Notes under the pieces: generated by a model
The model's input: the letters and a program-made list of their open reading frames with translations, nothing else
Database searches by the model: none
What the model was told of the DNA's origin: nothing
Source: a virus
IMG/VR virus record: IMGVR_UViG_3300010157_000016
Span: 1 to 35,893 of that record
Reading direction: 5' to 3' (one strand)
DNA: 35,893 nt
Made by a program: the position numbers and the translations under genes
Part shown: in pieces, positions 1 through 35,893 of the stretch
Layout: every line of letters begins with the position of its first letter
Numbering within the stretch: the stretch's first letter is position 1

Positions 1-110
1 GAGTGTTCGTATCGGCAAGCATGTCCCCGCGCTGGCGAGCATAAAGCTGGTCTTGCCGGTCATTTTTAGTGTTCGTATCGGCAAGCATGTCCCCGCGCTG
101 GCGAGCATAA
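1..110. repeat. Terminal overlap, copy 1 (identical to 35784..35893); the window closes into a circle, or the genome is permuted or terminally redundant
   Basis: Direct comparison of both ends gives 110/110 identical. The overlap lies inside a 66-bp tandem repeat with units starting at nt 2 and 68 (also 35785 and 35851). Confidence 0.95.
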
Positions 111-703
111 AGCTGGTCTTGCCGGTTATTTGAGCTGTTTTGCTTGATCTGGTCCATTGCCGTAGATAGCCCAAGACGCGCTGTATCTGGGTTTGTTGCC
201 AGAATGCGGGCCATAGCGGACATATCGCCGGATGATGCCTTTGTTGGCCCGCCATCAACGGCGATGCCCGTCTGCATAAATCCGCCGGCGGGCATCTGGG
301 CGGGGGTTGCACCTAGAGCAGATCCGCTCTGCGCATTGCCGCTATTGCCCATATTGGCGAAAGCCGGTGGGGTGTCGTAATGATCGAGGCTTGGGCCATA
401 TCCGCCTGTCGGGCTGGCCTGTGTTGGTGACCCCGCTTGCAGGGCTTGAGCGAGAGTGCTGGAATAATTCTTCTTCGCCTGATCTGCCTCATCTTGAAGC
501 TTGTTCATCGCGTAAGCGCCGCTCAAACCCCTCAAAACATTGGTCAATGCCGCCGCCCATCCATTTTGAGCAGGGGCCGCGTTCGACGCTCCAGCCAGCA
601 ACTGTTGGGCTATCGCCTTGCGTACGTCAAAGGTGCTGCCATTGGGGCCGCTTCCGCTATCTCCACTGCCTGAAAATAGATTGTTGATATTTCCCCATTC
701 CAT
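1..703 (-). CDS. Virion (internal/ejection-type?) protein, N-terminal part. The ORF runs off the window start and continues at 34939..35893.
   Basis: ATG at 703 (MEWGNINNLFSG...). Hand translation of this minus frame shows no stop down to nt 1. It is in phase with ORF 34939..35871 once nt 1-110 are superposed on 35784-35893 (about 515 aa in total). Composition is G/S/A/Q/N-rich. Confidence 0.6.
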   Translation of the reverse strand, partial: MEWGNINNLFSGSGDSGSGPNGSTFDVRKAIAQQLLAGASNAAPAQNGWAAALTNVLRGLSGAYAMNKLQDEADQAKKNYSSTLAQALQAGSPTQASPTGGYGPSLDHYDTPPAFANMGNSGNAQSGSALGATPAQMPAGGFMQTGIAVDGGPTKASSGDMSAMARILATNPDTARLGLSTAMDQIKQNSSNNRQDQLYARQRGDMLADTNTKNDRQDQLYARQRGDMLADTNT

Positions 704-745
704 CACAACACCCCTTTCAAAACGAGCCAAGCCCCATCCGTGGCA

Positions 746-1663
746 TTAGCCGAAGAACGTAGCCCCCGCCATAGCGCCCTGACCCAAAAGACCCGCAAGC
801 TGCCCATTTCTAGCGGCAGAGTTTTGGTTGTTGGCGTTCCATGCGGAAAGATTGCCGTTATAGCTGTTGTAAATATTGCCCGCGATGTTTGATGGCTGCA
901 TATTGTAACTGGATGTCGGCCCCTGTGGAATCCCGATTGCTGGCCGTCCCTGCAAGATGGCGGACAGCTCATTCAGCGGCTGACTGCGTTGCATGAGTAG
1001 GTCCGACACACTTTGTTGGTGCGCAGTTTGACCAAGGCCAAATAGGCGGGATTGTTCGTTTCCGCCAGCCGCAATCGCATTATTCATGGCGGTTTGATAG
1101 GTATCCGCCTTCTGCCGATTGTAATTGTCCATCGCATTATTATAGGCGGTTGATCCCTGCGTTATCCCTTGATTGGCAAGCAGGCTATCCAAGGCCGTCT
1201 GGCTCTGGGCAAACTGCGGATCAAGCCGAGACGCCTGCTGATTATAAACCGAATCGCGGACGTTGTTGGCGTCGCCCACAAGGTCGCTGGCATTATATGC
1301 CGGGGTGGATGCGCCGATATTAAATGGCTGCTGCTGCCCAAGTTGATCTGAAAGCCCCAGCCCGATCTTGCTCAAGTTGCTTAATTGGGCCTGCCCATCA
1401 GGTGATAATGTCGTGATCTGCGTCCGGTTGGGCGTGCCGATGTCGCCGCTCCATGTAACCGATCCGTTCGGGCCTTGTGTGTTGTATTGATTGTATTTGG
1501 CGGATGTCTTTATGGCGTCAAGATTGGCCTGAGACTGAGCCTGAGCGACGGCGTAGGGGTCCGGCGCTGCTGGAGCGCTGCCGCCGCCGCCCTTGCCCTG
1601 CTGCTGCTGGCAGGGTTGATCCATCCATATAATATCATTGGTTTTTAGGCTATCCATCTGCAA
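746..1663 (-). CDS. Q/N/G/A-rich virion protein (internal/ejection-type?), 305 aa
   Basis: Long ORF in the structural operon with low-complexity Q/N-rich composition like its neighbours. No catalytic motif seen. Confidence 0.6.
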   Translation of the reverse strand: MQMDSLKTNDIIWMDQPCQQQQGKGGGGSAPAAPDPYAVAQAQSQANLDAIKTSAKYNQYNTQGPNGSVTWSGDIGTPNRTQITTLSPDGQAQLSNLSKIGLGLSDQLGQQQPFNIGASTPAYNASDLVGDANNVRDSVYNQQASRLDPQFAQSQTALDSLLANQGITQGSTAYNNAMDNYNRQKADTYQTAMNNAIAAGGNEQSRLFGLGQTAHQQSVSDLLMQRSQPLNELSAILQGRPAIGIPQGPTSSYNMQPSNIAGNIYNSYNGNLSAWNANNQNSAARNGQLAGLLGQGAMAGATFFG

Positions 1664-2067
1664 TCCTCTTTCAGCAATCCATAGCTGACGGAGGTTGCTC
1701 CATCGATTCGCGCCTTAGGGTGCGCCCCCTCCTGCTTGAAGCCAATGCCGCTCATTAATTTTATCGCTCTGTTGCTGTCAACAGAACAAACGGCAGTGAC
1801 TCTGGCGCATCCAAGCTGGACAAAAGGATAGTGAAAAAGCGCCCTTAAAACACCACGTTGAATCCATCTTGGATTTTCTGTGGCGATAGACATTTCTATA
1901 TCACATTTACGGTAATTGTGAAATACCACAACACCAATCAAGGCCCCATCAAGATCCATGCCAATGGAAGCGCATCTTCCGAACCCCCCGGCCCCCTTGG
2001 CCTCTGGTAGCCGGTCTTCTGCCCATTGCTGTAATCCGTCCTGATTCTCAAAAACCAGCCGGATCAC
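1645..2067 (-). CDS. GNAT-family N-acetyltransferase-like protein, 140 aa
   Basis: GNAT-like layout: LIGVVVFHNY..., then RGVLRALFHYPFVQLGCARV, then KLMSGIGFKQEG. ATGA-type overlap with the upstream gene at 2064-2067. Confidence 0.55.
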   Translation of the reverse strand: MIRLVFENQDGLQQWAEDRLPEAKGAGGFGRCASIGMDLDGALIGVVVFHNYRKCDIEMSIATENPRWIQRGVLRALFHYPFVQLGCARVTAVCSVDSNRAIKLMSGIGFKQEGAHPKARIDGATSVSYGLLKEDCRWIA

Positions 2068-3587
2068 AATATTCCTCCAGCCTCATAAACAAAATCAGTC
2101 GATCTCATTGTAAGAGACATGCCGCCGACGCTCACACGAACATGCAGAGTGGCGCAATAACCGACTCCTGTGACCGACTGCCAATCCTTGCTTATTGCCT
2201 CAGCCGCCGCCCATGTTCCAATGCCCCACACGGCGCTACCCCAAGTTCCTCCACTAGGGGCCGAGGTTGATGGTGTCGCGCTTGATATGCTGTCATCAAA
2301 ATCAAGATTCATATCAAGGGAGACCGCCACAGATCCGGAGGCGCTAAATACCGGGCGGGCCATCTTGAAAAGCTTCTGCCTCCCCGTTTCACCAAAGTAC
2401 GAGAACGCGGGCTTTACATCAGCATAGATGGCGTTACCGTTGTCATAATACCCATTGTCAAACAAATAAACCTTGCCGTCAGTCCCGCCAAAATAAGCGT
2501 TATCCTTGTACACAACCCAGCAATTGGCATTCATCCCGGTAAAGCGGCACGCCGCCCCAGTGATATTGTTGAATACATATTGATAGGCCGTCTTGTTGTA
2601 AACCGCCGGGATATTAAATATCAGCATCGGCCCCTTGGGATAAAGCAGGGGTTGCCAGCCAAAATTAGAGCCGTAAGATCTGATCGCGTTATTGACGGCA
2701 GTGTTGATTTTTTCAGAGATGGAGACGGCTCCAGCCCCCAGTCTATCGATTGGCAGGACACGCGAGAGCTGAACAAACCCGTCTTGAGTGATGATGGCGG
2801 CGTCAGAGGCGAGCTTCATTGCAAACCGCGTCCCGATGGGCTTGCCGATTCGGTATGTGCCGACTCTGGCCCAGGTTGTTGCGCTACTTGGATCAATCCC
2901 CTGATAAACGGCAACTTCGCCCTCGGATGTCATAAATACGCAGAGGTCCTGCATCCCGCCGCCACCGTCTCTGGACCATGTGACCATCCCCGCCAGATAC
3001 CCGCCGAGGCGGAACGTCCCCGAGAGATCAAACGATGACGCGGCTCCGCCGATGGTATTGACCGGCATATACCAAAATTTAAGACTGTTTTTCTCGCCAA
3101 ATAATAAGCGGGACTGTGCGACATTGATCCACGCTAGATTGTTGAGCGTCGGCCCGGTTATGGTGGTTGCTGCCCAATTTGTGCCGTCGAAAATCTGGGG
3201 GGCGTCGCTTCCATTGACGCAGATTAAAAATGCGCCTCCAGCCGTCCCGAAATTCACATACTCCCATCTATTTGACGCCAGACTGGAGACGGCAGCCGCA
3301 CCAACAGCGCCTGTCGATGACACGTCATAAATTCCGCCGTTTCCACAGGCAAACATCTTGGACGCGCTGCCAGATGTGTAGGTCATCAGGGTTTCAACGG
3401 CACCAGATCCAATCCCCGTCGCATAGGAGGTAAATCCGGGCCGAACCTTGATTTGGTCGGTCGATGGAAACCAGTTGTCCATAACAATAGCATCAGTTTC
3501 CGGCATATCCGCCAGAGCGTCACGAGCGTTCCAGCCGCCTACGGGAGCCGCCCGGCTGGATGATCTGGTTTGCGGTTGCGAGGGCAT
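2064..3587 (-). CDS. Virion/tail-associated structural protein, 507 aa (function not assignable)
   Basis: Large ORF in the tail part of the structural operon, beta-rich G/A/S/T composition, start coupled to the upstream stop at 3587. Confidence 0.6.
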   Translation of the reverse strand: MPSQPQTRSSSRAAPVGGWNARDALADMPETDAIVMDNWFPSTDQIKVRPGFTSYATGIGSGAVETLMTYTSGSASKMFACGNGGIYDVSSTGAVGAAAVSSLASNRWEYVNFGTAGGAFLICVNGSDAPQIFDGTNWAATTITGPTLNNLAWINVAQSRLLFGEKNSLKFWYMPVNTIGGAASSFDLSGTFRLGGYLAGMVTWSRDGGGGMQDLCVFMTSEGEVAVYQGIDPSSATTWARVGTYRIGKPIGTRFAMKLASDAAIITQDGFVQLSRVLPIDRLGAGAVSISEKINTAVNNAIRSYGSNFGWQPLLYPKGPMLIFNIPAVYNKTAYQYVFNNITGAACRFTGMNANCWVVYKDNAYFGGTDGKVYLFDNGYYDNGNAIYADVKPAFSYFGETGRQKLFKMARPVFSASGSVAVSLDMNLDFDDSISSATPSTSAPSGGTWGSAVWGIGTWAAAEAISKDWQSVTGVGYCATLHVRVSVGGMSLTMRSTDFVYEAGGIL

Positions 3588-4288
3588 CAGCCGAAGTTTC
3601 CCTCTGGAACATTGATTTGCAGCAGGCTGCTTGTGCGGCTCCCTGCCGTAAGGGTTGGGGACCCCTCCTGTGACGCCGACGCCTTGGCTTTCTCGTCAAG
3701 GTATTGCTGATAAGCACCCTCCCAAGTCGACAGGCCCTTTGTCTTGAGCCATCGCCATGTTATCCCCTTCGACATGAGCGTCTCTGGAATGATGCCAATA
3801 TCGGTATCATCTGCCCATGAGCTGCGTTTGGTTGATCCATCCGAGGACGAACACCATTTATTTGACAGGTATTCATAGGCAACGGTTTCGCCTGCTGTTG
3901 GCGATGGCGTTATTAAAATCTGTGATCCTCGAACCCGAAACCAGTAATTTACCGTTGCCGCCAGATTGAGCGCTTGCCGGGCCTGCCATTCTTGCGCCGT
4001 GATTGGCCCGAATATCTTTCTTCGCCGCGTCCGGTTATACATTGAATCGTCAACGAATCGGTCAAAGTCAACAGGGATTGCGCTGGTTTGCGCCGCCTGT
4101 GCCAGTGTCGTAAAGGTCGTCTCTGTGATGATCTCCTGCCACTGAACGGCACGAGCCAGCTCCTGCCCCTCTTGATTGGCGAGAACCAGAAGCTCTTTAT
4201 ATTTCAGATCGGTATTGGTGATAATCGTTGATGGTACTGCAAGTCCGATGCGGGTAGCTGCGTCCTGAACCATGCTTAAAAGAGACAT
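3587..4288 (-). CDS. Structural protein, 233 aa (adaptor or tail-tubular-type position)
   Basis: ORF between head and tail genes. Called by synteny only. Confidence 0.55.
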   Translation of the reverse strand: MSLLSMVQDAATRIGLAVPSTIITNTDLKYKELLVLANQEGQELARAVQWQEIITETTFTTLAQAAQTSAIPVDFDRFVDDSMYNRTRRRKIFGPITAQEWQARQALNLAATVNYWFRVRGSQILITPSPTAGETVAYEYLSNKWCSSSDGSTKRSSWADDTDIGIIPETLMSKGITWRWLKTKGLSTWEGAYQQYLDEKAKASASQEGSPTLTAGSRTSSLLQINVPEGNFG

Positions 4289-4303
4289 GCCACCCTCACC
4301 AAA

Positions 4304-4540
4304 TTAACGATGTGATGCCTTATAGGCCAAGTCCTCAATAACGGCATTGAGGCGATCAATTTCCATCAGAGAGCCAGCGTAAAGAGCCTCTAGCGCTGGA
4401 AGCGTCCAATGGTAGGTGTCGGCAATAGGCAGATCTGGCGTTGCAACAAATCCCTGAACGTCATCAGTTGTCAGCGCCGGAACTGATTCTATGGTTGATG
4501 CCATCACGTCAACCAATCCGTCTTCTAAAAATTCACCCAT
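4304..4540 (-). CDS. Small acidic hypothetical protein, 78 aa
   Basis: ORF fills the gap in the structural operon. Confidence 0.5.
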   Translation of the reverse strand: MGEFLEDGLVDVMASTIESVPALTTDDVQGFVATPDLPIADTYHWTLPALEALYAGSLMEIDRLNAVIEDLAYKASHR

Positions 4541-4550
4541 GATTTCGTCC

Positions 4551-5168
4551 TCAAGCCGCTTTGCGGGATTTACGTCCCGATTCGTCGTCGTCCTTTTCTG
4601 GGGCCGTCAATGCGTCAACCTGAGCCGTGAGGTGGGCAATCATTTCCCTTAATTCCTCGTTCTCAGCAGCCATTCGGGTAACAGGCTCCAAGCCCGCCGC
4701 CTTATCAAGATAGCCTTTCGCCGCGTCTCGCATGACGCGACCGCCGAGGCCAATCTCTGGCAGTGTCTGATCTGAAACGCTGGACAGGGCCTCGATATTG
4801 TGGATGCCAACTTCTTTCAAAGTGGCGATCTGGGACCGGTCCAAGATGTGCAATTCGTCAAGTGGCGTACCGGCGTGACCTTCTGCATTTCCAGCTTCCC
4901 AAGATTTTAATTGCTCATGGAACCGCTCTCGAACCTCGTAATGGATCACCTCTCCGCCTTCGCGCCTGCGTTCTATGACGTGGCTGGCGATCTGGTTTTT
5001 AGCGCCGGGAGACTGGATGTAAACCCAAAGAATATCATCATAAACAGGCCTGCCATGAGCTTCGGACGCGCTGTTATTGCGCTCGCTATCCCATTCAAAC
5101 CAAATGACATTAAACCCCTGCTCATCAGGATGCTTGTGTTTCATCATCGGTGATTTTCGGTCGGTCAT
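4551..5168 (-). CDS. Hypothetical head-module protein, 205 aa
   Basis: ORF downstream of the capsid genes with a C-terminal coiled-coil-like, charged tail. Confidence 0.6.
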   Translation of the reverse strand: MTDRKSPMMKHKHPDEQGFNVIWFEWDSERNNSASEAHGRPVYDDILWVYIQSPGAKNQIASHVIERRREGGEVIHYEVRERFHEQLKSWEAGNAEGHAGTPLDELHILDRSQIATLKEVGIHNIEALSSVSDQTLPEIGLGGRVMRDAAKGYLDKAAGLEPVTRMAAENEELREMIAHLTAQVDALTAPEKDDDESGRKSRKAA

Positions 5169-5224
5169 GGGCGTTCCTTTGACGTTAGAGATGTGGGAGG
5201 GGCGCGAACCCCTCCCGTTGGTAA

Positions 5225-5734
5225 TTAGGCCAGAATGACGCCAGCCAGATTGCTTGCTTCCGCCGTGGTGGCAGTGATGCCGCCGCCAGATGCCGCCAGC
5301 ACGCGCTGCACTTCGCCTTGGGCGGGGGATGCAGAAATCGTGATGGTTGAAAGCTGACCTGCGGTTGAGGACGAACCAAGGGCGGCACCAGCCGCCGTGC
5401 TGGTAGCGACCGAGGCAGCGGAAACAGGACCCTGCACAACTATCCAGCCATAAGAGCCGGAGGCGATAGCGATGGGAGCGATACCTGCTACCGACTGATT
5501 GACCGCCGACGTTGGTTTAACGGCATTTGGAACCGATGCCGAGGCCGTATCCATCTGCAATGCCTGCCCAGCGGTAATCGTGCCGGTAGCCAAAACATAG
5601 CGATACAACGCGCCATCATTTCCAATGACCTCAGTGCCCAAAACGTGAGGCACATTCTGGTTGGGTCCGTTGTAGGGCGAGGTGTCAACATTATTGACGT
5701 TGACTCCAAGCATTTTTTGAGCATTAAAAGCCAT
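5225..5734 (-). CDS. Head-associated protein, 169 aa (decoration/cement-type position)
   Basis: Immediately follows the major capsid gene. A/G/S/T-rich and beta-rich. Called by synteny. Confidence 0.55.
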   Translation of the reverse strand: MAFNAQKMLGVNVNNVDTSPYNGPNQNVPHVLGTEVIGNDGALYRYVLATGTITAGQALQMDTASASVPNAVKPTSAVNQSVAGIAPIAIASGSYGWIVVQGPVSAASVATSTAAGAALGSSSTAGQLSTITISASPAQGEVQRVLAASGGGITATTAEASNLAGVILA

Positions 5735-5756
5735 AATTTATAACCCTTTCAAGTGC

Positions 5757-6728
5757 TTAGGCAATCAACACGCCGTTGAATTTTGGGCCGCTGGTCGTCA
5801 GATTCCCGGCCCAGCCGATGAGCTTTACCAGAGCGTCTTGATTGACCGAAAAACGATCCCCGCCGATTGGCGTCATGTTCCGCTCTTTGTGAGGGCGGAA
5901 AAAGACATATTTAGAGTTGATGAAATACATATGATTGGCTGGAGCTGAGCCGCCAACACCACCATCAAGAACGACATCGGCGTTCATATACTTAAGGTTC
6001 ATAAACCCGGCAGAGGCCAACTTCTCATTGGTGATGCGCTGGATTGACTGTAGGCTTTCCAGATATAGACGCCAATAGTTATTGTCGGCAACGATCAAAT
6101 CTGGAGCATCGCGACCACGAACCAACTGCACATATAGGCGGTTCATATAGCTCTGGATGTTGGCCGAGGTGACAGCGCCCGAACCATCGGACGTGCCGCT
6201 AAACTTGATGTTGCGAAAAAACGACCAAGTGGCGCGGTTGATTCCGCCCACTGTGCCGGTGCTTGGGGCGTCGGCGATCAGCAATTGCAATCCGCCAATC
6301 TGCTTGCCGCCGTCTGCTGTTCCGTCCGAATAAACATCGGTAGACAGGCCGTTGATCATGCTGTTTTCGGCATTCTCAATGCGGGCTTCAAGTAGGTCAA
6401 TGATCTGCTCAGGGCCGCTGTTCAACAACTCTTCGAGGCCGGAAATGCTGACGGATACAGCAACCTGTTTGATGTCAAATTCAGCGGCGGTGAACACGTC
6501 CTGTGGAGAAATGTCCAGAACATCATAGCCGCTATAGCGTTTGTATGAGCCATTCTGAGCATATTGCAGCTCTTGGACGATGGTACGACCGCCAGATACG
6601 GGCTTCACGTTGCTGCGCTCTTTCAGCCGATAGAGCAAGACGGTGTTGTTGGTCACGTTGTCGGACAATACGCCAGTGCGATTGCGCAGTGTAGTTGTGA
6701 CAATTTCCGAAAGATTAGGAGATGGCAT
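5757..6728 (-). CDS. Major capsid protein (323 aa)
   Basis: Follows the scaffold-like gene. Size and non-repetitive composition are typical of HK97-fold capsid proteins. Called by synteny; no search run. Confidence 0.7.
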   Translation of the reverse strand: MPSPNLSEIVTTTLRNRTGVLSDNVTNNTVLLYRLKERSNVKPVSGGRTIVQELQYAQNGSYKRYSGYDVLDISPQDVFTAAEFDIKQVAVSVSISGLEELLNSGPEQIIDLLEARIENAENSMINGLSTDVYSDGTADGGKQIGGLQLLIADAPSTGTVGGINRATWSFFRNIKFSGTSDGSGAVTSANIQSYMNRLYVQLVRGRDAPDLIVADNNYWRLYLESLQSIQRITNEKLASAGFMNLKYMNADVVLDGGVGGSAPANHMYFINSKYVFFRPHKERNMTPIGGDRFSVNQDALVKLIGWAGNLTTSGPKFNGVLIA

Positions 6729-6746
6729 TATAAAGTTTCCTTAATA

Positions 6747-7877
6747 TCAAATGCGGGAACCTGAGCCGGTAAATGCTCTGGTCAATTCCGCACGAAGGTT
6801 GGGGGCTGGCGCTGAACCAGAGGAGGATGACCCCATTCCTGGAGCGCCGTTAACTGAAATAGCCGCAGATTTTGCCTTTGCCGCCTGCTCTTGGGCAGCC
6901 TGAACATTGCGCTGTGACGATGTTGCTTGCTGTTCAGCGAGGACACGTGAGCGAATGGACGGGTTAGCATAAACAGCCATGTCATAGGCGTCTTGGAGGT
7001 CTTTAGCTTGTCCGCTATCCAAGAGCGTGCCCATTAGATACCGGACATCCTCAAAATAGGGCTTGTCTGCCTTAAATCGCTCAACCTGAGCCAGCAACGC
7101 ATTGTTTTGCGATTCCTGCTGTTCCTGTGTCTGAGTCGAGAGGGTCCCTTCGAGCTGCTGGACTTTCTGCAAAAGAGTTTGAATGGTCGGGTCGGTAGGT
7201 TGTGCGCGAAACTGCGCTGCTTGCGCGAGGTCAATACCGAACTGGTCGGCGATCTGTTGGATGGCCTGAACCCGTTGCACTGGGGTGCCAGTGTGGAAAA
7301 TTGCCGAGGTTCTCAGCAGGTCGCCAATCGCTGCGCGAGGTGTCCCGCCCTTCGATTGGATTAATTGGGCATATGGTGCGATTTCGCTCCACATTTCATC
7401 AGCGAATCCCGCCTTTTGCTCGTAGGTCTGCTTGAGCTTCTCAACGCCCTCTTGCTGTTCGATAGAACGCCTAGCGATGTAGTCGCGTAACTTCGGATCG
7501 GCTTTGTTGAACAGGTCGCGGGCTTCGGCGTTCCAAGACTTGGGCGGTTCATTAACCAAGTTTTGGGCGTCGGTCTCCTTCGGCTTGTCGGCCTCTTGAG
7601 AATTAGGTTTAGCCGCGTCATCTGGCTTTTTGGTCGGGTCTGCGGGCTTATCGTCTTTTTTGGCAAACTTGCCTTGATCATCACGCGATCTGTCGTCGGG
7701 CTTGGCGTCTGGAGTCGTCCCGCCATGCTCAGAAGATGGCGATTCGGGAGTTTGGTCAACCCGAATCGCCGCTTCAAGCTCATCACGCAATGACAGGCTC
7801 TCCTCAGAATTTACAGACTGGTTTCCACTTACTTCGTCCAGAATCCAATACTCCATTAAAGGATATTGCGCTATCAC
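6747..7877 (-). CDS. Scaffolding protein (376 aa; start may be the internal ATG at 7856)
   Basis: Highly charged, D/E/K/Q/A/P-rich, coiled-coil-like. Located between portal and capsid genes. Confidence 0.65.
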   Translation of the reverse strand: MIAQYPLMEYWILDEVSGNQSVNSEESLSLRDELEAAIRVDQTPESPSSEHGGTTPDAKPDDRSRDDQGKFAKKDDKPADPTKKPDDAAKPNSQEADKPKETDAQNLVNEPPKSWNAEARDLFNKADPKLRDYIARRSIEQQEGVEKLKQTYEQKAGFADEMWSEIAPYAQLIQSKGGTPRAAIGDLLRTSAIFHTGTPVQRVQAIQQIADQFGIDLAQAAQFRAQPTDPTIQTLLQKVQQLEGTLSTQTQEQQESQNNALLAQVERFKADKPYFEDVRYLMGTLLDSGQAKDLQDAYDMAVYANPSIRSRVLAEQQATSSQRNVQAAQEQAAKAKSAAISVNGAPGMGSSSSGSAPAPNLRAELTRAFTGSGSRI

Positions 7878-7943
7878 AGCACTATTTACTCAAAGTACAC
7901 AAAATCTGGTGGTATTACAATGCACACCACAATAAATAGTTTA

Positions 7944-8303
7944 TTACAGCATCCCCATGCTACGCTTTATCGCCTCAACGCGGTCCCGTTTAGTCATAGA
8001 TTTTAGGTTTGGCGCAGACTTTGGCATAGGCTGATCACCAACCTCAATGCAGCCGTGGGCCTTTGTCCATCTTCTAAACTCTGATTTGCTCGCCGTGTGA
8101 CTCCCCTCTGCCGGATGGAATAGCCCGTTGTGACCATCACCGGCATAATCAGAAATCACCGTCAGATTTGGCCCGCTGTGGCGACTATCATAATCCGCAA
8201 TCCAATGATCGAGATAGGTTTCGGCGTCTTCTGGTGTAGTCATGATGTCACGCAAAAAACACCACTGTTTTAGCTCGCCATCGAGCATGATTGGTTTAGA
8301 CAT
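7944..8303 (-). CDS. Hypothetical protein, 119 aa
   Basis: ORF overlaps the portal stop by 8 nt and is in the same operon. Confidence 0.55.
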   Translation of the reverse strand: MSKPIMLDGELKQWCFLRDIMTTPEDAETYLDHWIADYDSRHSGPNLTVISDYAGDGHNGLFHPAEGSHTASKSEFRRWTKAHGCIEVGDQPMPKSAPNLKSMTKRDRVEAIKRSMGML

Positions 8304-10401
8304 TGGGCAGCCCTCCGGGCGGTGGTGGTGGTTGAATGAGATTTGCTTGGTCCATTGCGTGACGGTGGCGCATGTCGTGGGCCTGCATAGCCAGATCAGT
8401 CATGGCTATTTGCTGGTCGGTCTGGCTGCGCTGGTTTTCGGCCTGCACTTTGGCTGCATCAACCTGCACTTTGGCTTGGTCTGTTTGCGCCTTGATCTGC
8501 ACGTTGGGATCAGGTTGGGTTGGTGTCGGTGGCGGGGGCGGAGCCTCCATCTGCTCCATTGCTTTATCAATGACGCTCTCCAAACTCGCCGCCGTTTTGT
8601 AGCCACGAACCGCAAATTTAAGAAGCTCTCCGGCCAGTGTCGCCATGGCTGGAGCCTCCCTGATGATCGGCCCCCACGCTTGGACAAAGGACGAAATGGC
8701 CTGCAAAAACTCATTGCGTTTCTGCTTTTCGGCGTTTTCATCAGGCGAAACGGTAGAATCACTCTCAATGTCAATTCGCCATGATCTCAGGGAGTCAGAT
8801 TTGAGCAGTTCAATGGCCTGATCGAGGACGGTTAATGGCTGTCCGGTCTGTGGGTTGATAACCGGCTGGGGTGGCGCGGGCTGCCCGGTCATTGGGTCAA
8901 CCTGACCAGGAGGCCCCATGATAGGCTGCATAGCGTCCCTCATTTCGTCGGCGTCGGCCATCATTTTTATGGTGTCTGCGCTAAAATGCTCTGCAATGAT
9001 CTCAGCCTTGATCCTGATCATGTCACGGGCAAACCGGGCAACTTCTGTTTGTTTCCCGCGCACTCTGATTGATCCCCATTGAGCCTTTATTCCCTGAGCA
9101 GTAGCCGTCTCATTGGGATCAGACGCACCCCTGATAATGTCCGAAAGCCCCGTGACCTCGTATAAATCGGATTTTGCCTTGTCGCGGGCCTCGTAGAGCT
9201 GGATTAACGCGCTGGCAATGTCCTTGAGCGGAACCCAAGAAATTGCCTTGTCCAAACCTCCCTTTTCGGCATACATCGCCCAATTCTGGACCGGAATCAG
9301 ATCAAGATCGTTCCCGTCCTGAAATAGCCGCTTGATCTCCGTAATCTCGCCAGCATAAAGCCCGCGCACCTTAAGGGCTCCGGTAAGATGGGCAATGCGC
9401 TGTGTGAGCGCGTCGATCTCTTCTGCTTGGTCCTGATACTGGACAAAATCAGGGATAGGGATCAGGCTATCGTTTGTCAGTGTGGAAAACAGGGGTTTGG
9501 GGCATGGGAAAAAATCCGATAGCCGCAACGGATCATCGCGCACATCGAGCGGACCCTCTTTGTATTCCTTATGTAACCACAAAGCTTTTTTGCTCGATTT
9601 GTCCCAAATTTCATAGACTGTCGCTTTCTTGAACAGCTCATAGTTGCGGTCTTTTTCGTTCAACCCTTCCGGCTTGAAATCGAGCGGGACTTTCTTGCCG
9701 ATTTCATCGCCAAATCGTTCTATCAACTCATCCCGCGTCAGATAGGCCCGCCGCCAGACAGCGTAAACCTCAGCCCAGATACGAGCGCCCGCATTGTGGC
9801 CCCAATCGCTCCACGAAATATAATCGTCAATGATCTCCTCAAATTCCACTTCCTGATAGGTTTCTGCCGATTCAGCGCTGGCTGATTCTGGGCCGCTATC
9901 GTCCTGTAGGTTGTCGATCTGAGCGCCCTCTTCGGCGACATCTTCCGGCTGGGCTGGAATAGTCACATCACGAAAATGAGGAACATAGCGTTGCCATGAG
10001 ATCGACCGGCCCACGATCAGATAATCATCACGGCACTGCGCCATCACGTCATCGAATCCAGAGTGGCAGGTCAGCATATAATTAATGGCACGCTCCAAAA
10101 CCTCAGAGGCAACGCGCCCAACGGGATCATCGTCCTTGAATCTCCTGCCAACGCTGGCCTTGGGCGGCTGAGTATAGATGGATGGCTTCAGTGTTTCGAT
10201 GTTCGACCATAGTAGGTTAAACCGTTTCTGACTCGACTGATTGGCGTCCCGGTCATCACGATAGCGCCTGATTATTTTTTTGCACTGGTCGCCATACGCC
10301 TGAAACTTTTTTTCATAGAGCTGGATTTCGGTAGTCCATCGCCGGGCAAGGGCTGCGTCATCCGTTCCGAGGTCTTTTGTGGTTTCGATGCTGTCTGTCA
10401 T
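8296..10401 (-). CDS. Portal protein (701 aa)
   Basis: Largest head-module ORF, between terL and scaffold/capsid. ATG 10401 lies 1 nt after the upstream stop (the track ORF extends to 10512). Called by size and synteny. Confidence 0.7.
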   Translation of the reverse strand: MTDSIETTKDLGTDDAALARRWTTEIQLYEKKFQAYGDQCKKIIRRYRDDRDANQSSQKRFNLLWSNIETLKPSIYTQPPKASVGRRFKDDDPVGRVASEVLERAINYMLTCHSGFDDVMAQCRDDYLIVGRSISWQRYVPHFRDVTIPAQPEDVAEEGAQIDNLQDDSGPESASAESAETYQEVEFEEIIDDYISWSDWGHNAGARIWAEVYAVWRRAYLTRDELIERFGDEIGKKVPLDFKPEGLNEKDRNYELFKKATVYEIWDKSSKKALWLHKEYKEGPLDVRDDPLRLSDFFPCPKPLFSTLTNDSLIPIPDFVQYQDQAEEIDALTQRIAHLTGALKVRGLYAGEITEIKRLFQDGNDLDLIPVQNWAMYAEKGGLDKAISWVPLKDIASALIQLYEARDKAKSDLYEVTGLSDIIRGASDPNETATAQGIKAQWGSIRVRGKQTEVARFARDMIRIKAEIIAEHFSADTIKMMADADEMRDAMQPIMGPPGQVDPMTGQPAPPQPVINPQTGQPLTVLDQAIELLKSDSLRSWRIDIESDSTVSPDENAEKQKRNEFLQAISSFVQAWGPIIREAPAMATLAGELLKFAVRGYKTAASLESVIDKAMEQMEAPPPPPTPTQPDPNVQIKAQTDQAKVQVDAAKVQAENQRSQTDQQIAMTDLAMQAHDMRHRHAMDQANLIQPPPPPGGLPNV

Positions 10402-10402
10402 G

Positions 10403-10720
10403 TCAGCCAGTCCTATACCATTTGTTTTGATTAATAGTGTATCGAGCGTATCCGTTGACTGATAGTGCAGTAATAGTATCACTGATTGTGTGACCACCAT
10501 TTTGGACGCCAAGCGTCAATGCCGTGATGATCTGCGTTGATTTTATGGCGATCTCCTGACCATCCCAGGCGTTATTCGGGAATTTGACAGTGAGGGTTGC
10601 CAGCGTCCCTGCCGGGGTTAAAATCAGCGACGTTACATTATCCTGCATGTTGATTGTGGCAGCCGAAACAGGGCTGAACGCGACGCCGTTGGCTACTACT
10701 GAGGATGAACGCATTGTCAT
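10403..10720 (-). CDS. Small beta-rich hypothetical protein, 105 aa
   Basis: ATG 10720 directly follows the stop of the upstream ORF at 10722-10724. The track ORF 10403..10864 is trimmed to this start. Confidence 0.5.
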   Translation of the reverse strand: MTMRSSSVVANGVAFSPVSAATINMQDNVTSLILTPAGTLATLTVKFPNNAWDGQEIAIKSTQIITALTLGVQNGGHTISDTITALSVNGYARYTINQNKWYRTG

Positions 10721-10721
10721 T

Positions 10722-11018
10722 TTACATGCCCTCCCCGACCGTCGCATAAATGGCAGCCGAGCCGCTCGCTGTAATGGCAGCGATATATGTCTGGTTATCA
10801 GGATTGCGCGTGATGATTTTTGACTGTCCGGGCAATAGTGGATAGCTGCCCACCGTGGCGACAACCGCCGAGCCGCCCAATGCGATAAATACCGTCACTG
10901 CCCCGCCGTTTTGCAGTTCGATCTGCGCACCGGTCCCGAACAATGCCACGTTGCCGGTCGTGACTGTGGCGCTCAAACTCGCTGTTGCGCCGGGCGATAT
11001 AGAATAAACCGAGGACAT
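10722..11018 (-). CDS. Small beta-rich hypothetical protein, 98 aa
   Basis: ORF between terL and portal with A/G/S/T/V-rich composition. Confidence 0.5.
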   Translation of the reverse strand: MSSVYSISPGATASLSATVTTGNVALFGTGAQIELQNGGAVTVFIALGGSAVVATVGSYPLLPGQSKIITRNPDNQTYIAAITASGSAAIYATVGEGM

Positions 11019-11068
11019 GCGCCGATCTCCATAAAATTGGTTTGGCCGTCATCTCGACGGTCGGTTGC

Positions 11069-11097
11069 ATACTACACCGGTGTCCCAGTTAAATCAA
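11069..11097 (-). promoter_or_regulatory. Candidate sigma70-type promoter in the terL-to-head intergenic gap
   Basis: The minus strand reads TTGATT-N17-TAGTAT inside a 143-bp gap in an otherwise tightly packed operon. Confidence 0.3.
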
Positions 11098-11161
11098 TTA
11101 GCCGTCAGGCCTGTTTGGGCTGAGAAAAAATACGAAAATTAATCTACGCATTTAATCTCAT

Positions 11162-12565
11162 TTAAATTCGTCCATTGCCCGAATTGATTTTGCCTTCAGC
11201 CCACATGTCCTCAATAGTGACGTTTGACACGCCGCCAATGACCAGACGTTTTGAATTTATGGATTGAGGTTTTTGGCTTGACCACGGCCTGGACATGCAG
11301 GCATAGCGCCACTCATCCAGGCAATGGTCCTCGGATTCGGTATCAACATCCTCCGGTTTTATCCTGTCGTGCTGCATCGTGGGAATCGTCCTGATGCTGT
11401 CGCGGCACGTCGAAAAACAGTATATAAGCGGGCGGTCGTCCTCGCCCTTCATGCGCTGGCGCATTTGATCCCATCCAGGCACACGTTTATTGTCAGCGCC
11501 CAATATGTTCAGCAGCCCCGCCCGGCCCATCCGCTCCTTGATGCTCGGTCCGCCGTCCTGCTGTCCTGTAGCTGGATCTGCGGCGATATATGATAGTTTT
11601 TCGTCTCGGCCCATCCTGACCAAAATGCCGTGTGCCACATCCTCAGCCGTCATTTTGAGTCCGACGTTTGGCGAGCTGGCACCGTACCATTCTCTATACC
11701 TGATCAATGCGCCACGCGGGAACTCTGGCAGCTCGCCATCTGAGACGGCCCACCATCCAAAACTAAATGGCCGAGCAGAACCCCAATCGAACGACCCAAA
11801 CCGCGTCCAATGTGCTGGCAACTCGATAGGCTGCACGATGATTTTGGACGACCAGCAATCAAAAAACGCGCCCTCGATGACATTCCAATCTCCATCAAGC
11901 CACGCCCTGACCAACGCCAGACTACCTGTTTGTTTGAGGCGATCAACGTAACTTGGGTCGTTTTGCATCAACACACGGTTATCGTACAATCTGGCTGGAA
12001 TATAAACGCGCTTATTGCCGATGTCGTCGGATATGATGGCGTTGCCGAGAGGGTTTGGATCGATGTAACGAGCCTTGACCCAAGTATGTCCTGGGCCACC
12101 AGGGTTTCCGGTTCCGTGCATCTGGCATGGGATGCCAACGCCAGAGCGTAGGATACCGTGCATTTTCATGACTGGCGATGGGTCTGGAAAATTGGTCAGC
12201 TCCTCGAAAAACACATCAGTGTAATCGTGGCCCTGGTACTTTTCCGAGTCACTGTCACGTTCCAGCGGCCTGAACTTCAGAGTCGCGCCGTTTGGGAAAA
12301 CCCATGTTTTAGGCTGCTCCCGAAAAATAGCGCCTAGTTTGGGATAAATCTCTCTGGACCGCGATATAGCGGCCTCTAGCTGTGGCAGCTCACGCCTAAA
12401 AAAAATCCCCTTGGTATGGCCCCCGTAGCGTTTTTGTTTGAGCGCGAATTTGCCTAGCATCCCGTCTGTTTTACCGCCGCCCCTCGCACCACCATAAAAA
12501 ATCTCATAAACCGGGCAGTCAATCAGCCGTTTTTGCGGTCCCTGCTGAGGACGCCACGCGATCAT
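11162..12565 (-). CDS. terL: Terminase large subunit
   Basis: 467 aa with a Walker A-like GGARGGGKTDG near the N-terminus and an acidic nuclease-type C-terminal region (DVDTESEDHCLDEWRY). Sits downstream of the small subunit. Confidence 0.9.
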   Translation of the reverse strand: MIAWRPQQGPQKRLIDCPVYEIFYGGARGGGKTDGMLGKFALKQKRYGGHTKGIFFRRELPQLEAAISRSREIYPKLGAIFREQPKTWVFPNGATLKFRPLERDSDSEKYQGHDYTDVFFEELTNFPDPSPVMKMHGILRSGVGIPCQMHGTGNPGGPGHTWVKARYIDPNPLGNAIISDDIGNKRVYIPARLYDNRVLMQNDPSYVDRLKQTGSLALVRAWLDGDWNVIEGAFFDCWSSKIIVQPIELPAHWTRFGSFDWGSARPFSFGWWAVSDGELPEFPRGALIRYREWYGASSPNVGLKMTAEDVAHGILVRMGRDEKLSYIAADPATGQQDGGPSIKERMGRAGLLNILGADNKRVPGWDQMRQRMKGEDDRPLIYCFSTCRDSIRTIPTMQHDRIKPEDVDTESEDHCLDEWRYACMSRPWSSQKPQSINSKRLVIGGVSNVTIEDMWAEGKINSGNGRI

Positions 12566-12723
12566 CTCCAGAATAGTTTCGAGATTATTTCAGCAAATAG
12601 GCCCGACCACGACGCCCGTTGGTTAAAGTGCTGTTTGTTGTTGCGGAGGCAGGCAGTTATGTCGGGCGCTGCGAGAGTGCAAAAATAATCGAAGTGGATG
12701 CAATTGGTGCAGTGTTTTGTCAT
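12562..12723 (-). CDS. Small Cys-rich protein, 53 aa (MTKHCTNCIHFDYFC...)
   Basis: AAGGAG lies 7 nt upstream of ATG 12723. The stop overlaps the terL ATG (ATGA at 12562-12565). Confidence 0.5.
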   Translation of the reverse strand: MTKHCTNCIHFDYFCTLAAPDITACLRNNKQHFNQRASWSGLFAEIISKLFWR

Positions 12724-12740
12724 GACTTGGCTCCTTTGCG

Positions 12741-13133
12741 TCACGTCTTGCCCTGAGCCTCCCATTCCTCATCTGTCAAAGGCTCGGACGAAACATCATA
12801 GATCAATGTCCGCTGTTCGACTCTATCGACAAACATGCCCAAATGTTTTCCGAGGTGAGCGAGTGCCGACACCCTCGCACTGTGGCTCGCGCCGTCATCC
12901 ATGCGTTCAGATTCGACTTTGAGCCGACCGAGGACATATTCGACGGTTATACCGACATTTTTGGCATAAGCAGCCTGCGCCGTTTCGATGGCCGCTTTAA
13001 CTCCAGCATTTCCCAGCAAACGAGGACCATCAACGTCAGCGTTCTTGGCGCTGTAACCCGCACGAATAGCCGCTTGCGTGGCATTGAGGTCGATTAAATA
13101 TTCCTGCACAAATCTGGTTTGTTTTGGCGTCAT
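12741..13133 (-). CDS. terS: Terminase small subunit (P27/Terminase_2 type)
   Basis: MTPKQTRFVQEYLIDLNATQAAIRAGYS... is the typical N-terminal HTH signature of this family. AGGTGA lies 5 nt upstream of ATG 13133. The alternative ATG at 13151 is possible. Confidence 0.85.
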   Translation of the reverse strand: MTPKQTRFVQEYLIDLNATQAAIRAGYSAKNADVDGPRLLGNAGVKAAIETAQAAYAKNVGITVEYVLGRLKVESERMDDGASHSARVSALAHLGKHLGMFVDRVEQRTLIYDVSSEPLTDEEWEAQGKT

Positions 13134-13168
13134 TTGGTTCACCTGCCACATTAAACATAATTAATATG

Positions 13169-13738
13169 TTAAATCATATCTGGTGATTTATCCATGTTGA
13201 TATTGCCAGCAGTCGCTGAACAATACTGACAAACCGGACCATTTAGCCAACGGACACGCTCAAGATGGGCTGTTGCCGCTTCGATGAGATGGGTTATTTC
13301 ACCAAATTTCGGCTCGTCAATCCATGTGATCTCACAGAGAACAGTCTGGCTATCTTCGTCCGAAGCATCGGCGACGTAGACGGTTCCTGAAATCACGTCA
13401 GCCGGTTCCTCATCCGGCATCGGCAGTCCCTCATCATCACAAACGACGATCCGCGCCATGAAGCGCGGTGGCATCAAGTTAATGATGTATTTACGTTGAT
13501 GACCGTCGTCCGTCAATGATGATCCGATAACCCATTGATCACGCGGCCATTGGCAGATGTCGACTGTGGCAATCAATTCCTTAATCTTATCATAGACCCA
13601 AAGAGGCGTTTCTCCTTTCTGAATCCAGCGCCGCACATGACGATTATCGACATCGAGAAGCCGAGCAATAGCTGATTGCCATCCGATGCTGGTACGCAAG
13701 ATCGCCAGGGCGGCGGAAGTGAAATCGTCGGCGGTCAT
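13169..13738 (-). CDS. HTH-containing protein (189 aa) whose C-terminus carries the first half of an IS1595-type transposase zinc ribbon
   Basis: N-terminal HTH-like GWQSAIARLLDVDNRHVRRWIQKGE. The C-terminal HLERVRWLNGPVCQYCS resembles the (Y)LExxRWPNGxxCPxCG start of IS1595 transposases. Confidence 0.6.
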   Translation of the reverse strand: MTADDFTSAALAILRTSIGWQSAIARLLDVDNRHVRRWIQKGETPLWVYDKIKELIATVDICQWPRDQWVIGSSLTDDGHQRKYIINLMPPRFMARIVVCDDEGLPMPDEEPADVISGTVYVADASDEDSQTVLCEITWIDEPKFGEITHLIEAATAHLERVRWLNGPVCQYCSATAGNINMDKSPDMI

Positions 13739-13742
13739 TCTG

Positions 13743-14270
13743 TTATTCCTTGATTTGGCGGAAGCCGAAGCCGCGAGTTGATAAGCGCTTGATCAGGGCT
13801 TGGCCGGACGGCAGTGTGATTGTGGCTGTCTGGCCTTTCACAACGACTGTGCAACCGTTTTCTGCGCGTTCTTCGTATGTCGGACGCTTCAAGCTGCCGC
13901 TCCATTCCAGCCATTCCACGCGGCAATTCAGATAGTTGACGCCATCGCTCTTACGTTCAGTCTTGTGGTTTTTGAGTGCCTCGACCGCAACCGGATTCGG
14001 CTCAAAATCTTCTTCGGCATAACCGTAGGATTCGAGTAATTCAGCTTTATCCGCGTCGGTGATCGGAATACCGAAAACGATTTTCACTTTTATTGTGTGA
14101 TAAAATTTAACGCGGTTATAGGCCTTGGATGAGTGATGCCACTCTTCGTATCGGCAAAACTGCTCAACCAATACAGCCGGAACGCCTTTAATCTTCGAGG
14201 CTGGGACCAATCCGCCGTCATAGGCTGCGACGGCGTTGTTGCTCATTGAAAAACCATTGTAACCAGTCAT
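13743..14270 (-). CDS. Hypothetical protein, 175 aa; first gene of the leftward unit
   Basis: AGGAGG lies 6 nt upstream of ATG 14270. The track ORF (TTG 14351) would include the promoter, so it is trimmed. Confidence 0.6.
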   Translation of the reverse strand: MTGYNGFSMSNNAVAAYDGGLVPASKIKGVPAVLVEQFCRYEEWHHSSKAYNRVKFYHTIKVKIVFGIPITDADKAELLESYGYAEEDFEPNPVAVEALKNHKTERKSDGVNYLNCRVEWLEWSGSLKRPTYEERAENGCTVVVKGQTATITLPSGQALIKRLSTRGFGFRQIKE

Positions 14271-14322
14271 AGTGGGCCTCCTTGCCGCTTCCGAGCGGGC
14301 TTCATGCCCTGCTCTATGATCA

Positions 14323-14366
14323 AAATTACGCTCACAACCTATCGATGTCAAGCCCTAAAGCGTACA
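14323..14366 (-). promoter_or_regulatory. Leftward promoter PL with an upstream TGTACG half-site
   Basis: The minus strand reads TGTACG(14366-14361)-N9-TTGACA(14351-14346)-N17-TAATTT(14328-14323). Confidence 0.5.
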
Positions 14367-14457
14367 ATTCCGCATAATTCCCCCGCCATCACCAGAACAC
14401 AAGCAGAACATATCACGCATAATTGCTGTGAGGATAGCAGAAAAAGAATATCAGTCT

Positions 14458-14502
14458 TGTACGAAAACAGTGTTTGACATTGCAACAAAATTTTCGTACA
14501 AA
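14458..14502 (+). promoter_or_regulatory. Rightward early promoter P1 flanked by an inverted-repeat operator
   Basis: TTGACA (14474-14479)-N17-TACAAA (14497-14502). The perfect 10-bp inverted repeat TGTACGAAAA (14458-14467) / TTTTCGTACA (14491-14500) brackets the -35 and overlaps the -10. Confidence 0.6.
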
Positions 14503-14508
14503 TTGATT

Positions 14509-14733
14509 ATGAGCTACGTCATTAAAATAATCAATTGCTTTGGAGGGGTTCGCCCTCTTGCCAGAGCCACAAAAAAACCGCCAACGACAGTACAGGGTTG
14601 GGTTGATTCTGGTTCAATCCCAGACCGACATAAGCAGTCTGTCCTAGAGGCGGCGCTTGCCGCTGGCATAAGCCTTACGACAAACGACTTCTTTCCAACC
14701 CCATCAACCACAAAACGAGGAGCATCAGCATGA
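14509..14733 (+). CDS. Cro/YdaS-like HTH transcriptional regulator, 74 aa; probably leaderless
   Basis: MSYVIKIINCFGGVRPLARATKKPPTTVQGWVDSGSIP resembles Cro/YdaS-type HTH proteins. The ATG is 6 nt after the P1 -10, with no SD. Confidence 0.65.
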   Translation: MSYVIKIINCFGGVRPLARATKKPPTTVQGWVDSGSIPDRHKQSVLEAALAAGISLTTNDFFPTPSTTKRGASA

Positions 14734-14843
14734 CACTGATCAACTGGATCATCAGCAAGCTCGGCGGACGACATAAAAGAATGGGCGGATCGGAACGAGG
14801 ACAGGACGGTTATCAGAAGGCTTGTGCAACACAACAAGCCTGA
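14730..14843 (+). CDS. Possible small ORF, 37 aa
   Basis: ATGA overlap with the upstream stop. Below the ORF-track size cutoff; translated by hand. Confidence 0.3.
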   Translation: MTLINWIISKLGGRHKRMGGSERGQDGYQKACATQQA

Positions 14844-14873
14844 ATTGGCGTTGAGATTGACGGAGAGGCGAGG

Positions 14874-15059
14874 ATGAGTTGGCCATCAATCACATACAAA
14901 GAGCAGCTCGCTAATGCAGTCAGAGACGAATGCAAACCGTCATCGCATAGGGTTTTTGGCAGCCAGTACAAGGCGACGACAGCGGCACTTGCGGCTTACG
15001 TCAAGGCCGATAAAGGCAAGATTTTGGGGCCTGAATGGGCCAGACAGGGGGAATCATGA
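14874..15059 (+). CDS. Hypothetical protein, 61 aa
   Basis: ORF with an upstream GAGAGGCGAGG purine tract. Its stop overlaps the next ATG. Confidence 0.5.
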   Translation: MSWPSITYKEQLANAVRDECKPSSHRVFGSQYKATTAALAAYVKADKGKILGPEWARQGES

Positions 15060-15340
15060 CTGATGTTACTACTGGAGTTGGCAGTGATGCTCTAAAATCT
15101 ATCGTCGGTCGCGTCGAGCGGCTGAACGAAGAAAAAAAGGCGCTCAACGCGGATATTGCCGACATCTATAAAACGGCAAAATCACAGAGGTTTGATACCT
15201 CCGTCATCAAGGAAATCATCAAGCGCCGGGCTAAAGACCCCAGTGAAATCGATGAGTTTGAACAGCTCATTGATTTGTATTGCCATTCGATTGGCATGAT
15301 TAATGCTACGTGTGCGGGTGCGCGTGAGACTTCGGAATGA
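15056..15340 (+). CDS. GapR-like nucleoid-associated protein (DUF2312/UPF0335 family)
   Basis: LKSIVGRVERLNEEKKALNADIADIYKTAKSQRFDTSVIKEIIKRR...LIDLYCHSIGM is collinear with Caulobacter GapR as I recall it. ATGA coupling at 15056-15059. Confidence 0.75.
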   Translation: MTDVTTGVGSDALKSIVGRVERLNEEKKALNADIADIYKTAKSQRFDTSVIKEIIKRRAKDPSEIDEFEQLIDLYCHSIGMINATCAGARETSE

Positions 15341-15720
15341 AACACCTTGAAGATGCGCTCCAAGCCTCTGTTGTCGCGGCATTGCGGTTAAACCCTGATT
15401 TGCGCGTGCTGGCGATACCAAACGGCGGCAAGCGCAACATCATGGAGGCTTCCAGATTAAAGTCTCAGGGCGTGCTTGCTGGTGCAAGTGATTTGATGGT
15501 TGTTTGGGGTCCACATGCCGAAGTGGCATTCGTCGAGCTGAAAGCCCCTGGACTGATCAACCCAAAACGCCCGCTTGCGTGCCTGCGTGCATCCCAACTG
15601 GCTTGGCATGGGTTTTGCCAGTTATCGGGGTTTAATATCGCGGTTTGCGATTCGCTGGATGGCGTCCTTGAATTTTTGCGCGATTGCGGTGCGCCGGTTA
15701 AAGCGCGGTTGGCATCATGA
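15337..15720 (+). CDS. VRR-NUC domain nuclease
   Basis: IPNGGKRNIMEASRLKSQGVLAGASDLMVVWG...VAFVELKAP matches the VRR-NUC (PD-(D/E)xK) pattern. Confidence 0.7.
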   Translation: MKHLEDALQASVVAALRLNPDLRVLAIPNGGKRNIMEASRLKSQGVLAGASDLMVVWGPHAEVAFVELKAPGLINPKRPLACLRASQLAWHGFCQLSGFNIAVCDSLDGVLEFLRDCGAPVKARLAS

Positions 15721-15878
15721 CGCAGGCTCGGGAGTCCCGGTTTTTAGCCCTTTGGGCTGACGTTCGCGCCTCTTGGTGTGATTTTGAAATCGAAAGGACA
15801 GCCCGCGCTCTTTCTATTTATCGCGCCAATATGTCGGCGTTTCAGGCCGCGTTTATTGGCAGGGTGGTGGTTCAATGA
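15717..15878 (+). CDS. Possible small ORF, 53 aa
   Basis: ATGA overlaps at both ends (15717-15720 and 15875-15878). Translated by hand. Confidence 0.45.
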   Translation: MTQARESRFLALWADVRASWCDFEIERTARALSIYRANMSAFQAAFIGRVVVQ

Positions 15879-17299
15879 GCGCCGGGACAGGCGTCAGGTT
15901 GCCGCCCCATAATTTTGAGGCAGAGCAAGCCCTTTTGGGGGCCTTGATGCTCAACAATAGGACTTACGACAAGGTTGCTGACTTTTTGCGGCCCGACCAC
16001 TTTGCCGATCCCGGTCATGGCCGGATTTATGACTCCTGCGCCAAGCTCTTTGACATCGGCAAAAGTGCCACTCCGGTCACTCTGGCGAGTTATCTTGAAA
16101 AAGACCCGCTGGTGATTGATCTGGGCGGTTCGGAATATCTGGCCCAACTGGCTGGCTCGGTTATCTCGACGCTCAACGTCAGTGATTACGGACAACTGAT
16201 TTTTGATCTGCATCTGCGGCGAGAGGGCATCTTGATTTGCGAAGATGCCATTGATGAATTTTATACGGGCACCAGAGACGCCCCAGCTTCAAAAACCTAT
16301 GAGCGCATGGAGCATCGCGCAGCGCAGGCTATGACTGCCGTTATGGGCGACGATCGGACAAAAAGCGCGGGAGATTCCTACAGCATCGCCTTAACCCAGA
16401 TCGAGGCGTCCCGACAGGCGAGGCTTGACGGCAGGATGGTCGGCGTAACAACTGGCCTGATTGATCTGGATAAGGCTACTGGCGGTTTGCGCCGATCTGA
16501 TTTGATAATTTTGGCGGGCAGGCCGTCGCAGGGGAAAACCGGGCTGGCCCTCAATATCGCCGTCAATGCGGCCAAGGCCGGTAACGCAGTCCTGTTTGCC
16601 TCGCTGGAAATGTCGCATGAGCAACTGACACTGAGGACCATCGCCGCCGAAAGCGGTGTCCCGTCAAATCTCGCGGAGCAAGGCGACGTGACTGATTGGC
16701 AGTTTGACCGGATTTTGTCGGCCCGCGACGGAATAAGCGGACTGCCGCTCTATATCGATGACACCTGCAACATGAATCCTCAGGGCCTCAAGACCAGAGC
16801 CAGACGGATTAAGCGCAAACACGGCCTTAACATGATCGTGGTCGATTATCTCCAGCTCATGCACTCTGTTGGTAAATCGGAAAATCGGACGCAGGAGGTG
16901 TCTGAATTGACCCGCTCCCTCAAGGGAATTGCCCGCGAACTGGACGTGCCAGTGCTGGTGCTGTCTCAGCTCTCCAGAGCGGTCGAGAGCCGCGATGATA
17001 AACGCCCAATGCTCTCCGATCTGCGCGAGTCCGGGTCCATTGAGCAGGACGCTGACGTGGTGATGTTTATTTATCGTGAACAATATTATCTCGAACGGGC
17101 AGAGCCGGGGCGCAAGCCTAGTCAGTCTCAGGAAAAACACAACGACGCGATGGCAGTTTGGAATAGCCAGCTTGCTGACGTGAAAAACAAGGCAGAGGTA
17201 ATCATTGCAAAGCAGCGGCGCGGGCCTGTTGGAACCAAGTACCTGCACTTTGATCCAACGCTGGTTAAGTTTTCTAATTTGGCACAGAAGGGATTTTGA
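15875..17299 (+). CDS. dnaB: Replicative DNA helicase, DnaB family
   Basis: 474 aa with N-terminal PHNFEAEQALLGALML, Walker A GRPSQGKTG, Walker B MIVVDYLQLM, and the SQLSR and KQRRGP motifs. Confidence 0.92.
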   Translation: MSAGTGVRLPPHNFEAEQALLGALMLNNRTYDKVADFLRPDHFADPGHGRIYDSCAKLFDIGKSATPVTLASYLEKDPLVIDLGGSEYLAQLAGSVISTLNVSDYGQLIFDLHLRREGILICEDAIDEFYTGTRDAPASKTYERMEHRAAQAMTAVMGDDRTKSAGDSYSIALTQIEASRQARLDGRMVGVTTGLIDLDKATGGLRRSDLIILAGRPSQGKTGLALNIAVNAAKAGNAVLFASLEMSHEQLTLRTIAAESGVPSNLAEQGDVTDWQFDRILSARDGISGLPLYIDDTCNMNPQGLKTRARRIKRKHGLNMIVVDYLQLMHSVGKSENRTQEVSELTRSLKGIARELDVPVLVLSQLSRAVESRDDKRPMLSDLRESGSIEQDADVVMFIYREQYYLERAEPGRKPSQSQEKHNDAMAVWNSQLADVKNKAEVIIAKQRRGPVGTKYLHFDPTLVKFSNLAQKGF

Positions 17300-17300
17300 T

Positions 17301-18185
17301 ATGGCCAGAATACGCAGTGTTCATCCGAGGTTATTTACGGACGAGGCGTTCATGAGCCTAAGTTCTGATGCTCAGATATTTTTAATCGGCCTATGGACCG
17401 AGGCGGACGATCAAGGAATATTTGAATGGAAACCCATAACTCTAAGGGCGCGTCTCAGACCTTCAAGAGACGGAGATGTAACCATTCTCCTTTCCGAATT
17501 GACGGACGCTAACTGCATAGCCTCTTACGAAATTGATGGACGTAAATACGGCGCTATTCGGAATTTCCGCAAGTTCCAGAAGCCCAAATCGCCCAACTCA
17601 ACCTATCCTATCCCTGATGGTTTACGTAAATACGTCCATCTAACCAATGTCATTTCCGAAACTAAGGAAGTTAATGAAAGTCAATTTCCCCAAAATGGAG
17701 AAAAGTCCCTGCTGGTGGAGGAGGGAGGAGGTAAGAAGGATGAGATAAAGAAAGAATCAGCTCAGACCCCAGAACAAAAAAAACCACCATCGAGCGAGGC
17801 AAAAGACTTGGCTGACGAGATTTGGAGAGCTGCTGGCAAAAACCCTGACGCAACGAGAGCTGTCGGTAAAATCGATGACATCACGTTTTGCCAAAGCCTG
17901 ATTTCTGGCGGATTTACTGCCGACCAAATCGCAGACGGGGCGAGGGCAATCATCGGGAGATCACCGGAAATCAAGAGTTTGTGGGGGTTGCTCAGGGTGG
18001 CTCTGCCGGAGGAGCTGAGTGGGATCAAAAATGGGCCTCCTGAACCAAAATTTGACAAGTGGGATGGCCGACTGCCCTTGATCGACAAAGGGGTTTGGCT
18101 GGATACGTGGTCATCAAACATGACACCAAAGCACGTCCTCGACCGATACGAATCGGCAAAATTGCGGCTTGAGGGTGCAGCATGA
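17301..18185 (+). CDS. Hypothetical replication-module protein, 294 aa
   Basis: ATG is 2 nt after the dnaB stop (track ORF trimmed). N-terminal FLIGLWTEADDQGIFEW box. Function not assigned. Confidence 0.6.
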   Translation: MARIRSVHPRLFTDEAFMSLSSDAQIFLIGLWTEADDQGIFEWKPITLRARLRPSRDGDVTILLSELTDANCIASYEIDGRKYGAIRNFRKFQKPKSPNSTYPIPDGLRKYVHLTNVISETKEVNESQFPQNGEKSLLVEEGGGKKDEIKKESAQTPEQKKPPSSEAKDLADEIWRAAGKNPDATRAVGKIDDITFCQSLISGGFTADQIADGARAIIGRSPEIKSLWGLLRVALPEELSGIKNGPPEPKFDKWDGRLPLIDKGVWLDTWSSNMTPKHVLDRYESAKLRLEGAA

Positions 18186-18271
18186 AAAAGCCCGAATCAT
18201 ATCCATACGAAACCTGTTTTGTCTGCGGTAAATCTAGGCGTGTGGGGCCTGATGTGGTCCAGACTGGGTGA
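18182..18271 (+). CDS. Possible small ORF, 29 aa
   Basis: ATGA overlap with the upstream stop. Translated by hand. Confidence 0.25.
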   Translation: MKKPESYPYETCFVCGKSRRVGPDVVQTG

Positions 18272-18339
18272 AAACATTGGGTCCATCACGGATCCTGCCA
18301 CAAGAGGCTTGAGGCTAAATTGAGAGGTGAAAAATCAGC

Positions 18340-18459
18340 ATGATCGCTATAACCGAAATATCTAGAGTGGCTTTGTCCGCCGTCATCGATGCTATCGGGA
18401 CCTGGTTTGTTATGATGGTCGGGTATCTGGCATGGTGCGCGTTTTTTTGGGAGTGCTGA
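18340..18459 (+). CDS. Possible small hydrophobic protein, 39 aa
   Basis: GAGAGGTGA SD about 9 nt upstream. Single TM-like segment WFVMMVGYLAWCAFFW. Confidence 0.4.
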   Translation: MIAITEISRVALSAVIDAIGTWFVMMVGYLAWCAFFWEC

Positions 18460-18462
18460 ATT

Positions 18463-18993
18463 TTGGGTAAACGATCTGATTTTCCCCGACGCAAAAATGA
18501 CTCCTATCCGACGCCCTACGAGGCGGTAATTCCGTTGCTGCCGTTTCTTAGGCCCGGAACAGAATATGTTGAGCCTTGTTGCGGCGGTGGTCAATTAATA
18601 CGCCATCTGGAGCAGCATGGTCATCTTTGCACTTTGGCAGTTGACATCAACCCTACTGGAGTACCATACGCATGGACTGGTAGCGCGTTTAATATATCCG
18701 AGTGTGATGGCTCGGTTTTTATCACCAACCCGCCGTGGACAAGGGAAATCCTCCACCCGATGATTGCCCACCTCTCCGATATGGCTCCAACATGGCTGCT
18801 GTTTGATGCGTCATGGGCGCATACCAAGCAGGCTAGGCCATATCTGGCGCGATGCACTGATATTGTGGCCGTTGGCCGTGTCAAATGGATTCCCGATAGC
18901 AAGTTTAGCGGCAAGGACGATTGCGCATGGTATCGGTTTGACCGAGAAATAGACGGCAGGCCAGTACCAACCAGATTTTGGGGTAGGGCATGA
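18463..18993 (+). CDS. Putative DNA N6-adenine methyltransferase (orphan), 176 aa, TTG start
   Basis: YPTPYEAV box, SAM-binding-like EPCCGGGQL, and catalytic-type ITNPPW (NPPW) motif. No adjacent nuclease gene. Confidence 0.6.
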   Translation: MGKRSDFPRRKNDSYPTPYEAVIPLLPFLRPGTEYVEPCCGGGQLIRHLEQHGHLCTLAVDINPTGVPYAWTGSAFNISECDGSVFITNPPWTREILHPMIAHLSDMAPTWLLFDASWAHTKQARPYLARCTDIVAVGRVKWIPDSKFSGKDDCAWYRFDREIDGRPVPTRFWGRA

Positions 18994-19502
18994 TGACCGT
19001 CAAATCCCCAGAGAAATCCTTATGGATCGCTGTTGTTGTCCAGGAAATTCGTGACGCAAAGCGCGCCGACTTAGCGCCCAAAAAACTATCCAAGAACCAA
19101 GTATGGATGCTCCAGCATTGGGACAAACAGCAAATTGTTTGCGCTGCCAAATACAAAACCAGAAAGGACGAAAACGCCGCCATTGATGCGCTACTGACTG
19201 AGCGTTACGATTACTTGATGGCTAAGTACGATGCGCGAGTATCCGCGTATAAATCTGGAAAAAATAACAAGACACCAAAAATCCCTTCGCACCCCAAAGA
19301 ATTGTTGAGGTGCGCTCCAGCCAGATATGCCGAAAACATCGACAGGGATAACGCGAGATCGTGGCTATTGAGTAATAGCAGCGATTTTAGGGATGTCTGT
19401 GACCTCGCCGGGTTTGATCCAGATTGCGTTTTAGCTGGGGCGAGGATATTGGCTGCAAATGGCTGGTCAGATGCAGCTGACATCAAGGAGGCAGCGGAGT
19501 GA
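18990..19502 (+). CDS. Hypothetical protein, 170 aa
   Basis: ATGA-coupled to the upstream gene. Its TGA stop is in the same frame as the following transposase-like ORFs. Confidence 0.6.
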   Translation: MMTVKSPEKSLWIAVVVQEIRDAKRADLAPKKLSKNQVWMLQHWDKQQIVCAAKYKTRKDENAAIDALLTERYDYLMAKYDARVSAYKSGKNNKTPKIPSHPKELLRCAPARYAENIDRDNARSWLLSNSSDFRDVCDLAGFDPDCVLAGARILAANGWSDAADIKEAAE

Positions 19503-20288
19503 GTGATGGTTTTTTTACGATCACTCCATTGGCTCCAGATTATGAGCGGATGCCAGAAGTCGTTTTCCGTCACCGTGGGGACAATTTTTCATCGAAGCCA
19601 CATCGATCTACAGCGCTGGTTTTTACTGATTTCACTAATGCTGTCGGCCAAAAAGGGGCTATCGGCCTGTCAAGCGGCCCGCGATCTCGGAATGCGACGA
19701 CCGACCGTCTGGTAAATGATGCACCGAATTTGCGGTGCAATGGCCGATGATGGCCAGTTGCTGTCGGGCTTGGTCGAAATGGACGAAACCTATGTCGGCG
19801 GAAAGCCCCGAAAACAAAACAGACGTGACGACGATCCGCCGGGATTTCAGGGCGTAACTAGCAAGATTCCTGTCGTCTGGGCAGTTGAACGATGCGGCAA
19901 TGTTAAAATCGAGGCCACGACAAAAGACGAGATGGCCGATGGCGGCTTGATCGATATGGTACGCCGCATGGTGTCATCAAAAGACACAGTTTTGACGACC
20001 GACGAACATCCTGGCTATGGCAGGGTCAATCGGCACGTCGCTCATCGGACAATTAACCACTCGGTGAGCTACGTGGAGCGGGATTTGTTCTCGGATCAGT
20101 TCGGCTTGACGCATACCAACACCATTGAGAGCATTTGGGCTATTGTGAAACGGGCGATTTTTGGACAATTTCATCACGTCAGCGCAAAATATCTGCCGCT
20201 GTACCTTAACGAAATCAGCTTTCGGTACAACCAGCGAAAAGCTGGCGGCGGATTTCACGGGGCACTTTATTTATCGGTGAAGCCCTAA
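19503..20288 (+). pseudogene. IS1595-family (ISXO2-like DDE) transposase gene, N-terminally disrupted and interrupted by an in-frame TAA at 19713-19715
   Basis: CQKSFSVTVGTIFHRSHIDLQRWF...KKGLSACQAARDLG...TVW*MMHRI, then DDE boxes VEMDETYVGGK, TTDEHPGY and NTIESIWAIVKR. Track ORFs 19503..19715 and 19716..20288 share one frame. Confidence 0.75.
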
Positions 20289-20477
20289 TGTGTATATGTC
20301 AGGAATTATGAGTGATTTGGTGGATTTGAGTGATTAGGCGGTAAGGTTGTTTGGGGAGTTGTCATGTGATGGCCGGAAAAAAGCGCTGTCTATTATTCGC
20401 TCTTTGGCTTTCCAACAACTAATTTCCGCTCAGCATCTACAAGAATCCTTAGTTCACGCACTTTTCATTTTCCTTTA

Positions 20478-20522
20478 TGTCCGAAAATAGCGTTTGACAT
20501 TGCAACAAAATTTTCGTACATT
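20478..20522 (+). promoter_or_regulatory. Promoter P2, a duplicated copy of P1/operator
   Basis: 40/45 identical to 14458-14502, with a perfect 29-bp core (20492-20520 = 14472-14500). TTGACA 20494-20499, N17, TACATT 20517-20522. The left half-site is degenerate (TGTCCGAAAA). Confidence 0.6.
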
Positions 20523-20559
20523 TTCCCTGCCAACACAGCGTTGGCTCCTCCCTAAACTC

Positions 20560-20589
20560 CCCTCGGCCTCAACCGGCTGGGGGCTTTTT
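20560..20589 (+). terminator. Intrinsic-terminator-like hairpin in the P2 leader
   Basis: A 9-bp GC-rich stem (20560-20568 pairs with 20575-20583, 2 G-U pairs) with loop UCAACC, followed by C and T5 (20585-20589). It lies between P2 and the ATG at 20613. Confidence 0.5.
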
Positions 20590-20612
20590 GGAGGAAAACA
20601 GGGAGAGCGACA

Positions 20613-20870
20613 ATGACTGAATACCAACAAATTCTAGAGGCCAAGGCCGACATGAAGTGCGCCATTTTCGTCGCCGTCATAGACGGATGCGCCAAAATCA
20701 ATGCATTGGCTTGGGAGCCGTGCAGCCATAGCCTGATAATGGCTCAAATCGACGATGTGATTGATGACGCTATACATGCGGCGCTCACGTCTGCTGATTT
20801 CGGCGAGGATGACATCGCGCTAGGAGCTGGTAAGAACGCCATCAAGATCAGGAATGAGGTGGCGTCATGA
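20613..20870 (+). CDS. Small acidic hypothetical protein, 85 aa
   Basis: First ORF after P2. By my count, 14 D/E against 6 K/R. ATGA overlap with the next gene. Confidence 0.6.
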   Translation: MTEYQQILEAKADMKCAIFVAVIDGCAKINALAWEPCSHSLIMAQIDDVIDDAIHAALTSADFGEDDIALGAGKNAIKIRNEVAS

Positions 20871-23065
20871 CTATTACGACTCAAGATTTACCAGAAATTT
20901 TGAAAAACCACTTGCTGTGGATTAACGGCGAAAAAGGCGGGGTGCGTGCCGTCCTGAGCACTGCCGACCTGATCGGTTCCGACCTGATCGGTGCCGACCT
21001 GAGCGGTGCCGACCTGAGCACTGCCGTCCTGAGCCGTGCCGACATGCGCGGTGCCGTTTTGAGCGGTGCCAACATGTGCGGTGCCAACATGTGCGGTGCC
21101 AACATGATCGGTGCCGTCCTGTGCGGTACAAACATGTGCGGTGCCGTCCTGAGCGGTGCCAACCTGAGCGGTGCCGACATGCGCGGTGCCGACCTGAGCA
21201 CTGCCGACCTGAGCACTGCCGACCTGATCGGTGCCTACCTGAGCAGTGCCGACCTGAGCACTGCCAACATGATCCGTGCCGTCCTGAGCGGTGCCAACAT
21301 GCGCGATGCCGACCTGAGCGGTGCCGACCTGAGCGGTTCCGTCCTGAGCGATGCCGACCTGAGCGATGCCGACCTGAGCACTGCCGACCTGAGCGGTGCC
21401 GTCCTGATCGGTGCCAACATGAGCCGTGCCGACATGTGCGGTGCCGTTTTGAGCGGTGCCAACATGTGCGGTGCCAACATGTGCGGTGCCAACATGATCG
21501 GTGCCGTCCTGTGCGATACCAACATGTGCGATGCCGACCTGAGCCGTGCCGACCTGAGCACTGCCGATATGCGCGGTGCCGACCTGAGCGGTTCCGTCCT
21601 GAGCACTGCCGACCTGATCGGTGCCGACCTGATCGGTTCCGACCTGAGCGGTGCCGACATGCGCGGTGCCGTCCTGATCGGTGCCAACATGAGCGATGCC
21701 GACCTGAGCCGTGCCGACCTGAGCGATGCCGTCCTGAGCGATGCCGACCTGAGCCGTGCCGACCTGAGCACTGCCGTCCTGCGCGGTGCCGACCTGATCG
21801 GTTCCGACCTGATCGGTGCCGACATGCGCGGTGCCGTCCTGAGCGGTGCCAACATGTGCGGTTCCAACATGTGCGGTGCCAACATGATCGGTGCCGTCCT
21901 GAGCGGTGCCGAGATGCGCGATGCCGACCTGAGCGGTGCCGTCCTGAGCGGTGCCGTCCTGAGCGATGCCGACCTGAGCCGTGCCGACATGCGCGGTGCC
22001 GTCCTGATCCGTTCCGACCTGAGCCGTGCCGACCTGAGCCGTGCCGTCCTGAGCACTGCCGTCCTGCGCGGTGCCAACATGATCGGTGCCGTCCTGAGCA
22101 CTGCCGACCTGAGCGATGCCGACCTGAGCAGTGCCGTCCTGAGTACTGCCATCCTGCGCGGTGCCAACATGTGCGGTGCCAACATGTGCGGTGCCAACAT
22201 GATCGGTGCCGTCCTGAGCGGTGCCAACATGCGCGATGCCGACATGTGCGGTGCCGACATGCGCGGTGCCGTTTTGAGCGGTGCTAACATGCGCGATGCC
22301 GACCTGAGCACTGCCGACCTGAGCGGTGCCAACATGATCGGTGCCGACCTGAGCGGTTCCGACCTGAGCGGTGCCAACATGATCCGTGCCGACTTGAGCA
22401 CTGCCGACCTGAGCGATGCCGTCCTGAGCACTGCCGACCTGAGCGGTGCCAACATGAGCCGTGCCGACATGCGCGATGCCGACCTGAGCCGTGCCGTCCT
22501 GATCGGTGCCGTCCTGATCCGTGCCGACATGCGCGGTGCCGTCCTGAGCGATGCCGACCTGAGCGGTGCCGACATGCGCGGTGCCGTCCTGAGCGGTGCC
22601 AACATGATCGGTTCCGACCTGAGCGGTGCCGTCCTGAGCGGTGCCAACCTGAGCGGTGCCGACATGCGCGGTGCCGTCCTGAGCGGTTCCGTCCTGAGCG
22701 GTGCCGACCTGAGCGGTGCCGACATGTGCGGTGCCGTCCTGAGCGGTGCCGTCCTGAGCGGTGCCAACATGAGCCGTGCCGACCTGAGCGGTGCCGACCT
22801 GAGCGGTGGTATTAAAATAAACGGCTCAGTAATAGAGCTGGGGCCGATTGGCTCCCGCAATGACACTGTGCTTTTCTACCAAACAGATTGTGGCGTTTAC
22901 GTTCAAGCTGGTTGTTTTTTAGGGGGACTCTCCGAGTTTTTTGACGCCGTTGAAAAAACGCATGGCGAAAATTCGCATGGATTCGCCTATCGGGCGGTGA
23001 TTACAATGATCGAGACAGTTTGGGCTGATTTTATTGCTAAAAAATTTAATGAGGTGGCGGCATGA
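20867..23065 (+). CDS. Giant pentapeptide-repeat protein (732 aa; 124 consecutive A[DNV][LM][SRCI][GTDRS] units plus a C-terminal globular domain)
   Basis: Residues 28-647 are uninterrupted 5-aa repeats (ADLSG, ANMCG, AVLSG...). N-terminal cap ILKNHLLWINGEKGG. The 85-aa C-terminal non-repeat region is GPIGSRNDTVLFYQTDCGVYVQAGCF... Confidence 0.9.
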   Translation: MTITTQDLPEILKNHLLWINGEKGGVRAVLSTADLIGSDLIGADLSGADLSTAVLSRADMRGAVLSGANMCGANMCGANMIGAVLCGTNMCGAVLSGANLSGADMRGADLSTADLSTADLIGAYLSSADLSTANMIRAVLSGANMRDADLSGADLSGSVLSDADLSDADLSTADLSGAVLIGANMSRADMCGAVLSGANMCGANMCGANMIGAVLCDTNMCDADLSRADLSTADMRGADLSGSVLSTADLIGADLIGSDLSGADMRGAVLIGANMSDADLSRADLSDAVLSDADLSRADLSTAVLRGADLIGSDLIGADMRGAVLSGANMCGSNMCGANMIGAVLSGAEMRDADLSGAVLSGAVLSDADLSRADMRGAVLIRSDLSRADLSRAVLSTAVLRGANMIGAVLSTADLSDADLSSAVLSTAILRGANMCGANMCGANMIGAVLSGANMRDADMCGADMRGAVLSGANMRDADLSTADLSGANMIGADLSGSDLSGANMIRADLSTADLSDAVLSTADLSGANMSRADMRDADLSRAVLIGAVLIRADMRGAVLSDADLSGADMRGAVLSGANMIGSDLSGAVLSGANLSGADMRGAVLSGSVLSGADLSGADMCGAVLSGAVLSGANMSRADLSGADLSGGIKINGSVIELGPIGSRNDTVLFYQTDCGVYVQAGCFLGGLSEFFDAVEKTHGENSHGFAYRAVITMIETVWADFIAKKFNEVAA
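20948..22807 (+). repeat. 15-bp periodic coding repeat array (124 units) with higher-order ~390-bp periodicity
   Basis: 1860 nt = 124 x 15. The block GCCAACATGTGCGGTGCCAACATGTGCGGTGCCAACATGATCGGTGCCGTCCT recurs at 21068, 21458, 21848 (1 mismatch) and 22163. Confidence 0.9.
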
Positions 23066-23286
23066 ACGCAATCATAAAGACCGATCAACCAGACATGGAG
23101 CCTTTCTATGAGGCCATGTCGATTGCTTACGAGAAAGAGGCAGAAGCGCAATTCCTCTATGCCGATGCCAAAAATCTGCATCCAACCGATGCGATTCGGG
23201 ATGGATGGATCGACCATATTGCCAACGCCGTCCAATTGTTAGAGAAGGCGGCAAAAGTCCTCGAACGCGACGAGGTAACGCTATGA
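23062..23286 (+). CDS. Hypothetical protein, 74 aa
   Basis: ATGA-coupled ORF. Confidence 0.55.
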   Translation: MNAIIKTDQPDMEPFYEAMSIAYEKEAEAQFLYADAKNLHPTDAIRDGWIDHIANAVQLLEKAAKVLERDEVTL

Positions 23287-23531
23287 ACCCAACATCAATA
23301 TTCGCCGAAACAGGCGATTTCGTCACCAAAATGGCGAACAAACTAAACGGACAGGATGAAGTTCAGGCGCTTGGCGCTGCTCTAGTCCAGTTCGGGATTG
23401 ACGCGCTCATTCAAACGATGGGCCGTCATGATCTGGCCCAGACTCTCCGCGAGATGCTGCCTGAGATTTGTTCGACGAACGACAACGGGGAGTCGGTGAC
23501 GTTGATCCCGCATATGGGAGCGGTGTCATGA
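23283..23531 (+). CDS. Hypothetical protein, 82 aa
   Basis: ATGA overlap at 23283-23286. The track ORF 23205..23531 is trimmed. Confidence 0.55.
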   Translation: MNPTSIFAETGDFVTKMANKLNGQDEVQALGAALVQFGIDALIQTMGRHDLAQTLREMLPEICSTNDNGESVTLIPHMGAVS

Positions 23532-23599
23532 GCTATGTCGAGGCGATTTTGACAGCGGCGATGGTTATCGCTTGTTGCATTAATTGGTAGGGGGCGTTT

Positions 23600-23839
23600 A
23601 TGGGACCATATGAGATAGCCCGGCAATATGCTTGGGGTGTGGCCGGAGAGTGGATAATCCGCCGCGTTGAGGGCCGGTTTGACGTTCCGGGAATCGACGT
23701 GTCCGCCCCGAATCACACGTCTGCAATGATTGTGATGCTTACGCTAAATACCACCCCGGCGGAAAAGCTTTGGGACTCCGCAAAGATTGCAGTCAGAGAA
23801 ACCCCAGACTATGCGCCGGAAACGGAGGCAGCAGAATGA
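23600..23839 (+). CDS. Hypothetical protein, 79 aa
   Basis: ORF in the operon. Its stop overlaps the next ATG. Confidence 0.5.
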   Translation: MGPYEIARQYAWGVAGEWIIRRVEGRFDVPGIDVSAPNHTSAMIVMLTLNTTPAEKLWDSAKIAVRETPDYAPETEAAE

Positions 23840-24600
23840 GTACCATAGTCGGGATGGGCCATAACCATCCGCCCGAACCTACGGCCTATGAAGTGGTTAA
23901 AGGCCACATCGAAGATTTGTATAACACAGCCAAAGACTTTCTTGATGGCGCTCCCGTCGATAATGCTGGCTTGGCCGGTGCTGTCGAGCTTCTGGAGGTG
24001 CAGTTGAAAGCGTCCATTAAGCGGGCCGACGAAGCCCGCAAGGCCGAATCCAAAAAGCCGAATGATGAAATTGCAGAAATACAATCTAGGTACAACCCAT
24101 TGATTGGCAATAACAAGTTTGGCAAGAGCATTGCCATTCTTGGCGTGGAAGCCTGCCAGAAAGCATTGTTGCCGTGGCGCAAAAAGGAACTAGCTGACAA
24201 GGAAGCGGCTGCCAAGCTGGCACGTGCAGAGGCGGAGGCCAAGGCCGAAGCCCTCCGTGCTGAACAAGAAAAGGCCATCGCATCTCAGGTCGATACCGTT
24301 GACTTGGCTGAACAAGAACGCCTGTCCAAGCTGGCAGATGATGCACAGAAGGCAAGCCGAATTGCCCGGAGTGCTGAGAAATCCGCCACCACCAAGACCG
24401 GCATCAGGACCACATTCAAGGCGGTTATGGTTGAGGGCGGCATGGATGCAGCTCTAACGCATGTTCTCATTAACGATGGCGATACGGTGCGCGGATGGTT
24501 GCAGGGTTGGGCTGACCTGGCCGTTCGCGACTCCGGACCTGGTGCAGCGTCAATGAATATCCCCGGATTTGAAATCAAATCCATACAGGAATCGAGGTGA
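23836..24600 (+). CDS. Hypothetical coiled-coil protein, 254 aa, upstream of erf
   Basis: ATGA overlap at 23836-23839. A/E/K-rich central coiled-coil-like region. Function unknown. Confidence 0.6.
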   Translation: MSTIVGMGHNHPPEPTAYEVVKGHIEDLYNTAKDFLDGAPVDNAGLAGAVELLEVQLKASIKRADEARKAESKKPNDEIAEIQSRYNPLIGNNKFGKSIAILGVEACQKALLPWRKKELADKEAAAKLARAEAEAKAEALRAEQEKAIASQVDTVDLAEQERLSKLADDAQKASRIARSAEKSATTKTGIRTTFKAVMVEGGMDAALTHVLINDGDTVRGWLQGWADLAVRDSGPGAASMNIPGFEIKSIQESR

Positions 24601-25337
24601 TCCAAATGTCCGAATATACAACGCCAGAAGATACGACCTCAGCATTAGGCAATATCCACCAGCGTATAGCAATGGCTATGAAGTTGGTGCATTATATCCA
24701 AAAAGAAAAAAGGCAAGGGATGCAATACACCATTGTTTCCCATGATTCAGTTACATCCAAAGTTAGGCCTGAACTATTAAAGTGTGGTATCCATTATTAT
24801 CCATCTGAAATGACCTTTGTTCAAAATGGAAATAGAACAGAAGTCTTATTGAAAGTCCGGTTTGTTAATATTGATAGGCCGTCTGATTTTTTTGAAGTTC
24901 CAAGTTTTGGGTTTGGTTGCGACTCTCAAGACAAAGGCCCCGGAAAGGCGATTAGCTATGCTGTCAAATATGCCCTGCTCAAGGCAATGGGGCTTGAAAC
25001 TGGTGATGACTCCGATCTGGACCACCATATAGACTATGACCCAAAAGACCCCGCTAAAACTATACCGCTGCCCCCAACTCCAAAGACAGGGCCAACGCCA
25101 AAGCCAGACCCGACTCCAAGGCCAGACCGTATTTTGTCATGCGAGCAGGTGATGCAGGGAATCAACCTGATCGAGTGCGAGACACCAACAAAGAGCGTCG
25201 AGGCGCTATGCGAGTATTGGAAAAATAGCCAGCCCAGCATAAAGGCAATGGCCGAAGGCGAGCAGACAGCAGCAAAGCGCCTGATAAGAACCCGTATCGA
25301 TTATTTTGAGGGAATAATTCAGCAGGCGGCAGAATGA
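24597..25337 (+). CDS. erf: ERF-family single-strand annealing recombinase
   Basis: GPGKAISYAVKYALLKAMGLETGDDSDLD box typical of the ERF superfamily. GTG 24597 (GTGA coupling) or ATG 24606 could be the start. Confidence 0.75.
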   Translation: MIQMSEYTTPEDTTSALGNIHQRIAMAMKLVHYIQKEKRQGMQYTIVSHDSVTSKVRPELLKCGIHYYPSEMTFVQNGNRTEVLLKVRFVNIDRPSDFFEVPSFGFGCDSQDKGPGKAISYAVKYALLKAMGLETGDDSDLDHHIDYDPKDPAKTIPLPPTPKTGPTPKPDPTPRPDRILSCEQVMQGINLIECETPTKSVEALCEYWKNSQPSIKAMAEGEQTAAKRLIRTRIDYFEGIIQQAAE

Positions 25338-25495
25338 TGACACTCCCTGCCCGCAAAAAACGCGCCCACCAAGAACTTCACCAGATAGGTGAACCCGAGT
25401 TTCAGTCCAAATACCAGAGAGACTTGCCCAGACTTTCCGCTAATTTCTGGAAATCGTCTCAGCATCGCCAAAAATGGGAATCATCGCATGAGTGA
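25334..25495 (+). CDS. Possible small basic ORF, 53 aa
   Basis: ATGA overlap with the erf stop, and overlaps the next ATG. Translated by hand. Confidence 0.35.
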   Translation: MMTLPARKKRAHQELHQIGEPEFQSKYQRDLPRLSANFWKSSQHRQKWESSHE

Positions 25496-25946
25496 AATTA
25501 TCCTCTATGGCGAAACCCAGAGAGATCACGCACTAAAGCTCATCTCCGAGCTTGATTTGTCGAAGCCCTGGCGGATCGTCGTCAAGATGTTTGTCAAAAG
25601 CAGAAGCAACCCTCAGCTTGCGCTTTATTTTAAGTGGATGGGGATTATTTCCAAGGAAACCGGCAACGATCAAGATGATTTGCATGAGTTTTTCAAGCAA
25701 AAGTTTCTTGATCCTGAAATCAAGGAAGTGATGGGTGAGCAAATAGCAATATTTTCTACCCACGGCACAGCTAAACGCATGACTGAATATATGGAAAAGG
25801 TGTTTGCCTTCACCACATCAACGCTTGGTATTTTTCTGCCACTCCCTCAAGATCAAGGATTACAAACATGCTCCAAGTTATCATTGCAGGACGCCTCACC
25901 AAAGATGCTGACCTACGAACCACGCAAAGCGGTGACGCCATCCTGA
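25488..25946 (+). CDS. ninB: NinB/Orf-like recombination mediator
   Basis: KPWRIVVKMFVKSRSNPQLALYFKWMG resembles the lambda NinB core (KP..V.I..RNRSLDQN..LWA). The 3' end overlaps ssb by 79 nt. Confidence 0.55.
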   Translation: MSEIILYGETQRDHALKLISELDLSKPWRIVVKMFVKSRSNPQLALYFKWMGIISKETGNDQDDLHEFFKQKFLDPEIKEVMGEQIAIFSTHGTAKRMTEYMEKVFAFTTSTLGIFLPLPQDQGLQTCSKLSLQDASPKMLTYEPRKAVTPS

Positions 25947-26266
25947 CATTTAGCGTCGCTGTTGATGTTGGGTTTGGCGATAAGAAGCACGCAGTTTTCA
26001 CGGATTGTTCTATTTTCGGAAAGCGAGGCGAAACCCTCAAGCAGTATCTAACAAAGGGATGCTCAGTGACTGTTGCTGGTGCTGGAGACCTCAGATCATG
26101 GGAATCAAATGGCAAGAGCGGCACTAGCCTGACATGCCGAGTGGCAGAAGTGACTTTGCAGGGCGGCAAGCGCGACGCGGGGCAACCTGACGCAGCCAGC
26201 AAAGGCGGATCATCTGAACGCGATTGGCAAGCTCCAATCAGTATTGACGACGAAATACCCTTTTAA
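25868..26266 (+). CDS. ssb: Single-stranded DNA-binding protein
   Basis: OB-fold N-terminus MLQVIIAGRLTKDADLRTTQSGDAILTFSVAV and an acidic tail ending DDEIPF. Confidence 0.9.
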   Translation: MLQVIIAGRLTKDADLRTTQSGDAILTFSVAVDVGFGDKKHAVFTDCSIFGKRGETLKQYLTKGCSVTVAGAGDLRSWESNGKSGTSLTCRVAEVTLQGGKRDAGQPDAASKGGSSERDWQAPISIDDEIPF

Positions 26267-26449
26267 TTTGCAATAACCCAATTCGGGAGGCCCCACTCCC
26301 TATTCTCGGTGGTGCGAGGTCAAAGCTCACAATGACCACTGGATCCGGTCCAAAATGTCTTTTTTGGTCCAAGCAGGGGTCAACGTATGGGCCTTAAATA
26401 GCAGTGCGAATTGTGAGAATAGCCGTTTTTTGAAGGATGAATTAGAAAA

Positions 26450-26656
26450 ATGACACGTCAAATGTTCAAAATTAGATGCTCTGAACCCGCTTTAGACCTC
26501 GCCTACGGATTTATGACGGACCTGCGCTATGGCAATCGTCTGGGTATCGACCCCGGAAATTATAGCACACAGGATTTTGGCTCGATCACGCTCAGGGCTT
26601 GGCGTAGAGTCGATGGAGGAATACGGATTTTAGAGATCGAGAGGGGATTAGCGTGA
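26450..26656 (+). CDS. Hypothetical protein, 68 aa
   Basis: GAAGGATGA SD. Its stop overlaps the GTG start of the methyltransferase. Confidence 0.55.
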   Translation: MTRQMFKIRCSEPALDLAYGFMTDLRYGNRLGIDPGNYSTQDFGSITLRAWRRVDGGIRILEIERGLA

Positions 26657-27471
26657 AACTTCTACTTCTCGACTTATTTAGCGGTATCGGTGGGTTCTCT
26701 CTCGGCCTCGAACGCACTGGCGGGTTTAAGACCGTCGCGTTTTGCGAGATTGAGCCGTACCCGCGCCAAGTATTGGCAAAGCACTGGGAAGGAGTACCGA
26801 TTTATGAAGATGTGCGAACACTCTCAGCAGCTAGACTTGCCGCTGACGGAATCGAAGTCAATGCGATTTGTGGAGGATTCCCCTGCCAAGACATCAGCCT
26901 CGCCGGTAAAGGCGCAGGATTGGCAGGGGAACGGTCAGGACTATGGCGCGAGTACGCCCGTCTTATTGGCGAGATTAGACCGACATACGCGATTATGGAA
27001 AACGTCGCAGCGTTGCTTGTTAGAGGAATGGGAGAAGTTCTCTCAGACATTTCCTCGTTCGGGTATGACGCAGAATGGCATTGCATACCAGCTTCAGCCA
27101 TTGGTGCGCCTCACAGACGCGACAGAATATGGCTCATTGCCTACCCCATGCGCAAGGGATTGGAAAGACACGGGGGGGGCAAGCACATTCCTCCGAAAGT
27201 CACCGAGTCTTGGAGCAATAGTTATGATGTTTCCGACGCCAACAGTGAGCGGGAACTACAACCGAGTCGGTTGTTCCGCACACTCAGGCGACGGATTGGC
27301 AACAGTTGTGAAGAAACTAGAGGGTGGTGGAGTTTTGAACCAGACGTGGGTCGAGTGGCTGATGGGGTTCCCCGCAGGGTGGACCGACTTAAAGGACTAG
27401 GAAACGCAGTCGTGCCGCAAATCCCAGAGATGATCGGAAACGCAATATTGGAATATGAGGGATTCACATGA
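26653..27471 (+). CDS. DNA (cytosine-5)-methyltransferase, short type, 272 aa (orphan)
   Basis: Motif I DLFSGIGG, motif IV GGFPCQDIS, motif VI MENVAALL, motif VIII GAPHRRDRIW, motif X LGNAVVPQI. No adjacent nuclease gene. Confidence 0.9.
   Translation: MKLLLLDLFSGIGGFSLGLERTGGFKTVAFCEIEPYPRQVLAKHWEGVPIYEDVRTLSAARLAADGIEVNAICGGFPCQDISLAGKGAGLAGERSGLWREYARLIGEIRPTYAIMENVAALLVRGMGEVLSDISSFGYDAEWHCIPASAIGAPHRRDRIWLIAYPMRKGLERHGGGKHIPPKVTESWSNSYDVSDANSERELQPSRLFRTLRRRIGNSCEETRGWWSFEPDVGRVADGVPRRVDRLKGLGNAVVPQIPEMIGNAILEYEGFT
26804..27400 (+). other. Long +1-frame ORF nested in the C5-MTase gene (198 aa from ATG 26804; open from 26690), with MTase variable-domain-like motifs. Coding status unresolved.
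   Basis: AAGGAG 26789-26794 lies 9 nt before the ATG. The translation contains PRSGMTQNGIAYQL, LPTPCARDWKD, FPTPTVSG and LNQTWVEWLMGFPAGWTDL. Confidence 0.35.
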
Positions 27472-27674
27472 CACACCACATCCCCACCATTGCCGACTGC
27501 AAGAGCCAGCACTATCGGCCCCGCTATTGGATGAGCAACATGGCAAGGCCCATGACACTAGACGACATCGAAGCAAGCCGCTGGTGCAGAGCGTTCCACG
27601 GCAAAGAACAGCGGGCAAAGTTGCAGGGCAATGCCTGCGATGGATGCCTGCGAATACCGGAGGAACAGAGATGA
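27468..27674 (+). CDS. Hypothetical Cys-containing protein, 68 aa
   Basis: ATGA overlap with the MTase stop at 27468-27471. Confidence 0.5.
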   Translation: MTHHIPTIADCKSQHYRPRYWMSNMARPMTLDDIEASRWCRAFHGKEQRAKLQGNACDGCLRIPEEQR

Positions 27675-27720
27675 CCGATAAGTTAGATTTAACAAAACCC
27701 GTACGCGTGGAGTGGGAATA

Positions 27721-28152
27721 ATGACTAACAAAATTGACCAGCTACTCGTCGTGCAGCAAAACACGATTATAGAGCTGAAACGGCAGTTAGCTGAGAGCAT
27801 TACGGGTTTGGCGATGGCTTGCGCAAATGATGTCTTAAGCGAGGGGATTATTCGGCGGTTAGAACGGGAGTTGCTTGCCTGTAGAACCGCTACGGCAGGC
27901 ACTGATGCACAGCCCGCCAAGCTCCCAGAATCAAACGGTGATGGCGGCGTATACTTGGCTTTGGAAGATACCGGAATGGGTCCTGAGGCATTCGCAAAGG
28001 ACCACCGAAAGGGTGCGGTGATAACCAAAATGGCTCTTGCATACTGGAGGTGGTGTCACCTTCGCGTTATTAAGGTGTCCCGCGAGGAGTTTAATACCTT
28101 GTGGCCGGATGCGCCTATGCCCGTGTTGCTAAGGGGAGGAGCCAAGCCATGA
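27721..28152 (+). CDS. Hypothetical protein, 143 aa
   Basis: ATG 27721 overlaps the upstream TAA. The track ORF 27712..28152 is trimmed. Confidence 0.55.
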   Translation: MTNKIDQLLVVQQNTIIELKRQLAESITGLAMACANDVLSEGIIRRLERELLACRTATAGTDAQPAKLPESNGDGGVYLALEDTGMGPEAFAKDHRKGAVITKMALAYWRWCHLRVIKVSREEFNTLWPDAPMPVLLRGGAKP

Positions 28153-28475
28153 CAACACTAGCCATAAGTACATGCCAAAAATGTGGCTACGTCACCGAGA
28201 CTAGATCGAGCAACATCGAAGCAATGATAGAGAAGCGCGTACTCAAGCAGGCGCTCAGCTGGGGAGACGACGCGCTGTATTGCGGGCCTTTTATTATCGG
28301 GTTTGTAGACATTGATGTTTACTTCAATCAGTTTAGCGGCGGCTTGCTTTGCGACATTTACGAAGGGGGTTGTTCTCGCCAGTTTGAGACGGAGGAGAAA
28401 GCCCGCGAAGCTGTCACGGCAGCAGCCTTGAAAATGATAGATGATGGACTGACGTGGATATGCTTACCATCATGA
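28149..28475 (+). CDS. Hypothetical protein, 108 aa; last gene of the rightward unit
   Basis: ATGA overlap at 28149-28152. N-terminal CQKCGY half zinc-ribbon. Confidence 0.55.
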   Translation: MTTLAISTCQKCGYVTETRSSNIEAMIEKRVLKQALSWGDDALYCGPFIIGFVDIDVYFNQFSGGLLCDIYEGGCSRQFETEEKAREAVTAAALKMIDDGLTWICLPS

Positions 28476-28560
28476 CTACCGTGACGGGCGGATGACGTAG
28501 TGGACTTGATCCGCAAAGCCTGCAACGGCAGCCCGGCGAGGACCGCCAGAGCAAGCCGCC

Positions 28561-28896
28561 TCATTTGCTAACCGGAAGGATTACCATAGTGGTCAGGCTG
28601 ACTGGAGTGGAAACGGGAACCGACACCAGATTGACTGTTGTTGGGATAGGGACGGAGCCTGGCAGCTTGTTTGAGCAGGCTTCCACCACGGATTCATGAA
28701 CATGGGCTTCAACGGAATTGGTCAGCCCGATAGCCGCCACTGTGGCAGGATCAACGATGGTGGCGATAACCGAGACTGTTTTGAGCGCGGCATAGGCTAT
28801 AGGATCGGCGGCGCAAGCCACAGTAGCGATCTGCTGTTGCGCCTGAGTGGAGCAGCCCGCGAGGGCCATCAGGCCGAGGAAAATATATTTATGCAT
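28561..28896 (-). CDS. Lipoprotein, 111 aa (o-spanin-like position, or an exclusion-type moron)
   Basis: MHKYIFLGLMALAGC has a signal peptide with lipobox LAG|C. AAGGAA lies upstream. The start overlaps the upstream small ORF by 8 nt. Confidence 0.65.
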   Translation of the reverse strand: MHKYIFLGLMALAGCSTQAQQQIATVACAADPIAYAALKTVSVIATIVDPATVAAIGLTNSVEAHVHESVVEACSNKLPGSVPIPTTVNLVSVPVSTPVSLTTMVILPVSK

Positions 28897-29068
28897 TGGT
28901 TGTTCCTTTATCTTTGGCATGGAGGACATTGACTGCGAGCAAATCGACGATGTGATAGAGCTTGCCGAGATTCGTATCGGGAGCTGGCGTTGGCACGATT
29001 GCCGAGACAACAGAGGCGACCACGACTATGTGGGCTGGGTCTGAAAGCCATGTGATGATCTGATCCAT
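28889..29068 (-). CDS. Small membrane protein, 59 aa
   Basis: AGGAG lies 6 nt upstream of ATG 29068. TM-like HIVVVASVVSAIVP. Translated by hand with no internal stop. Below the track size cutoff. Confidence 0.45.
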   Translation of the reverse strand: MDQIITWLSDPAHIVVVASVVSAIVPTPAPDTNLGKLYHIVDLLAVNVLHAKDKGTTNA

Positions 29069-29086
29069 TTTAAACTCCTATTCTGG

Positions 29087-29584
29087 TTAAATCGAAACAA
29101 CCGGCGCAAAACCGTTACAAATCAACAAAAGCTGTCCCGGCGTGATAATCCGCCAAGGCCGCTCAAGCTGATGCCCGATAAACGAGTGTGACGGCTGAGT
29201 AAGCATCCCGGCAGCAAAGCCCGAACAGATCAGCCGCCCCGGATGGGACCAGTTGTCGCCCAGAGCGATGCCCTCAATGGCCTTGGTATCGTAAGGCGTG
29301 CCAATCATCGATTGCGCCCAATCGTAAGCCTCCCGCTCACAAACATCAGAGGTTGGCAGCGCCACCCGCTTGATATTGTAACCGCCACAAGACGCCAGAT
29401 AGTTGGCGGGCCTGACCTGAACCCCGGCAGGCTTCCCGCCCATGCCACCCTCATGTTGCGCCCCAAGCAATGACCCATCCGCAAGCACAATATCCACATG
29501 GCCGACATCGCTCTCCGTCCCCCAAGCAATAATCCGGGCCACCGCACTGTCAAACGCACAAAATTGTAAGGTGATCTGTCCCAT
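29087..29584 (-). CDS. Putative permuted papain-fold (YiiX/C92- or NlpC/P60-like) cell-wall peptidase/amidase, 165 aa
   Basis: His box GHVDIVL precedes Cys box LICSGFAAG, with GTPYD between them. GAGGGGG SD lies before ATG 29584 (track ORF trimmed). Confidence 0.5.
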   Translation of the reverse strand: MGQITLQFCAFDSAVARIIAWGTESDVGHVDIVLADGSLLGAQHEGGMGGKPAGVQVRPANYLASCGGYNIKRVALPTSDVCEREAYDWAQSMIGTPYDTKAIEGIALGDNWSHPGRLICSGFAAGMLTQPSHSFIGHQLERPWRIITPGQLLLICNGFAPVVSI

Positions 29585-29594
29585 TTTAACCCCC

Positions 29595-29996
29595 TCAAGC
29601 AAAATAGAGCTGGTTGCCGATATCCGCCGTGGGTGCCCTGCCCCGCGCCCAATAAGGGGCCTTGATTGTCTTGGCATAATATTGAGTAGCCCCCCCTGTC
29701 GGGTCGGCGATGATTCCGCTCAACACCCTTGCCGCCACCCTGAGCGCCAGCCCAAACACTGGATCGGATTCCGTCACCGCCAGCAGCTTGCTATGGTTGG
29801 GATCGCCCTCATTCCAACAATCAAATTGCAGACGGCATTTGCAGACGCTGTATATATCGTGGCCCCACCAGCCCGGATGATTGACCCGGTTGCGGATGAC
29901 CCAAGCCACGGCGGTCATACCCGCCTCGCCGCCGCCCCGATCCTCGCCCCAGATGGTACGGGCCAACAGGTCGATATCCGAGGATGTCGCGGTCAT
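29595..29996 (-). CDS. SleB/Hydrolase_2-type cell-wall hydrolase (endolysin)
   Basis: LARTIWGEDRGGGEAGMTAVAWVIRNRV...RLQFDCWN signature. ATGA overlap with the upstream gene at 29993-29996. Confidence 0.75.
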   Translation of the reverse strand: MTATSSDIDLLARTIWGEDRGGGEAGMTAVAWVIRNRVNHPGWWGHDIYSVCKCRLQFDCWNEGDPNHSKLLAVTESDPVFGLALRVAARVLSGIIADPTGGATQYYAKTIKAPYWARGRAPTADIGNQLYFA

Positions 29997-30283
29997 GGCT
30001 TGTCCACCATCGGGCAACCAATCTGGCGGCGCAAAGAATCCATCTCCCCATCAACCCGCTTGATAACCTCGCGGTGCAAATCCTTGTGAATATAGTTCTC
30101 GCGGATGTCCTTGGAGATGCCGTCCACCCGCTCATGGGTCCTGACCATGCGGGATTCGCTCTCCAGCTTGGTCTCCCTGAACTCGCTCTTGATTGATTGG
30201 TGCAAGGTCCATAGGCCACCTACGACCACTGACCCCACGCTCAAGACAATGGCGATGATATGCGACCAATCCATTTCCATCAC
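29993..30283 (-). CDS. Membrane protein with an N-terminal TM and charged coiled-coil tail, 96 aa (holin or i-spanin-like)
   Basis: TM segment IIAIVLSVGSVVVGGLW. Lies immediately upstream of the endolysin. Confidence 0.5.
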   Translation of the reverse strand: MMEMDWSHIIAIVLSVGSVVVGGLWTLHQSIKSEFRETKLESESRMVRTHERVDGISKDIRENYIHKDLHREVIKRVDGEMDSLRRQIGCPMVDKP

Positions 30284-30717
30284 GCCACCGGCTTGTTAGG
30301 AGCCACCGGCAACAGCGCCAGCAACCCGGCGATACTCGTAGGCTGACTGGCAACCGGCTCACCTTGGATCGCCCCAACAGCTGCCCACACAGCATCCCGC
30401 CAGCCCGTCAGGGCAGCAGCTTCGGCCTTGAACTGAGCCACGGTCGAGTTGGTGTAGGTGGCGGCGGAGGTGATGTCCGTATAACCCCAAGCCCGCGCCA
30501 GAGTATCGAGCATGGTGGCGACAGCATTGGCAGCCTCCGCCACAAGTTGCGCCTCAACCTGAGCCTGCACCGCCGCCGCATAGCCCGCAAATACTGCCGA
30601 AAGCTGGGCTGATGTCGGATATTCAGCCCCCATATCGACCGCACCGGTCGGGACTGGCGAGGGAGCCGGGTCAACCCAAGCAACCGTGATCCCGTTATTT
30701 GATGCAACATAAGTCAT
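30280..30717 (-). CDS. Hypothetical protein downstream of the tail fibre, 145 aa
   Basis: A-rich ORF coupled to its neighbours. Sits in a fibre-accessory position. Confidence 0.55.
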   Translation of the reverse strand: MTYVASNNGITVAWVDPAPSPVPTGAVDMGAEYPTSAQLSAVFAGYAAAVQAQVEAQLVAEAANAVATMLDTLARAWGYTDITSAATYTNSTVAQFKAEAAALTGWRDAVWAAVGAIQGEPVASQPTSIAGLLALLPVAPNKPVA

Positions 30718-30726
30718 GGTTTTTCC

Positions 30727-32616
30727 TCACCAGCTAAAGTCAGAGACGTAAATGTTGTTGGTGCTGCCGCCGCCATTCGTGAGCACAAAGACGGTCTGGG
30801 CTGTAATCAGCGGGATGTCGCCAACGCTCAGAGCCGATCCAAGTGACGGCATCCCGCCGATTGTCGGGTTTAAAGATGCGCTCCCACCAGCAGACGTATA
30901 TTTTCCACCCGTCCCTGTCGCATCGCCAGCAGCACCAAACACAGGGCCACTGGCCCCCGTTGATGTTGAACCAAGTTCCAGCGATGCAGTCCTAGCCGCA
31001 GCAGGAACAGCACCAGAAATACTTTGACTGGTCAGTGTCGTGATTGCCGCGTGGGCTGTGAAAATGACAGGATACGTCTGATAGCTAAACTTCCGGCCCA
31101 ACGGATCGGCGATAAGACCTGGCACAAACTGACTTGATCCATTGGTCGGCCAGATACCAATCAAGGCCGAATAGGTGTAGCCCGATGGAATGCTGGCCCC
31201 GCCATAGATCGACGGAGACCCGTTGGTAGCCGCATTTTGAGCCAGAATGGAGGTGGTCAGGGTAGTCGGGTTATAGATGGCATAGAGATTGACAAACCCC
31301 GACACCGGAGCCGCCCCCGTATCCATCGCGCCAGCACCGGTGGTGGCCAGATTGACCGCCTGCGAATAACTGGCAAGCCGCTTATAGGCCCCGCCTAAAA
31401 CCGTCTCGACGACGATCTCATCGGCGGTAAAGGTGCCGGTCGCCGACGCCGCCGTGACCGACATTTTGGCATTGCGGGTAGCACCAAGAACGGCTGCCTG
31501 TGGAGCCGACACCAACGCCAAGCCGCTATAAAGCTGGTATTTAACGCAACGCCAGTTGCCAGAACCCAAAGATATAAATGTTGCCGTGTCTCCAGCCGCC
31601 GTGGTGATTGGAAGTGCGGTGGGGAGTATGATGGTTGTTGCGTTATGAGTTAGCGTCAAAACTCCAGCAAAGACAACCTCGCGCCGAGTTCCAGCCTGAA
31701 CCGTATCAAAGGCCGTAATTGTCGTTGTTCCGGTGATGTTGATAAAATTACCCAAGGCAGCGCCAATCGGGCAAGGATTCCCCGCCTGCACGGTATAGCT
31801 TCCAACTACAGTCGCAGTTGCTGCCGGGGCTACCGACACATTGAACGTCACTGTGGTGGTGTTCGGAATGGTCAAAATGGTCCATGTGCCGTTATAGTTG
31901 GCGGATGTCGCCCCAATGATGATGATAACATTGCCCACGCCAAGGCCGTGAGCAATGGCCGTGATCATGGTCACGTTGACGCTGGTGGCGTTTGGCACAG
32001 ATAGGCTTGATATAGTCTGTGCTGCCACCGGGCCGGATGGAACAGTTATGTAAGCCTCATTTATTGCTGCCGTCAGGTTGAGTGTTGAGGCTCCAGACCT
32101 AATTCTGGATAGCTGAAAATAGGTTCCGTCAAACGTAATTTCATAAAATTTTCCTGATGCAATGGCAGCAGGCGACACAAGCCCGCCATCGTCTTGGATC
32201 GTAACCGGGCCAGTCAAGCCTGAGACGACAACTGTCGGCGTGTTCGTCACATTGGACGAAAGCGCCTTGAACCGGAACTTTTGCCCAGCAACATAGGCTG
32301 TGATGGCTGGCGACGGCGCAAGAGTCAGGGTGTCGGCAGAGCCTCCAGCCGTTCCGCACCATGTCGGAGTATCATCTTGGAGCTGGCCCATCGCCGGGTA
32401 TTGGCTCCTGGCGGTGGCGTTCCCAACATTTGTATGATTATAGGCTGCCATCGGGAGGTTGGCAGTTGGTGACGTTTGCCCATCCCTGGAAATACTGGAT
32501 GTAAGCGCCGTCGCTATGTCGGAAAAGTCCGAATTAACGTCACCCGCAATAATTGGGTTTCCATTAACAAAAGCTGCAACAGGGAGGTTGTAATTGCCAT
32601 AACCGTCACGCGACAT
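30727..32616 (-). CDS. Tail fibre protein, 629 aa
   Basis: N-terminal MSRDGYGNYNLPVAAFVNGNPIIAGDVNSDFSDIATAL is typical of fibre N-termini. The remainder is A/T/G/S-rich. Confidence 0.7.
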   Translation of the reverse strand: MSRDGYGNYNLPVAAFVNGNPIIAGDVNSDFSDIATALTSSISRDGQTSPTANLPMAAYNHTNVGNATARSQYPAMGQLQDDTPTWCGTAGGSADTLTLAPSPAITAYVAGQKFRFKALSSNVTNTPTVVVSGLTGPVTIQDDGGLVSPAAIASGKFYEITFDGTYFQLSRIRSGASTLNLTAAINEAYITVPSGPVAAQTISSLSVPNATSVNVTMITAIAHGLGVGNVIIIIGATSANYNGTWTILTIPNTTTVTFNVSVAPAATATVVGSYTVQAGNPCPIGAALGNFINITGTTTITAFDTVQAGTRREVVFAGVLTLTHNATTIILPTALPITTAAGDTATFISLGSGNWRCVKYQLYSGLALVSAPQAAVLGATRNAKMSVTAASATGTFTADEIVVETVLGGAYKRLASYSQAVNLATTGAGAMDTGAAPVSGFVNLYAIYNPTTLTTSILAQNAATNGSPSIYGGASIPSGYTYSALIGIWPTNGSSQFVPGLIADPLGRKFSYQTYPVIFTAHAAITTLTSQSISGAVPAAARTASLELGSTSTGASGPVFGAAGDATGTGGKYTSAGGSASLNPTIGGMPSLGSALSVGDIPLITAQTVFVLTNGGGSTNNIYVSDFSW

Positions 32617-32735
32617 AATATCTATCTCCGAGAGGCGGCGCTGTCCGGCGCTGCACTTGTTACGTTATACTACATTCTAAATTATGTTAAAATGTACTTC
32701 TGGAAAAAAGGGCGGATTTGAATTATGATCATTGC

Positions 32736-32900
32736 ATGATCAAGCTGATTATCATCACCGCCCATATCTTCCTGTTATGCGTCATGACTGTCTATTATGT
32801 ATTCCTCAAATGGATGGGTTGGGAATTTTGCTTGGGTGGATTATGGGGTATCGCCCTTATCTGGATCACCACCAGGCTCCACTATGGCAGGTGGATTTAG
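32736..32900 (+). CDS. Possible opposite-strand small two-TM membrane protein, 54 aa (TTG 32718 alternative start)
   Basis: The only plus-strand ORF in an AT-rich 280-bp gap between minus-strand virion genes. Two hydrophobic segments: IIITAHIFLLCVMTVYYVF and LGGLWGIALIWI. Confidence 0.35.
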   Translation: MIKLIIITAHIFLLCVMTVYYVFLKWMGWEFCLGGLWGIALIWITTRLHYGRWI

Positions 32901-34939
32901 CGCCTCTGCTGTCCACCAGATTCCGCTCCTATCCCAATCCCCAAAATCCTTGCCAAACCCTGCCGCTGCTGGTCAGTCATTCCCGCCGCCGTTGCTTTAC
33001 TCCTAAGCGCCTGTACGACCCCGCTATTATCGCCCTGCGTAAATAGCATTGGGGAGGCCTGATCACCAACGGCAGACGGGGGTCTCTTGAGATACCTCAC
33101 GATTGATTTAGCGGCGCTCACCGTCGCCCCCGGTATATTCCCCATAACAGCATGACCGATGGCGTTTAGCGGGTCGACTCCCATTTCATCCTGACCGCTC
33201 GTCCGGTAAGCAGTTCGGCTATTCCCGACGATCTGATTCCTGTTTTTTGCAAATTGCGCTTCACGCTCTACATCTTGAGTAAATGCAGCAAAAGATTCCT
33301 CATCTGGGAACACCGCCTGTAATTGCTGGCGGATACGGTCGTTACCAAATATGCGCCGGGTAGCGTCAGCCCCGTCCTGTGTGCGCGAGATTATTCCCTT
33401 AACTTTGTCGGCAACGCCAGCTTGGAAAAACTGCTTGTTTCCCTCGCCCATGCTATCCATGATTTTAGATAAAATGCGCGGATCAACATTGGTGAAGTCC
33501 CGGCCTTGAGACATCACATCCATAGCCTGAGATGGACCGGCCCACGCCTGCCGAGCTGCCTTATAATCGCCGTTCAGATTGTCCAATTCGGAAAGATAAG
33601 ATTTCCGAACCTGATCTATCGCCCTGCCGCGCTGGTCAAATACCGTCTTTCCTGTTACCGTATCTCGGTACTGATCAAGCATGTTATCCAGCCCGCGCTT
33701 TACCGCGTCGAGGGTCCGCATGTTTGGTACTTTGCCAAAAGTTGGGTCTCCAGCCTCATTAAAGCTGGTTATTGCCGTGTCGGTTGGGTCAAAATGCTCA
33801 CCATTGGCAAGAGCTTCGAGCCGTTGTATTTCCCGCCCCTGTCGATAGCCACTTTGGGCGATTGGGTCGTTTAAGAATTGCGTGAGCCTGTCGCTATGCA
33901 CCGGCCCGCTATCAAACGCCTGCTGATATAAGGGGGATGCGTCCTTCGATCTTTGCGCCATGAGCTGGTCTGTTGCATTGACTGTATCTGTGGAAGAAAG
34001 GTTTTTATTAACGCTATCAGATAGGCGCTGCCCCTGCCCCTCCATCCGTTCTTGCATAACCCTAGCAGCTTCAACCCCTTTTCCGGGCGTATTGGCAACC
34101 AATTCAGCATAATTCGGGATAACGTCTGCGACTGTCGATTGAGGCCCAAGTCGCCGCAATTCAGACTGGAGGTCATCAATAGTCATGCCCCGGTCTTTTA
34201 ATGCCTTCAAGATTTGCCGGGATGCCGCTGTTTCTGGCCAAAGACGATCTGAAATAGGCGAAACCGCCTTTTGAGTAAGCGATCCAAGTCCGCTTAATGC
34301 AGCGGGAACGACCGCCCCCAGAATTCCGCCAACAGTAGCGCCCTTCTCTGCTGCATTGATTCGGTTATCAATGCCGCCCTCGCCCTCGTTAAACCCAAAA
34401 ACGCCACCTTGAGCCGCGCCAATGCCTGCGTTCGTTGCAGCATTCCCCCAGCTTCCCATAGATTCCACCAGGGGGAGGCCAGCGCCTTTAATAGCAGCGC
34501 CGCCAAGAAGCCCCGTTGCCAAGGCCCCACCGCCTTCGGCGGCAAGCGACGTAACCGGGTTTTCACGCTGGTATTGATCTCTCGCCCCGCGATAGGCAGT
34601 CAGCGCCTGATCGTAAGCCTTGCCAAATGGCAGTCCGCCCGTAATTATTTCTTTCGCCGCACTAACCCCGGCCTTTAGCTCATCGCCAAGGCCCTGCAAA
34701 ACGCCTGTCCCGGCGCTGTCCATCGCGCCCCACGTCGCCCCGGCATTGGGCGTAAACCCCTTGCCCGCGACTGTCGGCGTAAACCCCTTGCCCGCGACTG
34801 TCGGCGTAAACCCCTTGCCCGCGACTGTCGGCGTAAAGCTCTTCTGGGCATAGGACACCACGTCATCATGGCTCGCATCATCGGGGGCCGTGATTTCATA
34901 TATTTGACCATTTGGAGACGTGACGCGGTACTTAGCCAT
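32897..34939 (-). CDS. Large internal-virion-type protein, 680 aa
   Basis: ATG 34939 overlaps the upstream TAA by 1 nt (track ORF trimmed). MAKYRVTSPNGQIYEITAP N-terminus, three GKGFTPTVA repeats, G/A-rich segments. Confidence 0.65.
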   Translation of the reverse strand: MAKYRVTSPNGQIYEITAPDDASHDDVVSYAQKSFTPTVAGKGFTPTVAGKGFTPTVAGKGFTPNAGATWGAMDSAGTGVLQGLGDELKAGVSAAKEIITGGLPFGKAYDQALTAYRGARDQYQRENPVTSLAAEGGGALATGLLGGAAIKGAGLPLVESMGSWGNAATNAGIGAAQGGVFGFNEGEGGIDNRINAAEKGATVGGILGAVVPAALSGLGSLTQKAVSPISDRLWPETAASRQILKALKDRGMTIDDLQSELRRLGPQSTVADVIPNYAELVANTPGKGVEAARVMQERMEGQGQRLSDSVNKNLSSTDTVNATDQLMAQRSKDASPLYQQAFDSGPVHSDRLTQFLNDPIAQSGYRQGREIQRLEALANGEHFDPTDTAITSFNEAGDPTFGKVPNMRTLDAVKRGLDNMLDQYRDTVTGKTVFDQRGRAIDQVRKSYLSELDNLNGDYKAARQAWAGPSQAMDVMSQGRDFTNVDPRILSKIMDSMGEGNKQFFQAGVADKVKGIISRTQDGADATRRIFGNDRIRQQLQAVFPDEESFAAFTQDVEREAQFAKNRNQIVGNSRTAYRTSGQDEMGVDPLNAIGHAVMGNIPGATVSAAKSIVRYLKRPPSAVGDQASPMLFTQGDNSGVVQALRSKATAAGMTDQQRQGLARILGIGIGAESGGQQRR
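34749..34837. repeat. 27-bp tandem repeat, 3.3 copies, in-frame (GKGFTPTVA x3)
   Basis: GGCGTAAACCCCTTGCCCGCGACTGTC occurs at 34749, 34776 and 34803, with a partial fourth copy. Confidence 0.9.
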
Positions 34940-35893
34940 TATTGCACCCTCTGGATAGACCATCCGCCAGCCTGTCCGCTTGGCTTGGCGATCTGATATT
35001 TCTTCTGGAGCGTTGAAAGGGTTTTCTGTGCCTCCGGCGTCAACATATCAAGTTTTGCATCTGGCCCCATTGCGGATTGATATTGGTGCCTCAAGGCATC
35101 CATGCGGGATGAAAGCAATGACGTGACTTCGGATATTGCGCCAGCAAGCTGCTCAGGGCTGCTGGACGAACTTAGCTTTTTCTGCAATGCTTGGCGTTCA
35201 GCCTCGCCCCCAGAAGATCCGACGAAAGCCTTGTTGACCTCATCCATAGCCAAATCTTTGGATAGATTAAACCGGCTCACTGCGTCTGCGCCTGTTTGGC
35301 GTCCCGCGTAATTGGCGACGGCGTTCCATGCTGGTATGGGTCCATTATGAAGCGCATCAGATGCGTCAGATGCTTCGCCAAGATGGCTGATTGCCGTATT
35401 GGCGGCGCGGATGTTCTTTGCTGCATCTCCGCTGGTAAAGTTTTTTTCTTCTGCTTGCCTTGTGGCGAAAGCCGTTCCATCCAATGCAGGGTTTGCCTTC
35501 GTCGCCTTGTCAATGACACCACCCCAAAATTCAGGGTCTTTTGACAGGGCAAAGCTTGATGGAAACTGCATTTTTCCTTCTGCAAGCAGTTTGGCGAAGT
35601 TGTCGGAGTTATTGTTATTTGCGACGGAGGCGGCACTATCATATTGATGGTTTAGCGCAATGATACTTGCCTGATTCCCATAGCTCATATTCTGCAATTG
35701 CTTTTGACGATCAAACGCTTGGCTGTCCCCCTGCTGCTGCCAGTCGTGTTGCTGAGACGCATCCTGTTGATGCCAGTCATGTTGAGTGTTCGTATCGGCA
35801 AGCATGTCCCCGCGCTGGCGAGCATAAAGCTGGTCTTGCCGGTCATTTTTAGTGTTCGTATCGGCAAGCATGTCCCCGCGCTGGCGAGCATAA
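34939..35893 (-). CDS. C-terminal part of the wrap-around virion protein (N-terminal part at 1..703)
   Basis: Track ORF 34939..35871. The frame stays open to the window end and is in phase with the 703..1 ORF through the overlap. Contains the 22-aa tandem repeat DQLYARQRGDMLADTNT... Confidence 0.6.
   Translation of the reverse strand, partial: YARQRGDMLADTNTKNDRQDQLYARQRGDMLADTNTQHDWHQQDASQQHDWQQQGDSQAFDRQKQLQNMSYGNQASIIALNHQYDSAASVANNNNSDNFAKLLAEGKMQFPSSFALSKDPEFWGGVIDKATKANPALDGTAFATRQAEEKNFTSGDAAKNIRAANTAISHLGEASDASDALHNGPIPAWNAVANYAGRQTGADAVSRFNLSKDLAMDEVNKAFVGSSGGEAERQALQKKLSSSSSPEQLAGAISEVTSLLSSRMDALRHQYQSAMGPDAKLDMLTPEAQKTLSTLQKKYQIAKPSGQAGGWSIQRVQ
35784..35893. repeat. Terminal overlap, copy 2 (identical to 1..110)
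   Basis: 110/110 identity with the window start. Confidence 0.95.

What the first reader, a model, noticed from the sequence alone, without database searches (positions are those of the whole stretch)
20867..23065. Giant phage pentapeptide-repeat protein: 124 uninterrupted repeats, a candidate DNA mimic or anti-defence factor
Residues 28-647 form 124 consecutive pentapeptide units with no break. If they fold like known pentapeptide-repeat proteins (four units per coil), this gives about 31 coils of right-handed quadrilateral beta-helix. That is several times longer than the characterised DNA-mimicking members Qnr, MfpA and AlbG, which act on DNA gyrase. The repeats are capped by a short N-terminal segment (ILKNHLLWINGEKGG) and a roughly 85-aa non-repeat C-terminal domain (GPIGSRNDTVLFYQTDCGVYVQAGCFLG...HGENSHGFAYR). 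The gene is second in an early operon under the duplicated operator-controlled promoter, after a small acidic protein, in a region that also encodes two orphan MTases. This context fits a factor that sequesters a host DNA-binding enzyme such as a topoisomerase, a restriction or other defence nuclease, or a nucleoid protein. No function can be read from the sequence.
Basis: partly seen in the sequence, partly recalled or inferred. Interest (0 to 1): 0.75.

Follow-up and report, generated by a model that had tools for sequence, protein, structure and literature searches.

The report
Oversized phage pentapeptide-repeat early protein
A 36-kb phage spends 6% of its genome on an early gene for a rod-shaped repeat protein about four times longer than any fully assembled relative; it belongs to a common, unstudied phage protein family whose shared part is a small tail domain, and family comparisons argue against the proposed DNA-mimic role without excluding it.

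Summary
ORF 20867-23065 (+) encodes 732 aa: a 27-aa N-cap, 124 in-register pentapeptide units with no indel, and an 85-aa non-repeat C-terminal domain. It is second in an operon behind a duplicated promoter/operator.

Caveat: an independent assembly of the same phage confirms only the two array edges. About 108 interior units rest on the window's assembly alone.

The protein is not a one-off. Its C-terminal domain (motif GPIGSR..GCF..F..THG.N.H..Y) is absent from Pfam, NCBIfam and PDB sequences. It defines a family of at least 1,198 clusters at 50% identity, found in early regions of tailed phages, always behind a beta-solenoid.

That solenoid has 7-38 pentapeptide units in complete ORFs, or is a six-residue-repeat type instead. 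Array charge ranges from acidic to basic, and the closest homologue (38 units) is slightly basic. Of 80 viral-contig loci, 23 break inside the array, so long arrays are under-counted.

The window array grew by block duplication. An 18-bp direct repeat brackets the gene, and near-identical Caulobacter phages differ by 25 units.

Best reading: an early host-directed accessory protein whose conserved activity lies in the C-terminal domain, with a length-unconstrained rod. The Qnr/MfpA-type DNA-mimic idea is weakened, not excluded. Function is untested.

The parts
20478..20520 (+). Promoter/operator element. It holds the -35 hexamer TTGACA (20494-20499) and the -10 hexamer TACATT (20517-20522). 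It is the second copy of a 43-nt element.
   Evidence: Promoter scan. It is 93% identical to 14458-14500, and the 29-mer occurs only twice in the window with 0 expected by chance. Co-regulation by one repressor is inferred.
14458..14500 (+). First copy of the same promoter/operator element, with the inverted repeat TTGTACGAAAA...TTTTCGTACAA around the -35 hexamer.
   Evidence: inverted repeat I4, 18-nt arms, 83% complementary.
20560..20583 (+). Terminator-like GC-rich hairpin followed by a T run, in the leader between the promoter and ORF85.
   Evidence: Its function was not tested.
20613..20870 (+). ORF85, a small acidic protein (pI 4.3) and first gene of the operon. Its stop codon overlaps the repeat gene's ATG (ATGA).
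   Evidence: No Pfam, PHROG, NCBIfam or PADLOC match.
20853..20870 (+). Left copy of the 18-bp direct repeat AATGAGGTGGCGTCATGA (Shine-Dalgarno sequence plus ATGA junction), at the 5' boundary of the gene.
   Evidence: two copies in the window, chance expectation 0.01.
20867..23065 (+). The pentapeptide-repeat gene: 732 aa, 72.9 kDa, pI 4.1, 6.1% of the window.
20867..20947 (+). N-terminal cap, residues 1-27 (MTITTQDLPEILKNHLLWINGEKGGVR). This is the 'L..IL..H..WL...GG.RA.L' cap type seen in other family members.
   Evidence: The same cap type occurs in P0099, P0100, P0128 and P0143. L033 has a near-identical cap.
20948..22807 (+). 124 pentapeptide units (residues 28-647) with net charge -42. 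Predicted to form about 31 coils, or about 150 A, of right-handed quadrilateral beta-helix.
   Evidence: The fold of the last 16 units comes from an AlphaFold2 model with pLDDT 88.5. Foldseek matches NP275 at rmsd 0.4 A over 78 columns. The coil count and rod length are inferred.
21048..21125 (+). Longest exact internal repeat (78 nt). Its partner lies at 21438-21515, 26 units downstream. It marks a block duplication in which units 1 to about 40 match units 27 to about 66 at 86-93% nucleotide identity.
   Evidence: The independent JGI contig ends at 21117, inside this repeat.
22808..23062 (+). C-terminal domain, residues 648-732. It has four beta-strands followed by three helices and the family motif GPIGSR..GCF..F..THG.N.H..Y.
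   Evidence: Matches phrog_20532 at E = 1.7e-13. 1,198 clusters match at E <= 1e-3. Invariant residues are given. Structural model. No Pfam, NCBIfam or PDB-sequence match.
23048..23065 (+). Right copy of the 18-bp direct repeat (AATGAGGTGGCGGCATGA). It encodes the last residues of the protein and the ATGA junction to ORF74.
23062..23286 (+). ORF74, a small acidic protein (pI 4.5), translationally coupled downstream. The operon continues to an exonuclease (23770-24600), Erf (24597-25337) and NinB (25389-25946).

Best explanation
This is a real gene for a cytoplasmic, acidic, rod-shaped protein. It is an extreme-length member of a large, unnamed family of early accessory proteins of tailed phages.

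Every family member has the same plan: a short N-terminal cap, a beta-solenoid, and a conserved C-terminal alpha/beta domain of about 70-85 aa.

Shown by sequence comparison:
- The C-terminal domain is the constant part of the family.
- The solenoid varies freely in length (7-38 pentapeptide units in complete ORFs, 124 here), in net charge (acidic to basic) and even in repeat type (pentapeptide or a six-residue repeat).
- The window's array grew by duplication of multi-unit blocks.
- The gene is bracketed by an 18-bp direct repeat, like an inserted cassette.
- The gene sits second in an operon with overlapping stop/start codons, behind a promoter/operator that duplicates the phage's other early promoter.

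Inferred:
- The protein is made immediately after infection or induction and acts on a host or competitor factor by binding.
- The conserved activity (partner, ligand or metal binding through the invariant Ser/Cys/His/His/Tyr positions, possibly with dimerisation) lies in the C-terminal domain.
- The solenoid is a rigid rod or scaffold whose length is under little constraint.
- The giant size is mainly a product of repeat instability, not a rod tuned to mimic a defined stretch of DNA.
For: Family and constant domain:
- phmmer of the 85-aa C-terminal domain against 1.84 billion representative proteins finds 1,198 clusters at E <= 1e-3. The domain is always C-terminal.
- G15, G35, F44, H52 and Y61 are invariant, and S16, C36, F37 and G53 nearly so.
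- Phage genome examples: EBPR siphovirus 1 gp3, Pseudomonas phage Amjad_SA and Paenibacillus phage Pd_22F.

Variable solenoid:
- Among 262 sampled proteins the median array is 7 units and the maximum 27.
- Among 57 complete IMG/VR ORFs, 48 have 7-38 pentapeptide units and 9 have a 'GNARVY' six-residue solenoid. None is a standalone domain.
- Charge per unit runs from -1.0 to +0.73. The window is at -0.34 and the closest homologue, L033, at +0.11.

Length is tolerated to vary:
- Near-identical Caulobacter phages differ by a 375-bp in-frame deletion in their repeat gene (PMC11053796). RW gp016 has about 48 units.

Growth by duplication:
- At a lag of 26 units, nucleotide identity is 86-93% against a background of 79 +/- 4%.

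Cassette behaviour:
- The 18-bp direct repeat lies at both gene boundaries.
- L033 shares the gene but not its flanks.
- Neighbouring genes are not conserved across the family.

Early context:
- for the window.
- Homologues lie in early or accessory regions. A Listeria phage carries its pentapeptide-repeat gene in an early terminal-repeat operon (PMC12282133).

Fold:
- The AlphaFold2 model of residues 568-732 has pLDDT 88.5.
- The beta-helix part matches NP275, MfpA, Qnr and AlbG.

Cytoplasmic location:
- No hydrophobic segment (maximum Kyte-Doolittle score over 19 residues is 1.48).
Against: - There is no experimental evidence for any member of the family.
- The His-rich motif is not kept in the more distant C-terminal domains of Caulobacter phage RW and the Rheinheimera Barba phages. 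The domain could therefore be mainly a cap or dimeriser.
- I could not inspect model coordinates, so clustering of the conserved residues into one site is unverified.
- The window array is more acidic than about 79% of sampled relatives. It occupies 6% of a small genome, which hints that its length may carry a benefit.
- Arrays in complete ORFs are a biased sample, because 23 of 80 loci break inside the array. 'Length unconstrained' rests on incomplete data.
Confidence: 0.5

Rival explanations
1. DNA mimic. The acidic beta-helix imitates duplex DNA. It sequesters or protects a host DNA enzyme (gyrase/topoisomerase IV, as with Qnr, MfpA and AlbG) or decoys a DNA-targeting defence such as restriction, BREX or RecBCD.
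For: - The pentapeptide beta-helix fold is shared with MfpA, Qnr and AlbG.
- Net charge is -46 and pI 4.1, spread evenly over the four faces.
- The gene sits in an early operon among small acidic proteins and upstream of an exonuclease and Erf. This is the kind of position where lambda and P22 carry anti-RecBCD genes (established knowledge).
- Two homologues, L007 and L012, sit upstream of RecT/YqaJ or ERF.
Against: - Neither acidity nor length is conserved. The family median is -0.13 per unit, a quarter of arrays are neutral or basic, and the closest homologue is +0.11.
- The same C-terminal domain follows a different solenoid type.
- The Qnr and MfpA models score below their cut-offs (183.9 < 240; 155.6 < 360), and there are no Qnr-type loops.
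- At 31 coils the rod is roughly 3-4 times the length of characterised gyrase-protecting members.
- Estimated linear charge is about -0.28 e/A, roughly half that of B-DNA (inference).
- The link to recombination genes is weak across the family: RecT 1, ERF 1 and YqaJ 2 of 26 loci.
Confidence: 0.2
2. Adaptive multivalent decoy or sponge. Each coil or block is a binding site for a host factor. Array expansion raises capacity, so the 124 units are selected for.
For: - The array takes up 6% of a 36-kb genome.
- Repeated block duplications have been kept in frame.
- Arrays are long enough to break assemblies in 29% of family loci, which suggests that long arrays are common.
Against: - The array has no face-specific or coil-periodic sequence pattern (lag-4 identity equals background).
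- A 25-unit deletion is tolerated in a Caulobacter phage.
- Frame retention is automatic for 15-nt units, so it is not evidence of selection.
Confidence: 0.12
3. The unit count is an assembly artefact. The gene is real, but the interior of the array in the window is a mis-resolved path through a repeat graph, and the true array is materially shorter or longer.
For: - No independent contig spans 21118-22736. Four short-read contigs end at or in the array.
- Any mis-join between 15-nt units keeps the reading frame, so the intact ORF does not validate the count.
Against: - There is no exact internal repeat of 99 nt or more, and only two repeated 77-mers.
- The independent contig ends lie exactly in repeats that the window sequence predicts.
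- The two confirmed array edges do not overlap each other, so the array in that sample is longer than 243 nt.
Confidence: 0.15
4. Virion or tail-fibre component.
For: A weak match to phrog_28766, 'tail fiber protein' (E = 1.8e-9), which covers repeat units only.
Against: - The gene lies in the early, plus-strand operon, away from the minus-strand structural module at 746-12565 and 30727-35871.
- Homologues always lie in early regions.
Confidence: 0.03

Closest known systems
MfpA, Qnr and AlbG (pentapeptide-repeat proteins that protect topoisomerases; DNA mimics)
   Same: Same repeat type and predicted right-handed quadrilateral beta-helix (Foldseek probability 1.0 to 2bm4, 6zt4, 2xtw and 2xt2). 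Acidic, cytoplasmic, and with helices after the array.
   Different: - About 31 coils here, against roughly 8-10 in the characterised proteins.
- No Qnr loops.
- A different C-terminal domain of four strands plus three helices, about 85 aa.
- Below the curated Qnr and MfpA model cut-offs.
- Encoded by a phage in an early operon.
- No evidence of gyrase interaction.
Short phage proteins of the same family: EBPR siphovirus 1 gp3 (223 aa), Pseudomonas phage Amjad_SA WAX22767 (262 aa) and IMG/VR locus L033 (296 aa from its MTITTQ start, 38 units)
   Same: Same plan of N-cap, pentapeptide array and C-terminal domain (37-49% identity in the domain). L033 has a nearly identical N-cap. All are annotated only as hypothetical or 'pentapeptide repeat'.
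   Different: - Arrays of about 20-38 units, against 124 here.
- Arrays are near neutral or slightly basic.
- The flanking genes are unrelated.
Caulobacter phage RW gp016 (356 aa) and its GB2A deletion variant
   Same: A long uninterrupted array (about 48 units), an early-region phage gene, a divergent relative of the C-terminal domain (GS.TRSDGY...AGC...F), and documented in-frame length polymorphism of 25 units.
   Different: - Lacks the THG.N.H motif.
- Less than half the length of the window protein.
Six-residue-repeat solenoid proteins with the same C-terminal domain (Paenibacillus phage Pd_22F QVQ56278; an Anaerotruncus colihominis prophage; loci L050, L085, L098)
   Same: The same C-terminal domain, including the GPIGSR and THGDN.H motifs, and also in phage or prophage early regions.
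   Different: - The solenoid is built of 'GNARVY'-type six-residue repeats behind a 'KYEFTGET..LHRIRA' N-terminal domain.
- It is not made of pentapeptide repeats.
Ocr, ArdA and Gam (phage or plasmid DNA-mimic anti-defence proteins)
   Same: Acidic, early-expressed and encoded by a mobile element. This is a functional analogy only.
   Different: - No sequence or fold relationship was detected.
- Estimated charge density is about half that of DNA.
- No matching annotation in PHROGs or PADLOC.

Membership tests
Pentapeptide-repeat proteins (Pfam PF00805) | Tandem five-residue units of the type A(D/N)LXX, with a small residue at position 1 and L/F/M at position 3 | tested here: met
   124 of 124 units have A/S/T at position 1 and L/M at position 3. 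PF00805 scores E = 5e-189.
Pentapeptide-repeat proteins (Pfam PF00805) | Right-handed quadrilateral beta-helix fold with four units per coil | tested here: met
   AlphaFold2 model of the last 16 units plus the C-terminal domain, pLDDT 88.5. Foldseek match to NP275 at rmsd 0.4 A over 78 columns. This is a prediction, and only for that segment; the full-length single-sequence model failed.
Qnr/MfpA/AlbG-type topoisomerase-protecting DNA mimics | Passes the curated family models | tested here: not met
   NCBIfam Qnr scores 183.9 bits against a cut-off of 240, and MfpA 155.6 against 360. All Qnr sub-family models also score below their cut-offs.
Qnr/MfpA/AlbG-type topoisomerase-protecting DNA mimics | Compact size (about 180-220 aa, 8-10 coils), plus loops A and B in Qnr | tested here: not met
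   732 aa, about 31 coils, and no interruption anywhere in the array.
Qnr/MfpA/AlbG-type topoisomerase-protecting DNA mimics | Dimerisation through C-terminal helices to give a DNA-sized rod | not testable with these tools
   The C-terminal domain has three helices, but no multimer prediction and no model coordinates were available.
Qnr/MfpA/AlbG-type topoisomerase-protecting DNA mimics | Strongly and consistently anionic surface | tested here: inconclusive
   The window array has net charge -42, spread evenly over the four faces. Family arrays range from -1.0 to +0.73 per unit, and the closest homologue is +0.11.
Qnr/MfpA/AlbG-type topoisomerase-protecting DNA mimics | Binds gyrase or topoisomerase IV and alters quinolone or toxin sensitivity | not testable with these tools
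   This needs biochemistry.
Phage 'solenoid + C-terminal domain' family (phrog_20532 / phrog_7964; unnamed) | C-terminal domain with GPIGSR..GCF..F..THG.N.H..Y, placed at the C-terminus | tested here: met
   phrog_20532 E = 1.7e-13. All invariant residues are present in the window protein, the first row of alignments A1 and A2. 1,198 clusters match.
Phage 'solenoid + C-terminal domain' family (phrog_20532 / phrog_7964; unnamed) | A beta-solenoid directly upstream of the domain, behind one of a few N-cap types | tested here: met
   The window's cap type recurs in P0099, P0100, P0128, P0143 and L033. All 57 complete IMG/VR ORFs carry a solenoid.
Phage 'solenoid + C-terminal domain' family (phrog_20532 / phrog_7964; unnamed) | Encoded in the early or accessory region of tailed phages or prophages | tested here: met
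   Window. Homologues.
Known anti-phage defence system components (PADLOC) | Match to a defence-system protein model | tested here: not met
   No PADLOC match for the protein, its C-terminal domain or five neighbouring ORFs.

The most novel reading that the evidence does not exclude
The 'solenoid + C-terminal domain' proteins are a widespread, so far unrecognised class of phage immediate-early counter-defence or host-takeover factors. In this reading the rigid rod is functional, for example as a nucleic-acid-like decoy for DNA-tracking host complexes, or as a ruler that positions the conserved C-terminal metal- or ligand-binding domain. Rod length would then be a rapidly evolving, selected parameter, with this 124-unit, roughly 150-A rod as its extreme.
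Probability: 0.15. Interest if true: 0.75.

Novelty: new variant of a known kind. Interest (0 to 1): 0.42.

Why it matters
- **An unstudied family.** Pentapeptide-repeat genes are common in phage genomes and no functional study of one was found. This analysis shows that many share an undescribed C-terminal domain, absent from Pfam, NCBIfam and PDB sequences. That domain, not the repeats, is the conserved part.
- **A redirected experiment.** Work should start with the C-terminal domain, not only with DNA-mimic assays on the rod.
- **A sampling bias.** About 29% of family loci are cut inside the array, so metagenome catalogues under-report long-array members.
- **An annotation trap.** Curated 'equivalog' models for HetL, Alr5209, PipB2 and PipB are passed only because repeat scores add up.
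- **A possible new class.** If the family proves to be a counter-defence or host-takeover class, it would be one with more than a thousand sequence clusters.

Tried and rejected
- **Word-index search.** The search with the 85-aa domain found nothing.
- **Full-length structure.** Single-sequence AlphaFold2 of the whole protein failed (pLDDT 34.6) and was ignored.
- **NCBIfam matches.** The HetL, Alr5209, PipB2, PipB and CefA hits exceed their cut-offs only through summed repeat scores. I rejected them as orthology.
- **Fold search.** The PDB search returned only beta-helix matches in its 50 listed rows, with nothing covering the C-terminal domain.
- **L011 synteny.** L011 looked syntenic by gene sizes (85 aa, target, 74 aa, 106 aa), but the flanking proteins share no similarity. 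Rejected.
- **Anti-RecBCD idea.** I considered that the gene travels with recombinases. Three contexts fit (the window, L007, L012), but a census of 149 neighbouring ORFs in 26 loci shows only RecT 1, ERF 1 and YqaJ 2. Downgraded.
- **Standalone domains.** I first thought the C-terminal domain also occurs alone. None of 57 complete IMG/VR ORFs is standalone, and many short database entries start inside arrays. Rejected as truncation artefacts.
- **Phage tblastn coverage.** The 26 records reported as covering at least 80% of the query are short genes that tile onto different parts of the query. They are not long arrays.
- **Searches for a contig spanning the array.** Exact-protein look-ups failed. 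Four exact DNA scans of the viral and metagenome collections found nothing.
- **Other negatives.** No near-identical phage genome. No PADLOC, Rfam or tRNA hits. The bacterial genome scan returned only 10 loci, too few for a length distribution.


Full report
**Observation**

The ORF at 20867-23065 (+) is real and encodes 732 aa. Residues 28-647 split into exactly 124 five-residue units in one register. Position 1 is A (112), S (10) or T (2). Position 3 is L (83) or M (41). There is no insertion or deletion anywhere. Tandem Repeats Finder reports a single period-15 array at 20946-22808 with 124.2 copies, 0% indels and score 1990. Pfam PF00805 scores E = 5e-189.

Long ORFs in two other frames of the array (403 aa on the + strand, 543 aa on the - strand) are by-products of the periodic sequence. 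Only the annotated frame joins an N-cap and a C-terminal domain that have homologues.

The protein is 72.9 kDa, has pI 4.1 and net charge -46, has no hydrophobic segment, and takes up 6.1% of the window.

**How far the number 124 can be trusted**

The window phage occurs in JGI sample 3300028392 as two contigs:
- One matches window 1-21117 at 99.99% identity.
- The other matches window 22737-35878 at 99.98% identity.

Two further 1-kb contigs from other samples end at 20919. Both edges of the gene are therefore independently confirmed. The interior 21118-22736 (about 108 units) is not.

The array has no exact internal repeat of 99 nt or more, and its longest is 78 nt. The two independent contig ends fall inside a 78-nt and a 33-nt exact repeat that the window sequence predicts. 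This makes the window's array plausible. An intact frame is no proof, however, because any mis-join between 15-nt units keeps the frame. I put about 0.15 on the count being materially wrong.

**Context**

The window is a tailed-phage genome and appears circularly closed, with the same 66-nt tandem repeat at both ends. Its layout is:
- Structural genes lie on the minus strand (terminase, portal, major head, tail).
- Early genes lie on the plus strand: DnaB, a replication initiator, two methyltransferase-like ORFs, an exonuclease, Erf and NinB.

A sigma-70-like promoter (20494-20522) lies in a 43-nt element (20478-20520) that is 93% identical to one at 14458-14500. That element carries an inverted repeat around the -35 hexamer. 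The duplication is shown by sequence. Control of both promoters by one repressor is inferred.

The operon starts with an 85-aa acidic ORF, followed by the repeat gene and then a 74-aa acidic ORF. Both junctions are overlapping ATGA, which implies translational coupling.

Those two junctions are nearly the same 18-mer, AATGAGGTGGCG[T/G]CATGA. It occurs only twice in the window (chance expectation 0.01) and sits exactly at the two gene boundaries. The gene is therefore bracketed by a direct repeat, like an inserted cassette.

**The C-terminal domain defines a large family**

The 85-aa tail has no match in Pfam, NCBIfam, PADLOC or PDB sequences. It does match two PHROGs of unknown function. An exhaustive HMMER scan of 1.84 billion representative proteins finds 1,198 clusters at E <= 1e-3, always with the domain at the C-terminus.

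Sequenced phages carry it too: EBPR siphovirus 1 gp3, Pseudomonas phage Amjad_SA and Paenibacillus phage Pd_22F. The conserved positions are as follows:
- Invariant: G15, G35, F44, H52 and Y61.
- Nearly invariant: S16, C36, F37, V48 and G53.
- Consensus motif: GPIGSR.D...GCF.G.L.EF..AV..THGDN.HG..Y.

An AlphaFold2 model of residues 568-732, built with 117 homologues, is confident (pLDDT 88.5). It shows the beta-helix running into four beta-strands and three helices. Foldseek matches cover only the beta-helix part (NP275 at rmsd 0.4 A; also MfpA, Qnr and AlbG). No PDB entry in the listed rows covers the tail domain. The viral structure library returns other uncharacterised phage 'pentapeptide repeat' proteins.

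**What varies in the family**

- **Array length.** Among 262 sampled proteins the arrays have a median of 7 and a maximum of 27 units. In 80 IMG/VR loci, 57 ORFs are complete. Of these, 48 carry 7-38 pentapeptide units.
- **Solenoid type.** The other 9 complete ORFs carry a different solenoid of six-residue 'GNARVY' repeats behind a 'KYEFTGET..LHRIRA' N-terminus. None is a standalone domain. Bacterial genomes give the same picture in prophages of Firmicutes, Proteobacteria and Acidobacteria.
- **Charge.** Array charge runs from -1.0 to +0.73 per unit. The family median is -0.13 and the window is at -0.34.
- **The closest homologue.** L033 has a nearly identical N-cap (MTITTQNLPEILEKHLKWL...), 38 units and a slightly basic array (+0.11 per unit). 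It shares no flanking genes with the window.
- **Neighbours.** Neighbouring genes are not conserved. A Pfam census of 149 neighbouring ORFs in 26 loci shows mostly unknowns, plus scattered HTH, HNH, SSB, YqaJ, RecT and ERF hits. All contexts examined are early or accessory regions.

**Assembly bias**

In 23 of 80 IMG/VR loci (29%) the gene is cut by a contig end that lies inside the array. The same happens in 3 of 10 genome loci and for the window phage itself. Long arrays in this family are therefore under-assembled. The window's 124 units exceed every complete relative seen (maximum 38; about 48 in Caulobacter phage RW), but may be less exceptional in nature than these numbers suggest.

**How the array grew**

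Unit-lag analysis shows a higher-order period of about 26 units. Units 1 to about 40 match their partners 26 units downstream at 86-93% nucleotide identity, against a background of 79 +/- 4%. Weaker traces appear at lags 21, 52 and 73. The array thus grew by duplication of multi-unit blocks roughly the size of a whole array in ordinary relatives.

Near-identical Caulobacter phages differ by a 375-bp (25-unit) in-frame deletion in their repeat gene (PMC11053796). Large length changes are therefore compatible with viability.

**Interpretation**

The constant element of the family is the tail domain with its invariant polar residues. The solenoid is interchangeable in type and unconstrained in length and charge.

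The most economical reading is an immediate-early, cytoplasmic, host-directed binding protein:
- Its conserved activity (partner, ligand or metal binding, perhaps with dimerisation) lies in the C-terminal domain.
- The solenoid acts as a rigid rod or scaffold.
- The giant size is mainly a product of repeat instability. I give this reading a confidence of about 0.5.

Several results weaken it:
- Acidity and length are not conserved in the family.
- The same tail domain follows a different solenoid type.
- The Qnr and MfpA model scores fall below their cut-offs, and the array has no Qnr loops.
- Estimated charge density is about -0.28 e/A, roughly half that of B-DNA. This assumes 4.8 A rise per coil, taken from my knowledge of the MfpA structure.

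I give the DNA-mimic reading about 0.2. An adaptive multivalent decoy gets 0.12, an assembly-inflated count 0.15, and a virion component 0.03.

**Literature**

No functional study of a phage pentapeptide-repeat protein was found. Papers mention such genes only in annotation:
- Caulobacter phages.
- A Qnr-like call in a Nitrosomonas phage.
- A Listeria P100-like phage that carries one in an early terminal-repeat operon.

Known phage gyrase inhibitors (Igy, Gip) are unrelated small peptides (PMC10886550).

**Verdict**

The feature is real and striking, and it is an outlier of a common but uncharacterised family. I class it as a new variant of a known kind. The specific DNA-mimic or anti-defence claim is untested and weakened by the family comparisons. 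Interest is moderate (0.42). The more useful outcome is that the C-terminal domain is identified as the family's conserved core, and that assemblies systematically break in these arrays.

Noticed in passing
window 20853-20870 and 23048-23065: An 18-bp direct repeat, AATGAGGTGGCG[T/G]CATGA, sits exactly at the 5' and 3' boundaries of the repeat gene. Each copy holds the Shine-Dalgarno sequence and an overlapping stop/start ATGA. There are only two copies in the window (chance expectation 0.01). This suggests cassette insertion, and it would allow precise excision that re-joins ORF85 to ORF74. Homologue L033 shares only the AGGAATGAG upstream of its ATG.
   Followed up: partly
window 1-139 and 35771-35893: The same 66-nt tandem repeat (GAGTGTTCGTATCGGCAAGCATGTCC...) is present at both ends of the window. 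The window therefore looks like a circularly closed assembly whose ends overlap in a tandem repeat. An independent JGI contig also ends in this repeat.
   Followed up: partly
window 19503-20288: An IS1595-family (ISXO2-like DDE) transposase lies just upstream of the operon promoter. It is interrupted by an in-frame TAA at 19713-19715 (...RRPTVW*MMHRI...). The interrupted form is identical in three independent assemblies. It may be a pseudogene or may be read through; the ends of the element were not defined.
   Followed up: partly
window 20560-20583: A terminator-like GC-rich hairpin with a T run lies in the leader between the duplicated promoter (20494-20522) and the first ORF (20613). It may be an attenuator or an antitermination target. 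No Rfam family matches anywhere in the window.
   Followed up: no
IMG/VR loci L019-L098; genome loci L099-L108: In 23 of 80 viral-contig loci and 3 of 10 genome loci, the family gene is cut by a contig end inside its repeat array. Both pentapeptide and six-residue arrays are affected. Short-read assemblies break systematically in these genes, so database length distributions are biased towards short arrays, and many 'standalone' C-terminal-domain proteins are truncations.
   Followed up: yes
window 20867-23065 (NCBIfam scan): Curated NCBIfam 'equivalog' models for HetL, Alr5209, PipB2 and PipB, and the Cys-every-fifth RiPP model CefA, all score above their cut-offs on this protein. This happens only because many repeat units add up. 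Automated annotation could give the protein a misleading name.
   Followed up: partly
loci L050, L058, L072, L085, L088, L093, L095, L098, L099, L102, L104-L108; phage Pd_22F (L002 3497-4234): A sister architecture has an N-terminal 'KYEFTGET..LHRIRA..AGDLGGWIE' domain, a variable array of six-residue 'GNARVY' repeats, and the same C-terminal domain. It occurs in Firmicutes and Proteobacteria prophages, including the complete Anaerotruncus colihominis genome.
   Followed up: partly
window 21076-22287 (+) and 21235-22866 (-): Long open frames of 403 aa and 543 aa overlap the array in other frames. They are rich in Arg, Cys and Pro and are artefacts of the 15-nt periodicity. In the neighbour census, similar alternative-frame ORFs in other loci gave spurious 'Keratin_B2_2' and 'Extensin_1' Pfam hits.
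   Followed up: partly
window 20613-20870, 23062-23286, 23600-23839: Three small acidic ORFs (pI 4.3, 4.5 and 4.7) surround the repeat gene in the same early operon. None matches Pfam, PHROGs, NCBIfam or PADLOC, except that 23600-23839 was not scanned against Pfam or PHROGs. They are themselves candidates for small host-directed or DNA-mimic proteins.
   Followed up: no

Follow-up and report, generated by a model that had tools for sequence, protein, structure and literature searches.

The window considered here is the whole of a 35,893-nucleotide stretch, IMG/VR record IMGVR_UViG_3300010157_000016, a contig that represents a tailed-phage genome. In its replication and recombination module, and on the plus strand (as are all of the features given below), lies a gene for a short C5 DNA methyltransferase. 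Its neighbours encode an SSB, an Erf-like annealing protein, an exonuclease, and small ORFs that match no family. Among these neighbours, no cognate restriction endonuclease gene adjoins the methyltransferase. Therefore, the gene is that of an orphan methyltransferase, which probably serves in self-protection.

The methyltransferase is read in frame A (26653..27471), an ORF of 272 amino acids that begins with GTG and that is proposed here to encode a subunit, alpha. It carries hallmarks of the C5 family, with motif I (FxGxG) as FSGIGG at 26677-26694, motif IV (PCQ) as GFPCQ at 26875-26889, motif VI as ENV at 26998-27006, and motif VIII (QxRxR-type) as HRRDR at 27112-27126. Then comes a linker, and after it motif X as LGNAVVPQ (27397-27420), a string almost invariant among 99 homologues. 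Frame A matches Pfam PF00145 over residues 6-171 (E 1e-39) and phrog_363 over its full length (E 5e-81). The Pfam alignment, however, takes in only positions 4-168 of the 324 in the profile, which correspond to motifs I-VIII. With hhalign, frame A aligns to residues 86-290 of E. coli Dcm (E 4e-13).

Between motifs VIII and X, the frame A chain holds neither a target-recognition domain nor motif IX; the alignments to Pfam and to Dcm both end after motif VIII. The AlphaFold2 model has the same shape. Its pLDDT exceeds 90 for most of residues 1-170, falls to 38-60 at residues 171-252, and returns to 71-93 at residues 253-272, where motif X is modelled as a confident helix (residues 256-269) but lies outside what the Pfam profile aligns. 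Foldseek matches the model to M.HaeIII and M.HhaI over only about 167 columns. Thus, as modelled, alpha is a large domain with a motif X helix, and without a small domain.

A second ORF lies wholly within the first. Here, the +1 frame (frame B) is open from 26690 to 27400, or 236 codons, and is the longest nested same-strand ORF in the window, the repeat-protein gene aside. Within it, an ATG at 26804 follows at a distance of 9 nt a Shine-Dalgarno-like site, AAGGAG (26789..26794). From this ATG, the proposed beta subunit would have 198 amino acids (26804..27400), ending at a TAG (27398-27400) that overlaps motif X of frame A. Two codons before that stop is a near-slippery C-TTA-AAG (27388-27394). 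Frame B is identical to P0001, a gene called by JGI on the same contig, and its product would give tryptic peptides such as SPSLGAIVMMFPTPTVSGNYNR and DWKDTGGASTFLR.

Frame B matches phrog_1008 (E 7e-26). Scans of frame B alone against Pfam and NCBIfam found no family, and a profile of its homologues found no match among PDB sequences. AlphaFold2, run on frame B alone, gave a model of low confidence (pLDDT 59); Foldseek matched no solved structure to it, although with such a model the fold search was meaningless. The sequence does carry recognizable boxes. LPTPCARD (27137-27160) and FPTPTVSG (27230-27253) lie in a variable region (27137..27334) where, from LWPTPTA on, variability peaks at the wobble position of frame B. 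This region is followed by LNQTWVEWLMGFPAGWT (27335..27385), overlapping EPDVGRVADGVPRRVD in frame A. It resembles the canonical motif IX box LTPRECARLMGFP, and by this resemblance is a putative motif IX equivalent. The sole hhalign alignment of frame B to Dcm falls on motif IX of Dcm (E 0.48). The Pfam profile did not reach the IX-like box or motif X in an artificial A(I-VIII)+B+A(X) hybrid, nor in two C-terminal halves.

Much of this had been described in an earlier note on the same DNA. It had given the limits of frame A with motifs I, IV, VI, VIII and X, and every one of these coordinates is right; right also is its remark that no motif-IX-like box could be found in frame A. The extent of frame B, the AAGGAG before its ATG, its rank as the longest same-strand alternative-frame ORF outside the repeat-protein gene, its stop at motif X, and the C-TTA-AAG were likewise accurate, as were the paired readings VSDANSER/FPTPTVSG and VGRVADGVPRRVDRLK/WVEWLMGFPAGWTDLK. 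The separate searches that it had called for gave the results just described: PF00145 and phrog_363 for frame A, phrog_1008 and no Pfam family for frame B. The longer phage-type C5-methyltransferases with WPTP boxes to which it had compared frame B do not form a separate single-chain family; they are this very nested ORF, which gene finders had predicted and in which Pfam has no domain.

The +1 frame is kept open well beyond this phage. In 80 of 80 related viral loci, the open interval begins shortly ahead of motif IV and lasts almost to motif X. In each of 76 homologues, and also in five loci missed by a first motif filter, stops are absent between about codon 60 and a point 15-25 codons short of the frame-A stop. 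Over the 76, the open stretch averages 243 of 288 codons, and stops in the +2 frame average 14. To obtain an expectation, codons were shuffled synonymously in frame A over the interval from motif IV to the IX-like box in 71 genes. This predicts 3.7 stops per gene in the +1 frame, where two were observed in all 71 genes together, a comparison of the kind that the earlier note had proposed. In the +2 control frame, 8.8 were observed against 8.6 expected. Frame A, too, has no stop in the region constrained by frame B, against 2.15 expected per gene, and in one locus (L091) it runs open through about 290 low-complexity codons. The overlap is far beyond chance.

Selection can also be followed along the DNA as it passes from one frame to the other. 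Variability by codon position has the pattern of frame A over motifs I-VIII, that of frame B from LPTP/LWPTPTA through EWLMGFPxGWT/GWTDL, and that of frame A again at motif X (RLK-LGNAVVPQ). The catalytic core (motif I to VIII, 26677..27126) has, at residues 1-110, a third-position entropy of about 1.6, a value ordinary for DNA that codes in one frame. Toward its end is a doubly constrained stretch (26987..27136) that runs from ENV to motif VIII in frame A and spells TRLWKTSQRCLLEEWEKFSQTFPRSGMTQNGIAYQLQPLVRLTDATEYGS in frame B. Here, frame-A third-position entropy drops to 0.7-1.2, and amino acid identity is 0.54 in frame B versus 0.46 in the control +2 frame. In the IX-like block, entropy follows frame B (1.0 at the first frame-A position versus about 0.5 at the second and third), and frame B is also the more conserved in amino acids (identity 0.705, against 0.60 for frame A). 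At motif X, third-position entropy is back to 1.4-1.6, and identity is 0.79 in frame A versus 0.33 in frame B.

These patterns of variation indicate that both frames are under selection, although not everywhere. In frame A, the linker (27137..27334) carries no sign of it; residues 171-252, where pLDDT is low, align poorly among homologues (identity 0.12), and each of the three codon positions there has an entropy of about 1.8. In frame B, it is the N-terminus that is only weakly constrained.

The ends of frame B are not fixed among homologues. Its ATGs are found repeatedly at a few distances from motif IV (-71/-68, -65, -29 and -14 nt), and 6-9 nt ahead of them there is often a GAGG, AAGG or GGAG. 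The codon TAT is used at Tyr51 in 50% of genes versus 35% for Tyr codons elsewhere, a weak test of the frame-B start. The position of the frame-B stop differs as well. No slippery heptamer is conserved at the frame junctions in 74 homologues: about 20 have CTT-AAA-G, and the rest have CTT-AGA, CTG-CGG and similar sequences.

Such a +1 nested ORF also occurs in gp80 of Mycobacterium phage Che9d and gp60 of Acinetobacter phage ABMM1, and in phages of Microcystis, Synechococcus and Vibrio. It extends to genomes of many phyla, where the complete set of four frame-A motifs is present in the -1 frame at 51 of 72 loci. Frame-B-type ORFs make up about 43,000 database clusters at 50% identity, from many bacterial phyla, and are almost always nested in a methyltransferase gene. 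In-frame fusions are rare (L088-L090). A search with the hybrid sequence gave only proteins of the frame-A type, plus three fusions on short metagenome contigs. One locus from Paraburkholderia (L173) is arranged otherwise. There, motif X is in the frame-B register, so that IX and X are in a single frame, and the linker of frame A carries three stops. This locus is a natural control for the openness of the frame-A linker.

An enzyme with this layout has, of course, a precedent. M.EcoHK31I, from E. coli HK31 (target YGGCCR), is a two-polypeptide C5-methyltransferase with an alpha and a beta chain (Lee, Kam and Shaw, 1995, as relayed in PMC2836561 and PMC3404938). According to passages in the latter two papers, motifs I-VIII and X belong to alpha and motif IX to beta, and neither chain suffices without the other; the whole of beta is encoded inside the alpha gene, in another reading frame, several of its internal Met codons can serve as start, its first ~42 residues serve only to associate with alpha, and the predicted target-recognition domain is assigned to alpha (PMC2836561; PMC3404938). 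The nested second frame is common to that enzyme and to the one described here, a likeness that is drawn from the published layout and not from sequence. The several possible starts of its beta, and an N-terminus that serves in association alone, have their parallel in the varying frame-B start and weakly constrained N-terminus. The two differ in that here the selected variable region, with its WPTP boxes, is in beta, while its counterpart in alpha looks like a passenger linker. They differ also in that the phage gene is an orphan without an adjacent restriction enzyme.

Other systems resemble the locus in part. M.AquI from Agmenellum quadruplicatum is split over two genes, with one chain holding motifs I-VIII and the other the distal variable region and motif IX, a division similar to that seen here. 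Its subunit genes are separate and not nested, and its beta chain also carries motif X, which in the window belongs to the alpha frame. The Paraburkholderia locus stands between the two, overlapping yet with IX and X both in beta. In phage lambda, the two subunits of the Rz/Rz1 spanin complex are encoded so that the gene for one lies within the gene for the other, in its +1 frame. The nesting is the same, although proteins and function are unrelated and Rz1 is short, whereas the overlap here covers about 200 codons of an enzyme. Single-chain enzymes of PF00145 (M.HhaI, M.HaeIII, E. coli Dcm) share motifs I, IV, VI, VIII and X and the large-domain fold; here, however, the small domain and motif IX are not in the same frame as motifs I-VIII. 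Artificial fragments of several C5-methyltransferases complement each other, as is reported in PMC3404938.

These observations make it quite probable that the locus encodes a two-polypeptide C5 DNA methyltransferase from two overlapping frames, and frame B is most likely the DNA-recognition subunit that the enzyme otherwise lacks. Alpha would supply the AdoMet-binding catalytic large domain (motifs I-VIII) and the motif X helix, joined by a linker whose sequence may itself be unselected but which must, of necessity, be free of stops. Beta would begin internally, at the ATG behind AAGGAG. It would open with an N-terminal extension, under loose constraint and overprinted on motifs IV-VIII, continue through the variable region with its [WFL]PTPxAxD boxes, and end with an LNPxWVEWLMGFPxGWT box in place of motif IX. 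The variable region and the IX-like box together may form the small DNA-recognition domain that alpha is without. By analogy with M.EcoHK31I, alpha and beta would then assemble into an active, sequence-specific enzyme. We infer that frame B is translated, that the two chains assemble, and that beta sets the specificity.

This was the first of three readings offered in the earlier note, that of an overprinted subunit of a split methyltransferase, and it is the one favoured by the frame kept open, the frame-B codon signature, the starts with Shine-Dalgarno-like sites, and the M.EcoHK31I precedent. Frame B might, of course, be a real protein that has nothing to do with methylation, such as a regulator or an anti-defence factor. 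That it has no Pfam or NCBIfam family, no structural match, and a stand-alone model of low confidence would suit such a protein. Even so, its C-terminal box resembles motif IX and is placed exactly at the position of IX, directly before X, in a gene whose alpha product has no small domain. Further, frame B hardly ever occurs outside such methyltransferase genes, across many phyla; in the Paraburkholderia locus it is fused in frame to motif X; and the M.EcoHK31I precedent fits a part that completes the enzyme. We consider an unrelated function improbable. The note's last reading, in which frame B is not translated and only shadows the constraints and codon usage of frame A, does describe the frame-B N-terminus, which largely mirrors frame A (EDSPAKTSA against GGFPCQDIS; WKTSQ against ENV) and has an identity no higher than that of the +2 frame. 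As the whole story, a shadow is excluded, since selection acts on frame B itself, and we find it scarcely credible. Synonymous shuffling predicts several stops per gene where almost none occur; the IX-like block is most variable at the first codon position of frame A, which is the wobble position of frame B, and is more conserved in frame B than in frame A; and the WPTP boxes demand invariant third positions in frame A. What does survive of this reading is the relation of layouts by frameshift, which the in-frame fusions and the Paraburkholderia locus show to be real.

The remaining alternatives invoke frameshifting. A single polypeptide might be made by hopping frames, from A through motif VIII, by +1 into B, and by -1 back to A for motif X, to give a product in the canonical order I-VIII, TRD, IX, X. 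The A-B-A mosaic of selection runs in exactly that order; a -1 shift at C-TTA-AAG would yield ...GWTDLKGLGNAVVPQ. This gives no reason, however, for the open frame-A linker, with its missing stops and the long open run of L091, or for the roughly 100 open codons of frame B upstream of motif VIII, and a slippery site is conserved at neither junction. Such hopping is very unlikely. Isoforms made by a -1 shift had been the second reading of the earlier note, and as a conserved mechanism they fail on the scarcity of the heptamer and the varying position of the frame-B stop. There is a narrower version, in which this phage makes an extra minor isoform as a -1 slip fuses beta to motif X (...GWTDLKGLGNAVVPQ...), rather like the beta chain of M.AquI. 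A-AAG is a known shift-prone A-site motif, as in the dnaX-type sites of E. coli, and it stands close before the frame-B stop; the Paraburkholderia locus provides a natural beta chain in which IX and X share a frame. Against this, P-site re-pairing from UUA to CUU would be poor, no stimulatory element was identified, and the heptamer is a by-product of the Leu-Lys-Gly codons of frame A that is absent in most homologues. Such an isoform is unlikely.

With the two-polypeptide enzyme as the preferred reading, the layout is known from one E. coli enzyme described in 1995, and yet is very common and unannotated. It accounts for the short phage methyltransferases that seem to be without a recognition domain and motif IX. 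Gene callers choose either of the two frames, which creates a systematic annotation problem, and a large "dark" family without domains, including a PHROG family labelled DNA methyltransferase, consists of the nested frame. Phage methylation specificity predicted from the annotated protein alone would fail, and expression or synonymous recoding of such enzymes would have to keep both frames. The locus would also be a clear case of a long (~200 codons) same-strand overlapping pair whose products are both, apparently, parts of one enzyme, with constraint that passes between the frames along the DNA in a readable way.

A broader hypothesis is offered tentatively, as possible but short of probable. 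Here, the nested beta ORF would be ancient and pervasive in a large clade of short C5-methyltransferases of phages and prophages. Beta would be a detachable specificity subunit, an overprinted counterpart of HsdS, in which the array of [WFL]PTPxAxD boxes, growing and shrinking between 2 and about 10 copies, alters the target without touching the catalytic subunit. Were this so, annotation of one frame, sometimes the "wrong" one, would systematically miss half of each enzyme.

Some smaller observations concern individual sequences. P0112 was considered as a single-chain relative and set aside; its contig is nanopore-style, and it has the look of an indel artefact. P0039 is the other protein in which motif I is fused to frame B, and P0208 is a natural fusion. 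A MAFFT block alignment of alpha, linker and beta put the frame-B homologues on the alpha part, and an alignment led by P0208 put the frame-B N-termini over the catalytic domain. A run of eight G residues (27172..27179), just after motif VIII and inside the overlap, is the sole run of at least eight G or C in the window; it was rejected as a conserved element, its position not being kept among homologues. In a collection of E. coli genomes, no copy of M.EcoHK31I was recognizable. There was only a distant prophage pseudogene, and in it both frames are broken at the same place.

Frame A, the C5-methyltransferase open reading frame at 26653-27471 (+), starts with GTG and encodes 272 amino acids, including FSGIGG, GFPCQ, ENV, HRRDR and LGNAVVPQ. 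Frame B, the +1 frame nested within it, is open from 26690 to 27400 (236 codons). Here, AAGGAG (26789-26794, +) lies 9 nt upstream of an ATG at 26804, and the stop (27398-27400, +) coincides with the first codons of motif X. The window sequence bears out the earlier note in its description of both frames. A phrog_363 match spans all of frame A (E 5e-81); PF00145 aligns to it over profile positions 4-168 of 324 only, that is, over motifs I-VIII. Frame B found no family in Pfam and NCBIfam scans, and matches phrog_1008, "DNA methyltransferase" (E 7e-26), which appears to have been built from frame-B products. A search with frame B returned 3868 database proteins of 200-400 amino acids without a Pfam domain. 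These include P0001, the 198-aa frame-B product predicted by the JGI gene caller on the window contig. Annotation is inconsistent: JGI calls of frame A (P0121 is frame A) came from other contigs, and GenBank gives frame B in Vibrio phage 1.291.O but frame A in most other phages.

Judged from their sequences, these frame-B-type proteins are whole methyltransferase genes read in the +1 frame. At the N-terminus they carry SLISSVELAASASGS, the +1 counterpart of LDLFSGIGGFSLG; EDSPAKTSA mirrors GGFPCQDIS, WRTSQ mirrors ENV, and the SATPLSRKS tail mirrors LGNAVVPQ. Two features are not shadows of this kind. One is the [WFL]PTPxAxD box (WPTP box), present in 2 to about 10 copies; the other is the nearly invariant LNPTWVEWLMGFPxGWT, the IX-like box.

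Homologues were drawn from 80 viral loci whose frame-A products are 49-62% identical to that of the window over full length. In all 76 genes analysed, the +1 frame is free of stops between about codon 60, shortly ahead of motif IV, and a point 15-25 codons short of the end of frame A; five loci dropped by a first motif filter are alike in this. On average, 243 of 288 codons fall in the longest open +1 stretch, and the +2 frame has 14 stops. When codons are shuffled synonymously within frame A, from motif IV to the IX-like box, 3.7 +1 stops are expected per gene (P of zero = 0.034 per gene), against 2 observed in 71 genes. The same shuffling in the +2 control gives 8.6 expected and 8.8 observed. 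Frame B is therefore open beyond expectation in homologues, as the earlier note had proposed to check.

Per-codon-position entropy forms a mosaic. In the first 110 residues of frame A, entropy at its third codon position is saturated (about 1.6 bits), as is usual where only one frame is coding. Between residues 112 and 161 it drops to 0.7-1.2, indicating that both frames are constrained. In residues 225-244, which read EPDVGRVADGVPRRVD in frame A and LNQTWVEWLMGFPAGWTD in frame B, variability is highest at the first position of frame A (1.0 vs about 0.5), which is the wobble position of frame B. From RLK-LGNAVVPQ onward the frame-A pattern is back, with the third position at 1.4-1.6. A frame-B-based alignment pins the switch: as far as LTDETGSG the pattern resembles that of frame A, and between LWPTPTA and GWTDL that of frame B. 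Amino-acid identity by segment, over 400 random pairs, agrees. For frame A, frame B and the +2 control, respectively, it is 0.73, 0.28 and 0.31 in the motif I region; 0.71, 0.54 and 0.46 in VI-VIII; 0.60, 0.705 and 0.54 in the IX-like block; and 0.79, 0.33 and 0.34 in motif X.

Across the variable region, which aligns poorly, frame A has an identity of 0.12 and an entropy of about 1.8 at all three positions, and carries no sign of amino-acid selection. Frame A nevertheless has no stops there, although synonymous shuffling of the frame-B codons predicts 2.15 per gene; it must, on this evidence, also be read through. At one locus (L091), where frame B has 396 amino acids and about ten WPTP boxes, frame A is open over about 290 low-complexity codons before EPDVGRVAHGVPARVDRLRALGNAIVPQ. 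A natural control is found in the complete chromosome of Paraburkholderia caffeinilytica wqa52 (L173; NZ_CP186552.1, 1500-3600). Here, frame A stops soon after motif VIII and its linker holds three stops. After its WPTP boxes and LNPAWVEWLMGWPVGWTDL, the frame-B ORF (411 aa) runs on into a second C-terminal module of frame-A type (…RIEALGNGQVP), so that the putative motif IX and motif X share one frame. This layout, unique among 173 loci, may reflect an overlap that duplication has partly undone. The 5' end of this locus also looks duplicated, with DLVFFAGHARS upstream of the real ELVLFAGAGGG.

These comparative data show selection on frame B, and leave unsupported the view that it is purely an evolutionary shadow of frame A. 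Isoforms made by frameshifting were another proposal, centred on C-TTA-AAG, which reads Leu-Lys-Gly as a frame-A codon string. Only some 20 of 74 homologues have this heptamer, and frame B does not always end at the same place; conserved -1 frameshifting at this site is therefore ruled out, and the isoform proposal is not supported. A single chain made by double frameshift would leave unexplained why both frames stay open in stretches that it would not use. The reading of frame B as an overprinted split-methyltransferase subunit (proposed beta, 26804-27400, with frame A as proposed alpha) is well supported by the comparative evidence. Recurrent frame-B ATGs lie -71/-68, -65, -29 and -14 nt from motif IV, often with GAGG, AAGG or GGAG 6-9 nt upstream; no position is universal.

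The published precedent is M.EcoHK31I. In published accounts of it, alpha holds motifs I-VIII and X, beta holds motif IX, both are required, and alternative internal Met codons can serve as the beta start (PMC2836561; PMC3404938). The window gene has the same architecture, its motif IX in beta being putative, and, by this likeness of layout, is classed with the M.EcoHK31I kind. It differs in being a phage orphan without a nuclease partner (its neighbours are SSB, an Erf-like protein and an exonuclease), and in having a selected variable region in beta, not alpha. Literature searches gave no account in which the nested layout is described as general among phage methyltransferases.

The alpha model (99 homologues) has high confidence in the large domain (most of residues 1-170 above pLDDT 90) and again in a C-terminal helix holding motif X; the stretch between, residues 171-252, is of low confidence (pLDDT 38-60). 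Foldseek matched it to M.HaeIII, M.HhaI and the CP-933R prophage methyltransferase over about 167 columns only, with a TM-score of about 0.44 relative to the targets. As modelled, alpha is without about half of a canonical enzyme. Frame B modelled alone gave a poor model (pLDDT 59), and had no match in the PDB by sequence or by fold. Its profile gave one alignment with E. coli Dcm, on Dcm motif IX (PRRLTPRECARLMGFEA), which was not significant (E 0.48), and Pfam still left the IX-like box uncovered in an artificial A-B-A hybrid. Identification of the box as motif IX is, for these reasons, plausible but not proven.

The layout is widespread. Annotated methyltransferase genes with a +1 nested ORF include Mycobacterium phage Che9d gp80 and Acinetobacter phage ABMM1 gp60, and others occur in Microcystis, Synechococcus and Vibrio phages; in Vibrio phage 1.291.O the annotated frame is B, as a hypothetical protein (GenBank AUS01725.1). 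Scanning of genomes turned up at least 575 loci, spread over Proteobacteria, Actinomycetota, Verrucomicrobiota, Planctomycetota, Chloroflexota, Patescibacteria, Bacillota and further groups. The IX-like box could be identified in 72 loci; by strict patterns, 51 of these have all four frame-A motifs in the -1 frame, and most of the remainder have three. A profile search reached 42,882 cluster representatives at E <=0.001 (25,581 at <=1e-10).

Variants of the layout were also seen. In one subfamily (L083:972-1886, L085:1012-1710, L086:990-1868; P0036, P0061) frame B covers the whole methyltransferase gene. Its start is 4 nt downstream of that of frame A, its N-terminus is a conserved MSWLFSQALVEEYS, and its conserved LEMDKFQxW tail lies over frame-A motif X (GNGQVP), which suggests double constraint even at both gene ends. 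In the E. coli PCP07014 prophage (L084:1500-2261), a RefSeq methyltransferase pseudogene with an internal stop, both frames are broken at one same place, between motifs VI and VIII. On three short metagenome contigs (L088, L089, L090; P0208, P0122, P0131), an indel in the variable region puts motifs I-VIII in frame with a variable region and IX-like box of frame-B type, and motif X is in a third frame or lost (L089); these may be either real variants or assembly errors.

Just after motif VIII in the window, within the overlap, is a G8 run (27172-27179); no other homopolymer of G or C in the 35.9 kb reaches a length of 8. Were the run to lose a single G, motifs I-VIII of alpha would be joined in frame to the variable region and IX-like box of beta; the run is a possible site of phase variation or of slippage during transcription. 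Two homologous loci (L075 and L017) have G9 and G10 runs, at other positions.

A PHROG search of the small ORFs flanking the methyltransferase (26450-26656, 27468-27674, 27712-28152 and 28101-28475) gave no match. The ORF at 27468-27674 shares 4 nt (ATGA) with the frame-A stop, an overlap that suggests translational coupling. Elsewhere in the window, a 732-aa repeat protein (20867-23065, +) matches several PHROG families of unknown function, phrog_7713 in up to 17 separate stretches. Its gene also holds a same-strand nested ORF (21076-22287, +; 403 aa) and an antisense ORF of 543 aa, both probably side-effects of repeat composition.
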